From Dehalococcoidia bacterium (GTDB taxonomy: Bacteria; Chloroflexota; Dehalococcoidia; Lucifugimonadales; JAAXIE01), in assembly GCA_965197805.1 (NCBI GenBank), contig OZ240229.1, positions 1,638,502 through 1,702,501 on the forward strand: DNA of 64,000 nt, in the 5' to 3' direction. Positions 1-64,000 of this stretch are shown here, one piece after another. The number at the start of each line of letters is the position of its first letter. Position 1 is the stretch's first letter. The notes under the pieces are model-generated. The model had not been told where the DNA came from. It saw only the letters and a list, made by a program, of their open reading frames with translations, and made no database searches. A program made the position numbers and the translations under genes.

Positions 1-135
1 GGTCACGACACGGACCGGAACGGCTGGTGGATACTGGCGGGAGCCAGCCTCGCTCCGATAGGTTGTGTTCTCGGAGCGGTCGGATGTTATCTATTCGCCC
101 TTGGCTTGGGGCTAGCAATCTTCGGCGTTCTATAG
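1..135 (+). CDS. 3-prime end of a membrane protein, truncated by the window edge
   Basis: Frame 1 is open from base 1 to TAG at 133-135. The translation ...WWILAGASLAPIGCVLGAVGCYLFALGLGLAIFGVL is hydrophobic. It is not in the ORF track because it has no start in the window. Confidence 0.3.
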   Translation, partial: GHDTDRNGWWILAGASLAPIGCVLGAVGCYLFALGLGLAIFGVL

Positions 136-186
136 GGGCCACTGTTTGATCTCGGCGAAACCGTCACGTCGCCCTTTGGCGATAGC

Positions 187-450
187 GTGTCGGCATTATT
201 TCAGCTCGGATCCAGCTTCGCCGATCTGGCCGAAGAAATGGTCGGGGTGATGCTTCTGTTGGGACTGGCACTACTTGGAGTGGGCGTGATCGCGGGGATC
301 GCAGGTGGAGTGTTGGCGATAATGCTCTTGGTTTACCTGTCACAACCCGGCACACCGGGCGACAACAAATACGGCCCCCATACGGAGTCGGATCGAGGGC
401 AAGCAATGGATAAGGATTCCCGGTGGGACCAACACTTCGCAACTCACTGA
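187..450 (+). CDS. small inner-membrane protein, DUF805-like
   Basis: 87 aa with one long hydrophobic stretch followed by ...GTPGDNKYGP, which resembles the conserved C-terminal G-x-N-(R/K)-(Y/F)-G-P tail I recall for DUF805 proteins. The antisense ORF 164-442 looks spurious. Confidence 0.5.
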   Translation: MSALFQLGSSFADLAEEMVGVMLLLGLALLGVGVIAGIAGGVLAIMLLVYLSQPGTPGDNKYGPHTESDRGQAMDKDSRWDQHFATH

Positions 451-3173
451 GTATCAGATTTCCCCTGTCGCGCCGGGTTTTCCTCGTCGATGTCCGAGCA
501 ACCGCCTAGGTTACACGCCACCACCCAGTAGTAGTTGTTCAAATCCAGATCGGGATCCGCATGCAGATAGGTCACTCCCTCGACATCCGCAGCCAATTCC
601 TCGCAAAACCCTACAACGCTGCCTAGGCTTAGCCGACAACTTAACGGCGAATCAAAAGGTGTTTCACCGTGATAGAGCTTGTAAGAACTCGCACCTTCCA
701 CCGGGTCCCAACTGACCCTGATCGATGAACCTTCGACCTCCGTTCGCAAGTTGGTTGGTGAGTTCGGCCGTTCTTCAAAAGGCGCCGCCGGGTTTTCACT
801 ATCAAACTCCGAGCATCCAACATCGTTACACGCGACGACCCAATAAAAATCACTTTGTCGCGGATCGGGATCCGTATGCAGATAGGCAACTTCCTCAACG
901 TTCGTAGCCAACGCCTCGCAAAGCAGAACCGTGCCGTCCCGGGCCTGCCGACAGCGTGGCGGTGAATCGAACGGCGATACTCCATGGTAGACGGTGTAGT
1001 GGGCAGCGCCCTCAACCGCGTCCCAAACTACCCGGATCGACGCACCCTCGATGGCGAACCGCACGTTGGTCGCCGCGGACGGCCGACTTGCCTCGGGAAT
1101 TGCCGTCGCCGCCGGTTCAGGTGTTGTCATCTCCTCCTTTGGCGGCGAAACCTCAGTCATTGGCGTGGGAGTCGGCTCCGTCCCATCCGATGGCGTATCA
1201 GTCGGAGCCGGTGAAGGATCCGCACCTTTGGTATCGGGACCCGACGGCTCGGATCCCATCTGTCGCACCGGATTCTCTTCGTCTATGTCCGAGCAACCGC
1301 CTCGGTTACAGGCGACGACCCAGTAGAAGTTGTTGCGACCCAAATCGGGATCCGCATGCAGAAACGTGACATCATTGACGTGCGCAGCCAGTTCGTCGCA
1401 AAGCAAAACCGTGCCGAGTCGGCTCAGCTGACAACCCACAGCCGAATCAGTCCTGGATTCAACGTGGTAGACCTTGAAATAGTCCGCACCTTCGACCGGG
1501 TCCCAGCCGACCCGTATCGATGAATTCTCGACCACCGGGTGCACGTTCGCAGGCGAGCTTGGCCGGTCTTCAAATGGCTTCGCCGGATTCTCGACATCAA
1601 CATTCGAGCATCCGCCCCTGTTACAAGCCGATACCCAGTAATCGTATTGGCCGGATCCCTCTTCGTTATGAACAAAATCTGTCCCGACTACCGCCGTCGC
1701 CAACGGGAGCCTATCGTAGTAGACGTTGTAGCTGTCAGCACCTTCTACCGCCTCCCAGACTACCCGTATCGACGCACCTTCAATTGCGAATCGAACATCG
1801 GCAGGCGCGTCTGGCCTCTCTTCGATTGGCAGCGCAGGATTCTCAACGTCGACCGACGAACACGCGGTACCTGAACATGCGACCACCCAGTAATGGTTGT
1901 CGGGATGCCACACCATACCCGCATCTTCGTGGACGTAATTCGTTTCCAACACGTTCGATGCCAATTCATCGCACTTCGCCCCGAAACCATCGTCGCCTAC
2001 TTTGCAGCCCGAAGCACCGAGATAAACGTTGTAGTGTTCAGCACCTGCCACCGAGTCCCAAGTAACTTGGATTGACAATGCACCCCAGTCCCAGGCGTAC
2101 CGCAAGTTCGATACCGGCCCCAGATCCAACCGAATATGGATCGCATAGAAAACCGTGGCTTCCACGTCGCCACGCCACGAGGCACGCACCACCAGAGTGT
2201 AGTCGCCTAGCCCGGAGGTGAAAACGTGCGATGCCTCACGGCCCGCACCGAGGTCGACCGATTCAAGGTGATCCAACTCCGCGTGCCATTCGTCCCCCTC
2301 CTGGATTCCCGATACGTGGACGAAATCGTTTCCGTCGAGCCGCGGGTAGAGCCGTGCCTTGACGTCGCCCGGCGCATTCTCGCCGCTAAATTCAAATCCC
2401 ACCGATTGGTCGACCACCGTCATCAGCACATCGTCATCCAACGTGCTGCTGCCCGAGCTCGTGTTAAATTCATCAAAAATGCACCGATACCTTGCCGCGT
2501 CCGGCGAGACTGAACTTGCGCTGCCCGATACCGTCAAATCGTCCAACAAACGATCGCACTTCTCTTCATCAACCTCTATCGTTCCGTCAGCGCCACCATC
2601 ACCCCCGCAACCTGCCGCCACCAGGCGATCCCGCACATCCGGGGACATGTTCATCCAAGCCTCGTCTGTCGCAAAACCGTACTCCGCCAACTCTTCGAAC
2701 ATCCCAAACAGGAACTCCTCGTTCTCTCCGACCACGTCATCCGGTGAACCAGGATAACCATCCAACGCAGCTTTCGTCGCTCTTTGATTGGCCAAGACGC
2801 TTTCGTGCCAATCGGCGATCTCTTCCGGCGGATCATTCCCTTCCAATATCTTGATCGTTGCGTCGAACCCAGCCGACCATTCCCGGTAAGTGGAACCAGC
2901 CTCCTGATTAAAAACGCTTTGACCAGCTTTCGAAGCTTCGATACAGACTCGAGCATAGTCATCGACGGACCCTTCCGAACCGCGCGATCCGTCAGGTTGC
3001 GTTCCCGCTGATCGAGGCTCTTCAGTTCCGAGCGTAGAAGAAGACGAGGTCGACTCGTCTGTAACATCAGGAGGCTCGGCCGCGGGGGCCGGCTCATCCG
3101 AGCATCCTGCCGATGCAAAAGCGATCAAGACGCACAAGCTAAGTAAAACGGCTGCGGATTTAAGCGCGTACAT
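444..3173 (-). CDS. secreted lipoprotein with five Fn3-like repeat modules
   Basis: The N-terminus has a lipobox (LIAFASAGC). Five ~100-aa modules share SIRVxWDxVEGAxxYxVY...YWVVAC(N)xxGCSxxDxENPA, and a P/T/E-rich linker lies between modules. Confidence 0.85.
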   Translation of the reverse strand: MYALKSAAVLLSLCVLIAFASAGCSDEPAPAAEPPDVTDESTSSSSTLGTEEPRSAGTQPDGSRGSEGSVDDYARVCIEASKAGQSVFNQEAGSTYREWSAGFDATIKILEGNDPPEEIADWHESVLANQRATKAALDGYPGSPDDVVGENEEFLFGMFEELAEYGFATDEAWMNMSPDVRDRLVAAGCGGDGGADGTIEVDEEKCDRLLDDLTVSGSASSVSPDAARYRCIFDEFNTSSGSSTLDDDVLMTVVDQSVGFEFSGENAPGDVKARLYPRLDGNDFVHVSGIQEGDEWHAELDHLESVDLGAGREASHVFTSGLGDYTLVVRASWRGDVEATVFYAIHIRLDLGPVSNLRYAWDWGALSIQVTWDSVAGAEHYNVYLGASGCKVGDDGFGAKCDELASNVLETNYVHEDAGMVWHPDNHYWVVACSGTACSSVDVENPALPIEERPDAPADVRFAIEGASIRVVWEAVEGADSYNVYYDRLPLATAVVGTDFVHNEEGSGQYDYWVSACNRGGCSNVDVENPAKPFEDRPSSPANVHPVVENSSIRVGWDPVEGADYFKVYHVESRTDSAVGCQLSRLGTVLLCDELAAHVNDVTFLHADPDLGRNNFYWVVACNRGGCSDIDEENPVRQMGSEPSGPDTKGADPSPAPTDTPSDGTEPTPTPMTEVSPPKEEMTTPEPAATAIPEASRPSAATNVRFAIEGASIRVVWDAVEGAAHYTVYHGVSPFDSPPRCRQARDGTVLLCEALATNVEEVAYLHTDPDPRQSDFYWVVACNDVGCSEFDSENPAAPFEERPNSPTNLRTEVEGSSIRVSWDPVEGASSYKLYHGETPFDSPLSCRLSLGSVVGFCEELAADVEGVTYLHADPDLDLNNYYWVVACNLGGCSDIDEENPARQGKSDTQ

Positions 3174-3182
3174 GTCTGCTCC

Positions 3183-3686
3183 TCAGTTTGGTGCCGGTGA
3201 TAACCGGTCGATACGATCCAACACTCCCTCGAACAACCGTCGAGGAACCGACACCTCGGATAACTGGAAGATCAACCGCCGGGAGTGCCGAACCAGACGG
3301 CCTCCCATCTTGATCAGCTTGACCTGCACGCTCCGCAGCGACCAGTGCTTGAATGCCTTGGGCAGACACTTCCGGCGAAGGAAGTTCCCAAGGTTGTATC
3401 CCAGGACGAACAGGGACAAACGCACTCGGTTGGCCACGAAACGATGGCACGACAGCCGAGTCCAGTTCAGCGCGTACTTCTCTTCCTTGATCCACTGCTC
3501 GGCTGTCCCACGACCATTGTAGAATCGCACCACTCCTTCGGGGCCAGCCGTCATGTTCGTGACAATGAAGCCCACCCGCGGGAACAGCTCTCCCTGATGC
3601 CACTCCACCTTGGCCACCACCCGGCGTGCACGGTCCCAACTCTCAGCACGATACCAGAAGTCATCGTAAAATCGGGGGGGTGAACT
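3183..3686 (-). pseudogene. IS1380-family transposase, C-terminal fragment (5-prime truncated)
   Basis: The translation FYDDFWYRAESWDRARRVVAKVEWHQGELFPRVGFIVTN...YNGRGTAEQWIKEEK matches the conserved C-terminal third of IS1380-type DDE transposases. The reading frame is closed upstream next to a G7 tract at 3674-3680. Confidence 0.75.
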
Positions 3687-3903
3687 TCTGTGCTATCCCG
3701 CCAAGGGCGGAAATGCCCGGCGCGAGCGGCGCAGCGACGGCGTGGGCCGTCGTTCCGTCCTCCGCCTCAGCTGCATGGACCGGTCTGTCGAGCGCCATGT
3801 GAATGCCTCCCTCGCACAGGCGGGATGAGCGGAGCCTACGACCTCTTCCGCTGTCCGCAGGTGGAGTTGCAGCCTGTGATTCCGCTTACCCTTGTCACTC
3901 TTC

Positions 3904-4064
3904 TTACGCACATTCCCATGAAAACGGTAGCGGCTCTTCAAGGCTTTGGTAAGTGCCTAATCACACTTCTTGGCGAGGTAATCTGGACGGCATTTTGTTA
4001 GCTTTTAGAGAGTGTGTTTCTGCAACTTTTCGCTCTTGCCGACACAAACGAAAGTGGCTAGATT
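3904..4064. repeat. left copy of a ~160-bp imperfect inverted repeat flanking the two-component operon
   Basis: It shares the blocks GGTAAGTGCC.AATCACACTTCTTGG, CGGCATTTTGTT, AGTGTTTCTGCAACT and CACAAACGAAAGTGGCTAGATT with the reverse complement of 6126-6272. Confidence 0.7.
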
Positions 4065-4123
4065 GGTAGTCATAACCACACCGCCGTGGCACTCCATGTT
4101 TTCACACGCATACAGGAGAGGAG

Positions 4124-5395
4124 ATGTCTCAGGTGCCTCGCCGAAGCCGGGGCCTTCATCCAATCAGGACAGCCGCCAGCGTCTTCCGGATGAGCGGGTC
4201 GACGCTCATGCGCCTCGACCCGGACGTGGTCCGGTACGCCACGGGAGTCTCGGTCTGGGGTCGCTGGTTCATACTGGTTGTCACCCTGTTCCAGTTCGCC
4301 TACCGGCCTCTCTTCTGGTACCCCGACGGCATTGAACCCGACAACGTCGAATACACTTTCCCGCTTGTAGCGTTGGCCATGTTGAATGGCCTGGTCCACT
4401 ACCGGCTCCTGACGAACAGGTCGGTCACATGGCGCTGGCTGCTCCTCCTCAGCGCCATGGACATGGTCATGGCCACGGTGGGCATCATCATCCAGCAAGG
4501 ATTCGAGGGGTTCCTGTTCCTGGCCTACTACCCCGCCCTTGCGCTGTTCGTCGTGGTCTTCCCGTCGTTGTGGCTCGGGTTGGCATGGACAACGATGACC
4601 GCCGCTGTCTATACCATCGTATGTTTGACGGTCGGCCCCGGTCTCGACCTCGTTGCCGGCGAAGAGAAAGAGCTGCTGGTCAGGTTGGCGGCGATGTATG
4701 CCCTCGTGTTGTGCGTCAGTCTCGTCGTCCGATTCGAACGCAGCAGGAGGCAGGCGGCGGTGGAGCGGGAACGTGCGCTTCAACGAGAACGGATCGAGCT
4801 CTCCCAGACGATTCACGATACGACGGCGCAGTCCGCCTTCATGATCGGCCTGGGGATAGATGCGGCCAAACAGGTTGCCGGAGACGCGAACGAGGAACTC
4901 ACCGCCATGCTCGATGCGATCTCACGGCTTTCCAAGACCGCCGTCTGGCAGCTGAGACACCCGATAGACATGGGCCGCATATTCGAAGGCAATGAGTTGG
5001 GCTGGACCCTGGACTCGCACGTTGCGACGTTCAGCACCATAACGTCGGTGTCGGCGAAGCTGACCCAGAACGGGGTGGAGCCGCCACTTTCAGTAGAGGC
5101 CAGGAGTCTCCTGTTCACCATAGCCCACAATGCCCTCGCCAACGCCCTTCGCCATGCCGGGGCGAGCCTGGTGCTGGTCGATCTCGACTTCGGACGGGAT
5201 GAGATCATGCTGTCGGTGTCGGACGACGGGGTGGGGCTTCCCGACGACTACGAGGAGCGGGGCCACGGCTTCGGAAACATGCGGGCGCACGCCGGGCGTC
5301 TGGGCGGACGCCTTATCGTCGAGCCCACTGGATCGGCCGGGGGCGCGAGCGTGACCTGCGTGATGCCACTGACTCGTGGCGGGAAGGAGGACTAG
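4124..5395 (+). CDS. membrane sensor histidine kinase, NarL-partner (HisKA_3) type
   Basis: The N-terminal half is multi-pass hydrophobic. The H-box is RIELSQTIHDTTAQ, and the HATPase region reads NALRHAGA...DDGVGLP...GHGFGNM...GG. AGGAGAGGAG lies directly upstream of the ATG. Confidence 0.85.
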   Translation: MSQVPRRSRGLHPIRTAASVFRMSGSTLMRLDPDVVRYATGVSVWGRWFILVVTLFQFAYRPLFWYPDGIEPDNVEYTFPLVALAMLNGLVHYRLLTNRSVTWRWLLLLSAMDMVMATVGIIIQQGFEGFLFLAYYPALALFVVVFPSLWLGLAWTTMTAAVYTIVCLTVGPGLDLVAGEEKELLVRLAAMYALVLCVSLVVRFERSRRQAAVERERALQRERIELSQTIHDTTAQSAFMIGLGIDAAKQVAGDANEELTAMLDAISRLSKTAVWQLRHPIDMGRIFEGNELGWTLDSHVATFSTITSVSAKLTQNGVEPPLSVEARSLLFTIAHNALANALRHAGASLVLVDLDFGRDEIMLSVSDDGVGLPDDYEERGHGFGNMRAHAGRLGGRLIVEPTGSAGGASVTCVMPLTRGGKED

Positions 5396-5396
5396 G

Positions 5397-6047
5397 ATGT
5401 CAACGGAGTCTCGTCGCATAAGGGTGCTGCTCGCCGACGACCATGCGGTCACGCGGGAAGGTCTTCAGGTGATTCTGGAGCGGTCCGAGGAGTTCGAGGT
5501 GGTGGGCCAGGCCAGGGACGGAGTGGAGGCGGTGAAGGCGGCCTCCGAGCTGTCGCCCGACCTGATCGTCATGGATGTCATGATGCCCAAGAAGGACGGC
5601 GTGGAGGCGTGCCGGGAGATCATGGAGTCTCTGCCCGAGACACGGGTGCTCATGCTGACCGCCTCGACGGAGGCGAACGCCGTGATAGAGGCGGTGGCCG
5701 CCGGTGCTGCCGGCTACCTTCAGAAGGTGGCAGGGATGGACCAGGTCCTGGGCATGATGAAGAGCGCGGCTGCGGGCGAGGGGCGTCTGCCGACCGAGGT
5801 GGTGAGGCGGGTCTTCGACAGGTTTCGGAGCGGGGCGAGATCGAAGGACGTCAACCTGACCCAGAGGGAGAAGGAGATACTGGTGTCGTTCTGCCGGGGC
5901 ATGTCCTACGTTGCGATTGCGAAGGCCAGGGAAGTCAAGGTGGTCACCGTCCGAAACGCCATCTACACCATTCAGATCAAGCTGGACGTTTCCTCGAAGC
6001 AGGAGATCGTGGTGTGGGCCGCGCAGAACGGGCTGCTGGATGACTAG
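5397..6047 (+). CDS. response regulator, NarL/LuxR family (REC + HTH)
   Basis: The receiver domain reads RVLLADDH...DLIVMDVMMP...MLTA. The C-terminus carries a LuxR HTH (LTQREKEILVSFCRGMSYVAIA). The ATG at 5397 lies 1 nt after the kinase stop. The ORF-track start at 5376 overlaps the kinase and is less likely. Confidence 0.9.
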   Translation: MSTESRRIRVLLADDHAVTREGLQVILERSEEFEVVGQARDGVEAVKAASELSPDLIVMDVMMPKKDGVEACREIMESLPETRVLMLTASTEANAVIEAVAAGAAGYLQKVAGMDQVLGMMKSAAAGEGRLPTEVVRRVFDRFRSGARSKDVNLTQREKEILVSFCRGMSYVAIAKAREVKVVTVRNAIYTIQIKLDVSSKQEIVVWAAQNGLLDD

Positions 6048-6125
6048 CGACAGAGACTGCTTCGCCGACTCGCAGCGGATGCGCACTGCGACGAAGCGTA
6101 TCCGACGCCCAGCCGGTGACAATGT

Positions 6126-6272
6126 AATCTAGCCACTTTCGTTTGTGACCACAAGATCCAAGAGTTGCAGAAACACTCTCCCTCAGAGCAAACAAAATGC
6201 CGCCCAAGAAGTGTGATTCGGCACTTACCCAATCGGCGCAGAGCCTCTAGTGTTTCCATGGTAAGTGCATAA
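6126..6272. repeat. right copy (inverted) of the ~160-bp repeat flanking the two-component operon
   Basis: The reverse complement aligns block by block with 3904-4064. One ~12-nt indel is present. Both inner ends read ...CTAGATT. Confidence 0.7.
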
Positions 6273-6463
6273 GAACAATCACAGTCTGCCACGCTAGGAT
6301 CGGGGGTAGTTGCGTGCAGCAAGCCCGGCCAGTTCTCACCTTGCGGTCTCTGAGCCCGGTATCATCCAGCGATCGGTCGTCAGTATGCAATGTGACCGTG
6401 GAATGGAGAGTAAACAGTGCGGCGTGAAGCACTACAAGCCCATCACAACCGGGGAGGACCGCA

Positions 6464-8335
6464 ATGAGGTCCGACACTCCCACTCTGCGCCTAACCGGCA
6501 TTCTGCTTGGGATATTGCTCGTCGTCGCCGCCATAACCTCCTGCACCGACAGCACCGAGCCCACAGTGGAGGTTACCACAGTGGAGGTTACGCGTAGGCA
6601 GACTCCGGCCCCCGAGGCCGCTCTGACGGCTGCAACAGTTCTCCATGTCCCCTGGACGAGGTTGGAGTTCCGGGTTGTGCCTCGCGGTGTTCACCGAATC
6701 GAATTCGAAATGAACACGGAGGAGACTCTGGAGTATCACTACAGTCTTTGCTGTGGCCTTAGTGGCGGCGGTGACGGTCCTATAGGGGCTATGACCGATC
6801 TTGTGCAGAGCTTTACTGGTTCTCTGGACATTAGGCTGGCAATCACCGGCCCGTCAGGGGATGTGTTGTGGTCGGCAAGGACTGCCTCATACAATAACTC
6901 GACCACGGCCAGGCCTCCAGGTATCTACACTCTGGTGTTCGACAATAGCTACTCTCAATCCAAGGACAAGTCGATTAGCCTGGACTATAGGGTACTCCCC
7001 AAGGGAGTAAAGTGGGCTACCCCGCTTGCACCAACACCGGAGGCGACCCAGTGGCCTCTGCATTTTGCGGTTCGTTGGATTGAAGACCCGGCGGTGATCC
7101 AGGCGCTGGTGGACGCCGGGGCCGACGTCGATGCGAAGAACGACCATGGCGATACGCCTTTACATCTTGCGGCTAGTGGGAATGAGAACCTGGCGGTGAT
7201 CCGGGCGCTGGTGGACGCCGGGGCCGACGTCGATGCGAAGGACGCCGATGGCGACACGTCTCTGCATCTAGTGGTTGGATACAAGGCGAACCCGGCGGTG
7301 ATTCAGGCGCTGATGGACGCCGGGGCCGACGTCAATGTGAAGAACGCCGATGGTGACACTCCTCTGCATCTTGCGGTACGTTGGATTGAAGACCCGGCGG
7401 TGATCCAGGCGCTGATGGACGCCGGGGCCGACGTCGATGCGAAGGACGCCGATGGTGACACTCCTCTGCATCTTGCGGTTCCTTGGATTGAAGACCCAGC
7501 GGTGATCCAGGCGCTGGTGGACGCCGGGGCCGACGTCGATGTGAAGAACGACGATGGCGACACGTCTCTGCATCTAGTGGTTGGATACAAGGCGAACCCG
7601 GCGGTGATCCAGGCGCTGATGGACGCCGGGGCCGACGTCGATGTGAAGAACGACGATGGCGACACGTCTCTGCATCTAGTGGTTGGATACAAGGCGAACC
7701 CGGCGGTGATCCAGGCGCTGATGGACGCCGGGGCCGACGTCAATGTGAAGAACGCCGATGGTGACACTCCTCTGCATCTTGCGTCTCTTTTGAATGAAAA
7801 CCTGGCGGTAATCCAGGCGCTGATGGACGCCGGGGCCGATGTCGATGCGAAGAACGCCGATGGCGACACTCCTCTGCATCTTGCGTCTCTTTTGAATGAA
7901 AACCTGGCGGTGATCCAGGCGCTGATGGACGCCGGGGCCGAGGTCCATGCGAAGGACAACGGTGGCAGCACGCCGCTGCATCGTGCGGCTTTCGGGAATG
8001 AAAACCCGGCGGTGATCCAGGCGCTGGTGGACGCCGGGGCCGATGTCCATGCGAAGAGGGTCACTGGCCTCACGCCGCTGCATCGTGCGGCTGGTTGGAA
8101 CAATAACCCGGCGGTGATCCAGGCGCTGGTGGACGCCGGGGCCGACGTCGATGCGAGGGACAACCATGGCAGCACGCCGCTGCATCGTGCGGCTTATTGG
8201 AATGAGAACCCGGCGGTGATCCAGGCGCTGGTGGACGCCGGGGCCGACGTCGATGCGAGGGACAACGACGGGGACACGCCTTTGGATATAGCGGAGTCCA
8301 GAAGGAACACTGCCGCCATCAAGGTGCTTCAATAG
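6464..8335 (+). CDS. ankyrin-repeat lipoprotein (~13 repeats)
   Basis: The lipobox is VVAAITSC. A ~190-aa N-terminal domain is followed by repeats of consensus DGDTPLHLAxxxNxNPAVIQALxDAGADVxAKN. I counted 13 (T/S)(P/S)L(H/D) cores. Confidence 0.9.
   Translation: MRSDTPTLRLTGILLGILLVVAAITSCTDSTEPTVEVTTVEVTRRQTPAPEAALTAATVLHVPWTRLEFRVVPRGVHRIEFEMNTEETLEYHYSLCCGLSGGGDGPIGAMTDLVQSFTGSLDIRLAITGPSGDVLWSARTASYNNSTTARPPGIYTLVFDNSYSQSKDKSISLDYRVLPKGVKWATPLAPTPEATQWPLHFAVRWIEDPAVIQALVDAGADVDAKNDHGDTPLHLAASGNENLAVIRALVDAGADVDAKDADGDTSLHLVVGYKANPAVIQALMDAGADVNVKNADGDTPLHLAVRWIEDPAVIQALMDAGADVDAKDADGDTPLHLAVPWIEDPAVIQALVDAGADVDVKNDDGDTSLHLVVGYKANPAVIQALMDAGADVDVKNDDGDTSLHLVVGYKANPAVIQALMDAGADVNVKNADGDTPLHLASLLNENLAVIQALMDAGADVDAKNADGDTPLHLASLLNENLAVIQALMDAGAEVHAKDNGGSTPLHRAAFGNENPAVIQALVDAGADVHAKRVTGLTPLHRAAGWNNNPAVIQALVDAGADVDARDNHGSTPLHRAAYWNENPAVIQALVDAGADVDARDNDGDTPLDIAESRRNTAAIKVLQ
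7040..8290 (+). repeat. tandem 102-bp (34-codon) coding repeat array inside the ankyrin gene
   Basis: The landmark GCGGTGATCCAGGCGCTG recurs at 7091, 7193, 7295 and onward with a 102-nt period. Units 7538-7639 and 7640-7741 are identical at every base. Confidence 0.9.
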
Positions 8336-8815
8336 GCGATCGGTAACGCCGCACTGAGCGCGGGATTTCGGTTAAACCCAGGCGGCCAATGTCCCATCAG
8401 GGGTTCACCATGCGGATGCGCAATCGCGATGGGGCAGGGGTGATGAGAACGCTCTGAGCAAGGTTCGGTTTGGCCTGCATTGCGTTCCCGAGCGACCGAA
8501 GGGAGAGAGAACTGCCGCGCAGACCTGACTGATGCCCAAGATAGCACGGCAAGGCAGGAGGTTCCCTTGATCGTAGCAGGGCCTCCCGTTTAGTCGGCGG
8601 GCTTGTATTGAGTTCCAGTCAACAAGGGCGGTCCACGGCCCTATTACACTTCCAGCCGGAACCGCAATCCGAAAGTTCTTGATTTTATCAAGTCTGGTGG
8701 AGGAGTTGAAACTAGCGGCAGCAACGCTAGGAGAGCCGACCCGAGGGTCCGTCTTCCGCCCCATTGGGACGCACGGGGTTGCCAATCTGACTAGCAACCG
8801 GCAGGGGTGGGAGGT

Positions 8816-9850
8816 CTAGTTCGCGGCGGCGGGCGGCGTGGCCAGATGTTGCCGGACGCAATCTACAAGACGCCGCGCTTGGCCTTTGACGCCAGCTTTG
8901 TTCTCGTGGTCGAAGTAGAAACTGTAGGGTTCGATTGTACTGCCTTCGAACTTGACGCCGGAGGAGATCATCCCATCGTTGTATCCAACGTCATCGATGC
9001 GGTCGTAGGGCAGTTCTATCTCCCTGGAACCACCCCGCAACAGGAGGACACGGCGGTCTGTAGCGACTGCGATACCCTCGTGCCCTGTCCTGTTCCTCCC
9101 AGGGCCACCCATCGGGTCGAATCGGAAATCGTTGGGCAAGCCCCAGCGGCCTCCCAGCCAGTACTCAATGTTCTCGTCCTCACCAAGGATCTCGTGGAGC
9201 TTCTTGCGTTCACCTTCGTACTTCTTGAGATTGGCGCCCGAGACATTGGTAAGAAGGCGGCTAAGAAGTCCGGGATTCATCCGGCCGGCCATTGCGGAAC
9301 GGTCCTGCCACTGGGCGTCAATGCGTTCAGTTTTGCTCATTCCGAAACCTTGACCGCCCGATGAGGGAGCGACAGTTGAGCGAGGCGCGGTCTGGAGCTG
9401 CTGCACCAGTTGGGCGAAGCGGTGGCCCGCTTCGCCGTGGATATCCCGGATTTGGAAAGGGTCGTCCTGCCCCTCCCCCATCCAGGCCCAATTATGGATA
9501 CCGTTGCCAGCCACGGTCACTACTCCGACTGCGTGTTCCACTGCCGTGATGCTGGGCAATGGCATCTGAGTCACAAGTTTGTTGAGACCCTTGTGGGCGA
9601 CGAAGTGGACGCTGAGGTCGGTGACGATGGCGGCGCCCTTGAGCCTTTGCTGCCGGCTTATAAGTCCGGCGCCCTCGGCGAATGCCGACTCGGGGCCCCA
9701 AGTACAGCCCACCAGCCCCATGATGTTTTCATCTTGGTCCAGGAAGTCATAAATCAGCTTGCGCTCGCGGTCGTGATTTTCCTGACCCCATGAGAAAGCC
9801 TGCTGTACCCACTGGGCATCAACGCGGTCGCGCAGTTCTTTCGTCGCCAT
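8816..9850 (-). CDS. protein with two tandem bacterial PH-like (YokE-type) domains
   Basis: There is an internal duplication: DRVDAQWVQQ...LIYDFLDQDENIMGLVGCTWG versus ERIDAQWQDR...LHEILGEDENIEYWLGGRWG. Each copy is followed by a beta-rich segment (IAVATDRRVLLL...). The family assignment is from memory. Confidence 0.6.
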   Translation of the reverse strand: MATKELRDRVDAQWVQQAFSWGQENHDRERKLIYDFLDQDENIMGLVGCTWGPESAFAEGAGLISRQQRLKGAAIVTDLSVHFVAHKGLNKLVTQMPLPSITAVEHAVGVVTVAGNGIHNWAWMGEGQDDPFQIRDIHGEAGHRFAQLVQQLQTAPRSTVAPSSGGQGFGMSKTERIDAQWQDRSAMAGRMNPGLLSRLLTNVSGANLKKYEGERKKLHEILGEDENIEYWLGGRWGLPNDFRFDPMGGPGRNRTGHEGIAVATDRRVLLLRGGSREIELPYDRIDDVGYNDGMISSGVKFEGSTIEPYSFYFDHENKAGVKGQARRLVDCVRQHLATPPAAAN

Positions 9851-10070
9851 GGTTTAACCTCCTTGCTGGTTGCTCCGCTTAAACTACTTGTTGCTGAAGT
9901 TCACCCAGCGCGGCTCCTTTCGCCGCCTTGCCTCCATCTAAGAAAATTCCATCTCGCAAGCCCTATAAGGACCAGCGCGACCGGGTCATACAAGGGAGGC
10001 CAGCGCCGCAACGGATGCCCCCGCCCGCCTACACGGTCAATTATTACGCCGTTTACAGGCATTTTCACGA

Positions 10071-10358
10071 CTATTCTTCGCAGGGAAGGTTGTCTGTTCC
10101 CACAAGAACTCTACTGCCGATACCCCACCCTTCGGGCAGGCACCCACTTAGTTGGTTATTGCTAAAATAGATGTCTATGGGATTCAGTATAACCTCGGGG
10201 GGTATCCGCCCGGTCAGTTGGTTGCTACTCAAATGCAGCTCTGTCAGGTTGGAGAGATTGCCCAACTCCGGCGGTATCTCCCCGCTCAGCTGGTTGTTAC
10301 TGAGGTCCTCCGCCTCCGCAGGCGGCCAACAGCAGCATGAACACCAGGACACACATAA
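10071..10358 (-). pseudogene. LRR lipoprotein, frameshifted after the signal peptide
   Basis: The LRR body ([33 protein letters not shown]) starts in one frame. A lipoprotein signal, [19 protein letters not shown]-stop, reads from 10358 in a different frame. Confidence 0.6.
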
Positions 10359-10456
10359 GTGGGATGGCGTATCTGGGCAAGCATGAGTTCACAACTAACC
10401 TCCTTTGACAAGACAACCGCGTGTCGCTTCAAGCGAATCTCTATTGGTCTGTGGCA

Positions 10457-12223
10457 TCAGTGTCTGTCTTTGGCGTCGTCCGAGCTGCGGGTGGCAGCCT
10501 GGGCCTTGTGGACCTCCGCCACCATTCTTTCCGCCGACGCCCATTCTGCGCTGTGGCCGAAGTACACCGTCTCCCTTTCGCCGTCCACCGACGCCGCCGC
10601 ACAGTTCATACTCTGTGTTCGAGCGCTCTTGCCCTCCAACCACTGCCCCACAAGGAATGTCAGGAACCCTATCCCGATAACCGCGCCGTGGATAGCCCAC
10701 TCCATCGCCGAATTAGGCTCGAAGGGGCGGCAGGTTCCTATCCAACCCCTACCTCCTTCACATTCCTCCGTTACGACTCCAAACCAATACAGGACATGAA
10801 ACAGTAGCCGCCACAGCAAGTAAACGGAGGCGACACCTACCATCAGCCCCCCGCCAACCAACATGATCAAAATACCGGGCCCTTTCAGGAACCAGTTTGA
10901 CCCTCCCGTTTTGACTGGCTGCCGGTCCACCTGAACCGACGAAATCGCGCGGAGGTCAATGGTTCTGCCGGGGAGGACCAGGTTTCGCTGCGAAAGCAGG
11001 ACCTCTCCATCTTGATAGAGCGTCCGCTCCGGTTCGGGAGCATCCGCCCGGCTCGCGACTTGCCGAGTTTCGCCAGCAGTTTCTCGGTTCGCCGTCCCTT
11101 GAGCCTGCTCAGTGTAAACCGTCCGCTCTTGGAATCGTTCCGGCTCTGCCCTGTCGCGTCGCGCAGCAGCCGCTTCCGCCCCGTCTTCGGACCGTCCGGC
11201 CAAGCCCCACTCCGGTGCGGACATGAAGCCGTGATAGGCCACATTCAGGTCGAGGGCTCGCAGGGAGGCTGCCTCACCGGAGGCGAACCATGGTGGAGCG
11301 GGGACCGAAGCGTCCAGCCAGGGCTGAGCCACATCCAAAGCGACGGCATAGGCCAACATGGAATCGGGTTCGCCCCGTCCAACCGCCGGGTCAGGTCCGG
11401 CCAGAGATTCTTTCAAACCATGTAACTGGCTTATCTCATATACCCCCGCTTCCGTTGGCGCCAGCATACCCGTGTGCATCGGCGTCGCAATCATCCAATA
11501 TATGCAGCCGACGACCGCGCCGACGAGGGAGTTCGCCCACCATTGGGGCAGCCATAGAGCCAGCCAAAGCCCGCTGCCAACGCCCATCAAGGCCCCGGCC
11601 AATGTCGCCAGTCCTAATCCATCCGCGAAACGCTCCCGCCTTACCCGTATCGGGTTGTCATGGAAGAGGCCTCTGCCCTGCAGGTACTCCCCCAACTGGT
11701 CGCCGATGGCATCCTTGTGCTCCCCTATCCCGTCACGCAGTGCTTGAACCGTTGCGGGGCGCGATGGCAAGCTGTCGCATATCAACTGTTCCCACTCAAA
11801 CTGCATGGGGCCCTGCTGCGACAGCCAGTAGAGGAAGCCGCTCCTCGTTCCGACGCACTGGAATTGCAACGTGCCACGCTGGCACATCTCGGTTATTGCG
11901 GCCAGCAGAGTTCGATCGCTGACCTCCCGGTCTTCCAGCACCGATACCGCTGCCGCGGGCAGCCCAGTGCGCTGCCGGGTTCCCAACTCCAATGGGTCCC
12001 GATGCTTGGTCGCGTGCCTGGGCCGGTAACTCAGCCAAAGCCCCAGCACGAGCAGCAGCGCAACGCCGACGCCAATCGTGCGGAAACCCCACACCATGAG
12101 CTGCTTCCAATCCATATCCCGGTAATCGGGGAAGCCACTCTGGGCGATGGCTCCACCAGGGTCCAGCGCCAACAACAGCCCAATGGCAGCAAGGGCCGCC
12201 AGCGTTGCCAGAATACTCACCAT
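10457..12223 (-). CDS. multi-pass membrane protein, DUF2207-like
   Basis: 588 aa with an N-terminal signal or TM segment, a central block of TM helices (GLATLAGALMGVGSGLWLALWLPQWW...) and C-terminal TM helices. The layout and the LTxxEAGxL-like segment resemble DUF2207. The family call is tentative. Confidence 0.55.
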   Translation of the reverse strand: MVSILATLAALAAIGLLLALDPGGAIAQSGFPDYRDMDWKQLMVWGFRTIGVGVALLLVLGLWLSYRPRHATKHRDPLELGTRQRTGLPAAAVSVLEDREVSDRTLLAAITEMCQRGTLQFQCVGTRSGFLYWLSQQGPMQFEWEQLICDSLPSRPATVQALRDGIGEHKDAIGDQLGEYLQGRGLFHDNPIRVRRERFADGLGLATLAGALMGVGSGLWLALWLPQWWANSLVGAVVGCIYWMIATPMHTGMLAPTEAGVYEISQLHGLKESLAGPDPAVGRGEPDSMLAYAVALDVAQPWLDASVPAPPWFASGEAASLRALDLNVAYHGFMSAPEWGLAGRSEDGAEAAAARRDRAEPERFQERTVYTEQAQGTANRETAGETRQVASRADAPEPERTLYQDGEVLLSQRNLVLPGRTIDLRAISSVQVDRQPVKTGGSNWFLKGPGILIMLVGGGLMVGVASVYLLWRLLFHVLYWFGVVTEECEGGRGWIGTCRPFEPNSAMEWAIHGAVIGIGFLTFLVGQWLEGKSARTQSMNCAAASVDGERETVYFGHSAEWASAERMVAEVHKAQAATRSSDDAKDRH

Positions 12224-12671
12224 AGGTCCCCCTCCATCCCGGGATGTACCACTTGCGCTCGATAGTGCAGGGAAGCCCTCTGCTCTACAAGTCCAAATTG
12301 AACCTCAACACAAAAGCTCTCGAGTTTGTCCTGGAATGGTGGCCCTACGCAGACTGAATTGGGGATTTGTCGTTGGGAGGTTTTTCCTGAATAGTAAGGC
12401 TGGAGGGAGTCGACGGGAGCGGGCTGACCCCGTCAAGACTCCTGGCCCGTCGGCAGACCTGCTTGCGCTGTCCCTCAGGTCATTCGACCCAATTGTCTGC
12501 CTCTGCCGTCCCGATAACAAGCCTGTGCTACGGTTACAACGGGACTACCCTGATGTCGTGCGTTTGTCTCACCACCTTCCTTGCTCTATTCTGATGAGCT
12601 ATTACTGTCGGCAATTCCGCCGAAGATCGGGCACGTACCGCCGAACGAGTGGGAGCGTGGTGGATAACGCT

Positions 12672-13097
12672 CTAGCCGGGCTTGGGTTCCAGCCCCGGTT
12701 CGGGCAACAGCCTGCCCCAGCCCCGGTGCATCAACCTCCTTAGCCAGAGGATGCCGTACCGAATTACGTTTACGGAAGCCACCGCGTCCATCCGGCGAAT
12801 GAGCAAGGAGAGCCACTCCCTGGAACTAGGGTAGGCGTGCACGAAATCCGAGGGCGTATCGAAGCCGAGGGTCCTAGCGGCTTCTCTGATACCCTTGGCC
12901 GTCAGGTGGTATCTCTGGCTCGAAGGCAGGTGGGCGGCGCCGTGACTGACGCGCCCGACTACGCCCTCGGCCAGCAGGGCGGTCAGGGCGCGGTGGCCGT
13001 GGGCATGAGGCTCGCCCAGGATGAGCGCCAGCTCTGCCGTGTCGATGAACGGCATCAGGCTGAGGGAATGGAGTAGCCGTTGGTCGGAAAGCGTCAT
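12672..13097 (-). CDS. winged-helix protein (replication-relaxation/MarR-like N-terminus), possibly truncated
   Basis: From the ATG at 13097 it reads MTLSDQRLLHSLSLMPFIDTAELALILGEP...LLAEGVVGRV, a wHTH pattern. The ORF-track extension to 13490 is Pro/Arg/Gly-rich and implausible. Confidence 0.4.
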   Translation of the reverse strand: MTLSDQRLLHSLSLMPFIDTAELALILGEPHAHGHRALTALLAEGVVGRVSHGAAHLPSSQRYHLTAKGIREAARTLGFDTPSDFVHAYPSSREWLSLLIRRMDAVASVNVIRYGILWLRRLMHRGWGRLLPEPGLEPKPG

Positions 13098-13683
13098 GTA
13101 TCGAGCGTAGCAAGAGAGGGGCGCTATGCATCCGTCACATGGCAGTGCCGGTGTGTGGGAAGTCAGCGGACGCTGTCCTCTTGTGCGGAGTTCATGGCCG
13201 AGGAGTTGGTCAAGTCCAAGGTCCGCAGCCGGAAGCCAAAGCCCGCAGCCGCGTCCCTGTTCGAGTGGGCGTTCGCCCTTGAGCAGGATCGGGAGCGCGG
13301 GAGGCGGAGCCGGTCGGTGCGGGGCGCTAGGCCCCCTGCACGTCCATGTGTGCGGCCCTTTTCTGTTGCCCATTTTCCGGTGGGGCATTGATTCCTCTTC
13401 TTCGCCCCCTTCTGTGTCAGATAGTCCATCTGGGGAAGCGGCAGGCATGGAAGCCAATAAGAGGAGACTCACTCTGGACCTGGCCTCCACCCTTCAACGT
13501 TGGCTGAAGGTCTGGCGGTAAAGGGCGTCAACATGCGCCGGAGTGGTCAAACCGCCGTGGACCGGGAGGCCGACGAAGGGAGAAGCTGACCCGTTTCTCG
13601 GCACCCCCTGCGCCATAGCCAACACGCGCTGGGAGCGCCTCCAAGGCGATATGCTGTCCGTCCCCGGCTGAGGTCGCGAGGCT

Positions 13684-14550
13684 TCAGCAGAAGGGCAGGC
13701 CGCCAAGGTTAGAGAGGTCAAAAAACAACAAGTCGTCTTCCAAGCTGCTTGGCACGCACCCGCTCAACTTGTTGTTGCGGAGGTCCAGCGATACCAGGTT
13801 GGAGAGGCTGCCCAATTCCGGGGGTATCTCCCCGCTCAAGGCGTTGTTGTAGAGCATCAGAAATTGCAGGTTGGAGAGGCTGCCCAGCTCCGCCGGTATC
13901 TCCCCGCTCAAGTGGTTCAGGCCGAGGTCCAGCCTTGTGAGGTTGGAGAGGCTGCCCAACTCCGGCGGTATCTCCCCGCTCAACTCGTTGTTTTCGAGCT
14001 CCAGCCTTGTGAGGTTGGAGAGGCTGCCCAATTCCGGGGGTATCTCCCCGCTCAAGTCGTTTTCGTAGAGGGCCAGCGACTCCAGGTTGGCGAGGCTGCC
14101 CAGCTCCGCCGGTATCTCCCCGCTCAAGTCGTTGAATCTGAGGTCCAGCGCTGTAACCCGCCCGTCGTCGTCAGTGGTGACGCCCTCCCATTCGCCGAGG
14201 GGAGCGTCGCTCAGCCAGTTGTCGCTGTTCTCCCAGTTCTCACCGTCCGTTGCGTTGTAGAGGGCAACCAGGGCTTCCCGATCCGTTTCGGCGGAGCCGG
14301 AGGCCGCGGGCGGCGCTGTCGTAGCCGTAGGTCCAAGCGCAACGGCGGCAGTGGGCGCGGCCTCTGACCCCGGCGTGGAAGGCGTCCGTGCGGGGGAGGC
14401 CGGCGTCTCCGTTGGCGTGGACGCGGTACGGTCGGGGCCTGTCACGCCGGACGGCTCATCGGAGCCGCAGGCCGCGAGCGCCACCGTAAGGGCCAGCGCA
14501 AGGACAACGCTCAACAGGGTTATGTATCTTGTCGTGCGTGTACGGGTCAT
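13684..14550 (-). CDS. LRR lipoprotein (plant-type LRR consensus)
   Basis: The lipobox is LTVALAACG, followed by a P/T/A-rich linker. At least six repeats read LxxLxLxxNxLSGEIPxELGSLSNL. The ATG at 14550 is preceded by GGGAGGGAAAGGAA. The ORF-track start at 14598 is less likely. Confidence 0.85.
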   Translation of the reverse strand: MTRTRTTRYITLLSVVLALALTVALAACGSDEPSGVTGPDRTASTPTETPASPARTPSTPGSEAAPTAAVALGPTATTAPPAASGSAETDREALVALYNATDGENWENSDNWLSDAPLGEWEGVTTDDDGRVTALDLRFNDLSGEIPAELGSLANLESLALYENDLSGEIPPELGSLSNLTRLELENNELSGEIPPELGSLSNLTRLDLGLNHLSGEIPAELGSLSNLQFLMLYNNALSGEIPPELGSLSNLVSLDLRNNKLSGCVPSSLEDDLLFFDLSNLGGLPFC

Positions 14551-15418
14551 TTCCTTTCCCTCCCGGTCTTGACCGGCACCATATATCCACAGATTCATAC
14601 GGATAGTATGGCGGAGGTGCTATGGGGGTCAATGCTGAGACACCCGTTCGCCACTCCCAAATATGTGTTGGTATGTCGGCTTCCGCAGGGATGAGCGGGC
14701 GCACGATACCGCCCATCCTGAGCCTATCTGTTTTAAACCAGCAGAGGGTCGGGAAGTCGGTCTGGTGGAGGCCGGTCTGAACCAACCTGGGATAGCAGCT
14801 AGGGCATGTCGATGCCCTCCTGAACCCTATCGGCCACCGACGCCACTCGCTACTCCGGGACACCGCCTCGGCCTTCATCACCGACACGTGGGAACCGTGT
14901 CGGTGATGATATCGTCTATTCTCTCGGTGATGTCCATGGTGCAAGCGTGGGTGGGGTAGGCCAGCGCCCGGCGTCTCTCTACCCGCTTGGTGGCCACCAA
15001 GTCGATGAGCGCCTGCTCATTGGGATAGACCCGCTCCTCTGAAAGGAGCGGCGCATGGACGATGATGTCGCCGCTCCTGAGGAACTCTCCCAGTAGGGCA
15101 GCACTAGGGCCTGGCTAAAAGTCCAGAACGAACCTCAAGGTGAAGGTTCTTGATTTTGTCCAGTGTGGTGGAGACAGCCGGACAAGAAACATTTTGCAGA
15201 AAATGATTAGCACCTTGGAGCAGCGGAAAGTGGTCATGTCTGCAGGAAGACCGGCGGCCCATGATACTCGGTGTTTCGGGTTGTTGGAGCAGCCCTTCCG
15301 GTGCTGGCGCGGTCGAGACGGCTGTGTCCTCGCTAGCGTTGGCCCGATTTCTGGCCCTACCTGTTACCGAGCACGACTGTCTGAAGAGATCAAATCCGCC
15401 GCAGGCTCACTTTCATGG

Positions 15419-18397
15419 TCACTTCCGTAAGAATTTGGTCACGTAGTCTACGTCGACTGCGGGCATTCCCAGACCGATTTCCGACAATGCTTCGGAGAAC
15501 CGGCCGATGTCGTAGACGCTGGTATCGGACATGAACGGCTCGACTGACTCCAGGGACCGTATCAGAACTTTCAACTCCATGTCATCATCGCGGTTGGCCA
15601 TCGTGTCCAATCTTGATTTCCAGTCCCCCAATTGAGCGCGGTCCGCCACGTATCCGTGGATCTCCATATATGCAAAAACTTCATCGGCAGGTACGGGGGC
15701 CTGTTGAACCACGTTGTATACCCTGCCCAGGTGTCTGGGATCGTCGGAAATTTTCGTTATTGCCTTGACCAGAAAGTCGACAGGTGTCATCTCGAAGAAC
15801 CATTCCGGCACCAAGGGGGCACATCCGAGGCGGGCGCAGGCCTTGATAATCAACGAGAGAAAGTCATTCGGGTTGACCATGCCCGTACCGCTGTGGTGGC
15901 CAATGTTGCCCGGACGGAAGATGCATACCGGCAGTCCTCGAGAAACAGCCGACCAGACAAGCCGCTCCGCAACCCATTTGGCCTGATTGTAGCCCCCCTC
16001 CATCCTGTCGACGAAGCCGTCTATGTCGTTGTTCTCAAGGTAGGGGTTGTCGTCTCCTCCGGGGAAAATGCCGTTGGATGAAATGTATTGGATCGGCTTT
16101 GTTGCAGCGGTGCAGGCGAACTTGAGCACCTCCATTGTCCCTCCGACGGTGTGGGACTTGGCTGCAGAATAGGGGTAGGCGTAGTTGACCGAGGCCGCGC
16201 AATGGAAAATCAGGTCGATCTCTTCCGCCAGCCGCCGGTACTCCTCATCGTTCAGACCCATCCGGGGCCGGGTGAGGTCTCCAGCCACCGGAGCGATCCG
16301 TTGTCCGGATGACTGGTCGGCCAGCCCGTAAAATTTCAGGGTGTCCAGCACGCGGTTGGTGGAGCCGCCCTGTCCTGAGTCCGGGTCTCTTACCAAGCAG
16401 TAGAACCGGGTGTCCGGTCCCGTGGCGCGCAGCAGTTCGTCGAGCAAAAAGGCTCCCAGGAATCCGGTTGTTCCCGTCACAAGGACCGAGCACGCCTCGC
16501 TGAGACGTGTAATTCTCGGGGCGCCGCCTGGTGAAATCGCCGGGTCCAGGGTCGAGTCCTCGGCCAGTGAAATTCTGGATTCCATATTCGGCCCTCTATG
16601 TTCCAAGTATGCCCCCAACTCATTCATGGTGGGGTACTCGTAAATCTCCGTGCCGCTCAGTTCAATCCCAAACAGTCGTTCGATGCCCAGGGTGAGGTCC
16701 AGGCCCGTCAGGGAGTGGCCTCCGAGATGAAAGAAGTTCCAGTCATCTTCCAGTGAGTCGCCGTCGACTTCCAGTGCTTCACTCCATAGCTCCCGCAAGG
16801 CCCTGAGACGCTCCCCTGCGGTTGCGCACTTGGACAGCGGGGTGCGCTCCTTAACCGCATGTCTCCTTTCCCGCAATGCGGGCAATGCTTTGCGCTCCAG
16901 TTTGCCCGTCTGTTGATTTATCGGGAGCGTCTCCAGTTCCATGAAGTGGCTGGGCACCATGTAGAGCGGCAGATATCGTTCCAGCAGAGCACGCAGGTCT
17001 CTGCTTGTCCCGCTCTTCCCATCGACCTTCCATGCCGCTCGCGGGCCCCGGACGACGTAGGCCACGAGCCGCCTATTGGATTCGTCCTTGCTCTCGGCCA
17101 AAACCGCAGCATCGGCAGCGCCACAGTGCTTGCGGAGGGTCTCCTCTATGGCACTCAGGTAAACGCTGTAGCCCCTGATCTTGACCATCGAATCATTGCG
17201 GCCGATGATCGTTGTCACACCACGCCCATCAACTTCGGCAAGGTCTCCGGTGGCGTAATACCTCTCTCTGTCCCATATGACGAACCTCTGGGAATCCAGG
17301 TCGGGCCTCTTCAGATAGCCCCGGGCCAGTCCGCGACCGCCAATGAAGAGCTCTCCGACTCCGGTTGAAGCCAGATCGGACTGCCCCTCCGGTAGCACCC
17401 TGAGCGTCACCCCGTCCATTGCATAACCCACCGGGCACGCATCCACTCCGTCGAGACACAAGTCCGTCAGTTCAATGGTGCAAACGTCGTGGGTCTCGCT
17501 GATGCTGTAGGTGTTGAACACTCGCGCAGACCGGGACAGAACGTCCAAGGTCGGCTTAAGCAGGCTGGCCGGCACCACCTCGCCGTTCAGCCAGACCACA
17601 CGCAGAGAGGACAGCCGGGCCCGCAATTGTTCTGGGCTCGCCGAATTCAAGATCCCCTGCAGCAAGGACGGAGTGAAGAGCACCTCGGTAATCCGGTGTT
17701 TCGCTATGAACCCCGTAAGCGCGCGCGGCACGAACATCACATTATCGGGAATAACGTATACGGTTCCTCCCTTCAACAGCGGCCGGAGGAACTCCCAAGG
17801 AAAGAAGATGTTGCACGCGACCCTGTCTCCGACGCTGTGGGAACTGAACCTGTACCTCGCCAGGTAGGATGAAATCAGGGCGCCGCTGCTCTGCATAACG
17901 CCCTTTGGTTGTCCTGTTGTGCCGGAGGTGTAGGGGAGGAACGCCAGGTCGCCGGTGTCAACGCATATCTCATCGGTCGCGGGATCGAGCGCTCTCCAGG
18001 ACCGGTCGGAGTCAACGGGCAATAGGCAAGGCCCAGAGAATTTACTCAGCCTGGGCAAGTGCAGGGCCTTGGTGATCACCACCTTGGGTTGGGACTCGGA
18101 CACCAGTGTACCGAGCAGGGAATCGGGGAGATCCAGGGCCACTGGCATGAAGGCCGCGCCGGCCTTCAATGTCCCAATGACAGCGGCGATGTACTCCGGG
18201 CAGGTTTCCATGTATATGCCCACCGGATCATCGGTTGATACGCCGCAACGTCGAAGGTAGGCCCCCAAGGCATCCGTCGCCTGGTCCAGTTGTGCATAGG
18301 ATGTCTGCTCAGAGCCAAAGACTATTGCCGGAGTGTCTGGAGTCTCCGTCGCTTGATCCTTGAACAGCTGATGCAAGCCACTCCCTGCGGAATTCAT
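15419..18397 (-). CDS. stand-alone NRPS-like enzyme: adenylation - thiolation - thioester reductase (A-T-R)
   Basis: A-domain cores are LPYTSGTTGQPKGV, YATGDLA, GRNDSMVKIRGYSVYLSAIE and PINQQTGKLERKAL. The carrier domain reads FFHLGGHSLTG. The reductase domain reads VLVTGTTGFLGAFLLDELL with catalytic YNQAK. Confidence 0.9.
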   Translation of the reverse strand: MNSAGSGLHQLFKDQATETPDTPAIVFGSEQTSYAQLDQATDALGAYLRRCGVSTDDPVGIYMETCPEYIAAVIGTLKAGAAFMPVALDLPDSLLGTLVSESQPKVVITKALHLPRLSKFSGPCLLPVDSDRSWRALDPATDEICVDTGDLAFLPYTSGTTGQPKGVMQSSGALISSYLARYRFSSHSVGDRVACNIFFPWEFLRPLLKGGTVYVIPDNVMFVPRALTGFIAKHRITEVLFTPSLLQGILNSASPEQLRARLSSLRVVWLNGEVVPASLLKPTLDVLSRSARVFNTYSISETHDVCTIELTDLCLDGVDACPVGYAMDGVTLRVLPEGQSDLASTGVGELFIGGRGLARGYLKRPDLDSQRFVIWDRERYYATGDLAEVDGRGVTTIIGRNDSMVKIRGYSVYLSAIEETLRKHCGAADAAVLAESKDESNRRLVAYVVRGPRAAWKVDGKSGTSRDLRALLERYLPLYMVPSHFMELETLPINQQTGKLERKALPALRERRHAVKERTPLSKCATAGERLRALRELWSEALEVDGDSLEDDWNFFHLGGHSLTGLDLTLGIERLFGIELSGTEIYEYPTMNELGAYLEHRGPNMESRISLAEDSTLDPAISPGGAPRITRLSEACSVLVTGTTGFLGAFLLDELLRATGPDTRFYCLVRDPDSGQGGSTNRVLDTLKFYGLADQSSGQRIAPVAGDLTRPRMGLNDEEYRRLAEEIDLIFHCAASVNYAYPYSAAKSHTVGGTMEVLKFACTAATKPIQYISSNGIFPGGDDNPYLENNDIDGFVDRMEGGYNQAKWVAERLVWSAVSRGLPVCIFRPGNIGHHSGTGMVNPNDFLSLIIKACARLGCAPLVPEWFFEMTPVDFLVKAITKISDDPRHLGRVYNVVQQAPVPADEVFAYMEIHGYVADRAQLGDWKSRLDTMANRDDDMELKVLIRSLESVEPFMSDTSVYDIGRFSEALSEIGLGMPAVDVDYVTKFLRK

Positions 18398-18453
18398 TTT
18401 GCCATCTCAAGCACCCCCAAACGCAATCAGGCAAAAACGGGCGTCTGTTCCAG

Positions 18454-18470
18454 ATTATCCGAAGGATAAT
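18454..18470. promoter_or_regulatory. perfect 7-3-7 palindrome ATTATCC-GAA-GGATAAT in the AT-rich region upstream of the A-T-R gene
   Basis: Read directly from the sequence, 57-73 nt upstream of the start codon at 18397, in the only markedly AT-rich stretch of this neighbourhood. Confidence 0.3.
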
Positions 18471-19107
18471 AGCTGAGTTTATAAAATCTGAAGCCTAAAG
18501 TAAATTGTGATTCCATAATGATAGTAACTGTTCGTCGCATCGTAATCCGACCTCTTCAAGGGTGTCTACATGCAATTAGACTCACTGGACTTTAACAGGT
18601 GGGAGGTCTGAATCGCCTATCTAGTGTTCGCCCATGGATACGAGCCTTGTACAGAGCCCTAGGTGTTTTGGTAGAGTCCTGCTAGGGAAGGTGGTCTGTG
18701 GCTCCCTGAAGCTGACCCTGCCACTCGGTCAGTGCATCGCAAACGAACAGCCATTCCTGCCTTGTGGTGACTCCATCCCCTTCAATCGCTGATATGGGTG
18801 GATGTCATCGACGCTGCTGATATGCTCCGTGGCCTTGGCCGAAGTCCAGTCGGCCACAATCCCACCACCATCAGGGTGAACCGGAGGACGACAAACACGC
18901 TGCCGACAAGCAGCATGGAGATTGTTCCCGGCCCAATCAGCGTTCGCCATTGGTTTCACTAGCTAGCCGGAGTGAAGCCGGCTGGGAGGTCCCATCCGGC
19001 AGAAAGGGCTCGGCTCACCTCCGACTCGTCATAGCCTCTCCTCGGAGGAGCGGCTTCCAATTCATGGTAGGCAATGGGCTTTGACGGCACCTCGGCTGGT
19101 CAGGAAA

Positions 19108-19185
19108 TGGTGGGCCGACGCTTGGCTCGAACCACTGACCTCTGCCGTGCCAGCGCAGCAGTCTATCCAACTGAGCTAACTGTCC
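19108..19185 (-). tRNA. tRNA-like sequence (GGC anticodon loop), non-pairing 3-prime end; probable chimeric or pseudo-tRNA
   Basis: The reverse complement has a D arm (TAGCTCAGTTGGATAGA), an anticodon arm CTGCG-CTGGCAC-GGCAG, a T loop (GGTTCGAGCC) and terminal ...TCGGCCCACCA. The last ~17 nt cannot pair with the 5-prime acceptor (GGACAGT) or the T-stem (AGTGG). Confidence 0.4.
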
Positions 19186-19264
19186 GGACATGCACCCTAC
19201 CTATGCCATGTCCGTGTCGAATGCTGCTAGCGGACGGGATGGAATGTCTCCAAGGAGAGGCTTA

Positions 19265-19555
19265 AGCCGGGTTCTCCGAATTGATTTCCGAGCAGCCACC
19301 ACTACTGGCGACCGCCCCAAAGTAGTTCCTGTCATCGTCCGGATCAGTGTGCACATAGGTCGTCTCACTTACATTGGTTGCAAACTCGTCACAAAAAGTA
19401 GCCTGTCGCTCTTGCTTAATGTGCAATTGGAATCGAAGAAGTCATCGTAGTACATGTTGTAGTAGTCCGCACCATCTATAGGATCCAAGTTGACGCGTAT
19501 CATCGAGCCCTCTCGGACGCAATGCACATTCTCGGCGACTCGGGTTTAAGAGCAC
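19265..19555 (-). pseudogene. single decayed Fn3-like module, paralogous to 444-3173
   Basis: The reverse strand reads ...IRVNLDPIDGADYYNMYYDD...C then, after a frameshift, DEFATNVSETTYVHTDPDDDRNYFGAVASSGGCSEINSENPA. This matches the module consensus of the 909-aa protein. Confidence 0.7.
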
Positions 19556-19797
19556 TTGTAGGCGTGGTTGGTGACGCGGCACCATACGTATCGTTTGTCG
19601 GAGGCTCCTCTTGGCCCAAAATGCCTCAACCAATGCAGTCTTACGCGACCAAACTTGATTCCCTCGTAACAAGGGGCTTTCGGATTGTTACTGTGGAGTG
19701 AAGGCGGTTGGGTGTGCGGGGGTTGGATATTCCAGTTGGGGCTTTTGTAGTGGCCGATGAGGTCGTTGTGGTGCGACCTACGCCGTCCGGGTAGGGA

Positions 19798-19981
19798 TTA
19801 CCGGGTTGGCAACGGCACCCGCAGGCTCATGCAGCGCAGGGAGCAGTGGCCAGGGCAGCCGGGCCGGGCCAACGTCTCGTCCATCTCGATCAGTCGTGCC
19901 CCGACCATCCGCTTGACGTTGCACGCCAGGGCCTTGAGATAGACGGCGAGCCGGACCCTCTCGCCGCCACGTACCCGTAAG
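19798..19981 (-). pseudogene. C-terminal end of an IS5/IS1182-type transposase, distal part, split by the IS1380 insertion
   Basis: It reads ...RVRGGERVRLAVYLKALACNVKRMVGA... When joined across the IS with 21684-21750 it gives KRRHGLGRLRVRGGERVRLAVYLKALACNVKRM, a typical DDE_Tnp_1 C-terminus. Confidence 0.6.
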
Positions 19982-21683
19982 CCCCGATCCACCGAAGAGA
20001 TGAGTGTGGGGGCGTAATGAAGGGGTAAGAAAGCGCTCCCTGCTTGGGGGATAATGGTTTCAGGAAGACGAAACCGACCCCAAACCGGGAGCACCCAATT
20101 GATGCTACCACCTGAGCGCCCCGACCGCATCCAAATCGCCTTTGATGATCACCGCCTGGTGGCCAATGCCGGGCTGCTCTTGCCGGTCACCCTGGCCCAG
20201 CGCCTGGGTCTGTCCCAGCTGGTTGACCGCCACGTTGACCTGGGCGATGCTCCTGGACGAGCCAACGCTGGCGACAAGATGCTGACCCTGGTAGCGTCGG
20301 CGCTGGCTGGGGGCGACTGCATCGACGACGCCGACGTGTTGCGCACCGGCGGGACCGCTCGTGCCATCGGCTGCGTGGTCAAGGCGCCGTCCACTCTGGG
20401 CACCTTCCTGCGCAGTTTCCGATGGGGTCACGTGCGCCAGATGGACCGGGTGAGTCGGGAGCTGCTGGCTCGGGCCTGGGCCGCCGGTGGGGGACCCGGC
20501 GACGGTCCGTTGACCATCGATCTGGACTCCACTATCTGCGAGACCTACGGGTTGGCCAAGGAAGGGGCACGGCGCCACAACTACACCGGCCAACGGGGCT
20601 ATCACCCGCTCCTCGCCATCGCAGCCGGCACCGGGGACGTGCTGATGGCCCGGCTCAGGGAGGGCCGGGCCAACACGGCCAGGGGCTCGGCCCACTTCCT
20701 GCGGGAAACGGTGGGGCGGGTGCGCCACGCCGGAGCCACCGGACCACTCACCGTGCGGGCCGACAGCGGCTTTTACACCCATGGCATCGTCGCCGTCTGT
20801 CGCAAGACGAAGGTCCGCTTCTCCATCACTGTCCGCCAGCACGCCCGACTGCGTAATCTCATCGAGGCCATACCAGAGGAAGAGTGGACGCCCATCCCCT
20901 ACTGGATGGAGGGCGCCGCCGACGTGGCCGAGACTGACTACACACCATTTGGCAGTGAGCCCGACGCCGTGCCGGTACGTCTCATCGTCCGCCGGGTGAA
21001 GCCCACGCCCGGTTCCCAACTGGCGCTCTTCGCCAACTATAGCTATCACGCTTTCATCACCGACCGGGAGGGCGACACCCTGGATCTCGAGGCCGACCAT
21101 CGCCGCCACGCCGAGATCGAGAACGCCATCCGCGACCTGAAGTACGGCGTGGGGCTCAACCACCTGCCATCGGGACGCTTTCCCGCCAACGCCGCCTGGC
21201 TGGCCGTCCAGGTCATGGCCCACAATCTGGCCCGCTGGACAACGCGCATCGGTCTGGGCGAGCCGGCGGCAACCACCAAGACCCTTAGGCGGCGCTTCTT
21301 CGCCCTGGCCGGACGGCTCACTCACTCCGCCCGTCGCCTCACCTTGCATCTTCCTCAGAGCTGGCCCTGGGGAAACCAATTCGGCAGAGCCCTGGCAAGA
21401 CTGCGCGCCCTACCGCTCCCTGCCTGACGGCGTCCGACCCATCCGCCGCACTACCCAACCGCCTGGCGGGCTTGCGCCACGCCGGTCCCTGAGTGTCTCC
21501 TGCTTCCAGCTGGCTGCCGGTCTCGCCCGCCACCAGCGGCTGCGGGCCGTCAGAAATCACATTTGCGCGGCTGTCGCACCCCACACCGTCCAAATCTGCC
21601 GGAATCAAAACCCGCCAGTCTCATTCCCGCACCTCTCACCCCTGGCCTGACCGGCACGGCCCAAACCCTCGGTGGATTCGGGG
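19982..21683 (+). mobile_element. complete IS1380-family insertion sequence (1702 bp)
   Basis: Terminal inverted repeats are CCCCGATCCACCGAAG (19982-19997) and the reverse complement of CCTCGGTGGATTCGGGG (21667-21683). A 4-bp direct duplication TAAG flanks the element at 19978-19981 and 21684-21687. Confidence 0.85.
20054..21427 (+). CDS. IS1380-family DDE transposase
   Basis: 457 aa and full length, with TIDLDSTICETYG, YHPLLA and the C-terminal HRRHAEIENAIRDLKYGVGLNHLPSGRF motif. The start may instead be the ATG at 20102. Confidence 0.9.
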   Translation: MVSGRRNRPQTGSTQLMLPPERPDRIQIAFDDHRLVANAGLLLPVTLAQRLGLSQLVDRHVDLGDAPGRANAGDKMLTLVASALAGGDCIDDADVLRTGGTARAIGCVVKAPSTLGTFLRSFRWGHVRQMDRVSRELLARAWAAGGGPGDGPLTIDLDSTICETYGLAKEGARRHNYTGQRGYHPLLAIAAGTGDVLMARLREGRANTARGSAHFLRETVGRVRHAGATGPLTVRADSGFYTHGIVAVCRKTKVRFSITVRQHARLRNLIEAIPEEEWTPIPYWMEGAADVAETDYTPFGSEPDAVPVRLIVRRVKPTPGSQLALFANYSYHAFITDREGDTLDLEADHRRHAEIENAIRDLKYGVGLNHLPSGRFPANAAWLAVQVMAHNLARWTTRIGLGEPAATTKTLRRRFFALAGRLTHSARRLTLHLPQSWPWGNQFGRALARLRALPLPA

Positions 21684-21750
21684 TAAGCGGCCGAGGCCAT
21701 GGCGCCGTTTCATCTCCGAGTTCGTCCCCTCTATCCAAACAGCATATATC
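21684..21750 (-). pseudogene. proximal piece of the IS5/IS1182-type transposase remnant
   Basis: It reads AVWIEGTNSEMKRRHGLGRL and is in frame with 19798-19981 once the IS and one TAAG copy are removed. The frame closes upstream at an AT-rich break near 21750. Confidence 0.5.
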
Positions 21751-21972
21751 TGCTTATTATTCTAGCATACGATGAAGGGCAGTTCCAACAGCGGAGAGGG
21801 TCGGGGGGCTAAGCAACAGCGACCGCTGGCACAACGGGCCCAGCGGTCGGCCCCTGTCCCCACCCGGCGCGACGCCATCCATCGTGGTCCAGCCACCGAG
21901 GAGCATCCCAATGAACATACCAGAAGAGCTGTTCGACCCCGATGAGGTCTGGGCCCAGACGAGCACCGATCT

Positions 21973-22401
21973 ATGAGCCTCCGGTTCCTAGACGAGGCCG
22001 GGGGCGAACTCGAGGTAAGACGGCGCCGGCAAGCCCAGGAGAACCTCTGGGTAGCCATCGTCCACCAGCTCTCGGCCATTGCCGAGCAACGGGGATGGAA
22101 TCATGAGCACGAGTTCTTCGACATAGGCCGTTACCTTGAGAAGGAATACAACCTGCGGGAGTTGGTCCCCCGTCTCAGCTTGGTCGAGGGAGACTATGTC
22201 AACTTCTTCGGAATCGAGGAGTTCACCTCGGAGATACGGCGCGAGATAGCTCGAGCCAGGCAGTTGATAGCTGGCCTGGAGAACCTGCGTCAATGCCCCA
22301 TGCGCCCGTACACCATTGAAGACAGATGTGACCGGGCCATTGTCTACAACCTGACCGGAGCTACCTACCCCGTGGGAACAACGAGGGAACCGGGTTCGTA
22401 A
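21973..22401 (+). CDS. hypothetical helical protein, weak PaREP1/HEPN-like resemblance
   Basis: ENLWVAIVHQLSAIAEQRGWNHEHEFFDIGRYL...GDYVNFFG resembles the EKAW...RG...LHxNFY pattern shared by the tandem genes at 56780-57591. Confidence 0.4.
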   Translation: MSLRFLDEAGGELEVRRRRQAQENLWVAIVHQLSAIAEQRGWNHEHEFFDIGRYLEKEYNLRELVPRLSLVEGDYVNFFGIEEFTSEIRREIARARQLIAGLENLRQCPMRPYTIEDRCDRAIVYNLTGATYPVGTTREPGS

Positions 22402-22645
22402 ACGAGACCCGTTTGCGGGAAAGGTCCAGCATGTGGGGTTTGAGCCGTGAGGAAGTCGTGGTGGAGGGCATATCGCCGGCCGAGAGAAAGACCACACTAG
22501 GAATTGGTTACGACGCCCACCAGGACATCCTGACACTGGAGGGGGCGGCGATAGAGGGACCACGGAGTCGGTCTCCTGCACAACACCTTCTTTAGGCGGG
22601 GAGTCTGTCAGGCATCTCGCGTTCAACGGGACAGGTATAGATTCC

Positions 22646-23122
22646 GTGGAATTCTTGATCTCTCTGAACCCAGGTGAACCGCCACGACCCCTAGCCAGAA
22701 TCGCCTCGGGAGGAGAAGCCTCCAGGCTGATGCTCGCCATTAAGACAATCCTATCCACGGCTGACCAGATTCCAATACTCGTGTTCGACGAAGTCGATGC
22801 GGGGATGGGAGGCCGAGCCGGGAGTGTCCTGGGTGAGAAACTATGGGGTCTGTCCAAGAGCCACCAGGTCCTATGTGTAACTCACCTCCCACAAATAGCG
22901 TGCTATGCAGACCACCACGTTAAGGTTACAAAACTTGCCTCACATGATAGGACCGTGACATCGGTGGAGGTTCTGGACGGCGAGGCCAGGGTGACGGAAC
23001 TCAGTCAGATGCTGGGCTCCGATAGCGGCGCTACCCGCACCAACGCGCTGGAGATGTTGCTGCAGGCCAAGAGCTGGAAGGAGAGCAAGAGGGTGCACCC
23101 CATGCAGGAAACTCTTGCATGA
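22646..23122 (+). pseudogene. recN: recN, C-terminal ~155 codons only
   Basis: The ABC signature is ASGGEASRLMLAIK and the Walker B is ILVFDEVDAGMGG, followed by VLCVTHLPQIA. The ~400 N-terminal codons, including Walker A, are absent upstream. Confidence 0.8.
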
Positions 23123-23626
23123 GCGCCATGGACGTGGACTCGAACCTATCGCATGTCCATTGGTACCACCGCCCAGAGTGCCAAGCTGAACCTCAGCGGG
23201 AAGGATCCGTAAGCTGAGCAGAATCGAGAGGATACGCACCGCATGACCAACGACCGCCTGCTCCTCAGCCGCTGTGGAGCGAGGGAACCGAGACCTTCAC
23301 CTGCTTCGATTCTCGCCTCGACCTCAGCCGTGCTAATAGAATGGGATCACTCTGAGGCGTTTGACCGCACCGTGTATTCGTGGAATGGAGTTAATCTCTG
23401 CACGGCGTTGCAGGAGGTCCTTCAATCGAGGCGGTGCGAGGCACCTAGGCCTCTATTGCGAGGGGGCACCAACCTGCCAGCGGTAGGCGATCCGGTTCAC
23501 TGCACTCATTTCAGGGCAGTTGCAGCCGATGGTGGGAGGACATGCGAATTCTGCCACAGGCGACGAGAACACTGCATATGCTACCATAAATCCATAATTC
23601 CATTTGTTACAGAGGACTCTAACACG

Positions 23627-23902
23627 ATGAAGGTAATCAGCGTGGCCGTCGACGATGAAACCCACCGCCTGGCCAGGATCAAGGCCGCCCAACAGGGCAC
23701 ATCCATGTCCGCTCTGCTGAGGGAGTACCTTCTGCAGGCACTCAGGGAGGACGGCAACCGGCATCCTGCGGAGACCGAGCCGCAGCGCAGGGCGAGAAAC
23801 TTGGACGAGGTCATGGCAAGGTTTGAGGCGGAGGGCGTGGGTTTAAATGCCAGTGAAAGGCTGAGCAGGGAGGAACTGTACGACAGGCATGCGTCTCGCT
23901 GA
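23627..23902 (+). CDS. RHH/CopG-like antitoxin (VapB-type)
   Basis: MKVISVAVDDETHRLARIKAAQQGTSMSALLREYL is a ribbon-helix-helix pattern. The gene overlaps the downstream PIN gene by 14 nt. The ORF-track start at 23243 is implausibly far upstream. Confidence 0.7.
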   Translation: MKVISVAVDDETHRLARIKAAQQGTSMSALLREYLLQALREDGNRHPAETEPQRRARNLDEVMARFEAEGVGLNASERLSREELYDRHASR

Positions 23903-24296
23903 CACCAACATCCTGATCTATGCGGCCGACACCTCTCCAGAAGAAAGACAGAAAAGAGCAAGGGCCGCGGAAGTCCTCAAAACGGAGGATCTTTGCCTGT
24001 CCGTACAGGTCCTCCAGGAGTTCTACCACCAGGCTACCCGACCGACAGGCAGACTTGGTATGTCCCACGAGCAAGCCCTGGCTTTCCTGGACCCTTTCAT
24101 GGACCTGATTATCCAGCCGGTAACTCAGGAAGTGTTCAGAGAGGCTGCAGAGATTGCAAACAGGCACAATATCTCCTGCTGGGACGCCGCCATTATGGCG
24201 GCGGCACGAATTCTGGGATGCGACGCGGTCTATTCGGAAGACCTCAACCAAGGCCAGTCATACGACGGCGTCGTGGTGATAAACCCCTTTCGCTGA
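23889..24296 (+). CDS. vapC: PIN-domain toxin
   Basis: MRLADTNILIYA...VLQEFYH...CWDAAIMAAA...VYSEDL places acidic residues in the PIN pattern. Confidence 0.9.
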   Translation: MRLADTNILIYAADTSPEERQKRARAAEVLKTEDLCLSVQVLQEFYHQATRPTGRLGMSHEQALAFLDPFMDLIIQPVTQEVFREAAEIANRHNISCWDAAIMAAARILGCDAVYSEDLNQGQSYDGVVVINPFR

Positions 24297-24984
24297 TCGC
24301 AAGGGAGATGACTTGCTATCCTGTGGCCCAAATGTCCGTGCCGTGAGAGAGGCCGGAAGTAGGTGAAGGGAGGCCACGTTGACGGTGGCCTGCCGTGGGG
24401 AGAAGCTTCTCGAAACGATGCGCTTATTCTCGAGACGAGACATGCAACAGACCGTTAGTTGGGTTGCAGCAGCCAATTGAGAGACACACTTTGAATGTGA
24501 GGCCCCACAGTTGCTAGATCAGTTTTTCCCGTCTCCATCCGGGAAAAAACCCAGGCCCTACTCTGAGAATAGGGATTGGCGGAATGGCCGGTACCGATAG
24601 AGATTCCACAGGAACCTTCGGACGGCATTGTCCGATGGACTCACAGGGTAGTCCATCCATGCCCTAGCCACAGAGGCAGCCCCTAGTGAATTCCCGGCGA
24701 CGCAATCCTGGTCAGGATGTGACGGTCCCTCACTGTCGTCGCTTTACTACTCCACTTCCCAATCGACACAAGTCGCTCAACCACTCGTGGCAGTGGGCTC
24801 GGTCGAAAGCCCGTAGACAATGACGAATGCATTGGGGGGAGGGGGTGGTGTTGCGTAAATGGAAGGCCCTTACTCAAAACAGGCCTACTCAAACCCCAGA
24901 AAGCTAGTGACTATTGCCAAAGTCATTGCCGAAGGCCATAATGTAAGGCCAATGGCCACTCTTTGAGGTAAAGGAGTATTTTCT

Positions 24985-25218
24985 ATGTTTGAATCCAGCA
25001 TAACCGTGAAGGGCCAGACCACATTGCCCAAAGCCGTCAGGGAATCGCTGGCAGTGAAGGCAGGGGATAGGGTCCGCTATGTCATTCTGGACGAGGGGGT
25101 GCTGATAATGCCCGTGCGGTCCACCAGCCGACTGTTCGGTAGCCTTAAGTACGACGGGCCGCCGGTGAGCTTGGAAGACATGGACCGTGCCATCGCAGAG
25201 GGGGCAATCGAAGAATGA
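24985..25218 (+). CDS. AbrB/SpoVT-type antitoxin
   Basis: SITVKGQTTLPKAVRESLAVKAGDRVRY is a swapped-hairpin motif. AAGGAG lies 8 nt upstream. The gene overlaps the next PIN gene by 4 nt. Confidence 0.85.
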   Translation: MFESSITVKGQTTLPKAVRESLAVKAGDRVRYVILDEGVLIMPVRSTSRLFGSLKYDGPPVSLEDMDRAIAEGAIEE

Positions 25219-25631
25219 CCGCGCTCGACACAAATGTGATCGTACGCTACTTGGTGGGCGACAACGCTGAACACGCTGAGGCGTCTCGCGCGTTGCTGGA
25301 TGGGCTGACGCCCGGTAATCCAGGATTCATTTGCCGCGAGGTCGTCGTAGAGGTCGCCTGGGTACTGGAACGGAGCTACCGCTTCACACGAACCCGAGTC
25401 GCGGAGGCATTGATGGACCTAACCGCTTCGGACAGTCTCGTCATCGAGAATTCTGATGACGTCGCCGCAGCTGCACATCGCTATCGGCAAGGAGGCGCCG
25501 GGCTTTCGGACTTGATGATCCTTAGAGCGGCCGAACGGGTGGGGGCGACGCCCCTCTACACCTTTGACCGCAGACTTGCCAGGATGCAGGGAACAATCTT
25601 GGTGGAGAATCCCGGGGGTAAGTCGTCATGA
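25215..25631 (+). CDS. vapC: PIN-domain toxin
   Basis: MTALDTNVIVRYLVGD...CREVVVEVAWVL...LSDLMILRAA...LYTFD. Confidence 0.9.
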   Translation: MTALDTNVIVRYLVGDNAEHAEASRALLDGLTPGNPGFICREVVVEVAWVLERSYRFTRTRVAEALMDLTASDSLVIENSDDVAAAAHRYRQGGAGLSDLMILRAAERVGATPLYTFDRRLARMQGTILVENPGGKSS

Positions 25632-25935
25632 AGGACTCACAAAAACCCGACCACGTGAGTCTCGCCAACATGGTCGGACGTTTGCGCGAGGGGCGGTACG
25701 TGATCCCCGATTTCCAGCGTGACTTTGAATGGGAGCCATGGGACATCAAAGAGCTAATGAGTTCCATCTTCCGCGACTACTACATCGGTAGCCTTCTTCT
25801 TTGGAAGGGCAAAGACGAAAACTTTGAGGCACTCTCCTGTGAGGCGATCTACGGGTTTGAGGGTAGTGATGGCCGAACCGATATCGTCTTGGACGGTCAG
25901 CAGCGTCTTACGGCCATGTATTACGCGTTCATGGC
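25628..25935 (+). pseudogene. DUF262 (ParB-like nuclease, GmrSD N-terminal type), N-terminal fragment
   Basis: It reads YVIPDFQRDFEWEPWDIKELMSSI...IVLDGQQRLTAMYYAF. DUF262 homology stops abruptly near 25930 and the reading frame continues into unrelated sequence. Confidence 0.7.
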
Positions 25936-26508
25936 ACGGTACTTGCTCGGGCCGATCACGACATTATCGAGGGCAGCCGGTTCTCCATGTCGGAGGATGA
26001 GCTGCGGCAGTCTAGGGAAACTCCCTGGCTGCCCCGAAGCGTCGAAGACCGAATCGCCTATGACACCGGACGGACGCAACGTATCGTTCAAGCATACAAG
26101 GATCATGTCGACTCTAATTGGCCGACGCTTATTTTCGCCACCTCAGTGGAACACTCGCAGACCGTCGCAGCACTCTTGGCCTCAACGGGAGTCAAGGCAC
26201 GAGCTGTGAGCTCCGCCACTGATGCATCTGCTCGTCGCCGCATTGTAGAGGAGTTCCGTCCCGGCGAACTCGAGGCCCTCGTCAACTACGGGATATTCAG
26301 GGAGGGGTTCGATGCACCGAAGACTCGGGCCATCATAGTCGCTCGGCCGGTATACAGTCCCAACCTCTACTTCCAGATGATCGGTAGAGGTCTGCGCGGC
26401 GTCAAGAACGGAGGCAACGACCGCTGCCTTATTCTGAACGTGCGGGACAATATCAATAACTTCGAACGAAAACTGGCCTTCTCCGACCTCGATTGGCTCT
26501 GGGCCTGA
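25936..26508 (+). pseudogene. SF2 helicase C-terminal domain fragment fused behind the DUF262 fragment
   Basis: TLIFATSVEHSQ...VNYGIFREGFDAPKTRAIIVARP...QMIGRGLR covers helicase motifs IV-VI. No motif I/II region precedes it. Confidence 0.7.
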
Positions 26509-26798
26509 ACCCACCATCCAACGGTTCCATCAATGGTGTTAGAGCTTGGTACTAGCCACCCTCGGCACGCTCCGAGCTTGCAAATCGCATGTCCTGATGG
26601 TGGAAGCGAACATAGAAATCTGGATTATCGGTTATCATCTCGCCGACGCTAACTCCATTTAGGAACCCCTCTGACTCTAGGCAAGATATACATATACTGA
26701 GTCCCGAGATTGCCTCTTCCCCGCAGTCTTTCCGCCATCCTCCGTCCCGGTCCACCCAAAGGGGCTCGAACCACGGAACAATCTATGGCCTATAGATC

Positions 26799-26841
26799 CA
26801 CCGACCACGAGTACCGCAAATTTTTGTCGCTATTGGGTAAC
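26799..26841 (+). repeat. 43-nt conserved core, copy 1 of 2 (direct)
   Basis: CACCGACCACGAGTACCGCAAATTTTTGTCGCTATTGGGTAAC matches 28171-28213 at 38 of 43 positions. Looser similarity extends ~40 nt upstream and includes a CTCGAAC motif. Confidence 0.6.
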
Positions 26842-27025
26842 CGGGATGAGCTTCTCGGTTTCTTAATTGCCTCTAACTCTTGCGTAGGGATAGATGGGGT
26901 GCTACCTACTCTATAGTCGCCGTCGATGGTCATATGGTCGAGCACAAAGAGTAGAAATTGTCGGACGTTCCTCCGGACTGATCACGTCTAGACCTGCCCG
27001 GGCCAGCAGGTCAGCCATGGACAGG

Positions 27026-27115
27026 CGGTTCCCTCGCGTGGGCGGGGATAGACCGCAGGCACCGTCACGCCGCGGTCCATGGTCTCCGGTTCCCCAGCGT
27101 GGGCGGGGATAGGCC
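27026..27115 (+). CRISPR. orphan type I-E-like CRISPR remnant: two 29-nt repeats and one 32-nt spacer
   Basis: The repeats are CGGTTCCCTCGCGTGGGCGGGGATAGACC (27026-27054) and CGGTTCCCCAGCGTGGGCGGGGATAGGCC (27087-27115), 26 of 29 identical. Both resemble the GTTCCCCGCG...GCGGGGATAAACC repeat class, and the 29/32 spacing is canonical. Degenerate repeat-like sequence lies at 26967-26995 and ~27148-27178. No cas genes are in the window. Confidence 0.55.
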
Positions 27116-27706
27116 GTCGACTCATACATGTTCGCGTACCAGCCAAGGGGTTGCGCAACCATTCAGGCTGGGTGTAGATCGGTACCGGAGGTCGCGGGAG
27201 AGTGCCTTCATGCATTGCCCCGAAGGGAACTGCATGGAAGTCTCTCCCAGGCTTCTTCATCCGGTCCGCTGCATAAAAGGACCCACGAGGGCAGGGCGAC
27301 TTTGAAATCTGGCAACGACGAGAATAACCGCATGGCACAGATGGAAGACGGCCGTCAACTAGGACAGGGCAGTGGTCGGGCAGCAGGTCGGCGAGTGCAC
27401 AATTGAGGAATTGAGCGCTGAGCTTGGGCGAATAGAGCCTCCGGCGTTTCCGACGGTCGAGCGGTCCCCGTGGACGGTGTGCTGGATTTGCATCACCAAG
27501 ACTGGCAAGCGGGCGGCTCGCCACGCCGCACGGTAGTCATCCATAGAGAGTTCTATCGAAACCTCTACCCTAGCCCTGGACACCCTTGTTGTGTATGAGC
27601 AAGAGCGCGAAGATACCGAAACCCAACAGCAACAGGCGTCAGTTCAAATGTCATCCCCTCACAAATAATTATCGGGTTAGGGGAGGCAGAAAACCATCGC
27701 TCTAGG

Positions 27707-28078
27707 GTGAGGCACGACTGTGATAACAAAAGTGGTAACGAGATAGTGCGAACACCAATTGTAGCTACGGAAATCGAGTTTTGGGGGGCATTGGGAGAGT
27801 ACCGTATACCCAGTGACGCGTTAAGGCGCGTGTTTGCCGAAATCCGGGCGGCGGCGCAGTGGAAAAAGCGACCGGAGCTCGGCAGGCTGACTGCGCGGGA
27901 GCGTGAGATTCTTGCGCTGTTTGCCCAGGGGTTGTCGTACGCAAAGATTGCTGAGATCAGGGGCAACCAGCCGCTGACTATCCGTAACGCCATCTACGGC
28001 ATCCAAGACAAGCTTAACATCGAGACGAAGCAGGAACTAGTTGTCTGGGCTGTTCGAAACGGCTTGCTGGACGAGTAG
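27707..28078 (+). CDS. LuxR-type HTH protein lacking a receiver domain
   Basis: The C-terminus LTAREREILALFAQGLSYAKIAEIRGNQPLTIRNAIYGIQDKLNIETKQELVVWAVRNGLLDE is colinear with the C-terminus of the response regulator at 5397-6047, including the linker RRVF. Confidence 0.7.
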   Translation: MRHDCDNKSGNEIVRTPIVATEIEFWGALGEYRIPSDALRRVFAEIRAAAQWKKRPELGRLTAREREILALFAQGLSYAKIAEIRGNQPLTIRNAIYGIQDKLNIETKQELVVWAVRNGLLDE

Positions 28079-28170
28079 CGTCGGGGGACGATAGGTACAT
28101 GACAGCAAGGCTCATAGTCCCATCTTCATCATTGGACTCGAACTTTCAAGCCTGTCCGTACCTAGAGTTG

Positions 28171-28213
28171 CACCGACCAGGAGTACCGCAAATGTTTGTC
28201 ACAATTGGGCAAC
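28171..28213 (+). repeat. 43-nt conserved core, copy 2 of 2
   Basis: CACCGACCAGGAGTACCGCAAATGTTTGTCACAATTGGGCAAC. In one frame both copies read TD(H/Q)EYRK(F/C)LS(L/Q)LGN with some synonymous differences, so they may be 5-prime ends of paralogous genes. Confidence 0.6.
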
Positions 28214-28483
28214 TAAGATGAACGACCCCATCCCCCAATTATCCCGCCCATCCCGTCCATCCATGCAAAAAAGCCGTCCCCGTCACGCGTACCTACTTTG
28301 AGGTGACGGGTTGAAAAAGGTCGGCCTCTCTGGGTTCGGAATGGGTTACCCGCCCACATTCCTGCTTGGGGAGGCTGACAATGTCGTGATATCACTGGAT
28401 TGCCAGATTTCTAGATGGGTCGGTGCCGCAGTTACGGGCTACCCGCCGGTACAAGCAACGACACACCAGGCGACACAAGGACC

Positions 28484-28726
28484 ATGAAGGCCTCGGAGTT
28501 CAAGGCCAAATGCCTTCAACTCATGGACGAGGTGGCCGACAGCGGTAACGAGATCGTCATCACCAAGAACGGGAAGCCGGTCTCCCGCTTGGTGCCCTGC
28601 TGGGAACGTATCAAGTCTCTTTTCGGCGTGGACCGTGGCAGGATGAAGATCGTCGGCGACATCATCAGCCCCATCGATGTCGAATGGGAAGCGGAGACCA
28701 ATCCTGACAGAGTGCTGAATCCATGA
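28484..28726 (+). CDS. Phd/YefM-family antitoxin
   Basis: MKASEFKAKCLQLMDEVADSGNEIVITKNGKPVSRLVP is the typical Phd/YefM N-terminus. The ORF-track start at 28415 is less likely. Confidence 0.85.
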   Translation: MKASEFKAKCLQLMDEVADSGNEIVITKNGKPVSRLVPCWERIKSLFGVDRGRMKIVGDIISPIDVEWEAETNPDRVLNP

Positions 28727-29074
28727 TCCTTGCGGACACCCATACACTGCTTTAGTTGCGGGGTCGGGGAAGCCCGCCTGGGAGCAGGCGCAAGCCGGAC
28801 GCTCGATGACGCCCTTCACGTCGCTGTGTCCGCCATGACGTTCTGGGAAGTCGCAATGCTCAAGAGCAGGGCCGCTTGGACTTTCCCGAGGATGTTGGGC
28901 TGTGGCGCCGGCAAGTGCTTGTTCAAGGAGTCGCGGAGGTCCCAGTCGACGGCGAGCGGACCATCGTTGCCACGCACTGGGGGCCGCCTATTGCTAACTG
29001 CGGACGACCGAATCCTAGGATGGAGCGCCCCAACGGGCTGGATGCGAGGGAGTGACGTCCAATGCAGCCCATAA
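28723..29074 (+). pseudogene. vapC: PIN-domain toxin, inactivated (nonsense plus frameshifts plus internal deletion)
   Basis: ATG at 28723 gives MILADTHTLL then TAG. PIN-like segments continue in the other two frames (LHVAVSAMTFWEVAMLKSR; DFPEDVGLWRRQVLVQGVAEVPVDGERTIVA; LLLTADDRILGW). Confidence 0.7.
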
Positions 29075-29176
29075 TGGTTGAGCATGGACCCCAGCACGGT
29101 GGACCCGCACCATGCCTTCAATGATTGCAATGCAATTATATTATAATGATATGACATCGTAGTTGGAGGCGGTATC

Positions 29177-29422
29177 ATGGCCAGTATTACCGTGCGCAAT
29201 CTTGAGGATGGGCTGAAACACCGGCTACGGATCAGGGCGGCCGAAAATGGCCGCTCCATGGAAGAGGAAGCCCGGGACATTCTGAGAACGGCGCTCTATC
29301 ACCAGCAGTCAGGACAAGAAAATCTGGCGAGCGCCATTCGCGCCAGGTTCGCGCCCTTAGGGGGGGTCGAACTCGACATTCCCCCTCGTTCACCCATGCG
29401 CAATCCGCCTCGGTTAGAGTGA
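29177..29422 (+). CDS. RHH antitoxin (FitA/VapB-like)
   Basis: MASITVRNLEDGLKHRLRIRAAENGRSMEEEARDILR is the classic Arc/MetJ-type N-terminus of FitA-like antitoxins. Confidence 0.8.
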   Translation: MASITVRNLEDGLKHRLRIRAAENGRSMEEEARDILRTALYHQQSGQENLASAIRARFAPLGGVELDIPPRSPMRNPPRLE

Positions 29423-29431
29423 GAGACCACG

Positions 29432-29854
29432 ATGATTATCCTAGACACCAACGTCGTCTCGGAACTGATGCGGCTCGGTCCCGACGCCACCGTTGTGGAT
29501 TGGGTTGCCGGTCAAGCGGCTACCAACCTGTACCTTTCCACTGTCAGCGAAGCCGAACTGCGATTCGGAGTCGAGATACTGCCGTCAGGAACACGACGAG
29601 ACAGACTACTTGACGAGGTGGAAGGGATGCTCAGGGAGGACTTTGCTGGACGTGTCCTTTCCTTCGATAGTGCCGCAGCCCAAGCCTACGCCACGATAGC
29701 CGCCGCTCGACGCGCTGCCGGTCGTCCCATCAACCATGCCGACTGCCAGATAGCGGCGATAGCCCGCAGCCGAGGCGCGTCAGTGGCGACAAGGGATATC
29801 GACGACTTCGAAAGGAGCGGGATAGACGTGATCAACCCTTGGTCGGATGAATGA
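29432..29854 (+). CDS. vapC: PIN-domain toxin (FitB/VapC-like)
   Basis: MIILDTNVVSELMR...STVSEAELRFG...DCQIAAIARSRGASVATRDIDDF. Confidence 0.9.
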   Translation: MIILDTNVVSELMRLGPDATVVDWVAGQAATNLYLSTVSEAELRFGVEILPSGTRRDRLLDEVEGMLREDFAGRVLSFDSAAAQAYATIAAARRAAGRPINHADCQIAAIARSRGASVATRDIDDFERSGIDVINPWSDE

Positions 29855-30091
29855 ACACGGCATCGCCAGATCATTTTCGTAGGGAGAATCCGATGCGGTG
29901 AATCGCAGGGTAACGGTGCCAGTGTTGACCTGCTCTGTGTTCAATGGAACCGCTCGTTGGTGGACACCAACCAAATGCGAGCCGTACGCCAGCAGGGTAC
30001 CGGATATCCTGCATCTGATACTCGATTTTGCCCTCCACAATGGGCGTCTCACGGACCCGAATCATTGTGTCAGCAGGACTCCGTGATTGGA

Positions 30092-30703
30092 TCAACAGGG
30101 GAGTTCTCGTCGAGCCGCCATCTGAGTGTAGACATGGTCGACCATCTCCCGGTAGGTCTCAGGAAACGGGCGGCCGTGGGGTCGATAACGGCGGGCAGGA
30201 CGGGTGCTGCAGTCACGGGTTCGGCGCACTCCCACAACGTGGTGGGCCAACTCATGGGCCAGCGTTCTCAGGGTATCCCCTCCTTTGGCACGGTTGAGGA
30301 CTATCACCCCTGGGTGTGGGAACAACGGGAAATGGGTCTCGCCACAGTGCCAACCAAGAAACTTCCTAGCCTTTCTGTTCGATGCCCGGACAAATACCAC
30401 CGGCACGGATGGAACGTCCGCCAACCCGCATGCCGTATCAGCAAGTGCTTGCATCTCCTCTGGGGTCGCCCGTGCGAGGAGCCCCAGTTCCGCTCCCCTG
30501 CACTCGACAGAGTGCAGGGTGACCAAAGGGCCGTGTTCATGAGCAGGGATGAGGCACTCCTTCAAGCTCACAACCTTGGGCGGTGGCACGGGCACCGGCA
30601 ATGCCGACCAAGCCCCACCCCCTGTCGGCGCGGTGCGATGGGGACCGGTTAACGCGTCTGATTCGGCGTTAATTGGCCTATTTTGATCCCACAGGGAGGC
30701 CAT
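30092..30703 (-). CDS. putative zinc metallopeptidase (HExxH; SprT/DUF45-like)
   Basis: TLAHELAHHVVG follows a beta-rich segment (VIVLNRAKGG). The gene is divergent from the PadR gene. The start is uncertain (ATG at 30703 or 30751; the ORF track gives 30823). Confidence 0.45.
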   Translation of the reverse strand: MASLWDQNRPINAESDALTGPHRTAPTGGGAWSALPVPVPPPKVVSLKECLIPAHEHGPLVTLHSVECRGAELGLLARATPEEMQALADTACGLADVPSVPVVFVRASNRKARKFLGWHCGETHFPLFPHPGVIVLNRAKGGDTLRTLAHELAHHVVGVRRTRDCSTRPARRYRPHGRPFPETYREMVDHVYTQMAARRELPC

Positions 30704-30787
30704 GAGCACCAAACGACCGCCCTCGGGGTTGGGAAATTCCGGCGTAGCCATAGCGTTCTCCAAGGCAACCGTAGCTAGACTTAACCG

Positions 30788-30805
30788 CATATATATGTGT
30801 ATAAT
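30788..30805 (+). promoter_or_regulatory. candidate leaderless promoter and operator of the PadR gene
   Basis: TATAAT at 30800-30805 ends 7 nt before the ATG at 30813. A perfect 10-bp palindrome CATATATATG (30788-30797) abuts it. Confidence 0.35.
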
Positions 30806-30812
30806 CTTACCA

Positions 30813-31163
30813 ATGAGACGCAAGGCGGGTCAACTCATCCCCATCGAGCGATCGATCCTTGACGCTGCTATCCGCCTGCGCAGCCAGGGCGTCGAGGAGT
30901 TCCACGGTTTCCGGCTTGCGAAGGAAATCAAGGATCGAGGGGGCGCCCGCCTCCTCACCGCTCACGGGACGCTCTACCGGGCCTTGGGACGACTCGAACA
31001 GCAGGGGTTCCTGCACAGCACATGGGAGGACCCCATGGTTGCAGCCGAGCAGAACCGCCCGCGCCGGAAGCTGTACACCCTGACGGGAGTCCCGGCACCG
31101 CTGTGGGAGTCGTCCGTTCCTGCCCAGTCATCATCGCAACCTTCGTGGGGGACCACGTCGTGA
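30813..31163 (+). CDS. PadR-family transcriptional regulator
   Basis: HGFRLAKEIKDRGG...HGTLYRALGRLEQQGFLHSTWEDP...RPRRKLYTLT is the PadR winged-helix signature. Confidence 0.85.
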   Translation: MRRKAGQLIPIERSILDAAIRLRSQGVEEFHGFRLAKEIKDRGGARLLTAHGTLYRALGRLEQQGFLHSTWEDPMVAAEQNRPRRKLYTLTGVPAPLWESSVPAQSSSQPSWGTTS

Positions 31164-31180
31164 CAGCAACACGTCGGGAG

Positions 31181-32089
31181 ATGTTGAGCCATGGGTGGGC
31201 ATTGCCTGCGGCCACGTCCCTTGTCCTGTCCTGGACGTGGATGTATACGCTGGCCCTGCCGGAACAGCTGCGCACCGCCCGCCGGGAGGAGATCCGCTCG
31301 GACCTGCACGACCAGATGGCGCAGGACCGGGAGCAAGGCGTCAGACCGGCCCGGAGCGCGATCCATATCCTCTGTCGCATGGTGATTGGAGCTTGGGACG
31401 ATGTGGGCTGGTCCCTCCCCCACATTCCTTCAGCCTTGGCTGGATACCTGATTCGTGGCAGCGATGCCATCGGTCACGGGCGTCCGTCTCAGTGGGCAAT
31501 TGCGGCCCTGGCGGTGTTGGGTCTGATGAACTGGGTTCTGGCCATGTCGGACCGGCACCACCCCTGGTTTGAATGGCTCCTCGTCAACGCGGGGGTGTTG
31601 GCAGCCACTCTGCTCCTGCAGAGGCACAGGCACAGGTGGGTGAAGCGCCTCTTCCTCTCGTGGGGCGCTTCCATGGTTGTTCTGACTGCCGGTATGGCTA
31701 TCCTGGCATCTCGGGATTCCCGACTGGTTCGATTGCCCGCGGACTACGAGTTGATCCTTGAGGCCATCCTGCTGACTCCGCTGATGGTCCTCGGATTGCT
31801 GGTGGCCGCCAGGATATGCAGGACCAATGCCTTTGAGGGCAATTGGTGGTGGCCGGTAGCGCTGTGTTTGACGATCATCGGCGTCGCCCTCTGGGGCTCC
31901 GGCATCGCGGTGGATGGAAGCCCCGAGAACCTTCTTGAGGTCTCGGTGGCGACCGGGGTGTTGGCCGTTGGGTGGGCAGCCCTGGCTGCGACCTCTGCAT
32001 ACGGTTCCAGGGTTGTCTGCCATGCCGGTTTCAGGGGCACCGCTGGATGCATGCGCCTTTTGGCCAAAGGTGTCGGTCACATAGGTTAG
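31181..32089 (+). CDS. PadR-associated multi-pass membrane protein
   Basis: An amphipathic N-terminus (REEIRSDLHDQMAQDRE) is followed by at least six hydrophobic helices. An alternative GTG start at 31160 overlaps the PadR stop (GTGA). Confidence 0.6.
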   Translation: MLSHGWALPAATSLVLSWTWMYTLALPEQLRTARREEIRSDLHDQMAQDREQGVRPARSAIHILCRMVIGAWDDVGWSLPHIPSALAGYLIRGSDAIGHGRPSQWAIAALAVLGLMNWVLAMSDRHHPWFEWLLVNAGVLAATLLLQRHRHRWVKRLFLSWGASMVVLTAGMAILASRDSRLVRLPADYELILEAILLTPLMVLGLLVAARICRTNAFEGNWWWPVALCLTIIGVALWGSGIAVDGSPENLLEVSVATGVLAVGWAALAATSAYGSRVVCHAGFRGTAGCMRLLAKGVGHIG

Positions 32090-33126
32090 GATGTCCGCAT
32101 TTCCAGAGCCCGGATCACCTGCCCCTACCACGGCTGGAGCTTTGGCACCGATGGCGCGCTTGCCAGCATCCCTTATTTCAAGGAAGCATATGACGAGCAG
32201 TTGGACAGGTCGCAGTGGGGTCTCATCGAGGTGCCCCAGATGGCCAACTACAAGGGGCGGAATTTGGGCTACGTGGGACCCCAAGGCACCGGCCTTCCAG
32301 GGCTACTTGGGCGATATGAAGCTCCATTTGGATAACCTGCTGGATTGCAGGGATGGCCGCGAGGGAGGCTCCGAAGTGTTGGGGGGTATCCAGAAGTGGG
32401 TAATGCCCTGCAACTGGAAGTTTCTGTCGGAAAGCTTCGCTGGCGATTCCTACCACAATATCAGCCACCGCTCAGTGGACCTAGCACGCATCGGCCCCAG
32501 TGGACGAGCTCGCCGCGACAATGATCAGCATGGAGGTTCCCAGAGGCTGCTTATCTCCTTTCCAGGCACCGGCCATGCAGCAACCGGCGTGCGCCAATCG
32601 GAAGATTCGCCGAACACAACGTTCTTCGGGGACGATCGTATCGTGAACGAGTATTTCGCGCATGCCACGAGGAACGGAAGAAGCGCTTGGGCGACAAGGC
32701 CCGCATCTTGGGGATTGTTGCGAACGTCTTCCCCCACATGTCGTTCCTAGCGAGGCAACCGAGGTCCATCGCAGTATGGCACCCGCGGGGAGCTCTACAA
32801 ACGGAGGCGTGTCGCTGGTTTCTGGTGGATAAAGACGCTCCCCAAGAGGTGAAGGACGCCCTGCGTCACTACTACATGCGCTACTCCGGTCCGGGCGGTA
32901 CGACCGAACAGGACGACATGGAGAACTGGGGATATGCCTCGGGAGCCAGCAAGGGCACCATCGCTCGCCGCTACCGTACAATTACCAGCAGCGCCTTGGC
33001 AAGGGCGATCCGAAAGGGCCCGTCCCGGGCGTAGTCGACAACCACATTTCTGAAGAGAACGTGCGTTGCTTCGATGGTCGCTGGGCCGAATTTATGGACG
33101 CACCCAGTTGGGACCAACTGATGTAA
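32090..33126 (+). pseudogene. Rieske ring-hydroxylating dioxygenase alpha subunit, 5-prime truncated and multiply frameshifted
   Basis: It begins mid-Rieske domain (ITCPYHGWSFGTDG) and lacks the first CxH. It continues in other frames: IWATWDPKAPAFQGYLG...NWKFLSESFAGDSYH; FPHMSFL...AVWHPRG...YYMRYSGPGGTTEQDDMENW; RRYPYNYQQ...WAEFMDAPSWDQLM-stop. Confidence 0.75.
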
Positions 33127-33131
33127 GGTGC

Positions 33132-33165
33132 CTGGTGATTTAGGGTGGCTGGTGATTTAGGGTGG
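33132..33165 (+). repeat. perfect tandem duplication of a 17-mer
   Basis: CTGGTGATTTAGGGTGG occurs twice back to back (33132-33148 and 33149-33165), just after the dioxygenase alpha stop. Confidence 0.9.
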
Positions 33166-33239
33166 TCCCCAGGGGCAAGGAGCAGTCGGGGAACAGGACA
33201 AAAGCGTACCTGGGAATGGCTTCAGATTGGGCTACTTCA

Positions 33240-33725
33240 TCAGACCAGAAACCGGAGGCCCGGCATCTCCACGCCGTCGTTGACCAGCAGGACCTTTTTG
33301 TAAGCCACTTTGAAGTCGTCGCCTTCGGGGCGCAATCTATGGGTGGAGCTCCCTGCCCAAATATTGTGCCAAACATCAACGCTGCGTTTGCGCACTTCAT
33401 ATATGAAGAAGTTGGAGTGAACAGTTATCTCGCCGGTCTCTTCTTCGATGGTCTCGATATTCGACACCACCCGGCGCAGGTTTGACTTGGGTTCTTGGGA
33501 CCAGGCGGTGCCGGTCTTGAGGCGAGCAATTCGGGCGGCGATGCCAGCTCTGTCGGCATAAATTATCGATATGTGGTGGAGAGGGTCCGTGTCATCGCCG
33601 TCGCACGGCACCCAATAGATGGCATCGTCGGCCCACAGGGCTTCCCATTCATCGTAGCAGTGCTGGTCCATAAAACGAGCCTCGCGGTAGATGAAATTCT
33701 CGATTGCAGTACGATCTACAGCCAT
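33240..33725 (-). CDS. ring-hydroxylating dioxygenase beta subunit (NTF2-like)
   Basis: IENFIYREARFMDQHCYDEWEALWADDAIYWVP...IYADRAGIAARIARLKTG is the typical beta-subunit N-terminal pattern. The frame is intact over 161 aa. Confidence 0.85.
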   Translation of the reverse strand: MAVDRTAIENFIYREARFMDQHCYDEWEALWADDAIYWVPCDGDDTDPLHHISIIYADRAGIAARIARLKTGTAWSQEPKSNLRRVVSNIETIEEETGEITVHSNFFIYEVRKRSVDVWHNIWAGSSTHRLRPEGDDFKVAYKKVLLVNDGVEMPGLRFLV

Positions 33726-34196
33726 AGGATCAAGCCATCACCAGTTGAGGTTGAATAGGAAGGCTAATCGTGAGACACGGCCACTTATGGCTGTGTCATC
33801 ACGTCAAAACCCGGCACATAAGCGTGATGTCCCATCTACATGTCTAATACCTCTTCGGCTAACAGTTCGCAGCCTGGACATCCAGCCGCTGTTCGCCAGC
33901 GGCATGTCCTACACCGAGATCGGCGAGGCCTCTTCGGTGGGCCTATTTTGACGATAGACAGAACCATCTTCGAATTGTGGCTAGGAAGATTGTAAGGGAG
34001 CGCTGTACGGTAGCCAGTACCATCTCAGAGGTCCATAGACCAGCACCTGGCTTTAGGTAGAACACACATCGGCCATTACAAATCGGGATACTTTAGCAGG
34101 TCACGGCCCATCAATCGCTCCCATGCCTGCTTGCAGTCTCTGGCAAAGGTCTCGAATCGGCTGTACCTCCAGTCCCGGCCTTCACCGTGATTCCAC

Positions 34197-36048
34197 CTAG
34201 TCATCAGGGTAGCCCAAGTTGTGCCTTCCTCTTTGTGACCTCCATAGAACTTGGCCAGCCTGAGGTGCTTCTCGCTCATCGACCGAAACCGGGAGCCGAT
34301 CCAGGGAGCTCGAAGATTCCTGTATCGCTGGGCAACTTCTCCTGGTGTGAGGGTTGGATCGATCTCCATCGTGATGCGACTCGATATAGGCTGGTTCAAC
34401 ACCATACGAATCCCACCCCGCGAACTGTTCAGACTTTCCGGAGGAGCGCAACCGGCGCTCAACGCCTTCCAGCACCAATCGCAGCCTGCCCCTTGTCAGC
34501 AGGCGGTACAGCGGAGATGACCCAAGGGCATCGGCCACAGCTTCGTCGACGGGCCATTCTCTGGCGTATGCAGTCTGCTCCTTCAGGAATCCGGCGGTAA
34601 CCGCGTCGGCCTTGTCCAGTCCACTCTCACGCAGGCGGCTGGCCAACTCCAAGACTAGCCTGTTGTAGTCCTTCGTGGTCTGACGGCATATCATTCTACG
34701 GACCAGGAAACTCTCCAAGGCACTGAAGGCCCTGATGCGCGTTCCTTCCTCAGCCGACAGGAGCAGTAGAAGTACGGGGGTAATCACGCCGGCCTGCATG
34801 ACTTGCACGTGATAGTAGAACGACTTCTCACCAGGGCTGCGGCCCCTGGTCGACTCGAAATTACGGTAGTTCACTAGGTCTTGTTTGAGCCCCGTCATCA
34901 CCGCGTGGATCTCTTGGCCATCAACATAGCTGCGAAACACGTCAAATACCCTTGACGGTGAAACTTCCGAACCCGTGCCCATCGCCAGCCAGTAGTTGAG
35001 GAGCATGTCTAGGCGCGGCCTGTACAGGCGGCCTTGTCTGACCTCCAATCTCCACCACCCATCGTCCAGGTTCCCCCAGATGTCACCCTGCCGGTCTCGC
35101 TCCTGAGAGAGGACAAAGTTCTTGATGAGGTCAGACTGTTCAAGCGGAGTGCCACGGGCATTTAGCGTCTCGAATATGAGGTTCGGATCGTCCTTAGGGC
35201 TGAGGTCAATCACTACCATCTGGAGCATCGACGTTGCCGCAGCCTCAAGCGCATCGATTTTGGGCTCTATTGGCCCTGCTGCGTCTTGAAGCCATTTGCG
35301 GACTTGCAGTTGGAAGAACTCGTGGGCTTGGACAATCAGCGACCCCTCGAAGTCGTTTACGGCGAGTCCATTGTCCATGGCGTGCCTGAACGCTTCCCTG
35401 TCGCCCCTGGTGGGCCACAGCTTGAATATGTGAAGCCTGTCGTCCCCTATGAGTTCTTCGTCGTTGGTAACAAGCTTGGCCAGACGCCTTGCGACTCTCT
35501 TGAGGTATGGTTGGTCTGACTCCTCGCAAATCTGTTGAATAGCGTCCAGAAGAAGTTGGAGGGTCGTCACCCTCTGTTGGCCGTCAATCACCTCACGCTG
35601 ATCGATGTCTTTTGCAGCCGTGGGGACCTGCTTGAGAACGACGGCGCCTAGGAAGTGTGGACTTGTCTTCTGCTCTGCTTCGACTCCGTCGTTACCTGAG
35701 CGCTCTAGCAGGCTGCGGAAAAACTTTTTCGCCCACCAGCAAACGGAATATCTATGACGATAAGGTAGTATAAATCGTCAAAACTGCTGTGATACGTTAA
35801 AATAATTACAGGCTATTGATGAATTGCGTCGTGCTAGATTATGCCTCTCCCGTCACATCGAGTTGCGACACCCATTTTCCGCAGCCTGCTAGTTCTTCAA
35901 GATAGTTTTCGGCCACGTTGCGGACATCTTCCCAGAGCGGTTCCCATTGGTTGTCCTGGGACCAAACGTAGGGACGCTGAAAGGGCGGGATAGTGTATCG
36001 GACCTCTTTCTGGAAGAGGTCTTTAGGAGTGAGAATGTCCGTGTGCAC
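34197..36048 (-). pseudogene. DUF262-family (GmrSD-like) gene, split by a MITE and lacking the C-terminal DUF1524/HNH part
   Basis: The N-terminal piece reads IPPFQRPYVWSQDNQWEPLWEDV (36048-35892). The body reads HFLGAVVLKQVP...VIDGQQRVTTLQLLL (35707 downward). No H-x-x-P or HNH-type nuclease motif follows RLRLVLEGVERRL; unrelated sequence follows instead. Confidence 0.75.
35708..35889. mobile_element. 182-bp MITE with 15-bp perfect terminal inverted repeats and TA target duplication
   Basis: The TIRs are GCAGGCTGCGGAAAA (35708-35722) and its exact reverse complement (35875-35889). TA lies at 35706-35707 and 35890-35891, and the interior is AT-rich. Removing the element plus one TA restores ...AENYLEELERSGNDGVEAEQKTSPHFLGAVVL in frame. 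Confidence 0.7.
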
Positions 36049-36102
36049 TGGGACCTCCTGTATATTCTTGGACTTCCTTAGCGGTTAACGTTCCCTCTGC
36101 CT

Positions 36103-36438
36103 CTATTCATTCACCAGGACGTCAATCGTGGTGCCGAGCGCACTGGCGATGCGGGCCAAGGCCGAGGTCGATCCCGGTTTTCGCCCACGCTCAATCTCCG
36201 AGAGGTACCCCACGGCTATACCTGTTTTCTCGGAAAGTTCCCTCAAGGTGATGCCTAAGTGGTTCCGAAACGCCAAGATGGGACCCTTCCCACGCATAAT
36301 GTCGAGGGCGACCTTATGGGGAACACGCACGCCGTCGTCCGCTTCCTGGGCGGCTAGCATGTCCTCAAGTTGGCTGTTGCGCTCAATGAGAGCCTCGTAC
36401 TCCTTCCGGGTCATGGTGATGGTCTCTTCGCTAGTCAT
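36103..36438 (-). CDS. XRE-family HTH antitoxin (HigA-like)
   Basis: LGITLRELSEKTGIAVGYLSEIERGRKPGS is a Cro/C1 HTH. The gene lies downstream of, and overlaps by 8 nt, a RelE/ParE toxin gene. Confidence 0.85.
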   Translation of the reverse strand: MTSEETITMTRKEYEALIERNSQLEDMLAAQEADDGVRVPHKVALDIMRGKGPILAFRNHLGITLRELSEKTGIAVGYLSEIERGRKPGSTSALARIASALGTTIDVLVNE

Positions 36439-36688
36439 AGGCCTCCCTCCTGTGTCGGACTCTTAGCACTATCAAGGTAGACGGCTCGCCGTGTTGAGTG
36501 GTGAAGATTACGCGGTGGTGACCGACCCTCAACCGCCTGTAGTCACTGCCGGTCAGCGAGGTGACCTGCCTAGCAAGCGAAGCGGGGTTCTCGGCATACT
36601 GCTCAATCTTAGTGATGATCCGCTCTCTGTCCCGTACGGTGAGGCGGCGCATGTCCCTGATCGCCCGTGTGCCCCATTCGATTTGCAT
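36431..36688 (-). CDS. RelE/ParE-family toxin
   Basis: From the ATG at 36688 it reads MQIEWGTRAIRDMRRL...YRRLRVGHHRVIFTTQHGEPSTLIVLRVRHRREAY. Confidence 0.85.
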   Translation of the reverse strand: MQIEWGTRAIRDMRRLTVRDRERIITKIEQYAENPASLARQVTSLTGSDYRRLRVGHHRVIFTTQHGEPSTLIVLRVRHRREAYD

Positions 36689-37689
36689 TCCCTCATGCAT
36701 ACCCTCTATTTTCTCCATCGGAGAACAGGCCGTCAAGGGTCCACACGGGAGTGCCGACTACAAGGCGTGGCCAATCGCGAAGACGCAGACAGGCTCCAAA
36801 ACATCGGAATTTGCGCCAAACCGGTCCCAGCGGTCCCGTCTAATCCGCCGTCCCCATGGAGCCCCCTAGGCACGGACGCACATGCCCCCTCACAGGGGCA
36901 AGAGATCCGTCGTAGCGTTGGCGGTGTTCTACCCGCATACAGGAGAATGAGCGGGGCGGCAAATTGCGGTAGGGAGATTCCGTAGCCGGAATTGAGGTGA
37001 ACGGGGCTGCCTGCCACATCGGAGCAAGCGATCCGATTCCGTAGCTCCTTCCACCCCTAGCAAGACAGTCTCAGCTACGAGAGTGGATAAAACACCGGGC
37101 CGGGGAGTCGAGAGATACCGGACAGCCTCAGCTACGGAAGTGGACAGGATGCCGGCCGGGTCTGCGGAGGTGATGAGAGCCGGAGCTGAAGCCGCCACGC
37201 CGGTTCCTGTGAGCCGCTCAGTCTGTGTCCCCGCCCTCCGCAGTCGGCTCCGGCGTAGCCCTTGGAACGGAACGCCTGACACCGCAGCTGAACGCGGACT
37301 ATCATTCGAGCAAAGGAGACACAGCCCACGCCAGATCGTCTCGTGCCGCTCCGCGGAGAAGGACGGCGAGGCCCGCGCCGCCGTGGCCCGGCGATTGGTC
37401 GATGGTCTCCGCGCCAACTCGTTCACCTCTCTGCGGTTTGCCGCGACTCATCGGATCACAGCTCGAAAGTGCAATCGGTTTTCGGACGTTTTTCGCAGTG
37501 CCTGGGATGTACAGAGATTTGGGACTGCAAGAAAATGCAATCTGGGTCGAAGAAGAGGGCTGTGTAGATACGGCCCCTACAGGAAAGTAGGAGGGCGGGG
37601 CAACGAGTTTTCTTGACGCTCGGTGTCAGCCGATTGCACTTTATTGTATTGTAGTCTATTGCAGCTTTGAGGGTCAGGCGGGGGTGGTC

Positions 37690-37943
37690 ATGGGTGCTGA
37701 GGGTGGGCCAGAAGGGGTCGAGCGGGCCGGCCAGAGCCAGGACGACGGCCGTCTGTGGGAGGCGTTCCAGGAGCTGGTGGAGGCCAGGGGCAGACAGCAG
37801 CAGCCGATGCCCTTGGGGTGAACTACCGTACCGTGGTGGCGAACCTAGAGACGGACCGGCTGTCGCGACGGATGCGGACGGCGGTGCAGCGGTTCGAGAA
37901 GGAGGAGCCTGAACCTGACGAACCCGAGCAAGCGCGCTACTGA
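37690..37943 (+). pseudogene. small HTH-like protein, apparently frameshifted
   Basis: ATG at 37690 gives MGAEGGPEGVERAGQSQDDGRLWEAFQELVEARGRQ... then a stop. The continuation AADALGVNYRTVVANLETDRLSRRMRTAVQRFEKEE lies in another frame. Confidence 0.3.
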
Positions 37944-37981
37944 AGAGTCAGGGGGGCGAATCAGAAACAGCGGAGCAGCGG

Positions 37982-38518
37982 GTGGAGGTTCTGACCGAAG
38001 AAGTCCGGCAGCTGAGTGAGACGGTGCAGTCGCAGGCCGGCCAGTTGGAGGAGATGGGACGGCGGGTGATGGAGCTGGAGGAAGCGGGCAGCGAGCAGGT
38101 GGAAGCAGATTCTGGGCCGGCCTTCGGGAATGGCGCTGTGGAGGGATGGAGTCCGCCGAAAAGAGGCCACGAGCTGCCTGACGCCGGCGTGGTGACGCTG
38201 GAGCGACATCCCGACGAGGAGCACGCCTTCAGGCCGGCTGCCGAGTTGGTGGCCGAGTGGCGTGGGCTGCGGACCGGCGGTGCGAACGAGGGCAGCGGTA
38301 TGGAGAGGGCTCGATCTGACGAGCGCCGGTGGGAGCTGGAGGTCGAGTTGACCGAAGACTACCACCTGAAGCTGCCTCCGGAGAAAGAGCCGTTGCAGGG
38401 GTCCAGGCGTGACGACCATCTCCGTTGGCGGAGGGAGGCGCTGGCGCAGGCCCGCAGCAAACGCATTTGGTCTGAACGGTGGCGGGCGGTGCTGACGCTG
38501 GGGTTGTGGCGGGGGTAG
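37982..38518 (+). CDS. hypothetical protein with an N-terminal coiled coil
   Basis: 178-aa ORF containing EEVRQLSETVQSQAGQLEEMGRRVMELEE. I recognise no family. Confidence 0.4.
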   Translation: MEVLTEEVRQLSETVQSQAGQLEEMGRRVMELEEAGSEQVEADSGPAFGNGAVEGWSPPKRGHELPDAGVVTLERHPDEEHAFRPAAELVAEWRGLRTGGANEGSGMERARSDERRWELEVELTEDYHLKLPPEKEPLQGSRRDDHLRWRREALAQARSKRIWSERWRAVLTLGLWRG

Positions 38519-38665
38519 GAGAGTAACTACGCCCTTGCGGTGACAGGGCTCGAGCGGGGTCAAGACCGGAACTACCGCGGCCCGGTCACGGCGGACCAGA
38601 TATTTGCTTTCCTCGTCGATGAGGGCATGGTGCTGCCCGTCGGCACGTGCAAGGCTCTTGCCGTT

Positions 38666-39311
38666 TCAGCGACCGCAGTACCTGGTTGGCCCGCCGACGG
38701 GCGACACCTCATCAGGTCGGCCGGTCGAGGGTTGGTTCAGAGGGGCCAGGGCAACTAGCAACTCTAGAATCTCTTTCTCAGCTACGGTGAGATCGAATGG
38801 GAGGAAGGAGGACAGACCTCCTGAGGGCATGCTGGTCAGAAGGCCGGGGGAATGCAGCGTGTCTAGGCGGGGGCCGACCGATAGTCGACCCGAAGGCCAT
38901 GACTGCAGCATCGCCTCAAGGTCCGATATCTGCTCCTTGAGCTCTTCTACCTTCACTTGGGACTCGTCCAATTGCTGGCTTAGGGATGCGTTCTCGGTCT
39001 CTATCTCCTTAACTGTTTCTTCAAGGCCCGCTACGTGCTCCTGGAGCTCTCCCACTCTCCCTTGGGACGCTCCCAATTCCTGCTCCACCGCCGCGATGTC
39101 AGCCTTCAGCTCTTGCACCGTAGCCTCAAGGTCTTCCTTCTGCTGCCGGAGTAGACCCACGTCTGCCCGGAGGTCGTACGTCTCCTGGCGCAAGGCCGAA
39201 TTCTCCTCCTCCAGCAGCAAGTAGAGGGTGTCGTCCGAAGGACCGTGGGCGTAGGTGGAGCTTGCAGCCCACCAAGGCAAGTAACAGGAGTAGGCTGGCG
39301 GCTAGTCGCAT
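38666..39311 (-). pseudogene. coiled-coil lipoprotein with a frameshift right after the lipobox
   Basis: ATG at 39311 gives MRLAASLLLLLALVGC then nonsense. The long heptad-rich body (LRQETYDLRADVGLLRQQKEDLEATVQELKADIAAVEQEL...) is in the adjacent frame, starting within a few codons of the Cys. Confidence 0.5.
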
Positions 39312-39411
39312 CGGGGCCTCCTATGACGTTTCCAAGTCAAAAAGACAGCCCCCTCCGTTGGTCGAACTTAGAGGGGGCGCGAATGCTGGCTGGATACGAC
39401 GGCTAACGCGG

Positions 39412-39975
39412 TTAGTTTCTCCTAGGTCCTATCAGCCCTTCCAAGGCTTGGGTGTGCTCGCTGATATTCTGTACTGTGTACCGGCTCTGTACTCCCAATC
39501 TGCCGGCCAGTGGGCTGGGCAAATCGCCACGGGGGATTAAGCGAACGGTCGGAGGGGCAGTCTCCCTCAGCCAATTGACTCCTATCAGGTGTGGGAAGCG
39601 GCCGTGTCCATTTTTGAGTGCCGGAGGCATGTTGGCCGCCACCACCCGGCCCCATTGAAAGAAGTAGCTCTTCGTGCAACGTCCTAGCACGACGGGTGTG
39701 CGATTGATAGGCGAGGGATTAGTTACGATCAGGTCGCCTTCTACTATCTCCCGGGAGAATTGCCAAAGAGTGTCGGTAAAGTCATTCCATCGATTTGGCC
39801 GATCCCGGAACACTTTTTGCACTCTGATTCTCAGGTGTTCCTTGGAAGGGAAATTGAGCAGACTCTCGGTAAGTCCATCCAAGTCCCAAGAGATAGCGGC
39901 CACCGACTCACGGAGAAACTGGTCAGAGACGTCAATCTGGCCCTTGTATCTACAACGGACTATCCAGCTTGCCAT
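39412..39975 (-). CDS. hypothetical protein
   Basis: From the ATG at 39975 it reads MASWIVRCRYKGQIDVSDQFLRESVAAISWDLDGL...GDLIVTNPS...VLGRCTKSYFF. The pattern is reminiscent of N-terminal sensor domains of restriction-type proteins, but I cannot assign it. Confidence 0.45.
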   Translation of the reverse strand: MASWIVRCRYKGQIDVSDQFLRESVAAISWDLDGLTESLLNFPSKEHLRIRVQKVFRDRPNRWNDFTDTLWQFSREIVEGDLIVTNPSPINRTPVVLGRCTKSYFFQWGRVVAANMPPALKNGHGRFPHLIGVNWLRETAPPTVRLIPRGDLPSPLAGRLGVQSRYTVQNISEHTQALEGLIGPRRN

Positions 39976-40616
39976 GCTCCCCTTCGTTGTCCAGCTACCC
40001 CCTTGAATATGAAGAAGCCAGGACGCTTGGCAGATTTGGGCACCCCCCACCCATCCCAACGCCCCTCAATAGGCGCCACCGTCCGCAGGGCAATGTCCTT
40101 GAGCTCGGGCGTTGGCATCAGAGTACGCGCTGGTCATCCAGCCCGATAAGCATCTGGTCGATCCCGGTGAGGTTCTTGTTAAACAGCCCCAAGTCCATAC
40201 GGTGCCCCCTCTCACACACCGATCCAATCATAGCCCGACCGGAGGGCTCAGCGCTTCCGCTTGGTATATTATCTTTGGACCGCACTGGCATGGTAGGTCG
40301 GACAGGGAGGGCGATTTGCAGAGAATCCCGGAAGAGCGAGTCATAAGTGAGGCGGTGGCCGCGTCTTCTGAGGATGAACGGCTCTAACGGGAGTGGAATA
40401 AACAGATGCTTTCGGTATGTGACGCGTTTGACCCGAGGTGACCTCAGGGCCATGTTCGGCATCCTGAAGCAGGTCACTCCTCCAGAGGATAACGCCAGTT
40501 TCATGACCGGATGCTGAGGACCCTGGAGAGGGCCTCGTCCCCCGACGAGATCTACATAGTATGTATCAGAGACAAGGAGAACGGACACCCCTGAAGGTGT
40601 GTCCCGAGAACCCAAC

Positions 40617-40993
40617 ATGCGGACCCACTCCCCACTCTTTCTGCTTATCGGCATATTGGCCCTTTGCCTTCCGGCGTCACTTTTGGCCTGCGAAACCGGC
40701 TGGTTCCACGCCCGCCGTTGACGCGGTTGGAGATATGGGCGGACAGGCAACTAAGACGGAGTTCGCCTCCGTCGACGCGGAGTGGGGAGCACACTTGCGG
40801 GGTGAGGATGGACGGCTCCGTCGCCTGCTGGGGCGATGATAGCCTTGGCCAAGCCACGCCGCCGAAGGGGGAGTTCGCCTCGGTCAGCGCCGGGTACGAG
40901 GCCATGTGTGGGGTGCCGGCAGACGGCTCTGTCGCCTGCTGGGGGGAAGATGACGAAGGCATCGTGGACTTTGCCGTGTCGCGTATGACTTAG
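40617..40993 (+). pseudogene. RCC1-repeat lipoprotein, two frameshifts
   Basis: The signal MRTHSPLFLLIGILALCLPASLLAC is in frame a. GDMGGQATKTEFASVDA is in frame c. GEHTCGVRMDGSVACWGDDSLGQATPPKGEFASVSAGYEAMCGVPADGSVACWGEDDEG is in frame b. Confidence 0.65.
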
Positions 40994-41286
40994 GTGGTGA
41001 TATTCTTGCGGGGGCGCCCCCCTCGCCTCTTGAGAGGGTCTTCCCAAAAGTAGATATCCGCACCAACTCGCTTTATCTGAATGTTCCTACCGGTCGCCTT
41101 TATCGCAGCCCCAAGGCGTCGACGGACGGTGGGCACCGTCTCTCCGGGCAACAACGTGATCCGACCAGCTTGGTCTGGGCCAAGGCTGTCGACGTACTCG
41201 ACGTACTCCCGTATGGTTTGCGACCGCTTCCCGGTATCGGACCTTGCCATTGCTTCCTGGCGAGATATGACCTCAAACTCTGGCAT
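40990..41286 (-). CDS. hypothetical small protein with a C-terminal GRPRK (AT-hook-like) tail
   Basis: 98-aa ORF whose start overlaps the stop of the upstream ORF at 41286. Confidence 0.45.
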   Translation of the reverse strand: MPEFEVISRQEAMARSDTGKRSQTIREYVEYVDSLGPDQAGRITLLPGETVPTVRRRLGAAIKATGRNIQIKRVGADIYFWEDPLKRRGGRPRKNITT

Positions 41287-41678
41287 TACAAGATTCCCTT
41301 CTCATGGTGTCGAGGGAGAATTATACATGGCGTTACCGAATTGGGGCGGAGCCTGACCAGGCATAAAAGGGTCAACCGAGGCTGGTTTGAAGCGTCAGGC
41401 GTAGACGCGGGCGTCGGAGTCGGCGTCGGTTCGACCTCCTTGAAAATCCTGCTAATCTCGGAGGCCGATAGGAACGAGCGGATAACCGTCAACCTCGTAT
41501 CGGCTGCAATCGGCGATAGGCCGTTAGTGCTCTGCACGCCTACTGTTGTGAGCCGTCCATCCTGGCCAATTGCGTATTCACTCATGGTCTTGTCCACCCC
41601 TAGAGAGACTGTGCATCCTAGCAGTGGCGCGAGACGGCGCGGAAGGAGAGGGGGACGGCCCGGTCGTTTCGTAGCCAT
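41286..41678 (-). CDS. hypothetical protein with an N-terminal KRPGRPP motif
   Basis: ATG at 41678 gives MATKRPGRPPLLPRR... It is translationally coupled to 40990-41286. Confidence 0.35.
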   Translation of the reverse strand: MATKRPGRPPLLPRRLAPLLGCTVSLGVDKTMSEYAIGQDGRLTTVGVQSTNGLSPIAADTRLTVIRSFLSASEISRIFKEVEPTPTPTPASTPDASNQPRLTLLCLVRLRPNSVTPCIILPRHHEKGIL

Positions 41679-41753
41679 GGGGGATATGTACAGCGTGACA
41701 CTTTGACGCGCAACCCCTTGGAGGCACAACTCCGCCAAACCTAATGAAAGCTA

Positions 41754-41860
41754 AATTAGAACTGTCCTACCTAAAAATGTTCTAAAAACCGTCTATCGAA
41801 TTATAATGCCGCACGCGTGATGTACTCTTTCATTGTTTCACCCCCAATTTTCAAACTCAT
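41754..41860. repeat. left copy of a ~110-130-bp inverted repeat (45-bp perfect core at 41777-41821)
   Basis: The core ATGTTCTAAAAACCGTCTATCGAATTATAATGCCGCACGCGTGAT is the exact reverse complement of 44868-44912. It contains TATAAT (41802-41807) and is followed by a short ORF start (V)MYSFIVSPPIFKL. Confidence 0.85.
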
Positions 41861-41874
41861 AAAAGTGGGCCGTC

Positions 41875-42321
41875 ATGTGTCACACCACCAGCCGGGCGAC
41901 GGCATCGACCGCATGGGAGTCGCGGGCAACCGGAAGCCGAGGCGTTCCTGATGATGGACACAGTCCCAGACTTCACACTGGAGGGATGATGCAACCACTG
42001 ATGCCACGTATGTCGCCCGCCGAAGAGCAGCGGGAGTTAAAGACTAGGCTGAGGCGGGAGGGCATGCTGCAACGACAGCTTGCAGCATGCGTCGCCCTGA
42101 TAGACCTCGTGGACACCGGCGTCATCACCAAGGACAGCATCAACATGACGGCCCGTATGCTCCAGCAGAAGTTTCACCACAACGAGGACCGGGCCATACA
42201 ACAGGGTGCGGTTGGTGAGGTGCTGAGCCAGGTGGACATCACGCCCGGGCAGCGATACGCCGTCCAAACATGGCGTGTCGTCGATGCTAGGGATGCTCTG
42301 GCCGAGCGGCACCCAAACTGA
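41875..42321 (+). CDS. hypothetical protein
   Basis: 148-aa ORF, helical ([30 protein letters not shown]...). I recognise no family. Confidence 0.4.
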
Positions 42322-42420
42322 GGGAGGACCTCGGCAAAGTACGACGCCAGTTGGGGCGCGAGTAAATTGGCCAGCAGGCAGAAAGGAGAGTCAGAAGACC
42401 AATCAGGAAAGGAGCGACCA

Positions 42421-42670
42421 ATGCAAGTAACCATGAGTAAGTTCACCCTGAGACTGTTATCGGCGCCATGATGCTGATGCTGATGCTGGCTTGCACCGGC
42501 CCGCCCGGGTGGGCAAGGGGACACAGGTGAACGCGGTGCAGGTGGCGCACAGGGGCCAACGGGGGAGCGCGGACCCGCAGGAGAGATCGGCCCCAAGGGA
42601 CCATAGGGAGAGCAGGGGGCATCCGGCCCGCAAGGCGCGCGGGGACCTACGGTGGGAACGTGGCCCACAG

Positions 42671-42687
<17 letters not shown>
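42421..42687 (+). pseudogene. collagen-like (G-X-Y) lipoprotein, frameshifted, with an in-frame TAG and truncated by the IS21 end
   Basis: Signal pieces are [12 protein letters not shown] / MMLMLMLAC. The G-X-Y run [49 protein letters not shown] follows. Similarity to the paralog at 48724-48970 ends where TGTCAATGAC (42671) begins. Confidence 0.65.
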
Positions 42688-43700
<1,013 letters not shown>

Positions 43701-43834
43701 CTCCGGGTCACCTCTGCACGGCCCGGACACGGGCATAATGTTGCTCCCAACTGTCTAGAAGGAAGCCTACAATCGCTATCGGTGGGTTTTGCCCTTCCGT
43801 CGGATCTTGCAATCCGTTCGCGAACCTGCGTAGA

Positions 43835-44446
43835 GTGTATGTTCCCCTTGGATTAGGCCGTATGAAGATATCGACTCCTTTGACGGCCCTACTGGCACCG
43901 GAGTTTCGAAAGCCCGTCGCGATATGTTCCATCGTGCTGGCAGCTCTGCTAGGTTTGACTGTAGTGGTCGGTTGGTTCTTTTTCGGTTGGGGATACATTC
44001 GAGCCAACAAGGAGATCCTCTACTCCTTACCCGTGCCTCCCGGAGCACAACTCTTGGAGGTGCACTCGAGTGGTTATACTAATGGAGACGACCTGTTGAG
44101 CGACTACTTGCCGCCCGACGGATGGAGTACCATCGTCACCTACCGAGTTCTTCTTCAAGTTTCTAGGAAAGACGTTCTTGATTTCTACGTCGATCGGCTC
44201 CTACCTGAATGGCAATACTGCACCAGGGATCTCCCAGTCGTAAGTAGCAGCGGAGGACCATGGGTGGATGTGGTTAGGAATGCATGGGCCCATTTTGACA
44301 GGGGAAGAGCCCTCGTGACCGTTCAGCTTCTTACCTCAAAGTGGGGTGGCCGCTGGATAGACGGCACTGACCACACTTATAGCGTCAGCGTGGATCACCA
44401 ACACTACAAATCGTCCTCTTACAGATCTGTTTGCCAGGATCAATGA
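43835..44446 (+). CDS. hypothetical membrane-anchored protein
   Basis: One N-terminal TM helix (VAICSIVLAALLGLTVVVGWFFFGW) is followed by a ~140-aa soluble domain. A C8 tract directly follows the stop. Confidence 0.5.
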   Translation: MYVPLGLGRMKISTPLTALLAPEFRKPVAICSIVLAALLGLTVVVGWFFFGWGYIRANKEILYSLPVPPGAQLLEVHSSGYTNGDDLLSDYLPPDGWSTIVTYRVLLQVSRKDVLDFYVDRLLPEWQYCTRDLPVVSSSGGPWVDVVRNAWAHFDRGRALVTVQLLTSKWGGRWIDGTDHTYSVSVDHQHYKSSSYRSVCQDQ

Positions 44447-44488
44447 CCCCCCCCATCCCTCCCACTCCCCGCTGTGCCCCATGGACAT

Positions 44489-44872
44489 CTACTTCGAGAT
44501 CGCGGCCAACAAGGGCCGATTATTGCTCAGAGCCAGCATCACCATGTTTCGAAGGTTGCCGAGTTCCGGCAAATGTCCGTCTCGGGCCACCGGCGGAATA
44601 TGACACCTAGTCTCATATAGGCTCGCTGACGTACTGGATGCGACGGCGGGCAGCAGGCTCTTCCCGTTGAACGCGCCCCATAGCTGGCCAAGGACGTTGA
44701 CTGGCAGGACATAGGTGCAGTCGGCCTCCGACACCATCAGTCGAAGGGCCACCGAGCCGGACCTCCATACGATTGATACCGTCGCCTGGTTGGTGGGTAG
44801 TGTATTGGCCTTTCCTCCATGGATTTTCGAGAGCCCGAAAATTGGGGGATATACATACAAAGAGTATATCAC
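44489..44872 (-). CDS. mosaic hypothetical ORF driven by the right repeat copy
   Basis: The GTG start lies inside the repeat (MIYSLYVYPPIFGL). The middle contains CTYVLPVNVLGQLW, which recurs as CPYVLPINAFGQLW near 50290. The tail is LRR-like (LPELGNLRNMVMLALSNN). Confidence 0.35.
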   Translation of the reverse strand: MIYSLYVYPPIFGLSKIHGGKANTLPTNQATVSIVWRSGSVALRLMVSEADCTYVLPVNVLGQLWGAFNGKSLLPAVASSTSASLYETRCHIPPVARDGHLPELGNLRNMVMLALSNNRPLLAAISK

Positions 44873-44946
44873 GCGTGCGGCATTATAATTCGATAGACGG
44901 TTTTTAGAACATAGTTAGATGTGGACCGTTCTAATTGGGATTCTTC
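44815..44946. repeat. right copy (inverted) of the 41754-41860 repeat
   Basis: 44868-44912 is the exact reverse complement of 41777-41821. The flanks are similar with scattered mismatches (AATTAGAAC outer end, CCCCCAATTTTC inner part). Confidence 0.85.
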
Positions 44947-45740
44947 AGATAGGCGGCCGCGTTCCGCTCCTAGGGGGGCGCGCGCCACTCGGTCCTTGCG
45001 CGTCAGAGTGCTAAGGGTGTAAATGGACCTATGGCTACGCAACAAGACGGAAACCATCGGACGGTTCATTCGAGTGTTAGCGCAGTATCGATGCTTAGCA
45101 CACCCTGTCCTCGCACTTCCTGTAGTGACTCGAACCCAGGAAAGGATCGACCTGCCCATGGAAAGAACCCACATGAGCAAACTGAATCGTCATATCGCAG
45201 AGCTAGGCATAGGCCCAAAGCGCCTGGATTGGCGGTGTTCGGATGAGGGTTGTGAGGGTTGACCGCAACCCTGCCCCCGATGCCCAGGACCGGCTGCCTG
45301 GGGTTTTCGCCTCTTGTCGATGTTGCGCCGGTGAACTCCATACCCAAGTCCCCATCTACCAAACGAGGACAGCCAACCGTAACGGAACCGGAGAAGGATG
45401 AGCCTTATGCAACCAAGACCTACCCCGACCTTCAGAACGCCAAGCCACGGTGTCCGGCCCCCCATCATGCCCATCATGGACGTCAAAGCCTGGCTTGTAG
45501 AGCGTAAGGAACTATTGTCGAACGTTGCCGATCACCTGGTGGGCCTCAATCAGGTCAGTGCCCATTCATGTCAAACCTGACCCACCCTGTGGCGCACCCG
45601 GTGTTGACAAATCTACGCCGAAGGGTGGGACTCCCGGTCGGCAAGGGACGCTCCCCCGCGGGTGCGCCTTCTGGGCCCTTGCCGTCGGAGGAACGACGCA
45701 TAGGCAACCAGAAGTCGCCCACCAGCCTTGAGGGTAACCG

Positions 45741-46457
45741 ATGCCAATCATCGCCCGACCCAACAGAGATGCCCTTTCAAGAGGGTTGGATATCTACCGC
45801 GACACCATGCGGCCCTTCGTTCTTCGCTGCCTCGAAATGGTGCCAGGCGCTCCAGATGAGGTCATAAGGAGGATCCTCCCTCCACGGCAAATCGAAGATT
45901 TCAATCGTGACCGACAGCGAGCCGCCGACTTGGCCTCGGCGATAGACGTGAACCTGTTTCCGAAGCTCGTGCGGGCATATTGGGGCATGGTATTTCAGAG
46001 TCAGTTCAACGGTAACTCTCTAGCCCAAGAACATATGACAAAGATCAAACATGCCCGGAACGAGGTGGCTCATCCGCCAACGGCGGATCTGACAACCGGG
46101 TACGCCAGAGAACATCTTGGGCTCATAAGCGCCCTTCTTGGACGCATTGGTGCATTTGAGGAGCAAAGGGCTGTCGACGACCTAATCAATCGAAATGACG
46201 ATGCTCCGTCTTCGCCCCGCCCCGACCCGCCACAGCCTCCTCCCGCTAGCGAGTACCATGTCTACACTGATATCCCAACAAGGAGATCACGCGTCCACCG
46301 GGCCGACTGCCAATACTACCGTAACCGCAAAGAGGACACCCTGGACGACAATTACTGGCATGGGCCGTACAGCTCTATCGAGGCGGCCTCGGAAGCCAAC
46401 ATCTCAGACCCGGATACGCGATGGGATGCACTGCCATGCGGACACTGCCGCCCGTGA
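45741..46457 (+). CDS. Swt1-like HEPN-domain protein with a C-terminal Cys-rich module
   Basis: LDIYRDTMRPFVLRCL...IKHARNEVAHP carries the R-x4-H HEPN motif. The C-terminus reads VHRADCQYY...WHGPY...LPCGHC. The family call is from memory. Confidence 0.6.
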   Translation: MPIIARPNRDALSRGLDIYRDTMRPFVLRCLEMVPGAPDEVIRRILPPRQIEDFNRDRQRAADLASAIDVNLFPKLVRAYWGMVFQSQFNGNSLAQEHMTKIKHARNEVAHPPTADLTTGYAREHLGLISALLGRIGAFEEQRAVDDLINRNDDAPSSPRPDPPQPPPASEYHVYTDIPTRRSRVHRADCQYYRNRKEDTLDDNYWHGPYSSIEAASEANISDPDTRWDALPCGHCRP

Positions 46458-46966
46458 GTCGGCAGCCCCTAGCCCTACTTAGACCGGAGTTCAAACGCTG
46501 CGACCGTCGGCGCTCCTGGGTGTAGGGTGCGACCCGCACCAGGAGTGTGTCATCCGCTTTTTCCCTATAAGGAGGTCCCGCTGCCTCGGTCCGTATCTCC
46601 AGATTGGCGGTACCGTGAAACCTCGCCGCAAGACAGAAGAGGACATCCGCCCTGTCAATACCACGCCTCGCCGTAGACCTCATCGTCATCATCAGCAGGC
46701 ACATGGAGCAAGCGCCCCCCAAGCAGTTCGTGAAGCGCTCAGGAACTTACCTTGCCCCTGTTGACGCGGGTATGATGCACAGTGAATACGAGGGTGAAGT
46801 CCAACTGCGATGGTGACGGGTGACGATACCTTGGACCCCCTTTGACCCGGAGACGCGTCTCAACTACAAATCCAGCAAACACCGATCAGAGGCCAAAAGG
46901 TTCCCAATGATCCAGAGGGCGTTGGAGGAGATTACAAACGTATAGTGAAAAAGGACTCCTCCGGGC

Positions 46967-47455
46967 GTGGTGGAACTGGCCCTCTGCCCGCCACACCTCA
47001 CCCGCAAGTGGAAGCGGGAGGTGGAGGAGACGGTGCCCCACGCAAGGGCTGCCATCATCAGCTCCATCACCGATTTGGAGAGACTCAGGCTCTACCAAGG
47101 CACCGCCTCCCTCTTCGCCGTCATGTCCCGTGAGCGGGCCAAGCTCTCCTACCGCTGGCTGCCCGCCGTGGTGCAGCGCTGGGCCAGGGGCTGGGGCAGG
47201 CTGGTACCGTACGAGGTGACGGGGGACCCCTTCACCGTCCCCTGCTGCCCCTCATGCAACGCCCAGGTGCTGGACAGGGACGGGGTGCCACTGACCCATG
47301 GTGAGATGTCGCGGCGCAAACGCACCTGCGAGTCGTGCGGTCAGGCCCTGTGGCAGGCCGACCACACCGGCCCCCGTCGCTACCCCCTTGCCGACTACGT
47401 GAAACACCCGGATGCCCGGCTTCTTCGACCTGCTGGTCGGCGACGAGGTGCATTA
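46967..47455 (+). pseudogene. SF2/SNF2-type helicase fragment ending at the DEVH box
   Basis: It reads LALCPPHLTRKWKREVEETVP and a zinc ribbon CCPSCN...CESCG. After a frameshift, FFDLLVGDEVH ends exactly at 47455. There is no upstream ATPase motif I and no downstream exon. Confidence 0.6.
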
Positions 47456-47880
47456 GTGTGGGCCGCGTAACGCGGCATAGGATTCCCGGCTCAGTCGGGG
47501 GAGACCCGGAGGGAATCTCTGGCCAACCGACCCACCTCAAAGCGAAAGCCTAGGGGGAAGTAGCAAGTCGGTAAAGCGGCTACAGCCTGAAAGCGTTGTT
47601 GGGCTGGTTCCGCAAGGCCCGCGCGATACGGTGAAAGCTTGATTGCCTGAACCCCAGTCCCCAGTCGGTGTTCACTTCACCCGCCGGTAGAACACTTGCA
47701 ACCCGGCGCCGCCCATTGCCTTGGTCGGTCCTCGTGACCGAGGCACCTTCGATGAGCGGACGATGGCCGATGTGGTCATTCAAGGGACGAACGGGGCACC
47801 TACAGTCGCGCTCGATACGTCCTATGTTGATGACAACGGGGATAAGGTTCGTCTGGATGCACTCTAGTTACCGCGGTATT
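47456..47880 (+). mobile_element. group II intron, 5-prime (domain I-like) fragment, no reverse transcriptase ORF
   Basis: It starts GTGTG immediately after ...GAGGTGCATTA. It is dense in GNRA-capped hairpins (GCGTAACGC, AGCGAAAGC, CCTGAAAGCG, CCGCAAGG, GGTGAAAGC). A CCAACCGA...AAAGCGAAAGC stretch resembles bacterial group II domain I. I found no domain V or VI. Confidence 0.5.
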
Positions 47881-47891
47881 GCCCCACGGCT

Positions 47892-48137
47892 CTAGCCGTT
47901 GCGTCTAAGTGCAACGCATCTCCCCTGGAGAATGCGCCACACCACTACGATGACGGCCGCCAACACCAATCCCGTGGATAGCACAAAGGACCAAAACAAT
48001 AGCCAAGAGGAAAATAAGGCCCCACCGACCCAAGACTCTGCAAACTGGTCCAACACTGGCCCGAACACGGGTAGTGCCAGAGTCACTACTAGAGCGAATA
48101 CGACCGCCACTAACCCGACTACGAGTGCTGTCTTCAT
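47892..48137 (-). CDS. small membrane protein (3 predicted TM helices)
   Basis: 81 aa: MKTALVVGLVAVVFALVVTLALPVF...GGALFSSWLLFWSFVLSTGLVLAAVIVVVW. Confidence 0.55.
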   Translation of the reverse strand: MKTALVVGLVAVVFALVVTLALPVFGPVLDQFAESWVGGALFSSWLLFWSFVLSTGLVLAAVIVVVWRILQGRCVALRRNG

Positions 48138-48377
48138 GGCAGTACTCCGCTGGTTGCTATACGTGGAAACTAGCAGAGCCCCAACCCCAAGTCAAAGAGA
48201 ACGCGGGATGGCCTACGGGGGGAGACCCCTATGGTCAGAGGATGGTCCTTGGGTACCCGCTCCTCCAGATTCACGTAGGCCAACATCACTTCCTGTTCCT
48301 CATGCCTGCCGCGCATCCTGCACCTCCGCTGCGTCTCCCTGGCATCCTAACTAACAAAACTCTTTTTCCGCACCCTG

Positions 48378-48653
48378 TTAGTGCGAATAATACGTGTCAG
48401 CCTCGCATATCTCCGAGAGTTTCCGAGGCGAAACTCTGCCTTCGAATACTATTTCACCAGTTTGGATGTCGTATATTTTCAATGATGCGTCGTTCTCTAT
48501 GGCGTCAGTATAGGCTTCAGGATCATCTTCGGGCTCAGTGGTCACAGCATAACCAGAAACCGCATTGGTTTCTGAATTCACCCAAAATACGAGTCTCGTA
48601 ATTTGCCTCCAAAGCTCGGTGGAGTAGGTTTTGACAGTGCCTGCGCAGTGCAA
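48378..48653 (-). CDS. hypothetical small protein
   Basis: 91-aa ORF in a comparatively AT-rich stretch. I recognise no family. Confidence 0.35.
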   Translation of the reverse strand: MHCAGTVKTYSTELWRQITRLVFWVNSETNAVSGYAVTTEPEDDPEAYTDAIENDASLKIYDIQTGEIVFEGRVSPRKLSEICEADTYYSH

Positions 48654-48723
48654 TACAGATCAGGGGCCAGTGCTCTCCACTGGGTTGTCCCAGGTTACCT
48701 CTAGCCTCACACCATCGTGCCCA

Positions 48724-48970
48724 CTAGGTCTTGGTTCGAGAGAACTGGCTCGCTTCCCAAGTTTGTCCATTGTTGATGCCTTCCACTAAACCGGAACTCT
48801 TTACTATTCCGACAACGTTTTCTTTTTCTAGCTCGGTCAGCGGAGACTGGCGCAGCACCGTCTCGCCCGGAGGCCCTAGAGGGCCTTGTGTCTTCTGTTC
48901 GCCTTGCGGGCCACGTTCCCCCTTAGGTCCGCGCGCGCCTTGCGGGCCGGATGCCGACGCCGACGTTGCC
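48724..48970 (-). pseudogene. collagen-like (G-X-Y) C-terminal fragment, paralog of 42421-42687
   Basis: It reads [29 protein letters not shown] followed by a globular tail. The DNA block GCATCCGGCCCGCAAGGCGCGCG.GGACCT is shared with 42620-42650. The upstream part of the ORF-track call looks non-coding and has no signal peptide. Confidence 0.5.
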
Positions 48971-48985
48971 CCCGTATCCGTACTT

Positions 48986-49267
48986 ATGAACGCTCTCAAG
49001 GCAGTCGGCGGTCTTGTCTCGTCGGTATTTTGGGTTCTTGGCGTCGCCGGATACATCGGCCTGAACATCCCGTACCTAACGGACGAGGACGCCTTTGTCT
49101 TCGTGCAAGGGAACAGGCTCGACGGCGGTTGGGGGTTCAACTATTCTATGGCAGTGGCTTTTGCACTGTCGATCGTTTCCATCCTCGCCTGGGCGGTCCC
49201 CAAGATGTGGGACGCGCGCAGCGAGTGGCGGGCGGGCCGCAAGGTCAGACCACCCAGTAGGCGGTAG
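48986..49267 (+). CDS. small membrane protein (2 TM helices)
   Basis: ATG at 48986 gives MNALKAVGGLVSSVFWVLGVAGYIGL...FNYSMAVAFALSIVSILAWAV. This is more plausible than the antisense N-terminal extension of the collagen-like ORF. Confidence 0.4.
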   Translation: MNALKAVGGLVSSVFWVLGVAGYIGLNIPYLTDEDAFVFVQGNRLDGGWGFNYSMAVAFALSIVSILAWAVPKMWDARSEWRAGRKVRPPSRR

Positions 49268-50700
49268 GGCCGAGTTTTGCCCCTGCCTCATACTGAGACG
49301 GTTGGTTGACATACAGCATGGCACGCTGTTATAGGTAGAGTATATGCAGCAGGTTGCAAAAATAAGCGGGGCCCTGAGCTGTGGGGCGTGGTTGCTGTGC
49401 AAGGGAGGCATAGTTTCGTTCTTGAGAGCGTCCGCATTCATCATGAGCTGCCTCTTTGTCATTGTATTCCCCATATGGTGGGAGACGACTGTTAGCCTTC
49501 AGCGAATGTATCGCGCCCACAGGTTTCTCCGGCAAGTTGACGCCGGCGTGGTTTCGAATCGAATTATTCCAACCTTTCACTCTTCTGCCTCACACCTCAT
49601 TCTCCCCACGGCCTCATTCCCTGTTGAAGAGACTCTTGTCAACGCTGTCGGTCTGACCAGCGTCGCGCGGCGTCTCCAGTAACTCCTCGTCAAAGCCATC
49701 CCCCCTACAACCCAGCTATTGGGGCTGGGTCAATAGTGGTTCGTTGAGGAGAAAGCATCAAGGGATGCAGGCTTTTCAAGGCTGAAGCCAACTGCGTGTT
49801 CAGTCTGATAGCCTTTGCCTTCTGGTAGGCGCAATTGGCTGTCTCTTCGAAATCCTGGTAGTTGTCCTTACTTCTCCTCTGTTTCTTGGTTGCCACTCCA
49901 CTGGCTGTCGTGGGCTGATCCTATGGGCTTTCCAAGGCAGCGGAAATGGTCCCAAGTGAATGTAAACGTTAGTGGTGACCCACGTTGTCTGAACCCGGTC
50001 AAGGACACTGTGCTGGGGTCGGAGTGGCTTTGAACGCACTTACTGTGGTCCGACCGCTATTGGGCCCGTGGGCCGGTCCTGTTTGTTTCGCCCCTCAGCG
50101 AGGCAGGTGAGGTAGGCGAGGGCTTACCTAGTCTGCTGGTACCTTGAGCGAAGCGAGAAAACATGGAGGACCAGCATGAGTAGTGACCAAACATGTATAA
50201 ACACGAACTCCGGCACGGGGTGGACCGCATGAAGTACTGCACAGGTCCCGTGAGTACGAACTGCTGGTGCGTCTGGCTGAGCTCGGTTGTCCTTATGTGC
50301 TGCCCATCAACGCCTTCGGTCAGTTGTGGAAGCGGTGGCTTGGGTGGCCTTGATTGTTGGCGTCAGACACTTAGTAGTTCGAGAGCGGCCTACCGCTCAA
50401 TGTACAGGCGAATTGGGAGGAAGTGAGCGGGAAGGGCCCGATGAAAGGGGCGCGAGCCGCCAGTTCAGGGAGAAATCAAGGTGGACATAAGTTGGGGGGC
50501 CTAAGGGATTTAACGGGACGCTGGGCGTAGATGGCCATATCTCTGACTAGGCAATCTTGTCGGGACCTTGGGTCTCGAGGTGAGCAAGAGAGGGGAGCCG
50601 AGTTGCTTGGCCCGTTTTGGCTTATATGCGGACCAGACTTAGGGTGCTATGCGGGAATTTGACCGTGGGGTGCGAATACTGTATGGGGAGTCACAGGCAA

Positions 50701-50970
50701 ATGGAGTTCGCTGTCCTACTTAAGAGAACGCGAGAGAATGCTGGGAAAAGTCGGTACAGTCTCGCGCGGTTTAGCGGGGTCGACGAAGCCTATATCCTGA
50801 GATTGGAATCAGGTGAACGGCAGAACCCGTCCAGAGATGTCGTCGTAAAATTGGCACTGGGTCTGGTTTCCGATTCTCGGTCAGTGACCCTTGATGACGT
50901 TAATAGTCTTCTTCTGGCCGCCAACTACGCCCCGTTGCTGAGTCGTGGTGAAACGTACTCTTGGAACTGA
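50701..50970 (+). CDS. XRE-family HTH regulator
   Basis: MEFAVLLKRTRENAGKSRYSLARFSGVDEAYILRLESGERQNPS. It is convergent with and adjacent to the integrase. Confidence 0.75.
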   Translation: MEFAVLLKRTRENAGKSRYSLARFSGVDEAYILRLESGERQNPSRDVVVKLALGLVSDSRSVTLDDVNSLLLAANYAPLLSRGETYSWN

Positions 50971-50987
50971 CCCCGGTCCCGCGGAGA

Positions 50988-52070
50988 TCATCGCTTCTTG
51001 GCGGGGTTCCCGTCTTTGGCTCCCCACCCTCGGGACCGTCCCGCATTGGGGTATATCCGACTCGACCAGTTGTCGCCATTGAAGCTATGCCGAAAGCGCC
51101 TAGGCGCTTGCATTCGGATGCGGTCCAGGGGAGAGAAGTCCTGGTTCACCTGAGAGGCCATCCGGTCGGCGATATGAACATATTTCTGGACCATGTCCAG
51201 GGTGGTGTGTCCGAGGTTCTGCTGCAACATGAAGACGTTGCCGCCGTTCAGGAGGAAACGGGTGGCGTAGGTGTGGCGCATCAGATGCGGGTGTAGTCTC
51301 GGGACCTTGGCGGCTTTGGAGACCCTCTGGGTTAGGGACCTGAGGGCAAGGGGCGACAGGCAATGACCGTCTATGGATAGGAAGAAGGTGTCGGCTACCT
51401 GTCCCTCGTTTTCGAATCGGTAGCGGGTAGCATAGTTGGTGAGAGCCCTCTGGCAGTTGGTGCCAAAGGCGACTACCCGCTCCTTGTCTCCCTTCCCTAG
51501 GGCCTTTATGTACCTCGCGTCCAGATGGACGTCAGCGTACTTCAGGGTGACGACCTCGGTGAGTCTCAGCCCGGTATCCAACATCAGGGAATATATGGCC
51601 GTGTTCCTTGCCCCCAGGACAGTGTCGACGTTCATGGTGGCGAATATCCGCTCAATCTCCTCGTCGGTCAGTATCTCTACCTCCTTTTGCCTCACCTTGG
51701 GCACCTTGAGGTTCTGCAACCTGTGGCACTCGGTGAAGCCCTGGCGATACATCCAGTTGAAGAAAGCCCGCAGAGCCCTGACCCGGTTGTTGAGGGTGTA
51801 GCTTGAAGTCTGCCCCCGCCAGCCCTTCCTCTCCTGGAGGTAGAGGATGAAGCTCCTGACCTCGTCCTCGCCCAAGTCGTCCACCTGCGTGGACATCCCC
51901 TCCCCTCTCAACCATCCTAGGAACAGGTCGAGGGCTTCGTTGTACCACTGCACGGTTCTGGGCGACTTGCCGTCGGACCTGTTGTGGACCTCGAAACGCT
52001 CCACCAGTTTGTCGAGTTCCAGATTTCCCGCGACCACCTTGCGGCTTGCCCTCTTCTTCATAGCAGCCAT
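50988..52070 (-). CDS. tyrosine recombinase / phage-type integrase
   Basis: The SAM-like N-domain reads TVQWYNEALDLFLGW. The catalytic region reads LDTGLRLTEV...LGKGDKERVV...HLMRHTYATRFL...LQQNLGHTTLDMVQKYVH, giving the R...H-x-x-R...Y pattern. The ATG is at 52070. Confidence 0.9.
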   Translation of the reverse strand: MAAMKKRASRKVVAGNLELDKLVERFEVHNRSDGKSPRTVQWYNEALDLFLGWLRGEGMSTQVDDLGEDEVRSFILYLQERKGWRGQTSSYTLNNRVRALRAFFNWMYRQGFTECHRLQNLKVPKVRQKEVEILTDEEIERIFATMNVDTVLGARNTAIYSLMLDTGLRLTEVVTLKYADVHLDARYIKALGKGDKERVVAFGTNCQRALTNYATRYRFENEGQVADTFFLSIDGHCLSPLALRSLTQRVSKAAKVPRLHPHLMRHTYATRFLLNGGNVFMLQQNLGHTTLDMVQKYVHIADRMASQVNQDFSPLDRIRMQAPRRFRHSFNGDNWSSRIYPNAGRSRGWGAKDGNPAKKR

Positions 52071-52228
52071 GTTACTCACTTGCCCCACTTTCGAGAATTG
52101 TCTGTCGGGCAAGCAGGAGGAGGGGCCGTGCACGACTCACCAGAAGAGGTAGGCAGCGAGTCGGATTGCCTCTTGAGTGAGGCGACCCTTTTCCTTAGGA
52201 AAGGAGTGAACCGAAGCTAGTTCGTAGC

Positions 52229-52308
52229 TGGAATGATGCCCTCAGTGACATTCAAACCCAAGATTTGCTACTTGGGAAGCAGATACTCTACCACTGAGTT
52301 ACACCCGC
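52229..52308 (-). tRNA. tRNA-Gly(CCC)-derived sequence; 5-prime ~59 nt canonical, 3-prime end does not fold
   Basis: The reverse complement is GCGGGTG-TA-ACTC-AGTGGTA-GAGT-A-TCTGC-TTCCCAA-GTAGC-AAATC-TTGGG-TTTGAAT, with a fully paired D stem. The following GTCACTGAGGGCA cannot pair with the T-stem or the acceptor. The integrase gene starts ~160 nt downstream. Confidence 0.45.
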
Positions 52309-52357
52309 ACCCTGCTATTTTGGGCCACGGTGCAAGCGTTGTAAAGACGGCTGGGAG

Positions 52358-53029
52358 CTACTCGCTCGTGGCTGGAGGTGGTGCGGCGTCGATTGTGAGC
52401 TCTTTCACAACGAATGCATCCGCTACCTCAAGGGCTATGCCGGCCCATCGTGGATCATCCACCAGTTTCCGTCCGACCCATCCTGGTGCCTCCAGCCATA
52501 GCCCGCCCGCGTTCACTTCACATTCAGTCCGATAGCAGACGGTCGAGTCTGTAGAAGTGGGGGCGAGTTCTACTCGGCTTTGGTCCTCAAACTGTGTAAT
52601 CGCCGCAACGGGGATCGGAACCAAATACGCGTTCGGCACCCTGATGGTGTTCTCTCCTACTTCATCATCCTCGTCGAGGATGCCATTGAACGAGGTGTAC
52701 CGCTCCCATCGGCCATTCTTAACACGTTGGTAGCTGCCAACGGGATCGATATCGCTAACACCCAGTGAATCCATCGCGTCGGAACCAATGGTCGTGTCCA
52801 TCCAGTCTGACCGCGATGCGTAGTTGAGTCGATGGATTTCCTTGACGGTCCGACCGTTCCAAGTCAGGCCGTCAACTTCGTAGACCATCGTGAGGGGCGG
52901 CCACTCATTCTTGCCGGAGCTGGCGGCATCTCGGGAGCTGACGTAAATGACGCAGCCTAGGACGGCACCGAATAATACCGAGATCGCGCCGATGGCGATT
53001 ATACGGTTGGTTGTAACGTAGTGTGGCAC
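52358..53029 (-). CDS. membrane-anchored hypothetical protein (paralog A)
   Basis: It has an N-terminal TM helix then WPPLTMVYEVDG...EIHRLNYASRSDWMDT...YRTECE. It is colinear with the neighbouring paralog. Confidence 0.6.
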   Translation of the reverse strand: MPHYVTTNRIIAIGAISVLFGAVLGCVIYVSSRDAASSGKNEWPPLTMVYEVDGLTWNGRTVKEIHRLNYASRSDWMDTTIGSDAMDSLGVSDIDPVGSYQRVKNGRWERYTSFNGILDEDDEVGENTIRVPNAYLVPIPVAAITQFEDQSRVELAPTSTDSTVCYRTECEVNAGGLWLEAPGWVGRKLVDDPRWAGIALEVADAFVVKELTIDAAPPPATSE

Positions 53030-53038
53030 GATGGAGCG

Positions 53039-53716
53039 TTATTCCGTGGCTGGTGGCCCAGCATCGATCTCCAGGCTGCGCACCACCCATCTCTCTCCCA
53101 CCTTGAGCAGGATGCCCCACCGAGGATCATCCAACAGAATCTTCTCCAAGGGGCTCCGACCCATGTTGAAGGCACGTCCGATCAGGGATCGGCCGACCGC
53201 ATTGTCTTCGCATTCCGTACGATAGCAGACCGTTGCAATTGTGGATGCATCCACTATTTCCGTCTCATCTCCCTCCACCAACGTCGGCATTATGTGCGGA
53301 GGGGCTTTTGGTTGGATGAACCCATTGGGGACCCTGATGGTGTTCTCGCCTAGCTCTTCCACACTGGTTATATCATCGAACACGTCGTACTCCTCGTATC
53401 GAGTGCCCTTTACACGTTGATAACCCCCAATCGTAAGGTCTCCGCCCACGCCCCGGGTTTGGACCACGTCGGATTCAATCACGGTGTCCTTCCAGTCCCG
53501 CCAAGACCGGTATTCAAACCGATGGACCTCTCTAGTTGTCGTCTGGTTGAACGTTGGGCCGGGAAACTCGTAGACCATCGTCAGGGGAGGCCAGTCGTAG
53601 GGCCTGCTCTTGGAGGCATTGGAGAATAGGAGGAAGGCAATGGCGCCTAATGAGCCGAGGAGCGCCAAAATCACGACGATAGTGAGCAGACGATGGCTTG
53701 CGACGTAGTGGAGCAT
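53039..53716 (-). CDS. membrane-anchored hypothetical protein (paralog B)
   Basis: The architecture and motifs are the same (WPPLTMVYEFPG...EVHRFEYRSWRDWKDT...YRTECE). Confidence 0.6.
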   Translation of the reverse strand: MLHYVASHRLLTIVVILALLGSLGAIAFLLFSNASKSRPYDWPPLTMVYEFPGPTFNQTTTREVHRFEYRSWRDWKDTVIESDVVQTRGVGGDLTIGGYQRVKGTRYEEYDVFDDITSVEELGENTIRVPNGFIQPKAPPHIMPTLVEGDETEIVDASTIATVCYRTECEDNAVGRSLIGRAFNMGRSPLEKILLDDPRWGILLKVGERWVVRSLEIDAGPPATE

Positions 53717-53837
53717 TGCCTGCCTCCCGCGACTCCCGCCTATCGTACCCGCTGGCGGGGCTATCTTTGACCCCTAATCCGCACTCTACTATAATGCGCT
53801 GGCCCTAATACCCACCCTTTTGCGAAAGGAAGGCCGA

Positions 53838-54338
53838 ATGCAAGAGGCAGTCCTGCATCCTGCAGCCATCCTGTCTGAGCTTAAGAAGAACAAAATCACC
53901 CATGTGGTCTGGCTGCCCGACAGCGAGACCAACTTCATGTATCACCAGCTTACCGCCGACCCCGATGTCGACCTCATACCCGTCTGTCGTGAGGGCGAGA
54001 CGATGGCGGTAGCCGCTGGGCTGTGGCTGGGCGGCGCCAAGCCGGTCGTGCTCATCCAGAACACCGGCGTGTTTGAGTCGGGCGACTCCATCCGAGGGCT
54101 GGGTGTCGACGTCAACCAGCCGCTAGTGATGCTGGTGGGCTACCGGGGCTGGGACCGCCACGGCGTAACCCGCGACTCGGCTGCCAAGTTCATTGAGCAT
54201 ATCCTCTATGCTTGGGGTATCAACTACTACCTGGTGGAGACCGACGAAGACGCCACCCGCATCAGCGAGGCCATGGACGAGGCGGAGCGTACCAAGAAGC
54301 CCGTGGCGGTGCTGGTGGGCACCGAATTTGGTTCCTAA
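53838..54338 (+). CDS. TPP-dependent decarboxylase, alpha (PYR-domain) subunit; sulfopyruvate/phosphonopyruvate decarboxylase-like
   Basis: It reads VVWLPDSETNFMY...IPVCREGETMAVAAGLWLGGAKPVVLIQNTGVFESGDSI...VGYRGW. The ATG at 53838 follows AAGGAAGG. Confidence 0.8.
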   Translation: MQEAVLHPAAILSELKKNKITHVVWLPDSETNFMYHQLTADPDVDLIPVCREGETMAVAAGLWLGGAKPVVLIQNTGVFESGDSIRGLGVDVNQPLVMLVGYRGWDRHGVTRDSAAKFIEHILYAWGINYYLVETDEDATRISEAMDEAERTKKPVAVLVGTEFGS

Positions 54339-54359
54339 GACCGAGAGGAGACTTCAGAT

Positions 54360-54947
54360 ATGATCACCAACTTTGACGCCTGTCGCATTGTGGAAGAGCA
54401 CCGGAACGAGGCGGTTGTCATCACTTCCATGAACGCTGGCAACTGGAGATTCGGCTGGCCCGCGGTGAGCCACAAGGAAGAGTTGGACCTGCCCGTCTCC
54501 GGTGCCATGGGTAAGGCATCCTCGGTCGGCTTGGGCTTGGCCTTAGCCCACCCCGAACGCAAGGTAATCGTGCTGGATGGCGATGGCAGCCTGCTGATGA
54601 ACCTCGGCACCTTGGTGACCATCGCCAACAAGTCACCTGAGAACCTCTACCACTTCGTGTTCGAGAATGGCGTCTACGCGGTAACGGGTGGCCAGCCCAT
54701 ACCCGGCAACAACAACATCAGCTTCCAGAACATGGCCAAGGACGCCGGTTATGCTGTCGCCTACGAGATTGCCGATACGGAGGAGCTGGCCACCAGCGTG
54801 GGCCGTATTTTGGAGGAGAAGGGCCCCGTTTTGGTTTGCCTCAAGGTGGAGCCGGAAATTGAGAACACCCCTGTGCAGTTCAGGCAGCGCCCCCGTCGCA
54901 ACATCTATACCGCCATGGAAGAGCTGCCCAAGGCCTTGAGTCAGTAG
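54360..54947 (+). CDS. TPP-dependent decarboxylase, beta (PP-domain) subunit
   Basis: GAMGKASSVGLGLALAHPERKVIVLDGDGSLLMNLGTLVTIA contains the GDG(X)n TPP-Mg binding motif. Confidence 0.8.
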   Translation: MITNFDACRIVEEHRNEAVVITSMNAGNWRFGWPAVSHKEELDLPVSGAMGKASSVGLGLALAHPERKVIVLDGDGSLLMNLGTLVTIANKSPENLYHFVFENGVYAVTGGQPIPGNNNISFQNMAKDAGYAVAYEIADTEELATSVGRILEEKGPVLVCLKVEPEIENTPVQFRQRPRRNIYTAMEELPKALSQ

Positions 54948-55036
54948 CATCCCTGACCCCCCTCACCATCTCCGACACCCAGAGGGAGAAGGGACTACTT
55001 AAGGGTCTCGATTGAGTCTGCTCAACGCGGTGCGAT

Positions 55037-55219
55037 GTGTTTAAGGGCCTTGCGGCCGGTCTGATAGGCCGAGCCATTGGCTTGGCGCTTTTCGGTGTAG
55101 GCTTCTGGGCATTGGCCAAGGGCTTCATCGACTCCGATGTCCCCATCGCCTTCTTGGGCGGCGCCCTGATGCTGGGAGGCATGTGGGCCATGGCTCACTT
55201 CCGCCGTATGCAAGCCTAG
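55037..55219 (+). CDS. 60-aa two-helix membrane protein
   Basis: MFKGLAAGLIGRAIGLALFGVGFWALAKGF...IAFLGGALMLGGMWAMAHF. It sits between the two beta-type genes. Confidence 0.45.
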   Translation: MFKGLAAGLIGRAIGLALFGVGFWALAKGFIDSDVPIAFLGGALMLGGMWAMAHFRRMQA

Positions 55220-55234
55220 GGCAGGGTAGGAGCC

Positions 55235-55801
55235 ATGATACCCGCACGAGAAGCCTTGCAAGCCATAGCCAACCGTCGCGGAGATGCCGTCGCCGTTGCA
55301 ACCACTACTCCTCTACGCTTGTGGGGAGAGCTTTCGCAGCGTCGTGACCTCGATGCCGACTTATCAGACTGCATGGACAAAGCTTCGTCCGTCGGATTGG
55401 GATTGGCCCTAGCTCAGCCCGACCGACAGGTCATGGTCTTGGACAGCGATACCGCGCTGCGCTCCAATCTCGCAGGGCTGGCCACAGTGGGAGGAGCGGC
55501 GCCTGCCAACATGGTGCACTTCGTCTTGGAAGACAAGACCCGTCTACCCACTGACGGGATGCCCATCGGCCCTCTGGACAAGCTGGACTACAAGGCGCTG
55601 GCGCAAGATTCTGGCTACAAACGAGTCTTCAGCTTCGACAACCTAGAGGAGTTGGTGCTGACCTTGGAAGAGGTGCTGGAAGGGCCGGGCCCCACGTTCG
55701 TCTCCTTACAAGTCGCCTACAACGAGGAGTCCCTGCCTGAATACCCGTCGAGGCGCATGAGGGAGTCGATGGCAGAGGTGCGGCGTACACTGGCGGGGTA
55801 G
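55235..55801 (+). CDS. second beta-type TPP-fold paralog with a degenerate cofactor motif
   Basis: DCMDKASSVGLGLALAQPDRQVMVLDSDTALRSNLAGLATVG is colinear with the beta subunit, but GAMG is replaced by DCMD and GDGS by SDTA. Confidence 0.65.
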   Translation: MIPAREALQAIANRRGDAVAVATTTPLRLWGELSQRRDLDADLSDCMDKASSVGLGLALAQPDRQVMVLDSDTALRSNLAGLATVGGAAPANMVHFVLEDKTRLPTDGMPIGPLDKLDYKALAQDSGYKRVFSFDNLEELVLTLEEVLEGPGPTFVSLQVAYNEESLPEYPSRRMRESMAEVRRTLAG

Positions 55802-55889
55802 CCGGGTGGGTTGACTGGATTGTTCGCCTACTACGCTCTCTCCACATCTAATTGCAGCGATGGTTTGGGGCGCCAGGCGGGTTTGGTTC

Positions 55890-56369
55890 TTAGATACACC
55901 CTGCGTCTTCCAGAATCTGGCGGGTCTCCGGAGACAGGTCTCGTTCTGCCTGTGCGTGGTCCTCTTCCAGTTCCTCCATCCGCTCCCCTAAAGCATCCAT
56001 CCCATCCTGTGCCTCTCCCATCTGCGCCATAAGTTCCAGCAATCTCTCTTGGTCGTCGTTTTGCTGCGCTTCTTCAAACTCCTGCAGGAGGTCCGAAAGT
56101 CCCGTATCCTTTAACGCCTTGATTCCGGCTTCGGCTCCTTCAATCTGTAACTCGTGGAGTCGTTGCAGTTCCTCAGGGGGATTCCATTTCTTGGCCTCAG
56201 CCAGCGCATCCTGGAGTGCAGCACCTGGGGACAAGGACTCAGACCGAAACTTGTCCCCCAAGCCCCCGCAAGCGGTCGCGTACTCTTGGACTGTCATTCG
56301 TTGGCCGCCACCACATGCGACGAGTGCAATCAGGGTCACCAGAACCAACACCGTGGATATTCTGGGCAT
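55890..56369 (-). CDS. acidic helical lipoprotein
   Basis: ATG at 56369 gives MPRISTVLVLVTLIALVACGGG, a lipobox. The rest is E/Q/L-rich helices. The ORF-track extension to 56480 covers a decayed PaREP1/HEPN-like fragment. Confidence 0.7.
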   Translation of the reverse strand: MPRISTVLVLVTLIALVACGGGQRMTVQEYATACGGLGDKFRSESLSPGAALQDALAEAKKWNPPEELQRLHELQIEGAEAGIKALKDTGLSDLLQEFEEAQQNDDQERLLELMAQMGEAQDGMDALGERMEELEEDHAQAERDLSPETRQILEDAGCI

Positions 56370-56399
56370 CGTGTACTCCTTTATTGGTTGGCTCTCAGA

Positions 56400-56760
56400 T
56401 CTTTGGTGAAGGTAAAGACCGTGGAGCTGGCCTTGGCTCGAGAGATAGCGGCCTACCAAAGGCTTCACCGAAAGGCTCAAGCGAAAGGCTTGAACGCAGG
56501 GCTCTATAGGCAGCCAACCTCCCTCAGGGCCTCAGATACTTCCGGTGAAAGTTCATTTTCAGCTTCTAGGACAGCTGCTTCCAGCGGGGCCATTGAGGCC
56601 TCCATCTCGACCATTTGCACGACGCCTATCTCCTAGGCATTGCTGATGTTGCGGGGGGGGGTGAGCCGTTCCATAGCTGCGGCGTACATAGTGCGAGCAC
56701 CCGCGAATATGCGCACTGCGTCGTCCGTGATGACAAGCGATACCTTCTGTGGGGCGCAGG
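56400..56760 (-). pseudogene. decayed pieces of the PaREP1/HEPN-like gene and of a lipoprotein paralog
   Basis: VKPLVGRYLSSQGQLHGL is at 56410-56475. ...ELSPEVSEALREVGCL-stop (compare the lipoprotein end DLSPETRQILEDAGCI) is at ~56500-56640. ITDDAVRIFAGARTMYAAAMERL is at ~56660-56735, interrupted at a G9 tract (56653-56661). Confidence 0.5.
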
Positions 56761-56779
56761 GACGGTTCTCCGATCCCTC

Positions 56780-57163
56780 CTACGCGTCGGCCAACCGCTC
56801 GGCGTCCTGAATGTAATCGATTGTCTCGCGTATTCGCCTCTCGGTTTCGGACAAAGGTTCGCACCAACCATAGTAGAAGCAAAGGCCGTGGAGCTGGCCT
56901 TGCCTCGAAAAATAGCGGCCTACCAAAGGCTTCACCGCCGTGTCTTGGGATGCTAGCGTGTCCAGTCCCCTAGTGGTATCGGGCGATTTCTCCGGCTCCA
57001 CACCAGTCCGGGCGAGTATGAGAGCGTCGGTGGCCCGTCTGGTCGCACACCACGCCTTCTCCGAAGCATCGCGTATGTCGTCGTCGGCAAGACGCTCCAA
57101 GGCCGCGGCGTACATCTCACGGGCATCGGCGAAGATGCGGGCTGAATCGGCGGTGATGGTCAA
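56780..57163 (-). CDS. PaREP1/HEPN-like four-helix protein, copy 2
   Basis: 127 aa: ...DIRDASEKAWCATRRATDALILARTG...VGRYFSRQGQLHGLCFY, containing an R-x4-H motif. It is near-identical in layout to copy 1. Confidence 0.6.
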   Translation of the reverse strand: MTITADSARIFADAREMYAAALERLADDDIRDASEKAWCATRRATDALILARTGVEPEKSPDTTRGLDTLASQDTAVKPLVGRYFSRQGQLHGLCFYYGWCEPLSETERRIRETIDYIQDAERLADA

Positions 57164-57207
57164 AGCAGAGGCTCCTTTGGTTCCGAGAGACGGTTCTTCG
57201 ATCCTTC

Positions 57208-57591
57208 CTACGCGTCGGCCAACCGCTCGGCGTCCTGAATGTAATCAATGGTCTCGCGGATTCGCCGTTCAGTGGTCGGGAGGGGGTCGCACAGCCCGGT
57301 ATAGAAACAATCACCGTGGAGTTGGCTTTGTCTTGAGTAGTAGCGGCCTACCAGAATCTTCACGTTGGGGTCTCGTTCTGCGAGGCTGTCCAACGCGCGG
57401 GTGGTGTCGGGCGACTTGGGAGGCTCCACGCCGGTACGGGCGACGATCAGCGCGTCGGTGGCTCGCTTAGCGGCGCACCAAGCCTTTTCCGATGCGTCAC
57501 GTATGTCGTCTGCAGCAAGACATTTCATTGCTGCGGTATACATCGCGCGGGCATCGCCGAATATGCGCTCAGCGTCGGCCGTGATGGTCAT
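57208..57591 (-). CDS. PaREP1/HEPN-like four-helix protein, copy 1
   Basis: ATG at 57591 gives MTITADAERIFGDARAMYTAAMKCL...SEKAWCAAKRATDALIVARTG...VGRYYSRQSQLHGDCFY. It starts 16 nt after the monooxygenase stop. Confidence 0.6.
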   Translation of the reverse strand: MTITADAERIFGDARAMYTAAMKCLAADDIRDASEKAWCAAKRATDALIVARTGVEPPKSPDTTRALDSLAERDPNVKILVGRYYSRQSQLHGDCFYTGLCDPLPTTERRIRETIDYIQDAERLADA

Positions 57592-57607
57592 CCACGTCGC
57601 TACTGCC

Positions 57608-58783
57608 CTAAATCCGGCTGGCGGCTCCGCGGCGCTCCTGGTAGTCGGAGCGGGCTTTCTTGATGGAGCCCTTGCGCATGTCGTCCAGCAGTTGGACATT
57701 GTCGCGGGACCAGTCGCGGGAGGTCTCCAAGCCGGTTAGGCTGCCTTGGAAGTGGGGGGCAACGTAGCGGGCCAGTAGCTCGTAACTGTGTAGCATCTTC
57801 TCTCGTGAGGTCCACTCGGCGACTGTCACCAGCAGGCCACCGAAGCCGCCACTAAGTTCCTCCAACTCCTCCATACGGGCGATGCAGTCGTCAGGGCTGC
57901 CGACGACCCACACGCCACGGTCCACCATCTCGTCGATGATGCGCTCCGGCGGGGCATCGGGCAGGGGTTGGCCCAAGGTCTCGTGGAAGTATTCGGTGAG
58001 CCATGTGGCAGCACCCTTGCGGGCTTCTCGGAAGGCCTCTTGGCGGCTCTCAGCTAGGTAGACGGGCATCACCAAGCGCCAGTCGTCGCGACTGACTGTG
58101 GCGCCTGACTCGGCTGCGGCGTCCTCAGTCATGCCCCAGACATCGGCTAGGGTCAACTTGCCGTATTCCTGGCGCGGTACGCTGAGCGAGAGCAGGCCCG
58201 CGCCATACTTGCCAGCTACATGCGGGCCGGATGGCGACTGCGCTGCAGCTACTGCTATCGGCATGTGAGGACGCTGGTAAGGGCGGAGATGCAAAACGGC
58301 GTCGTGCAGTTCGAACCAGTCACTCACATGAGTGAACGGCTCAGTCTCCTCGAACAGGCGCATGATCACGCCCATGGACTCATCCATCATCTCTCGCTGT
58401 CGAGTGGGTTCGATGCCCAGCATATGGGCGTCGCTCACAAGAGCACCGGGACCCACGCCCAGCATGGCGCGGCCACGGGTCAGGTGGTCCAGTAGCACCA
58501 TGCGGTTGGCCACCATGAGGGGGTGATGGTAGGGGAGGCTGATGACACCGGTGCCGAGCCTGATGTGGCGGGTGCGCTCTGCCGCAGTGGCCATGAACAC
58601 CTCGGGAGAGGCGATGATTTCCCAACCCGCACTATGGTGCTCGCCGATCCAAGCCTCGTCGTAGCCAAGGTCATCGAGCCACTGTATCAGCTCGATATTC
58701 CGTTCCAAGGATAGGGTAGGGTTCTCCCCAACCCGGTGGAAGGGGGCCATGAAGATACCAAAGTCCTTTCGCTCCACCGACAT
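57608..58783 (-). CDS. luciferase-like (LLM class) flavin-dependent monooxygenase
   Basis: It reads FGIFMAPFH...LDDLGYDEAWIGEHHSAGWEIIASPEVFMA...RLGTGVISLPYHHPLMVANR...GRAMLGVGPGAL. The ATG is at 58783. Confidence 0.85.
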   Translation of the reverse strand: MSVERKDFGIFMAPFHRVGENPTLSLERNIELIQWLDDLGYDEAWIGEHHSAGWEIIASPEVFMATAAERTRHIRLGTGVISLPYHHPLMVANRMVLLDHLTRGRAMLGVGPGALVSDAHMLGIEPTRQREMMDESMGVIMRLFEETEPFTHVSDWFELHDAVLHLRPYQRPHMPIAVAAAQSPSGPHVAGKYGAGLLSLSVPRQEYGKLTLADVWGMTEDAAAESGATVSRDDWRLVMPVYLAESRQEAFREARKGAATWLTEYFHETLGQPLPDAPPERIIDEMVDRGVWVVGSPDDCIARMEELEELSGGFGGLLVTVAEWTSREKMLHSYELLARYVAPHFQGSLTGLETSRDWSRDNVQLLDDMRKGSIKKARSDYQERRGAASRI

Positions 58784-59054
58784 CCACCGACCTCCTAGTC
58801 GTGCCGCGCCGCATACAGGCACAGCTACGCATTCTCAGATACGATTTTCCATCGCAGTGTAGGCGTCGCAGGCCGCGAGTGTCAAACGCGTCTCGTGGGG
58901 TGTGGCTGGGCCAAGATCGGCCGGAAACTCGGCAATCGCACTGGCGGTTGAGTGAGGAAGTCCACTTGAGGCACGTTAGCGATAAGCCACAGGTTGACGT
59001 ACTTTCTATCATATCTCAATAATAGAAATACAGCGATGGAGGTCTTGCTCTCTT

Positions 59055-59558
59055 ATGAACTTTCAAATAAGCGGCCGACGGTATCAGGTGACACGCGAAG
59101 ATGTCATAGGCGTCACCCACAACTGCACGCCGCGTCCCAGCGACGGGAGACACAAGTACTTCGTCAGCCTCCATGATCGACACTACCCCATCAAGCAGGT
59201 AGTTCAACTGGTCACCGGTTTGAAGGCCCATGAGTTCACCTCGCAGTACGCCCTTGATATCCTCGGCGCATTGGAGTTCGAGATAACCGATGGCATTTCG
59301 CCTACGGCTGAGCCCTACGACCAATCAGGGCAAGGAGACGGGGTATTGAAGCTGCTGGTGGTGTTCCAGACCGATGAAGACGGCTGGGAAGTGGCTAGTT
59401 GCCCTACCCTTCCGGGATGTCATACACAAGGGCGGACTCGGAGTGAAGCGCTGAGGAACATACGGGAGGCTATCGCGGGCTACTTGGCAAGCATGCGCGA
59501 GCACGGGCTGCCCACACCGTCCTCCTCTGAGTTTGAAGTTGTGGAAGTGCCCGCATAG
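59055..59558 (+). CDS. hicB: HicB-family antitoxin with an extra ~95-aa N-terminal domain
   Basis: The C-terminal half LKLLVVFQTDEDGWEVASCPTLPGCHTQGRTRSEALRNIREAIAGYL is the HicB/UPF0150 fold signature. I do not recognise the N-terminal domain (YFVSLHDRHYPIKQVVQLVTGL...). Confidence 0.7.
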   Translation: MNFQISGRRYQVTREDVIGVTHNCTPRPSDGRHKYFVSLHDRHYPIKQVVQLVTGLKAHEFTSQYALDILGALEFEITDGISPTAEPYDQSGQGDGVLKLLVVFQTDEDGWEVASCPTLPGCHTQGRTRSEALRNIREAIAGYLASMREHGLPTPSSSEFEVVEVPA

Positions 59559-59575
59559 AGGCCCGACTGCCAGTC

Positions 59576-59779
59576 TTGTCCGGAGACGATTTCGTCAGGG
59601 CGATAGCAAGGCTCGGCTTCGTCTGGGACCGTACACAAGGCAGTCACATGATACTGGTGAGACCCACAGGCCACATGCTCTCGGTCCCACGCCATCGGGA
59701 GTTGGGCCCAGGTCTGCTGAGGACCCTAATCCGAGATGCAGGACTAACGAGAGACGAGTTCATGGAGCTACTCCGATGA
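59576..59779 (+). CDS. hicA: HicA mRNA-interferase toxin
   Basis: GDDFVRAIARLGFVWDRTQGSHMILV...VPRHRELGPGLLRTLIRDAGL. Confidence 0.85.
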   Translation: MSGDDFVRAIARLGFVWDRTQGSHMILVRPTGHMLSVPRHRELGPGLLRTLIRDAGLTRDEFMELLR

Positions 59780-59825
59780 TAAACTGAGTCTTGAAGCCAT
59801 CCAGCCATTCCTATGGAGGAGAGCC

Positions 59826-60173
59826 ATGACCGAGTTGATCAACGAAAAGTGTGAGGCCTGTCGAGCCGATTCGCCACGGGTCACCGATGACGAGAAGGCC
59901 CAACTCCAGCCCGTAGTGCCAGAGTGGGGGATCATCGAGGAGAACGATATCCCGAAACTACAGCGGGTGTTCCGCTACCCCAATTTCGTTTCCAGCCTAG
60001 CCTTCACCGACGCGGTGGGCGCGCTGGCTGAAGAGCAGGGACATCACCCGCGAATCGTCACGGAGTGGGGACGGGTTACCGTGACTTGGTGGACTCACAA
60101 GATACGGAATCTGCACCGCAACGACTTCGTCATGGCGGCTAAGACGGACCAGTTGTACCAGCCGGAGTCCTGA
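59826..60173 (+). CDS. pterin-4-alpha-carbinolamine dehydratase
   Basis: ...AFTDAVGALAEEQGHHPRIVTEWGRVTVTWWTHKIRNLHRNDFVMAAKTD is the PCD/DCoH signature. Confidence 0.9.
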   Translation: MTELINEKCEACRADSPRVTDDEKAQLQPVVPEWGIIEENDIPKLQRVFRYPNFVSSLAFTDAVGALAEEQGHHPRIVTEWGRVTVTWWTHKIRNLHRNDFVMAAKTDQLYQPES

Positions 60174-60231
60174 GGCACGCAGCGTTCCCGCTTGTGACAC
60201 GTCTCCAATACACCCCTTCCTCGGCTTTGCA

Positions 60232-61563
60232 TCAAAACCCCTGATTCCGTCCGAGTTTATTAGCAGCCGGTAGGTGTTTATTAGCAGCCTGCCCGTCCAC
60301 GCTAAAAACTGGACTCACGCCCAACTCGTACGCGGACTGGATCAAGACGCAGATATTATGACACAGGAACTTCAACATAGCCTCGTTGACCTGAGCAGCA
60401 GGGACCTTAGAGCTCACTGCTTGCCCGAACTTGGTCTTAACCATGTGGAAGACGGTTTCGACGTTCGACCGCTTATGATAGTGGGCCAAGAACTCCTCCC
60501 GGTGCAGGTTGTAGAAGTGGTAGGCACGCTCCCACAGGGCATCGCGCTTGTGGTGGGTTATGGCCTTGGAGTTGGATTTGAAGGGGATGAAAGCGGTTCC
60601 GCCCACTGCCGCAACTGCTCGCAGGTTGCCCTTACTGAGATAGGCTTTGTCCGCAGAGACTTCACGGACATTGAAGTTCTGGGCCGTGGTCTCTACGAAG
60701 GGAGCGAAGAACGGAGAGTCGGCGGAGTCTGTCTCAGTGGCAACCGCGGTGGTGATGATGTTAGTGGTCACTCCACAGATTGCGTGGGCCTTCACCCATT
60801 GGGCCTCCCGGATGACCTTGTTCCATTTGTTGTCGAACCACCTGTGGTAGACCGACGTGGCAAACCCAGTGGAGTCGATGGCGAAGTCGCTCTCGACCGA
60901 GGCCAAGGGCAGTGCGCTCCGCTCAATCAGTTCCTTCAGCACCGGGGTCAGGGCCGGGTCTTCCATGCATTTCCAGATGCTTCCCGTGGAGGGAGCCTTG
61001 TCGAGCAAGCCGGAGGCCTCGGCGTTTCTCACGTCGGTCATGGCCCTGCGGGCGGGCATACGGTTGTAGACCTTGAGGGCAGAGGCGAACACCATATCGG
61101 ACAGCGGCAGTCGTGGGCGCCCGGTGGCCTTGGCTGGTGGCTGGGGGATCGTGTCGCAGAGTTCCCGGAGCAGCGTGAGGAAATGTTCCTGCTCATGCTC
61201 TTGGGCTGCGTTGTAGTTTGCCCAGTCCTGCCGATAGGTGGTAACGCGGGCTGTACGGGTCTCCACTGTAGTCCCGTCGGGTCTCTCCTCGCGCTGGATG
61301 ATGAGCTCCACGGCGTAGACATGTTTACAGGGTTGCTGCCGTCGCTCGAAGTCCGGGCAGGTGCAGAAAGGTGTGTCATCGGTATTGACGACATACGAGC
61401 CGTTGCCGGACTGGGAGGGGACCTTGTAGCCGAGCCGATTCTTCTCGATGCGGATCATGGCTGCGATGGCCATGCCCCTGAGTTGACGGCCGGCATCGCC
61501 GTCGTCAGGGTCACTGGGTCCAAGGGCGGTTACGGCGTTGAGGTCGAAGTGGAGTTGACTCAC
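60232..61563 (-). CDS. DDE transposase with an N-terminal SWIM zinc finger
   Basis: The SWIM finger is CTCPDFERRQQPCKHVYAV. The DDE candidates are AIDSTGF, SADKAYLS and HKRSNVETVFHMVK. A GTG start at 61563 has GGGAG upstream. I could not define clear terminal repeats. Confidence 0.8.
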   Translation of the reverse strand: MSQLHFDLNAVTALGPSDPDDGDAGRQLRGMAIAAMIRIEKNRLGYKVPSQSGNGSYVVNTDDTPFCTCPDFERRQQPCKHVYAVELIIQREERPDGTTVETRTARVTTYRQDWANYNAAQEHEQEHFLTLLRELCDTIPQPPAKATGRPRLPLSDMVFASALKVYNRMPARRAMTDVRNAEASGLLDKAPSTGSIWKCMEDPALTPVLKELIERSALPLASVESDFAIDSTGFATSVYHRWFDNKWNKVIREAQWVKAHAICGVTTNIITTAVATETDSADSPFFAPFVETTAQNFNVREVSADKAYLSKGNLRAVAAVGGTAFIPFKSNSKAITHHKRDALWERAYHFYNLHREEFLAHYHKRSNVETVFHMVKTKFGQAVSSKVPAAQVNEAMLKFLCHNICVLIQSAYELGVSPVFSVDGQAANKHLPAANKLGRNQGF

Positions 61564-61676
61564 TATCTGCACTCCCGGATAATATGTTACTATACGGGAA
61601 GTATAAGTGTAGCAGGATGGTAAGTCAATACATAGCGGGGTATACTTTGCGGGAAGTTGTACCTGCGGAGACAGCA

Positions 61677-61865
61677 ATGGCGGAAGCACTGCAACAACCC
61701 GGAGAGTTCCAAACGACAGCCTACAGATGTCGATGTGGGCACGAGTGGTTGCCCAAGAGCCTCAAGGGAGACCGTCCGAAGGTGTGCCCCAAGTGCAAGT
61801 CTCCCTACTGGGACCGACCGCGCAAGTTGGCAAGGAAGGCGATAGATGGTGCCTTGACATGTTAG
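61677..61865 (+). CDS. 62-aa zinc-ribbon protein
   Basis: ATG at 61677 follows GGAG. The Cys pairs are CRCGHEW...CPKCKSPYW. Confidence 0.5.
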   Translation: MAEALQQPGEFQTTAYRCRCGHEWLPKSLKGDRPKVCPKCKSPYWDRPRKLARKAIDGALTC

Positions 61866-61947
61866 GTGGTGCGGTGCAGTCATCTCACCCTTGTTATCGG
61901 ACTTGGGGTATTCTGACTAGCCTGAGCGAGCGTGAGGGGAAACCGTA

Positions 61948-64000
61948 ATGCCCGATAGCGAATTCCGCATCTACACCTACATCGAGCAGGTGCTTGCAAG
62001 TTTGGGTTGGGACACACGTAACCCATCTAGGGGTGGGTCCGTCTACACCCAGAGCGAGTTTCGCCAGCATGACTCAACACTGAGCGTTGCGCTCGGTCGT
62101 CAGGTGCCGGAGAACATCGTCGTCATACCATGGGACGGCAGCCTGCGATATTGGGTAGTAGAAGCCAAGCGGTCGCACAATGAACTCCAGCTAGCTTTGA
62201 GTGAGGCCCAAGGCTACGCCGAGGATATCAACCAAGTAGCCCCCGGCCAAGCTCGATTCGCAACGGGGATAGCGGGAAGCCCCGATGCATCCTTCTACGT
62301 TACGACAACCTATTGGGATGGGGCGGCGTGGCAGGAAGTCTCAATCAACAACTATGAGACCACAGGTTTCCTGTCTTTGGATCAATGCCATGGCATCCTC
62401 AGCCAGAACAACCCCAAGATTCTCCACTATGACGTGGACCTAGATGCATTCTTGACTAAGGCCAATGCAATCAACCAAACCCTTTACCGTAACGGGATCG
62501 CTGCCCGCGACCGCGCCCAGCTGGTAGCAGGGCTATTATTGGCCATCGCGCAGGACAGCTACATGGCCATCAACCCAGACCCTCAAGTCCTCGTGAGGGA
62601 CGTGAACTCTCGGATCATGTCACTCCTCATGCAGCACGGTAAGGCAGAGTTCAGCCCTGAAGTGGAGCTGAAGCTCCCCAACACCACTGAAAACCACCGC
62701 AAGTACTGGTCGGCCATTGTCCTGACTATGCAACATCTGCGTGAGATGAACATACGCTCCGCCATCAACAGCGGAACGGATGCTCTGGGACAGTTTTACG
62801 AGACATTCCTCAAGTTCGCGAATGATGCCAGCGAAATGGGGATTGTTCTGACCCCGCGCCACATCACCAAGTTTGCTGTCGATGTGATGAACATCAACCA
62901 CACCGACGTGATATTCGACCCGACCTGCGGGACCGGCGGCTTTCTGGTGGCAGCCCTTGACTCGATTCGTGCTAGGCACTATGGGACCCATATGGACGTA
63001 TACGACGCCTTTCGGAACGATTGCCTGTACGGTGTCGAGCAGGCGGACGCTGTGTTTGGGCTGGCCCTTGTCAACATGATTTTCCGTGGCGATGGAAAGA
63101 GCCGGATACATAACGGTAACTGCTTTGACAATCGGTTCTACCGTGCGGGAGGGCAAATCGTGCGGCTCAACAAGGATGGCCAACCTCCAGAAGGTTCAAG
63201 TGGCCGTCCATTCACTCGTGTTCTGATGAACCCTCCCTTTGCCATTGAGGAGAAAGAGCGTGAGTTTGTGGACTACGCCTTAGACCAAGTGCAGGTTGGG
63301 GGACTCTTGTTTGCGATCCTGCCGAATGGGCCTATCACGGGCGCCACAGAAAAGGGGTGGCGAGCGGGGTTGCTACGGCGCCACACGGTTCGTGCCGTCG
63401 TGAAAATGCGAGACGACCTCTTCATGCCGAATGTCCACAAAGGAACCTATGCGTTGGTCATTGAAGCTTGGAGAGCGCATCTCCCCGACGACCTCGTGTA
63501 CTTCGCCATATTACAGGACGATTCCCATGCGAGTCAGAAATCAAAGTTGTTGCGCCCCGACCAGGGCCAAGACAACGTGGAAAGGATTACAACCGAGCTG
63601 GCAGCGTTTCTTGGCACCAATTTTGCCGGGATTGCGGCGGTGCCCCGAGAGAGTGCAGTGGTCCCCCTCCGCCTAGACGATGAGTTAGACTTCGCGTCTG
63701 AAGCGCATTTGGAGAGTGGCCCGCCAGATTACACTAACACTGATGTACTAGAGGGGCTGTTTATCGCATTGGCGCAGCAACGTGCATTTCGGAGGCCCCC
63801 TGAGGCGCGAACTCTTGGCCCGTCGGAGCGGAAAGAGTTCGAAATTGGGCAGCTGTTCAATATCGTGCGCGGTAACTGCCCACCCCTGAAGAACTTCAAG
63901 GACGGCGATACGCCCGTGGTGACCTCTAGTGAACAGTCAAATGGCGTCGCTGGATATTACGCTGTTGACCCAGAACTCCAGCATGGACATTGTATGACGA
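61948..64000 (+). CDS. fused restriction-modification enzyme (PD-ExK nuclease + gamma-class N6-adenine methyltransferase + specificity domain), 3-prime partial
   Basis: I checked codon by codon that the frame is open from ATG 61948 to the window end, more than 684 codons. Motifs are PWDG...VVEAKRS (nuclease-like), FDPTCGTGGFLV (motif I), NPPF (motif IV), and an HsdS-like start FEIGQLFNIVRGN...SNGVAGYY. It is missing from the ORF track because no stop falls in the window. Confidence 0.85.
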   Translation, partial: MPDSEFRIYTYIEQVLASLGWDTRNPSRGGSVYTQSEFRQHDSTLSVALGRQVPENIVVIPWDGSLRYWVVEAKRSHNELQLALSEAQGYAEDINQVAPGQARFATGIAGSPDASFYVTTTYWDGAAWQEVSINNYETTGFLSLDQCHGILSQNNPKILHYDVDLDAFLTKANAINQTLYRNGIAARDRAQLVAGLLLAIAQDSYMAINPDPQVLVRDVNSRIMSLLMQHGKAEFSPEVELKLPNTTENHRKYWSAIVLTMQHLREMNIRSAINSGTDALGQFYETFLKFANDASEMGIVLTPRHITKFAVDVMNINHTDVIFDPTCGTGGFLVAALDSIRARHYGTHMDVYDAFRNDCLYGVEQADAVFGLALVNMIFRGDGKSRIHNGNCFDNRFYRAGGQIVRLNKDGQPPEGSSGRPFTRVLMNPPFAIEEKEREFVDYALDQVQVGGLLFAILPNGPITGATEKGWRAGLLRRHTVRAVVKMRDDLFMPNVHKGTYALVIEAWRAHLPDDLVYFAILQDDSHASQKSKLLRPDQGQDNVERITTELAAFLGTNFAGIAAVPRESAVVPLRLDDELDFASEAHLESGPPDYTNTDVLEGLFIALAQQRAFRRPPEARTLGPSERKEFEIGQLFNIVRGNCPPLKNFKDGDTPVVTSSEQSNGVAGYYAVDPELQHGHCMT

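Follow-up and report, generated by a model that had tools for sequence, protein, structure and literature searches.

The window analysed here, a 64-kb stretch of DNA from a Dehalococcoidia bacterium that is probably sponge-associated, carries on its minus strand (15419..18397) a gene for an A-T-R carboxylate reductase, identified from the open reading frame and its translation, from Pfam and NCBIfam domains and from a set of orthologs. The frame starts with ATG and encodes 992 amino acids followed by a stop codon; Pfam recognizes AMP-binding (residues 12–362), AMP-binding_C (417–494), PP-binding (533–598) and NAD_binding_4 (640–880). The adenylation (A) domain (residues 12–505; 16883..18364, minus strand) contains the core motifs A3 (YTSGTTG, 156–162), A7 (YATGD), A8 (GRxDSMVKIRG) and A10 (Lys499), and a Foldseek search with its AF2 model (pLDDT 85.8) assigned it the standard NRPS-type fold. 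It is followed by a carrier (T/PCP) domain (residues 533–598; 16604..16801, minus strand), whose phosphopantetheine site, Ser562 in GGHSL, is invariant among orthologs, and by a thioester-reductase (R) domain (residues 638–981; 15455..16486, minus strand). Pfam and NCBIfam find one reductase domain only, a single NAD_binding_4 / TIGR01746 match, the latter scoring 268.8 against a cutoff of 213. The Rossmann motif TGTTGFLG (TGxTGFLG), Ser773/774, Tyr803 and Lys807 are near-invariant in orthologs. The nearest solved structure is that of MxaA-R (4u7w, E=5e-74), a four-electron reducer with which the catalytic Ser/Thr-Tyr-Lys residues align. Since A3, A7, A8, A10, Ser562, the Rossmann motif and the Ser/Thr-Tyr-Lys triad are all present, the protein belongs to the general class of NRPS-like A-T-R enzymes and, as read from the sequence, is an intact carboxylic-acid reductase of three domains. 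An earlier note on this DNA had described a stand-alone A-T-R enzyme of 992 residues; the frame, the domains and the intact motifs bear this out, and the Tyr–Lys pair that it had singled out for checking is found on alignment as Tyr803 and Lys807.

The enzyme is widespread in its lineage. More than 100 clusters of orthologs at 72–96% identity were found in Dehalococcoidia MAGs, nearly all of them 992 residues long, and the gene is under purifying selection (dN/dS 0.21–0.28 overall, 0.27 against the closest relative).

The substrate-binding part of the A domain departs from the canonical pattern. Where A4 normally reads FDxS stands the signature C-N-I-F-F-P-W-E (CNIFFPWE; residues 195–202; 17792..17815, minus strand), with a 5-residue deletion that falls ahead of helix 200–208 of the AF2 model. 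In the register given by this helix and by family alignments, Ile197 occupies Stachelhaus position 235, Phe198 position 236 and Trp201 position 239, so that the alpha-amino-binding Asp235 is absent and Ile197 takes its place; across 50 family members, both bacterial and eukaryotic, F198, F199, W201 and E202 do not vary. The A5 motif and the following strand read N-T-Y-S-I-S-E-T-H-D (residues 295–304; 17486..17515, minus strand). The unusual A5, NTYSISE (295–301) instead of NxYGPTE, had already been remarked upon and is no accident of one copy: it is invariant in 75 of 75 full-length orthologs and conforms to a family-wide pattern, NxYSxSExH(D/E), whose His303-Asp304 segment supplies the pocket's acidic residue (Asp304, Stachelhaus 330). 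The third aromatic of the cage, Trp269 (Stachelhaus 299; codon at 17589..17591, minus strand), is Trp in the other aligned bacterial relatives with one exception (Tyr), and also in cnidarian, mollusc and hemichordate ATRRs. F198, F199, W201, W269 and D304 are each invariant in all 75 orthologs. The specificity code, whose extraction the earlier note had called for, is I-F-W-L-W-N-T-D-V-K (IFWLWNTDVK) in the register fixed by the AF2 model. The modelled pocket is small and lined by Phe198, Phe199, Trp201 and Trp269, with Asp304 as the predicted counter-charge.

This arrangement recalls ATRR of Aspergillus nidulans (AN5318), an NRPS-like enzyme that converts glycine betaine into choline and binds the trimethylammonium group via F201, W204 and W270 with E304, F202 being also present (Hai, Huang & Tang, bioRxiv 10.1101/559534). 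F198, F199, W201, W269 and D304 correspond to F201, F202, W204, W270 and E304 of AnATRR at almost equal spacing, a link that goes through published residue numbers and through direct alignment to animal ATRRs, with which the cage-plus-acid residues align. The absence of Asp235, FFxW, Trp299, the acid at position 330, the 5-residue A4 deletion and the NxYSxSExH(D/E) A5 region are all held in common with ATRR. Over its core (residues 150–420), the A domain is 38–47% identical to those of animal and protist ATRRs but 30–33% identical to PheA and canonical NRPS A domains, and the R domain is 35–45% identical to R1 of ATRRs; among the ATRRs compared are two that carry the NCBI name ‘glycine betaine reductase ATRR’ and a Meloidogyne incognita entry, taken as the MiATRR of PMC11050029. 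The deletion, CN(V/I)FFxWE, FTPSL, xLNGEV and NxYSxSExH(D/E) occur in every aligned family member and are missing from canonical A domains. In a neighbour-joining tree of A domains (343 columns), whose eukaryotic members are animal and protist, bacterial relatives and eukaryotic ATRRs are monophyletic with respect to canonical A domains in 100 of 100 bootstraps; rooting inside this clade is weak, bacterial monophyly being recovered in 31 of 100. Clustering of the A domain with CoA ligases, which had been named as a possible counter-indication, is contradicted by the NRPS-type matches in Foldseek and phmmer.

Several features nevertheless set the protein apart from ATRR. The latter is an A-T-R1-R2 enzyme of about 1290 residues, whereas the present one lacks the aldehyde-reductase R2, and tblastn with ATRR R2 domains found no R2-like SDR encoded in the 64-kb window. 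The pocket region has N271, T296 and E238 where eukaryotic ATRRs have Cys, Leu and Arg. Finally, atrr genes were described in the founding paper as ‘exclusive to eukaryotes’ (bioRxiv 10.1101/559534), whereas this enzyme is bacterial and may belong to a bacterial clade of single-R forms with members in Dehalococcoidia, Nitrospinales, Desulfobacterales, Actinomycetota and Tectomicrobia. The reductase gene of one other bacterial member (L083) is followed by a gene for a free-standing SDR, the type of domain that forms R2 in ATRR.

We compared the surroundings of the gene across 80 loci, namely the window and 79 genomic loci of relatives at 65–96% identity. A methyltransferase gene is present in 54 of the 80, usually immediately upstream of the reductase gene and divergent from it, a PfkB kinase in 33 and an EcKL/APH kinase in 12; the methyltransferase and kinase partners span 65–90% identity to the window protein. 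The ancestral arrangement is kinase, methyltransferase and A-T-R reductase. The top matches of the methyltransferase family profile are phosphobase N-methyltransferases (PMTs; 4krh at 7e-12, 4ine, 5wp5), with alignments that extend to residue ~205 and conserve both the His of IQH and the Arg of R-x-Y; the likeness is moderate, and the catalytic Asp is not aligned. For the kinases no informative relatives were found. The flanks are variable, as for fungal atrr, but the fungal gene has no conserved neighbourhood whereas the ancestral locus here combined the reductase gene with one for a PMT-like methyltransferase and one for a kinase. Several lineages lost these partners independently of one another, so the reductase is not strictly dependent on them.

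The window records one such loss. A 13-codon stub (MQLDSLDFNRWEV*; 18570..18611, plus strand), recognized by translation and alignment to relatives, is what remains of the divergent methyltransferase, and DNA homology to relatives stops at 18599; in other lineages the same N-terminus is kept at 25, 63 or 72 residues. An IS element (19975..21504, plus strand), with a DDE_Tnp_1_4 transposase frame (Pfam) at 20054–21427, lies 1.4 kb past the synteny break and recurs in 12 related loci at 77–84% identity. The flanking frames encode LRR, DUF2207, bPH, ankyrin and IS transposase domains (Pfam), and the region around the reductase gene holds many IS elements and gene fragments. Neither Pfam searches of 20 further frames nor six-frame searches for signatures across the whole window detected a C domain, PPTase, MbtH or SDR. 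The gene had been called an orphan for its lack of a C domain, PPTase or MbtH, and to that extent the term holds; given the methyltransferase in 54 of 80 loci and the stub left here, ‘orphan’ is a derived state of the window and no property of the gene.

When the upstream regions of 7 and of 35 loci are aligned, a conserved promoter and leader emerge (18398..18484, minus strand), with a -35-like TTATAA (18479–18484), a -10-like GATAAT (18454–18459), a leader roughly 50 nt long and the SD-like sequence GAGATGG. The consensus across loci is TTGTAA-17-TAATAAT, and its conservation points to a putative promoter, although a consensus promoter scan did not call it. The lowest-GC 150-nt stretch of the 64 kb begins here, at 18451 (GC 0.38); the earlier description of this region as uniquely AT-rich is right as to rank, but the margin is small, the runner-up at 41726 having a GC of 0.39. 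The perfect 7-3-7 palindrome ATTATCC-GAA-GGATAAT (ATTATCCGAAGGATAAT) is likewise present at 18454..18470, 56 nt upstream of the reductase ATG, where it shares bases with the -10-like box. When up to two mismatches were tolerated, the scan returned the palindrome as its one match, where 0.03 are expected per window, and a match arose in 3 of 100 shuffled sequences. Its proposed role as an operator for dedicated repression finds no support, since it occurs, exactly or loosely, in none of the promoters of the 79 relatives. Short ATTAT...ATAAT arms are seen only in about a dozen of them, and at the site of the palindrome relatives carry TATTATCCTT-TAATAAT. The right arm is the family's conserved -10-like box, the 7+7 symmetry arising from changes specific to the window.

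We favour, with moderate confidence, the view that the gene encodes a bacterial, single-reductase enzyme of the ATRR type whose substrate is a small acid of the betaine kind, probably glycine betaine, which it reduces to the aldehyde or alcohol. The A domain, which lacks the alpha-amino-binding Asp, would adenylate a small carboxylate of cationic (onium) type, for which glycine betaine or an incompletely N-methylated glycine is the likeliest candidate. The acyl group would be loaded on the phosphopantetheine arm at Ser562, a PPTase being needed from elsewhere in the genome, and the single R domain would release the aldehyde (betaine aldehyde) using NAD(P)H. Conversion to the alcohol (choline) could fall to the same R domain or to a separate dehydrogenase. 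As R1 of ATRR stops at the aldehyde (bioRxiv 10.1101/559534) and R2 is absent here, choline formation is only a proposal. In the ancestral module the reductase would have acted with a kinase of PfkB or EcKL/APH type and a phosphoethanolamine-N-methyltransferase-like methyltransferase, and the resemblance of the latter to phosphoethanolamine N-methyltransferases suggests a route whose product fed a phosphocholine-type pool. A rearrangement beside the IS element would then have taken the partners from the window, while the reductase kept its own conserved promoter and leader. Substrate, oxidation state of the product and role in a pathway are all inferred.

The nearest alternative keeps the enzyme class and changes the acid: another betaine-type compound of marine occurrence, for instance DMSP, beta-alanine betaine, gamma-butyrobetaine or carnitine, proline betaine, homarine or trigonelline, may be bound by the cage and reduced to the aldehyde or alcohol. 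A cage with an acid argues for a cationic head group and not for glycine betaine specifically, several pocket-region residues are unlike those of eukaryotic ATRRs, the host lineage is apparently marine and sponge-associated, and sulfobetaine is turned over by fungal ATRR, about ten-fold more slowly (bioRxiv 10.1101/559534). We nevertheless consider this unlikely, if far from negligible, because the four cage and acid residues match AnATRR one for one at near-identical spacing, because the Phe202–Trp204 stacking in AnATRR has been argued to make a small pocket (PMC13194791), and because the PMT-like partner points to the ethanolamine/choline series. Reduction of an amino acid, perhaps aromatic, whose amine would be held by Asp304, to an amino aldehyde or alcohol that might serve as a signal or form a pyrazine-type dimer, seems to us rather improbable. 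PvfC, AusA, HqlA and LnaA are known stand-alone A-T-R makers of amino aldehydes. PvfC/AusA-type NRPSs likewise use reductive release from a carrier domain, but their A domains keep Asp235 and activate alpha-amino acids, whereas Ile197 stands here; they also work with a second module or with partner genes of their own, whereas none of the 80 loci has PvfA-, PvfB- or PvfD-type genes or further tailoring genes close by. A precedent is the A-T-R1-R2 enzyme PtNRPS1 of Phaeodactylum tricornutum, reported to turn L-Trp into tryptophanol with Glu319 salt-bridging the substrate, and which by published residue numbers shares the NxFFVW...E signature (N212, F214, F215, V216, W217, then 68 residues, an aromatic and an acid; PMC13194791). 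The signature therefore does not fix the substrate; yet PtNRPS1 is eukaryotic, has two R domains and carries Phe285 at position 299, where our protein and AnATRR both have Trp. The best full-length NCBIfam match is the A-T-R part of MxcG, and the closest solved relative of the R domain is MxaA-R; the reductase domains of MxaA and MxcG (myxalamid, myxochelin), however, end multi-module lines with condensation or KS domains, whereas ours is a stand-alone module with an ATRR-type A domain. The amino-acid adenylation model TIGR01733 scores 258 bits, below its cutoff of 317, TIGR03443 (Lys2-type alpha-aminoadipate reductase) 310 against 1030, and the AusA model 319 against 2500 over residues 9–598 only. 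Constant length and lineage-wide presence also resemble core metabolism and not a strain-specific signal. As substrate pocket and ancestry match ATRR, the protein is unlikely to make a peptide-like signal on its own. Of the functions first proposed, a PvfC-type amino-aldehyde or pyrazine signal becomes unlikely in view of Ile197, the ATRR clade, the occurrence throughout sampled Dehalococcoidia and the dN/dS, and action as a carboxylate reductase survives.

That the protein is a generic CAR- or FadD9-like reductase of fatty or aryl acids, for instance in lipid or wax alcohol synthesis, is very improbable. It shares with bacterial CARs (Nocardia, Mycobacterium, Segniliparus; 5msc, 5mso, 5msp) the A-T-R architecture, ATP adenylation, a phosphopantetheine thioester and NADPH reductive release, and is homologous to 5msc over the whole protein (E=1e-40) and over the R domain (3e-29). 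However, its A domain is of the NRPS type (top Foldseek and phmmer matches) and not of the FadD/CAR type, its aromatic, acidic pocket appears in the model to be built for a small cation and not for aryl or alkyl acids, and the carboxyl_red equivalog NF041592 scores 168 bits against a cutoff of 1300, over residues 348–933 only. ElbD-type ether-lipid enzymes of sponge symbionts fuse an acylglycerolphosphate acyltransferase to A-T-R (PMC9426513); Pfam finds no such domain in the 992-residue protein, and this type was rejected. We give equally little weight to the idea of a stranded relic, left without a physiological role amid mobile-element debris after losing methyltransferase and kinase. The partner gene is indeed down to 13 codons in a region rich in IS elements and gene fragments, and truncated reductase copies occur in 5 of the 80 loci; yet the frame is full-length with every catalytic motif intact, the dN/dS of 0.27 against the closest relative (0.21–0.28 overall) and the conserved promoter and leader speak for a maintained gene, and many other lineages hold the reductase without adjacent partners.

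The characterised enzymes with such an A-domain pocket are eukaryotic only, fungal ATRR and its diatom homolog. We tentatively propose, as a broader and less secure reading, that betaine reductases of this type are no eukaryotic invention, that single-R forms with this cation-binding pocket are encoded across a broad bacterial clade, that the three-gene module of the Dehalococcoidia is a bacterial pathway not described before, leading by reduction from glycine betaine or N-methylglycines to phosphocholine, and that eukaryotic ATRR arose by fusion of a bacterial gene with an SDR (R2). If so, a plausible prokaryotic ancestor would exist for eukaryotic ATRR, R2 having been gained by fusion, and enzymologists would have a compact 992-residue scaffold for the reduction of small cationic acids. 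For genome mining, such ‘NRPS-like orphan’ calls in Chloroflexota are better read as primary-metabolism-like than as cryptic natural-product genes. If the bacterial A-T-R clade does reduce betaine-type acids, choline-to-betaine oxidation would be reversible in bacteria too, and abundant uncultured sponge symbionts could make choline or phosphocholine head groups from an osmolyte that is common in their hosts.

The reductase gene lies at 15419..18397 (-) and, as the earlier note had claimed, is a real A-T-R ORF, with an ATG start and 992 aa in which Pfam recognizes AMP-binding (residues 12-362), AMP-binding_C (417-494), PP-binding (533-598) and NAD_binding_4 (640-880). It scored 268.8 with the NCBIfam thioester-reductase domain model, above the cutoff of 213, and 258 with the amino-acid-adenylation model, below the cutoff of 317. 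When the full protein was run against the representative library, with matches ranked by summed domain scores, giant multi-module NRPSs took all of the top 150 places. Canonical A domains carry FDxS at A4 and NxYGPTE at A5; the corresponding regions of the reductase read C-N-I-F-F-P-W-E, with a 5-residue deletion, and N-T-Y-S-I-S-E-T-H-D, which contains the A5 core NTYSISE described before. Because of the deletion, automatic alignments of A4 disagree: the HMMER alignment scattered gaps across the region, and MAFFT with a truncated PheA ruler set Asp191 of 'GDR' against Asp235, giving the code D-R-W-L-W-N-T-V-C-K, which was ruled out by a fuller PheA context, added family members and predicted secondary structure. 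The PheA fragment was used as a ruler only, and with it the published code DAWTIAAICK was recovered. In an AlphaFold2 model of residues 1-520 (pLDDT 85.8), a strand at 192-194 and a loop at 195-199 lead into a full-length helix at 200-208, with further strands at 292-299 and 303-309. The fuller alignments and this predicted structure settle the register, in which the deletion precedes the modelled A4 helix. The Stachelhaus positions are then 235=I197, 236=F198, 239=W201, 278=L240, 299=W269, 301=N271, 322=T296, 330=D304, 331=V305 and 517=K499, and the specificity code that the earlier note had proposed to extract reads I-F-W-L-W-N-T-D-V-K. F198, F199, W201, W269, H303 and D304 are invariant in all 75 of 75 orthologs. 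Since position 235 holds neither Asp nor Glu, the A domain argues, by an established criterion, against an ordinary alpha-amino acid.

Hai, Huang & Tang likewise take a missing Asp/Glu at 235 to weigh against such a substrate, and showed that the fungal ATRR (A-T-R1-R2) reduces glycine betaine to choline. The A domain of the Aspergillus nidulans enzyme, AnATRR, lacks Asp235 and binds the trimethylammonium group in an aromatic cage of F201, W204 and W270, together with E304 (Hai et al.); in a later paper, Phe202 stacks on Trp204 (PMC13194791). The equivalents in the window protein are F198, F199, W201, W269 and D304, spaced 3/68/35 as against 3/66/34 in AnATRR. An outward search from the most divergent ortholog retrieved A-T-R relatives at 41-51% identity in Nitrospinales, Desulfobacterales, Rubrobacter/Actinomycetota and Tectomicrobia, as well as eukaryotic matches from Perkinsus and a coral, and a profile of the latter led to the animal and protist ATRR family, with ~1290 aa and A-T-R1-R2 architecture. 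Two of its members, from Nematostella and Haliotis, are named 'glycine betaine reductase ATRR' by NCBI. The Meloidogyne incognita entry in the set we take to be MiATRR of PMC11050029. Identity of the window protein's A core is 38-47% with ATRRs, 41-54% with the other bacterial relatives and 30-33% with canonical A domains/PheA; that of the R domain with ATRR R1 is 35-45%. Every aligned family member shares the deletion and the motifs CN(V/I)FFxWE..RP(L/I)L, FTPSL, xLNGEV and NxYSxSExH(D/E), none of which occurs in the canonical A domains aligned. In 100/100 bootstraps of a neighbour-joining tree (343 columns), bacterial relatives and eukaryotic ATRRs fell together, apart from canonical A domains; the eukaryotic members were monophyletic in 100/100 and the bacterial ones in 31/100 replicates. 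We consider it highly probable that the window enzyme belongs to the ATRR-type family. Hai et al. described atrr genes as 'widespread but exclusive to eukaryotes', so the bacterial single-R clade falls, as far as we found, outside the published picture.

ATRR has two R domains, of which R1 strictly yields betaine aldehyde and R2 choline (Hai et al.), whereas the window protein has one. The closest solved R domain to the latter is MxaA-R (E=5e-74). MxaA-R releases its product by four-electron reduction, so the single R domain could, by analogy, form the alcohol directly. In L083, a locus of an out-group bacterium, the A-T-R gene (8001-10664) is apparently continued in a 126-aa ORF. Immediately after it comes a stand-alone SDR of the adh_short type (11075-11911), and ahead of it are gcvT, gcvH, gcvP and lipoate genes, with the glycine-cleavage operon (27-11911 in all); this could represent a split A-T-R1 + R2 arrangement beside glycine metabolism. 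This SDR and the fam9 SDRs, found near some of the Dehalococcoidia genes, are ~30% identical to ATRR R2, a generic level that does not decide whether stand-alone SDRs serve as a split R2; the window has no such SDR. The ElbD ether-lipid NRPS-like family of sponge microbiomes was set aside, its architecture being different.

More than 100 clusters of orthologs, with 72-96% identity, belong to the family; almost all have exactly 992 aa and many sit on megabase contigs. An exact-protein look-up gave no record of the window protein itself. A genome scan gave 79 loci at 65-96% identity, all in Dehalococcoidia/Chloroflexota MAGs. The bin names of some (APA_bin, SB0661_bin) suggest sponge metagenomes. 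ORFs were called crudely at 80 loci, the window and its 79 relatives, and grouped by clustering. Of these loci, 54/80 have a SAM methyltransferase of ~229 aa, whose gene usually lies directly upstream of that for the reductase and is divergent to it. A kinase of the PfkB family, convergent with the methyltransferase, occurs in 33/80. Another layout, seen in 12/80, has a kinase of the EcKL/APH fold directly after the methyltransferase, often together with a sulfatase-superfamily gene. With such clusters and partners, the gene family is no orphan. Because these arrangements cover 65-90% identity to the window protein, the methyltransferase-kinase-reductase module is ancestral. Contig CBDFLW010000004.1 carries two reductase paralogs, each with its own methyltransferase and a different kinase family (PfkB at L001; EcKL/APH, with the sulfatase-family gene, at L076); in a second two-copy case, L005 and L068 (contig CBDCTI010000009.1), both copies have the EcKL/APH kinase. 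Sulfatases have C/S-x-P-x-R at the formylglycine motif; the sulfatase-family neighbour (fam7; 7989-9398 (-) in locus L012, and others) reads P-T-M-P-T-R, with Thr at the formylglycine position, and by eye looks more like phosphodiesterase/phosphotransferase members of the alkaline-phosphatase superfamily. At 5/80 loci (L038, L077, L039, L061, L076) the A-T-R ORF is truncated, to 504-879 aa, which could reflect occasional decay or assembly frameshifts.

At the window locus, homology to relatives is limited to 15124-18599. The methyltransferase is reduced to an N-terminal stub of 13 codons at 18570-18611 (+) (MQLDSLDFNRWEV, then a stop), and L058, L011 and L007 retain 25, 63 and 72 aa of its N-terminus, so it was truncated independently several times. 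Past the stub come 1.4 kb of unique sequence and an IS element (19975-21504 (+); DDE_Tnp_1_4 transposase ORF 20054-21427), copies of which (77-84% identity) are found at 12 related Dehalococcoidia loci, no more than 10 kb from the A-T-R gene. The gene's isolation in the window thus results from a local rearrangement and is derived. A stretch at 19105-19185 (-) looks tRNA-like by eye (GTTAGCTCAGTTGGATAG ... GGTTCGAGCC ... CCA); ARAGORN called no tRNA there and Rfam gave no match at the gathering threshold or at E<=1, and the stretch may represent what is left of a tRNA or att site where the rearrangement occurred. The ~290 nt past the stop codon (15124-15418) are 90-95% identical to L058, L055, L004 and L001, the nearest subclade, to which conservation is confined; a small downstream ORF or MbtH was rejected here, as there is no convincing co-directional ORF, and the antisense 'ORF' 15140-15430, recurring in 8 loci, is probably spurious. 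That no NRPS accessory gene lies nearby was borne out: Pfam assigned the flanking ORFs to LRR, DUF2207 membrane, bPH and ankyrin-repeat proteins and the IS transposase, and among 20 further window ORFs it detected neither a C domain nor a PPTase, MbtH or SDR; signature scans in all six frames, and tblastn searches with the R2 domains of ATRR, were likewise negative across the window. The PPTase would have to come from elsewhere in the genome.

The palindrome ATTATCCGAAGGATAAT (18454-18470), read earlier as an operator for dedicated repression, lies 56 nt upstream of the ATG, and a scan allowing up to 2 mismatches gave this one match against 0.03 expected per window. The upstream region, said to be uniquely AT-rich, does hold the lowest-GC 150-nt stretch of the 64 kb (start 18451, GC 0.38), but the runner-up, at 41726, is close (0.39). 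About 200 nt upstream of the gene are conserved among relatives, with a consensus of -35-like TTGTAA, a 17-nt spacer, -10-like TAATAAT, a ~50-nt leader and SD-like GAGRTGG; the boxes would function as a promoter, although a simple consensus promoter scan made no call at them. The right palindrome arm (GGATAAT) is the -10-like box and the left arm lies within the spacer; window-specific changes, from TT-TAATAAT in relatives to TTCGGATAAT, create the perfect 7+7 symmetry. Neither an exact nor a loose palindrome occurs in any of the 79 relatives, about a dozen of which have 5-nt ATTAT...ATAAT arms only. Conservation therefore does not support a dedicated operator. The 5' leader (18398-18447 (-), ~50 nt, ACGCCCGTTTTTGCCTGATTGCGTTTGGGGGTGCTTGAGATGGCAAA), which includes the SD-like GAGRTGG, is the best-conserved non-coding part across relatives and matched no Rfam family.

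The full reading, in which the enzyme is an ATRR-type reductase from a bacterium, with one R domain and a small betaine-type acid as its substrate, has in our judgement about an even chance. Another onium acid would also suit the aromatic cage, and the window protein has N271, T296 and E238 where eukaryotic ATRRs have Cys, Leu and Arg; we regard this substrate as rather unlikely. An amino acid, as reported for PtNRPS1, the A-T-R1-R2 homolog of the diatom Phaeodactylum tricornutum (residues N212, F214, F215, V216, W217, F285 and E319; PMC13194791), is set against a position 235 without Asp or Glu and is unlikely. A generic CAR is highly improbable; in the PDB, Foldseek matched the model to generic NRPS A domains only. 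Just as improbable is a relic, to which the lost partner gene might point: all catalytic motifs are intact, dN/dS against seven relatives is 0.21-0.28, and the promoter and leader of the window copy are conserved. Of the earlier interpretation, which is supported in part, the A-T-R carboxylate reductase stands; the gene family is no orphan, the palindrome does not count as a conserved operator, and a product of the PvfC kind is unlikely.

The window is densely populated by repeat proteins of eukaryote-like type and by mobile and defence genes or fragments (444-14598 and 23243-61689): an fn3/GH85-like protein (444-3173), an ankyrin protein (6464-8335), an LRR protein (13684-14598), an RHH antitoxin-like ORF (23243-23902), GmrSD_N in two separate pieces (25628-26209; 34197-35591), IstB (42756-43553), HEPN (45741-46457), an integrase (50988-52133) and a DDE+SWIM transposase (60232-61689), among many short ORFs without any family. 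A luciferase-like (F420/FMN-dependent) monooxygenase (57608-58822 (-)), among the few metabolic genes recognised in the tested ORFs, is unrelated to the reductase. Such density is typical of sponge-symbiont genomes, and the ankyrin, LRR and fn3 proteins would fit a sponge symbiont; a literature search found nothing specific on betaine metabolism in sponge Chloroflexota.

The first matches of the methyltransferase family profile were phosphoethanolamine/phosphobase N-methyltransferases (4krh, E=7e-12; 4ine, 1e-10; 5wp5, 2.5e-10; then 5wp4 and Plasmodium PMTs), in alignments reaching residue ~205, beyond the generic SAM-binding core. In them the motif (C/V)IQH with its catalytic His (H128) is preserved, and so is Arg in R-x-Y (R177); the catalytic Asp has no aligned counterpart. 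The PfkB kinase fell below every NCBIfam cutoff, and the EcKL/APH kinase (fam3), searched against the PDB as single sequence and profile, gave weak APH-fold matches only and no choline-kinase link. The repeated loss of the partners implies that the reductase is useful without them nearby. With modest confidence, we suggest that an ATRR-type reductase combined with a PMT-like methyltransferase and a kinase would fit a route to phosphocholine-type compounds.

Follow-up and report, generated by a model that had tools for sequence, protein, structure and literature searches.

The window analysed here, a stretch of DNA 64 kb long, carries two pieces of what appears to be a single GmrSD-type restriction gene lying on either side of a short segment whose ends are inverted repeats of one another. 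The question raised by this locus is what that segment is, what kind of transposase could have placed it there and what has become of the gene. A first-pass annotation had taken the segment to be a 182-bp MITE with 15-bp terminal inverted repeats (TIRs) and a TA target duplication, disrupting a GmrSD-like gene, and had assigned it to the Tc1/mariner-IS630 type of transposition.

The inverted repeats, the TA flanks and the AT-richer composition of the segment are all as first described. GCAGGCTGCGGAAAA occupies 35708-35722 and is matched by its exact reverse complement at 35875-35889, each being bordered by TA on its outer side, and the GC content of the segment is 45% against about 56% in its flanks. 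A repeat search that includes the flanks extends the inverted repeat to 18 nt with 100% complementarity (35705-35722 and 35875-35892; CTAGCAGGCTGCGGAAAA), the gain in length coming from the CTAG on either side, which is a palindrome. Within the 64-kb window this is the sole perfect inverted repeat of at least 14 nt with its arms 50-400 bp apart, and comparable repeats were found in none of 30 first-order Markov random sequences. As delimited in this study the body of the MITE runs from 35709 to 35888, is 180 bp long and has 14-bp TIRs (CAGGCTGCGGAAAA) at 35709-35722 and 35875-35888. It lies between a left CTAG at 35705-35708 and a right CTAG at 35889-35892, the 4-bp size of these putative duplication copies being taken from other copies of the element and from the wider family that shares its TIR. 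Stops occur throughout all six reading frames, the element therefore being non-coding, and a scan for promoters and terminators found no terminators and a single weak promoter-like match, which scored no higher than in shuffles.

The gene around the MITE is read on the reverse strand. Its truncated 5' piece (35839..36048) encodes 69 aa, made up of 52 native codons (36048-35893; MHTDIL...NYLEE) and 17 element-encoded residues, that is Leu53 and 16 further residues (LAGCGKWVSQLDVTGEA), after which translation ends at a stop within the MITE; the element does provide the early stop of this piece, as had been proposed. The central part of the gene (34425..35708), which encodes the linker and what remains of the DUF262/GmrSD_N domain, has 94% DNA identity to the intact ortholog in L003. 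When the 184 bp from 35708 to 35891 are deleted the two pieces join in one continuous frame (...NYLEELERSGNDG...HFLGAVVL...DGQQR), in agreement with the earlier prediction that excision restores the DUF262 frame, and the restored protein matches GmrSD_N/DUF262 (PF03235) over residues 9-251 with E = 9.6e-36, which upholds the view that it is a GmrSD-like gene that the MITE disrupts. Furthermore the 3' end of the gene is gone, with homology stopping at 34425 and ~363 bp (~120 codons) encoding GmrSD_C/DUF1524 (PF07510) missing, and no C-terminal GmrSD_C match was found anywhere in the 64-kb window. GmrSD_C is the His-Me nuclease domain. The loss of these last ~120 codons had been missed in the first-pass annotation, as had the ambiguity between TA and CTAG in this copy of the MITE. 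One ortholog, P0001, matches the PADLOC model mREase_IV (type IV methyl-directed restriction enzyme) over its full length with E = 5e-61. Judged from its sequence, the window copy is best described as one pseudogene in two pieces, doubly damaged by the MITE and by the 3' loss, and its restriction function has presumably been lost.

Related genes without the MITE show what the site would have looked like before insertion. A protein search with the restored gene returned thousands of relatives, of which the best 120 were examined; these are 585-609 aa long, mostly 600, have both GmrSD_N and GmrSD_C and reach an identity of 95%. Among these best 120 of thousands the junction is uninterrupted, and has the same spacing, in 117, so that intact homologues do align across it as had been anticipated, and the predicted 13-mer NYLEELERSGNDG is present exactly in 16. 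The orthologous DNA of L001-L003 shares 85-94% identity with the window, and in it the flanks of the MITE are joined, their alignments overlapping by 2 bp. The empty sites in L001-L003 read GAACTGGAGCGC, where the Leu codon is CTG and the sequence is hence CTGG where the window has CTAG. As the nearest empty sites carry CTG, the window lineage would have had to possess the synonymous codon CTA, creating CTAG, before the insertion took place. The predicted empty-site allele with a single CTAG is GAACTAGAGCGC.

The insertion is also found outside the window. The identical 69-aa truncated product is encoded on L130, a contig of 1.87 Mb, and on L131, a contig of 849 kb, which come from different samples, and in both the MITE occupies the identical site with one substitution. 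Over more than 10 kb both L130 and L131 have an identity of about 98.8% with the window, the differences being mostly substitutions, and the three are sister strains that share one inherited insertion. Homology to the 3' part of the intact gene ends at a different point in each, namely at L003 position 6484 in L130, 7289 in L131 and 7440 in the window (the latter corresponding to 34425). Since the insertion is common to the three strains and the breakpoints are different, the MITE insertion would have come first, the most economical reading being that each strain afterwards underwent its own 3' deletion or replacement, the gene being dead by then.

Further copies of the element exist at other loci. 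A collection of 5.8 billion proteins was queried with concatenated peptides from the open stretches of the MITE, and MITE-encoded peptides were found as C-terminal tails or N-terminal heads in five proteins. Five further full copies (L132-L136), 179-180 bp long and 95.6-98.9% identical to the window copy, lie in unrelated gene contexts on related metagenome contigs from ENA samples ERZ25067264 and ERZ25072076. Their left and right flanks are CTAG and CTAG in L132, TTAA and TTAA in L133, TTAG and TTAA in L134, TTAA and CTAA in L135, and CTAA and CTAA in L136, the two flanks thus differing at one base at two of the six sites of the subfamily (L134 and L135). The window element is therefore a genuine multicopy MITE, of a subfamily that duplicates a 4-bp YTAR, and the original identification as a MITE stands. 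The features that define a MITE are found together here: small size, no coding capacity, TIRs, a target-site duplication, a precise empty site and a multicopy distribution. No further copies are present within the 64-kb window, where the one near-match to the TIR is in an IS relic (48364-48377). In exact searches the subterminal 22-mers of both ends were absent from viral contigs, and the left 22-mer, the one end scanned there, was absent from JGI metagenomes; most sister copies differ from the left 22-mer at one base.

It could be argued that the segment is not transposable at all and is a palindrome of chance or structural origin, a product of misassembly, or an insertion that splices itself out so that the gene still works. 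In favour of this, a single DNA strand of the segment forms a long hairpin, with a fold 3.6 sd better than those of shuffles, and the assemblies are low-coverage long-read contigs (5-12x). Any such origin would have to accommodate an identical insertion in three strains that were sampled and assembled separately, five further copies with 4-bp duplications of their own and a precise empty site in orthologs. Rfam gave no matches for the window at the gathering score and none for the MITE region at E <= 1, which like the stops in all frames also tells against such an origin, and to a non-transposable origin we give next to no credence.

To which family the MITE belongs depends in part on how its target duplication is read. 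For the window copy taken alone, TA with 15-bp TIRs fits as well as CTAG with 14-bp TIRs. A TIR scan with TARCAGGCTGCGGAAAAW covered viral contigs and 185,579 species-representative genomes, the genomes giving at least 120 loci, and among the matches listed the shared end is found on many short elements of 100-400 bp. The loci among these matches comprise ~45 from Acidobacteriota, ~27 from Nitrospira/Nitrospirota MAGs and ~17 from Alphaproteobacteria, with the remainder from Deltaproteobacteria, Chloroflexota, Bdellovibrionota, Planctomycetota and others. The interior of the MITE has no homology to the 120 listed of the GTDB loci carrying the TIR, beyond about 18-22 bp of the end. The window has no DNA in common with the named GTDB loci either, and the frequency of the TIR in Nitrospira MAGs is no more than a hint as to the host. 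Elements of ~200 bp in Nitrospira that share the TIR are composite and have interiors unrelated to the MITE; no description of Nitrospira MITEs of this kind was found in the literature.

The 4 bp outside the 14-bp TIR were compared for 63 paired elements among the matches listed, and in 38 of these the two flanks are identical (CTAG in 20, TTAA in six, TTAG in six, CTAA in five and TGAA in one). Non-palindromic YTAR direct repeats account for 11 of the 63 listed elements, to which the single TGAA/TGAA pair can be added, and flank pairs of inverted type, such as CTAA with TTAG, occur in none of them. Left and right flanks are correlated across the 63 elements, with Fisher p = 3e-8 at position 1 and 5e-6 at position 4. 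Direct-repeat flanks of 4 bp that fit YTAR argue for a 4-bp duplication and not for TA, and the target duplication of the MITE is accordingly best taken as the 4-bp CTAG (YTAR) rather than a 2-bp TA. A 4-bp duplication of YTAR is known target behaviour of IS5 elements (PMC5009759, PMC10359306).

These flanks bear directly on the family first proposed, in which TA duplication was treated as the hallmark of Tc1/mariner-IS630 transposition. Under that proposal the element would be a MITE that has GCAGGCTGCGGAAAA as its 15-bp TIRs, duplicates TA and owes its mobility to an IS630-like transposase encoded elsewhere in the genome. Besides the equally good fit of TA/TA and 15-bp TIRs to this single copy, the proposal could appeal to the IS630 (DDE_3) genes that directly follow the ortholog on its downstream side in L003. 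However, the TTAA/TTAA and CTAA/CTAA copies make the outermost base of a 15-bp TIR variable, and in the case of CTAA unpaired, and together with the 4-bp direct repeats seen family-wide in the 63-element set they remove the hallmark on which the assignment was made. The IS630 copies in L003 contain no match to the TIR within 3 mismatches, and the 64-kb window contains no IS630-like (DDE_3) coding sequence. An IS630 or Tc1/mariner-type origin would seem extremely unlikely.

The TIR scan also identifies elements that carry their own transposase. Among the matches listed there are TIR pairs that are separated by 1304-1326 bp and flanked by duplications of CTAG or TTAA, and each pair encloses a single gene of 362-372 aa; the full-length elements of 1304-1326 bp are L124, L122, L052, L112 and L059, and further loci with transposase genes are L110, L120, L041, L128 and L067. 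The L124 and L122 transposases score 276-282 bits on the NCBIfam model NF033581 'IS5 family transposase' (cut-off 140) and are built of the domains PF05598 (DUF772) and PF01609 (DDE_Tnp_1). Every full-length TIR-matching element among the matches listed encodes an IS5-family transposase and not one of the DDE_3 type. The IS with matching TIRs found in these 1.30-1.33 kb elements are of the IS5 family, and the IS630-like partner predicted by the first-pass annotation is not supported.

The closest named element is ISAzs10 from Azospirillum sp. B510, with a transposase 61% identical, and its copy on NC_013860 is 1307 bp long with TIRs CAGGCCGCGGAAAAAGG and CAGGACGCGGAAAAAGG and the duplication TTAG. 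These TIRs are near-identical to CAGGCTGCGGAAAA of the MITE and both elements duplicate a 4-bp YTAR, whereas ISAzs10 encodes its own ~360-aa DDE transposase within its 1307 bp and the MITE is a non-coding 180 bp. Once the ~14-17-bp TIR is passed, the MITE resembles the ends of ISAzs10-like IS no more closely than shuffles do, and because there is no similarity beyond the TIR the assignment of a partner is based on the TIR and the duplication. We also considered the MITE as a simple internal-deletion derivative of an ISAzs10-like IS and rejected this, as the subterminal similarity is not above shuffles. Neither the TIR string nor the name ISAzs10 was found in any paper in our literature search.

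Elements of this type have left traces in the host lineage. In the window itself there is a left-end relic of an ISAzs10-like IS5-family element on the reverse strand (48237..48381), which matches the initial 145 bp of the L138 IS (1320 bp) at 89.7% identity and has the flank CTAA at 48378-48381 and a TIR (CAGGGTGCGGAAAA) at 48364-48377 that has 1 mismatch to that of the MITE. The relic retains the first ~38 transposase codons, and the match continues to 48182 (tblastn with the L124 transposase, E = 5e-6). The L138 copy is full length with CTAG on both sides, its transposase gene bearing two frameshifts; L137, on a contig of 2x coverage, has a near-full-length copy with a fragmented reading frame; and the sister strain of L131/L139 has a 478-bp right-end relic (L139 4979-5456) adjoining the locus. 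The ISAzs10-like partner family is thus present in the host lineage. A separate stretch of the window, 47470-47890, was tried as the 5' end of a group II intron and found no support.

The loci covered in the host lineage (window, L131/L139, L137 and L138) contain no intact ISAzs10-like copy, which leaves some room for mobilisation by transposases of another, related family, for instance an IS1182-like one. IS1182-like elements have DUF772 as their N-terminal domain too and their ends may be similar, the partner transposases score ~200-210 bits on the IS1182 model, although this is under its cut-off of 270, and one copy of the MITE, that in L135, lies within an IS1182-like gene (DUF772 + DDE_Tnp_1_6). 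The L135 MITE is, however, inserted into that gene and does not bound an IS1182-like element, the ends of the IS1182-like element within the L135 locus have no TIR matches, and all of the ~10 full-length TIR-matching elements among the matches listed are of the 360-aa NF033581 type. We therefore hold a partner of this kind to be very unlikely, if slightly less so than one of the IS630 family.

It is highly probable, in our view, that the element belongs to the IS5 family as a MITE of the ISAzs10-like group and that, mobilised in trans, it inserted at CTAG with a 4-bp duplication and inactivated a type IV restriction gene. Mobilisation by an ISAzs10-like transposase is what the shared ends and duplications point to, and the course of events can be proposed as follows. 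An ISAzs10-like transposase supplied in trans would bind both ends of the MITE and cut a YTAR target with a stagger of 4 bp, the target in this gene being the CTAG within codons Leu53-Glu54, and repair of the gaps would then duplicate CTAG on either side of the MITE. With the insertion after codon 53 and a stop in the element 16 codons on, the GmrSD-type (type IV, modification-dependent) restriction gene would be inactivated. The dead gene would later have lost its 3' nuclease domain, by different deletions or replacements in each strain.

The IS5-family MITE proposed here has counterparts of several kinds. Among bacterial MITEs, Correia/NEMIS of Neisseria and RUP of Streptococcus pneumoniae are derived from IS630, duplicate TA alone and have IS630-family ends; like the window MITE they are small, have TIRs and hairpin potential, occupy a TA-containing site and disrupt or fuse genes, and it is the 4-bp YTAR duplication and the IS5-family ends that set the window MITE apart from them. 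The eukaryotic Tourist/PIF-Harbinger MITEs belong to a superfamily related to IS5 and have a 3-bp TWA duplication, and they resemble the present case in being non-autonomous, in sharing TIRs with an IS5-related transposase, in their TA-centred duplications and in comprising many subfamilies with unrelated cores. E. coli IS5 has a 16-bp inverted repeat, GGAAGGTGCGAATAAG, which would resemble the MITE TIR at ~10 of 16 positions. This archetype of the family shares with the MITE the 4-bp duplication at 5'-YTAR-3' (PMC5009759, PMC10359306), and differs from it in the phylum of its host, its divergent TIR and its autonomy. IS elements are known to inactivate defence genes, for example cas genes (PMC10359306), and the present case would likewise be the knockout of a defence gene, but the agent is a MITE and the target a type IV restriction gene.

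A bolder interpretation would make CAGGCTGCGGAAAA a cross-phylum 'address label' carried by dozens of MITE subfamilies with unrelated cores, all served by one clade of ISAzs10-like transposases, with the MITE insertion as the founding lesion and the loss of the restriction gene perhaps selected or reversible by excision. The phyla it would span are Nitrospirota, Acidobacteriota, Alpha- and Deltaproteobacteria, Chloroflexota and Bdellovibrionota. Whilst we regard this interpretation as improbable, if it were true the loss of the gene might, for instance, have admitted modified foreign DNA, and precise excision might have reversed the loss until later deletions fixed it.

For the ISAzs10-like MITE that we favour, the understanding of transposition is unchanged, the event being of an ordinary kind and the MITE a new one in a known IS5 setting. 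In annotation the two GmrSD pieces would be treated as a single pseudogene and the element placed under IS5 (YTAR, 4-bp) and not under IS630/mariner, and the locus illustrates that a palindromic duplication such as CTAG can look like a TA duplication if one copy alone is examined. Furthermore, the analysis documents a widespread, TIR-defined group of MITEs in uncultured soil and water bacteria, and the window gene would be a natural case in which a MITE led to the loss of a defence gene.

Besides being split by the 180-bp MITE, the minus-strand GmrSD-type restriction gene has also lost its C-terminal nuclease domain (GmrSD_C), and the point at which it breaks off in the window, 34425, differs from that in the two sister strains that share the insertion, where it lies at 10668 (contig L130) and 11473-11479 (contig L131). 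In L131 the remnant is joined in frame to a helicase-like ORF with a DEGHH motif, and in L130 unrelated genes occupy the next ~8 kb. Immediately upstream of the restriction gene, and on the same strand, are an HTH/XRE antitoxin-like gene (36103-36438) and a ParE-family toxin gene (36431-36736), a pair that is called likewise in both sister strains. In the nearest genome where the gene is intact (locus L003, 2539-5709 and 8004-10463), the GmrSD gene has an Eco57I-like type IIG methylase/restriction gene on one side and, on the other, two copies of IS630 (DDE_3), beyond which there is a second GmrSD_C fragment; these surroundings look like a defence island.

The ISAzs10-like IS5-family elements are represented in the window by a 145-bp left-end relic on the minus strand (48237-48381), 12.5 kb from the MITE, with a CTAA flank and a TIR that has one mismatch to that of the MITE. 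The full-length ISAzs10-like copy in L138 (3131-4450) carries two frameshifts. Within this clade, gene calling very often splits off the last ~93 aa of the transposase, at its C-terminus, as a small ORF of its own, and all of the best 120 matches (P0126-P0245) are 75-142 aa in length. Possible explanations of this pattern are widespread decay, a defective ancestor common to these copies, or recoding.

Of the further MITE copies, one is found within an IS1182-like transposase gene (DUF772 + DDE_Tnp_1_6; L135, 4886-5064) and another 16 bp from an ISAzs10-like IS fragment (L136, 4663-5070), both of which are cases of mobile elements nested in other mobile elements. The ~200-bp elements with a MITE-type outer TIR in Nitrospira and Nitrospirota MAGs (L013, L035, L038, L075, L083, L093, L113 and others) are composite: a CAGGCTGCGGAAAAACT end and ~60 bp adjoin another short element, whose own boundaries are CAGGATGCTCAAAAAGG... 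and ...GGACTTTTTCAGCATCCTG, a structure that suggests nested or chimeric MITEs.

Several repeats were observed elsewhere in the window. Two 30-nt direct repeats 61 nt apart (27026-27116; CGGTTCCC.CGCGTGGGCGGGGATAG.CCG) resemble what would be left of a type I-E-style CRISPR array reduced to two repeats, with a diverged 61-nt repeat pair to either side at 26789 and 28161. Long in-frame tandem repeats are present at 6954-8375 (102-nt period, ~12 copies, inside the ORF at 6464-8335) and at 13744-14155 (72-nt period, ~5 copies), the latter with a related copy at 10194. An 82-nt inverted repeat with 89% complementarity (41771-41852 / 44837-44918) encloses ~3 kb; each of its arms is matched at 86-88% in L130 and L131, and the two arms are possibly the ends of another element.

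Other mobile-element genes in the window encode a PF13701 (DDE_Tnp_1_4) transposase (20054-21427), an IS21-type IstB helper (42756-43553), a tyrosine integrase (50988-52133) and a DDE_Tnp_1 + SWIM transposase (60232-61689). The window is a region poor in genes and rich in mobile elements.

Follow-up and report, generated by a model that had tools for sequence, protein, structure and literature searches.

Dehalococcoidia/SAR202 bacteria share a conserved operon of four genes, which encodes the alpha and beta1 subunits of a predicted split ThDP-dependent decarboxylase, together with a second PP-domain protein (beta2), which is under purifying selection and lacks the canonical cofactor motif, and a small protein, predicted to be a membrane hairpin, whose gene is coupled to that of beta2. 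To the reading that the locus encodes a split 2-oxoacid (or related) decarboxylase with a non-catalytic, membrane-tethered pseudo-subunit we assign about an even chance.

Gene layout, conservation and selection

The operon was located in a 64-kb window, by which we mean the whole stretch of DNA that was analysed, where it was surrounded by mobile elements, toxin-antitoxin genes and unknowns. An ORF check of the window confirmed the gene arrangement described in the earlier note: all four ORFs were found on the + strand at positions 53838-55801, in the order alpha, beta1, micro-ORF and beta2 (Table 1). Alpha and beta1 are spaced by 21 nt, and a single promoter-like site precedes the set of four. 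No convincing terminator was detected within the operon, and an Rfam search of positions 53000-56500 found neither a riboswitch nor another RNA element.

Table 1. Features of the operon and their positions in the window.
Feature	Position	Strand	Description
sigma-70-like promoter candidate	53767..53795	+	TTGACC-17-TATAAT, 11/12 matches, consensus match only; alpha start codon 43 nt downstream
alpha subunit	53838..54338	+	166 aa, PYR domain, PF02776 TPP_enzyme_N
beta1 subunit	54360..54947	+	195 aa, PP domain, PF02775
beta1/micro intergenic junction	54948..55036	.	89 nt in window
micro-protein	55037..55219	+	60 aa, GTG start, no family match
beta2	55235..55801	+	188 aa, PF02775, PP-domain paralog of beta1

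A relative of beta2 was encoded in 324 GTDB species genomes, and the best 80 of these 324 were all Dehalococcoidia, SAR202 or Chloroflexota MAGs. The order alpha-beta1-micro-beta2 was kept in nearly all of these 80, with differing flanks, and the synteny of the module held at roughly 50% sequence divergence. The combination of three genes and a micro-protein, whose recurrence in other genomes the earlier note had proposed as a check, was thus present in about 80 genomes. Over all four genes the dN/dS values ranged from 0.02 to 0.15. Alpha was the most conserved (dN/dS 0.02-0.05, 73-98% identity across the 80 genomes); beta2 (0.035-0.07) was equal to beta1 (0.05-0.08), and for the micro-protein the values were 0.08-0.15, those of beta2 and the micro-protein having been computed at dS 0.6-2.3. 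Since the four genes recur in about 80 independent genomes and are under strong purifying selection, we concluded that the arrangement lies far beyond chance.

Beta2 and/or the micro-ORF could also be read as decaying or spurious ORFs, in line with the weak Pfam score of beta2 (33 bits against PF02775) and with the GTG start, weak ribosome-binding site and missing family of the micro-ORF in the window. Against this stand the low dN/dS values of both genes, the 297 beta2 homologs retrieved by homology search, the conserved start positions and motifs of the micro-protein, and confident AF2 models of both proteins (pLDDT 91.9 for beta2 and 83 for the micro-protein). A pseudogene or chance ORF was therefore rejected for both; the selection and conservation data refute such an origin, to which we leave next to no probability. 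In the relatives the third gene was neither absent nor pseudogenised, so that it proved to be a real paralog with a degenerate motif, as had been proposed.

The alpha and beta1 subunits and their family

Alpha corresponds to the aminopyrimidine-binding (PYR) domain in split ThDP-dependent decarboxylases (31.7 bits against PF02776) and matched RhiE (9IZ3_A) at an E value of 3.7e-12. The first Glu of its REGE segment aligns with the Glu of RED in RhiE and would, on this alignment, be the cofactor-activating Glu. Beta1 is a PP (diphosphate-binding) domain, with 70 bits against PF02775 and an E value of 9.9e-21 against RhiF (9IZ3_B), and its motif region reads SGAMGKASSVGLGLALAHPERKVIVLDGDGSLL. 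Its ThDP-Mg signature is intact (G48-A-M-G51, G74-D-G-S77, N103-G104 and T109-G-G-Q112), the canonical GDG-X(24-27)-N together with the GxMG loop being present (G74-D-G76...N103), and in the family alignment the motif positions were invariant in 121 relatives. Beta1 is presumed to be the catalytic partner of alpha. As expected of split decarboxylases, a separate PYR protein (~170 aa) adjoins a separate PP protein (~190 aa), and among PDB entries alpha, beta1 and beta2 all matched the RhiEF structures 9IZ3/9IZ4 best. These domains and matches bear out the kinship with ComDE or phosphonopyruvate decarboxylases that had been noticed earlier; judged by their sequences, alpha and beta1 belong with the split ThDP decarboxylases of the ComDE/Ppd/RhiEF type. 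A small 2-oxoacid that yields an aldehyde is the probable substrate.

An alternative that concerns the substrate only, and is compatible with the architecture proposed below, is that the enzyme is a ComDE or Ppd/RhiEF orthologue with its pathway genes elsewhere. These are indeed the best-scoring curated families and the best-matching structure, and the automatic JGI names, 'phosphonopyruvate decarboxylase' or 'sulfopyruvate decarboxylase subunit beta', agree. However, the scores stayed far under the cut-offs, for which the curated NCBIfam equivalog thresholds were used. Alpha reached 85.3 bits against ComD (TIGR03845, cut-off 147.95) and beta1 122.8 bits against ComE (TIGR03846, cut-off 221.5; beta2 57.4), while for Ppd (TIGR03297, cut-off 312.5) alpha and beta1 scored 43.7 and 127.8, in sum 171, and beta2 76.8. 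Against PRK06163, beta1 was likewise below the cut-off with 118.8 bits. The PEP mutase motif EDKx5NS had zero matches in six-frame translations of the 64-kb window and 91 loci (1.14 Mb in total). Genes for coenzyme M, sulfolactate or sulfoacetaldehyde were found neither in the window neighbourhood nor among the conserved neighbours of 83 loci, and phosphonate-pathway genes were not found among the conserved neighbours. This agrees with the earlier note, which had remarked that PEP mutase, sulfolactate and coenzyme M genes are absent nearby.

The same split family also includes AzcBC, a ThDP-dependent alpha-imino acid decarboxylase from Streptomyces (PDB 9U8Q-9U8S, released 2026), which shares the split PYR/PP organisation, was the fourth-best structural match to beta2 and matched beta1 at an E value of 1.7e-5. 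As AzcBC (9U8Q) belongs to this family, the fold does not fix the substrate, and substrates vary widely. AzcBC differs from the module in being a two-component natural-product enzyme, and its entry description reports no degenerate paralog. On account of the scores below the curated cut-offs and the absent pathway neighbours, orthology to ComDE or Ppd was rejected and is in our view unlikely; the specific assignment to sulfopyruvate or phosphonopyruvate could not be upheld.

Among the conserved neighbours, a DtxR/MntR-like repressor gene was convergent with the module in 49 loci; the others were genes for an ABC transporter, AspRS, GatCA and cytidylate-kinase-like proteins. All have housekeeping or unrelated roles, and a function deduced from them was therefore rejected. 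In one subclade (L001, L010-L023) a classical SDR is situated directly 3' of beta2. It could reduce the aldehyde product of the decarboxylase, a generic and weak lead.

A luciferase-like monooxygenase, 2 kb from the operon, had been suggested to belong to the same pathway. It is located at 57608-58822 on the strand opposite to the operon, with unrelated genes in between, and its synteny was limited to five relatives at genus level (L006-L009 and L030, 92-97% identity). Luciferase-like genes near other loci, e.g. L088, were paralogs of 24-30% identity, as expected in SAR202 genomes rich in such genes. With linkage at genus level only, the monooxygenase was rejected as a pathway partner.

The altered cofactor motif of beta2

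Beta2 is 35% identical to beta1 (E 3e-34), and its motif region reads SDCMDKASSVGLGLALAQPDRQVMVLDSDTALR. The substitutions quoted in the earlier note, GAMG to DCMD and the GDGS anchor to SDTA, were exact: D45-C-M-D48 stands where the beta1 family has GxMG, and S71-D-T73 where beta1 has GDG. In addition, the ENG of beta1, which contains the second Mg ligand, is EDK in beta2, with Asp (D100) in place of Asn, so that the canonical GDG-X(24-27)-N plus GxMG is not found in beta2. The motif was not intact in the relatives either. TGGQ is lost as well: of the residues invariant in beta1, the beta2 family keeps T109 and G111 but varies at Y106, G110 and Q112. The helix KASSVGLGLALA, common to beta1 and beta2, and the PP fold are retained; the top structural match of the AF2 model was RhiF, with a TM of about 0.8. 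The beta2 family was monophyletic, with stepwise degenerate outgroups.

Across 119 members of the beta2 family D42, D45, C46, M47, D48, R76 and D100 were invariant, and the Asp of GDG (Asp72) was kept in 115/119. In some members this Mg-ligand Asp is replaced (CSS in P0015, CGS in P0022, CNS in P0023, SSS in P0246 and QTK in P0271). From the known roles of these motifs we infer that beta2 no longer binds Mg-ThDP canonically, and it is presumed to be a non-catalytic subunit. Two points temper this inference: the kept GDG Asp and the gained second Asp may make up a metal site or a cofactor site of altered kind, and some active ThDP enzymes vary in the third G of GDG.

Such a site would also suit a second catalytic PP subunit that works with the same alpha, having a remodelled ThDP pocket or binding another diphosphate, a cationic ligand or a metal, and conferring a second activity or specificity. 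The retention of Asp72 and the invariant Met47 would fit this explanation, and the Asn-to-Asp ligand can still bind metal. The new invariant residues D45, C46, D48 and R76 resemble a selected site and not decay, the fold is predicted with confidence to be PP-like, and the very high conservation of alpha is compatible with two obligate partners. On the other hand, GxMG and GDG have each had both of their glycines exchanged, the variable Y106, G110 and Q112 argue against it despite the retained T109 and G111, several members are without the Mg-ligand Asp, and the two Asp added near the diphosphate site should repel diphosphate. We consider a second catalytic role for beta2 rather improbable.

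A pseudo-subunit is what two other features of beta2 point to. The homologous fold is retained while the cofactor motif is lost, as in pseudoenzymes or 'prozymes', and as in 'prozymes' the gene is under purifying selection and encoded together with its catalytic paralog. The trypanosomatid AdoMetDC prozyme is a dead-paralog subunit, and IlvN of AHAS is the regulatory small subunit of a ThDP enzyme. Like beta2 as we read it, both are incompetent partners, encoded with or derived from the catalytic subunit and under purifying selection, which modulate the enzyme. They differ in that IlvN is an unrelated ACT-domain protein and not a PP-domain paralog, and in that prozymes are found in other enzyme families and in eukaryotes.

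The micro-protein and the proposed complex

The micro-protein contains two hydrophobic Gly-rich segments by hydropathy and a basic C-terminal end (RR), and its AF2 model is a helical hairpin (H2-31 and H37-59); it is thus predicted to be a two-helix Gly-rich membrane hairpin. A homologue was found directly 5' of beta2 in 70/83 loci with the motifs GR..G..GF..L..GF and G..LI..G.YLM..RR, and 9 database clusters include it as a called gene, with neither a name nor a Pfam family. In 47/68 loci its stop overlaps the start of beta2 (median gap -4 nt), and insertions between the two were never seen in the loci examined. The micro-protein is translationally coupled to beta2 in relatives. Of the earlier description as a 60-aa two-helix protein wedged between the beta genes, the position and the two helices held, but the coupling is to beta2 specifically.

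In the relatives foreign genes entered the module at the beta1/micro junction only. In the measured loci this gap had a median of 141 nt and a maximum of 2.6 kb, and in L020 it exceeded 6 kb. The inserts were a RelB/YafQ toxin-antitoxin (L004), an SDH-family protease (L005) and BrxD-like and SNF2 helicase genes (L020). Such insertions point to a possible separate transcript for micro-beta2, which could then act alone. Together with a coupling of the micro-protein to beta2 that is much tighter than that of either to beta1, they speak for micro-beta2 as an independent unit, e.g. a membrane-associated binding or sensor protein, which lies beside alpha-beta1 only through tandem duplication. The adjacency and order were, however, kept in about 80 genomes despite differing neighbourhoods and the sequence divergence stated above. 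No locus was seen in which micro-beta2 had relocated with alpha-beta1 intact elsewhere, L020 having been viewed within 6 kb only, and the common helix and scaffold of beta1 and beta2 are conserved. An independent unit appears quite unlikely to us.

In the reading that we prefer, a decarboxylase with a tethered pseudo-subunit, the catalytic sites would lie where alpha and beta1 meet, in the manner of RhiEF and ComDE. Beta2 would have arisen by duplication of a beta1-type gene, keeping the fold and the shared helix and losing canonical Mg-ThDP binding. As a 'prozyme'-like pseudo-subunit it would fill beta positions beside alpha or dock on the alpha/beta1 core, an association suggested by synteny and scaffold conservation only. 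Through the overlapping or adjacent stop and start codons beta2 and the micro-protein would be made in a fixed ratio. The micro-protein would most likely bind beta2 and thereby hold beta2, and with it the enzyme, at the cytoplasmic membrane face; this association and the tethering we infer. The system would have four components and be specific to Dehalococcoidia/SAR202-type Chloroflexota. A further-reaching version, possible but somewhat doubtful, is an obligate asymmetric membrane-docked complex, in which the dead beta2 held by the micro-protein would replace half of the cofactor-binding subunits beside a hyper-conserved alpha, giving permanent 'half-site' centres or a new acidic Cys/Asp ligand site that gates activity.

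Split PYR/PP decarboxylases (ComDE, RhiEF) are viewed as ancestral ThDP enzymes, and a first structure was obtained only in 2024 (PMC12141560). In Bacillus subtilis, RhiEF is a phosphonopyruvate decarboxylase of the heteromeric type (PDB 9IZ3/9IZ4; Nakamura et al. 2024, as cited in PMC12141560). RhiEF and ComDE are treated as two-subunit enzymes in a 2025 review of heteromeric enzymes. The module resembles RhiEF in that PYR (RhiE) and PP (RhiF) are separate subunits, each about 170-190 aa long, at a similarity of only 50-78 bits; in RhiEF the ThDP is bound at the heterotetramer interface. In contrast to RhiEF, which has two subunits only and is encoded in a phosphonate cluster with PEP mutase, the module adds a motif-degenerate PP subunit and a membrane micro-protein and has no PEP mutase nearby. 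With ComDE of methanogens, among the best curated matches, it has in common that neighbouring genes encode the alpha and beta parts of a split ThDP decarboxylase; it differs in the low scores and in lacking a coenzyme M/sulfolactate context, and for ComDE a third PP paralog or membrane partner was not found in the searchable literature. Our literature search returned nothing on a third subunit, on SAR202 sulfopyruvate or phosphonopyruvate decarboxylases or on ThDP pseudo-subunits, in agreement with the earlier suggestion that such a third subunit is undescribed for this family. For ThDP enzymes, the literature searched likewise showed no dead PP-domain paralog that has a membrane hairpin as its partner.

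The carriers, at least 324 species-level genomes by the scan for beta2, belong to Dehalococcoidia/SAR202, a bacterial clade that ranks among the most abundant in the dark ocean, with large ecological weight and few characterised enzymes. Present annotation of the module is 'hypothetical' or, wrongly, 'phosphonopyruvate decarboxylase', and the wrong name can mislead inferences from metagenomes on phosphonate and sulfonate cycling. If our reading is true, a selected, cofactor-motif-dead PP subunit with a membrane micro-protein, present lineage-wide, would be a new quaternary and regulatory solution in a textbook enzyme family, and ThDP enzymes would gain in the module a natural test case for half-of-the-sites behaviour. 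The asymmetric half-site complex, if true, would bring to the ThDP enzyme superfamily a subunit architecture so far unseen in it.

A four-gene module and its conservation

Four genes follow a promoter-like site in the window (coordinates below). Alpha, the PYR subunit of a split ThDP enzyme, matched TPP_enzyme_N in Pfam, and TPP_enzyme_C was matched by both beta1, the PP subunit (70 bits), and beta2, its motif-degenerate paralog (33 bits). The micro-ORF between the two betas had no Pfam match, and no Rfam elements were found in 53000-56500.

Features of the window. Identity: tblastn against the window proteins, best 80 genomes. dN/dS: Nei-Gojobori, against genus-level relatives (dS 0.6-2.3).
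Feature	Position	Strand	Description	Identity	dN/dS
Eukaryote-like repeat proteins	444-3173, 6464-8335, 13684-14598		623-aa ankyrin-repeat, leucine-rich-repeat, fn3-containing 909-aa
Multidomain protein	15419-18397	-	992 aa; AMP-binding, PP-binding, NAD_binding_4
Mobile-element genes	20054-21427, 42756-43553, 50988-52133, 60232-61689		DDE transposases, IS21 IstB, tyrosine integrase, SWIM+DDE transposase
Tyrosine integrase	50988-52133		mobile/defence-like surroundings of operon
Tandem paralogous ORFs	52358-53029, 53039-53716	-	223 and 225 aa; directly upstream of operon
Promoter-like site	53767-53795	+	TTGACC-17-TATAAT; 11/12 matches
alpha	53838-54338	+	166 aa; ribosome-binding site AAGGAAGG upstream	73-98%	0.02-0.05
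beta1	54360-54947	+	195 aa	53-91%	0.05-0.08
micro-ORF	55037-55219	+	60 aa; GTG start	31-90%	0.08-0.15
beta2	55235-55801	+	188 aa; ribosome-binding site GGTAGGAG upstream	49-89%	0.035-0.07
Tandem paralogous small ORFs	56780-57163, 57208-57699	-	127 and 163 aa; between operon and luciferase-like gene

With each GTDB species represented by one genome, a scan returned a beta2 relative in 324 species. The best 80 of these 324 were all Dehalococcoidia, SAR202 or Chloroflexota MAGs, and in essentially all of the 80 the four window proteins were found by tblastn in the same order and orientation, so that the arrangement of three genes plus micro-protein described in the earlier note holds in other genomes. 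It was also present in loci found via other proteins (L001-L005, L086-L089 and L090). Exceptions were L020, with defence-type genes (BrxD-like, SNF2 helicase) upstream of micro and no alpha or beta1 within 6 kb; L022, with two tandem beta1 copies before micro-beta2 (4488-5759); and L050, where an intact micro-beta2 is preceded by truncated and overlapping tblastn matches to alpha and beta1 (5095-5583), possibly the outcome of a deletion or fusion. The MAG CBDFIZ01 carried two complete modules, on contig_1 (L007) and contig_2 (L009). In both, beta2 was approx. 88% identical to that of the window and the same genes followed downstream; the second copy could reflect true duplication, heterogeneity between strains or faulty binning.

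All-ORF clustering detected a micro-protein homolog in 70 of 83 loci, some of them missed by tblastn. Start positions aligned, and the pattern M(L/P)K...GR..G..GF..L..GF...G..LI..G.YLM..RR was conserved. The protein is Gly-rich with two hydrophobic stretches, its predicted structure is a helical hairpin (H2-31 and H37-59), and a basic RR cluster after helix 2 is followed by a variable polar tail. In nine database clusters it was called as a gene of 60-64 aa; none of these has a name or a Pfam match. By position, the micro gene pairs with beta2: the median distance from its stop to the beta2 start was -4 nt, with overlapping genes in 47 of 68 loci. The gap between beta1 and micro had a median of 141 nt and a maximum of 2.6 kb, and it held every insertion seen (a RelB/YafQ module, an SDH-type protease, defence genes). 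Because this junction is insertion-prone, micro-beta2 might instead be an independent unit, which we consider improbable.

Beta2 as a selected paralog

Beta1 and beta2 share 35% identity. The motif changes reported in the earlier note, GAMG to DCMD and GDGS to SDTA, were exact, and additionally the Asn of ENG in beta1, the second Mg ligand, is Asp in beta2 (EDK). We compared 119 beta2-type with 121 beta1-type proteins. In the beta1 family the whole ThDP-Mg signature was invariant (G48, M50, G51, G74-D75-G76-S77, N81, N103-G104, Y106, T109-G110-G111-Q112), whereas the beta2 invariants were D42, D45-C46-M47-D48, R76 and D100. At position 71 of beta2, 102 members had C and 16 had S, and D72 was retained in 115 of 119. 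The canonical Mg-ligand Asp was substituted in some members (P0015 CSS, P0022 CGS, P0023 CNS) and in the more distant P0246 (SSS) and P0271 (QTK). Common to both families were the KA(S/P)xVGLGLALA helix, VLD, P90, N92 and H95.

An exhaustive profile search found the beta2-type motif in only approx. 25 clusters at 50% identity. The nearest canonical betas were of the beta1 kind (P0152, 161 bits, versus approx. 100-120 for most others). In an NJ tree beta2 was monophyletic, with successively less degenerate outgroups: DCPD/NDA, DCVD/SSS, DCPH/SDA, DCEG/QTK and DAAG with GDG kept. For beta2 we found 297 database homologs, mostly of 50-60% identity and from Chloroflexi/SAR202 sources. AlphaFold predicted for it a confident PP-domain fold (pLDDT 91.9), closest in the PDB to RhiF (9IZ3/9IZ4, TM approx. 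0.8) and AzcBC (9U8Q). From the homologs, the family-wide motif set, the low dN/dS and the confident fold we concluded that beta2 is a selected, neofunctionalised paralog, and a pseudogene was ruled out; the genuine degenerate paralog claimed in the earlier note is thereby borne out. Since the new invariant D/C/D/R set resembles a selected site, beta2 could be a second catalytic or ligand-binding beta; we regard this as unlikely.

Further variants were observed. A separate PP-domain group with SEG for GDG (FDSEGALLMN) and DNECYATTGGQ kept (P0263, P0286, P0316, P0325, P0344, P0347, P0370, P0376) is apparently a different, conserved ThDP-motif variant of the superfamily. At L091 (1-933, contig of just 936 bp), 160 nt after the end of a beta1-like gene, comes the beta paralog P0250, with GDG kept and DAAG for GxMG, QDG for NG and AANG for TGGQ; no micro-ORF was detected beside it on this contig. 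P0250 may be an intermediate or an independently degenerating third subunit.

Family placement and neighbouring genes

Alpha scored 85 against ComD (NCBIfam cut-off 148), and beta1 scored 128 against Ppd (312), 123 against ComE (221) and 119 against PRK06163 (240). All scores lie under the cut-offs, which argues for a distinct clade of split PYR/PP decarboxylases and against orthology to these named enzymes. The likeness to sulfopyruvate (ComDE) and phosphonopyruvate (Ppd) decarboxylases in the earlier note thus stands for the split PYR/PP kind, not for orthology. Plain ComDE or Ppd orthology with the pathway genes located elsewhere is improbable, the same scores counting against it. Source annotations varied ('hypothetical protein', 'phosphonopyruvate decarboxylase', 'acetolactate synthase large subunit-like').

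The operon is surrounded by mobile and defence-like genes; HicB-like, DDE transposase and IS21 transposase genes lie near it. Mobile-element genes are numerous throughout the window, with HEPN genes also present. The integrase at the same place in L008 is 97% identical to that of the window. The 223- and 225-aa ORFs each have an N-terminal hydrophobic segment and no Pfam match, with homologs (38-50% identity) in the same position in L007-L009 only. The duplication of the 127- and 163-aa ORFs recurs in L006, and in L025 one copy comes after beta2. The domains of the 992-aa protein are those of a carboxylic acid reductase or a terminal-reductase NRPS-like enzyme. Eukaryote-like repeat proteins are characteristic of bacteria living in association with hosts, sponge symbionts among them; 'SB06xx_bin' Chloroflexi MAGs are the source of several of the related loci.

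As the earlier note had it, PEP mutase is not nearby: the PepM motif was absent from the window and from 1.14 Mb of sequence at related loci. Its suggestion of the luciferase-like gene as a same-pathway partner was not upheld, synteny being limited to five genus-level relatives. In the related loci the conserved neighbours, a convergent DtxR/MntR-like repressor gene (49 loci), an ABC transporter, AspRS, GatCA and a cytidylate-kinase-like gene, are housekeeping or unrelated. The sole mild functional lead is a classical SDR (253 aa): in the L001/L010-L023 subclade it is encoded 28-116 nt past the end of beta2, and its scores fall just under the cut-offs (PRK06138 304.5 versus 312; BudC 261.8 versus 270). 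Its role could be to reduce a product of the aldehyde or acyloin type. At L090, where the divergent beta2 P0244 is found, alpha is preceded, on the other strand, by a gene for a D-2-hydroxyacid dehydrogenase (1268-2245, -), with three small genes (unnamed, PIN-like, cupin-like) in between. An enzyme of this kind could supply a 2-oxoacid; it was seen in this one locus only.

A proposed complex

The only solved relatives of the module are RhiEF and AzcBC. RhiEF, a phosphonopyruvate decarboxylase, is a two-subunit heterotetramer, described as the first hetero-oligomeric ThDP decarboxylase structure (PMC12141560). AzcBC decarboxylates an alpha-imino acid, unlike RhiEF, and substrates across the split PYR/PP group are therefore diverse.

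The best-supported model, to which we give about half of our confidence, combines catalytic alpha/beta1, a non-catalytic beta2 and a membrane-hairpin anchor. Alpha and beta1 together would make up the catalytic ThDP sites, in the manner of RhiEF. Beta2 retains the fold and the scaffold that it has in common with beta1, but the glycine-rich diphosphate/Mg signature is gone; canonical ThDP binding has therefore most likely been lost, and beta2 would serve as a non-catalytic subunit. It would be produced stoichiometrically with the hairpin, its probable membrane anchor. That alpha is so exceptionally conserved fits a protein obliged to satisfy several partners.

In the literature that could be searched, nothing relevant was found on a third subunit, on ThDP pseudo-subunits or on such enzymes in SAR202/Dehalococcoidia/Chloroflexi. 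In contrast to two-subunit RhiEF, the module adds beta2 and micro; this four-gene architecture is real and widespread, and apparently undescribed so far.
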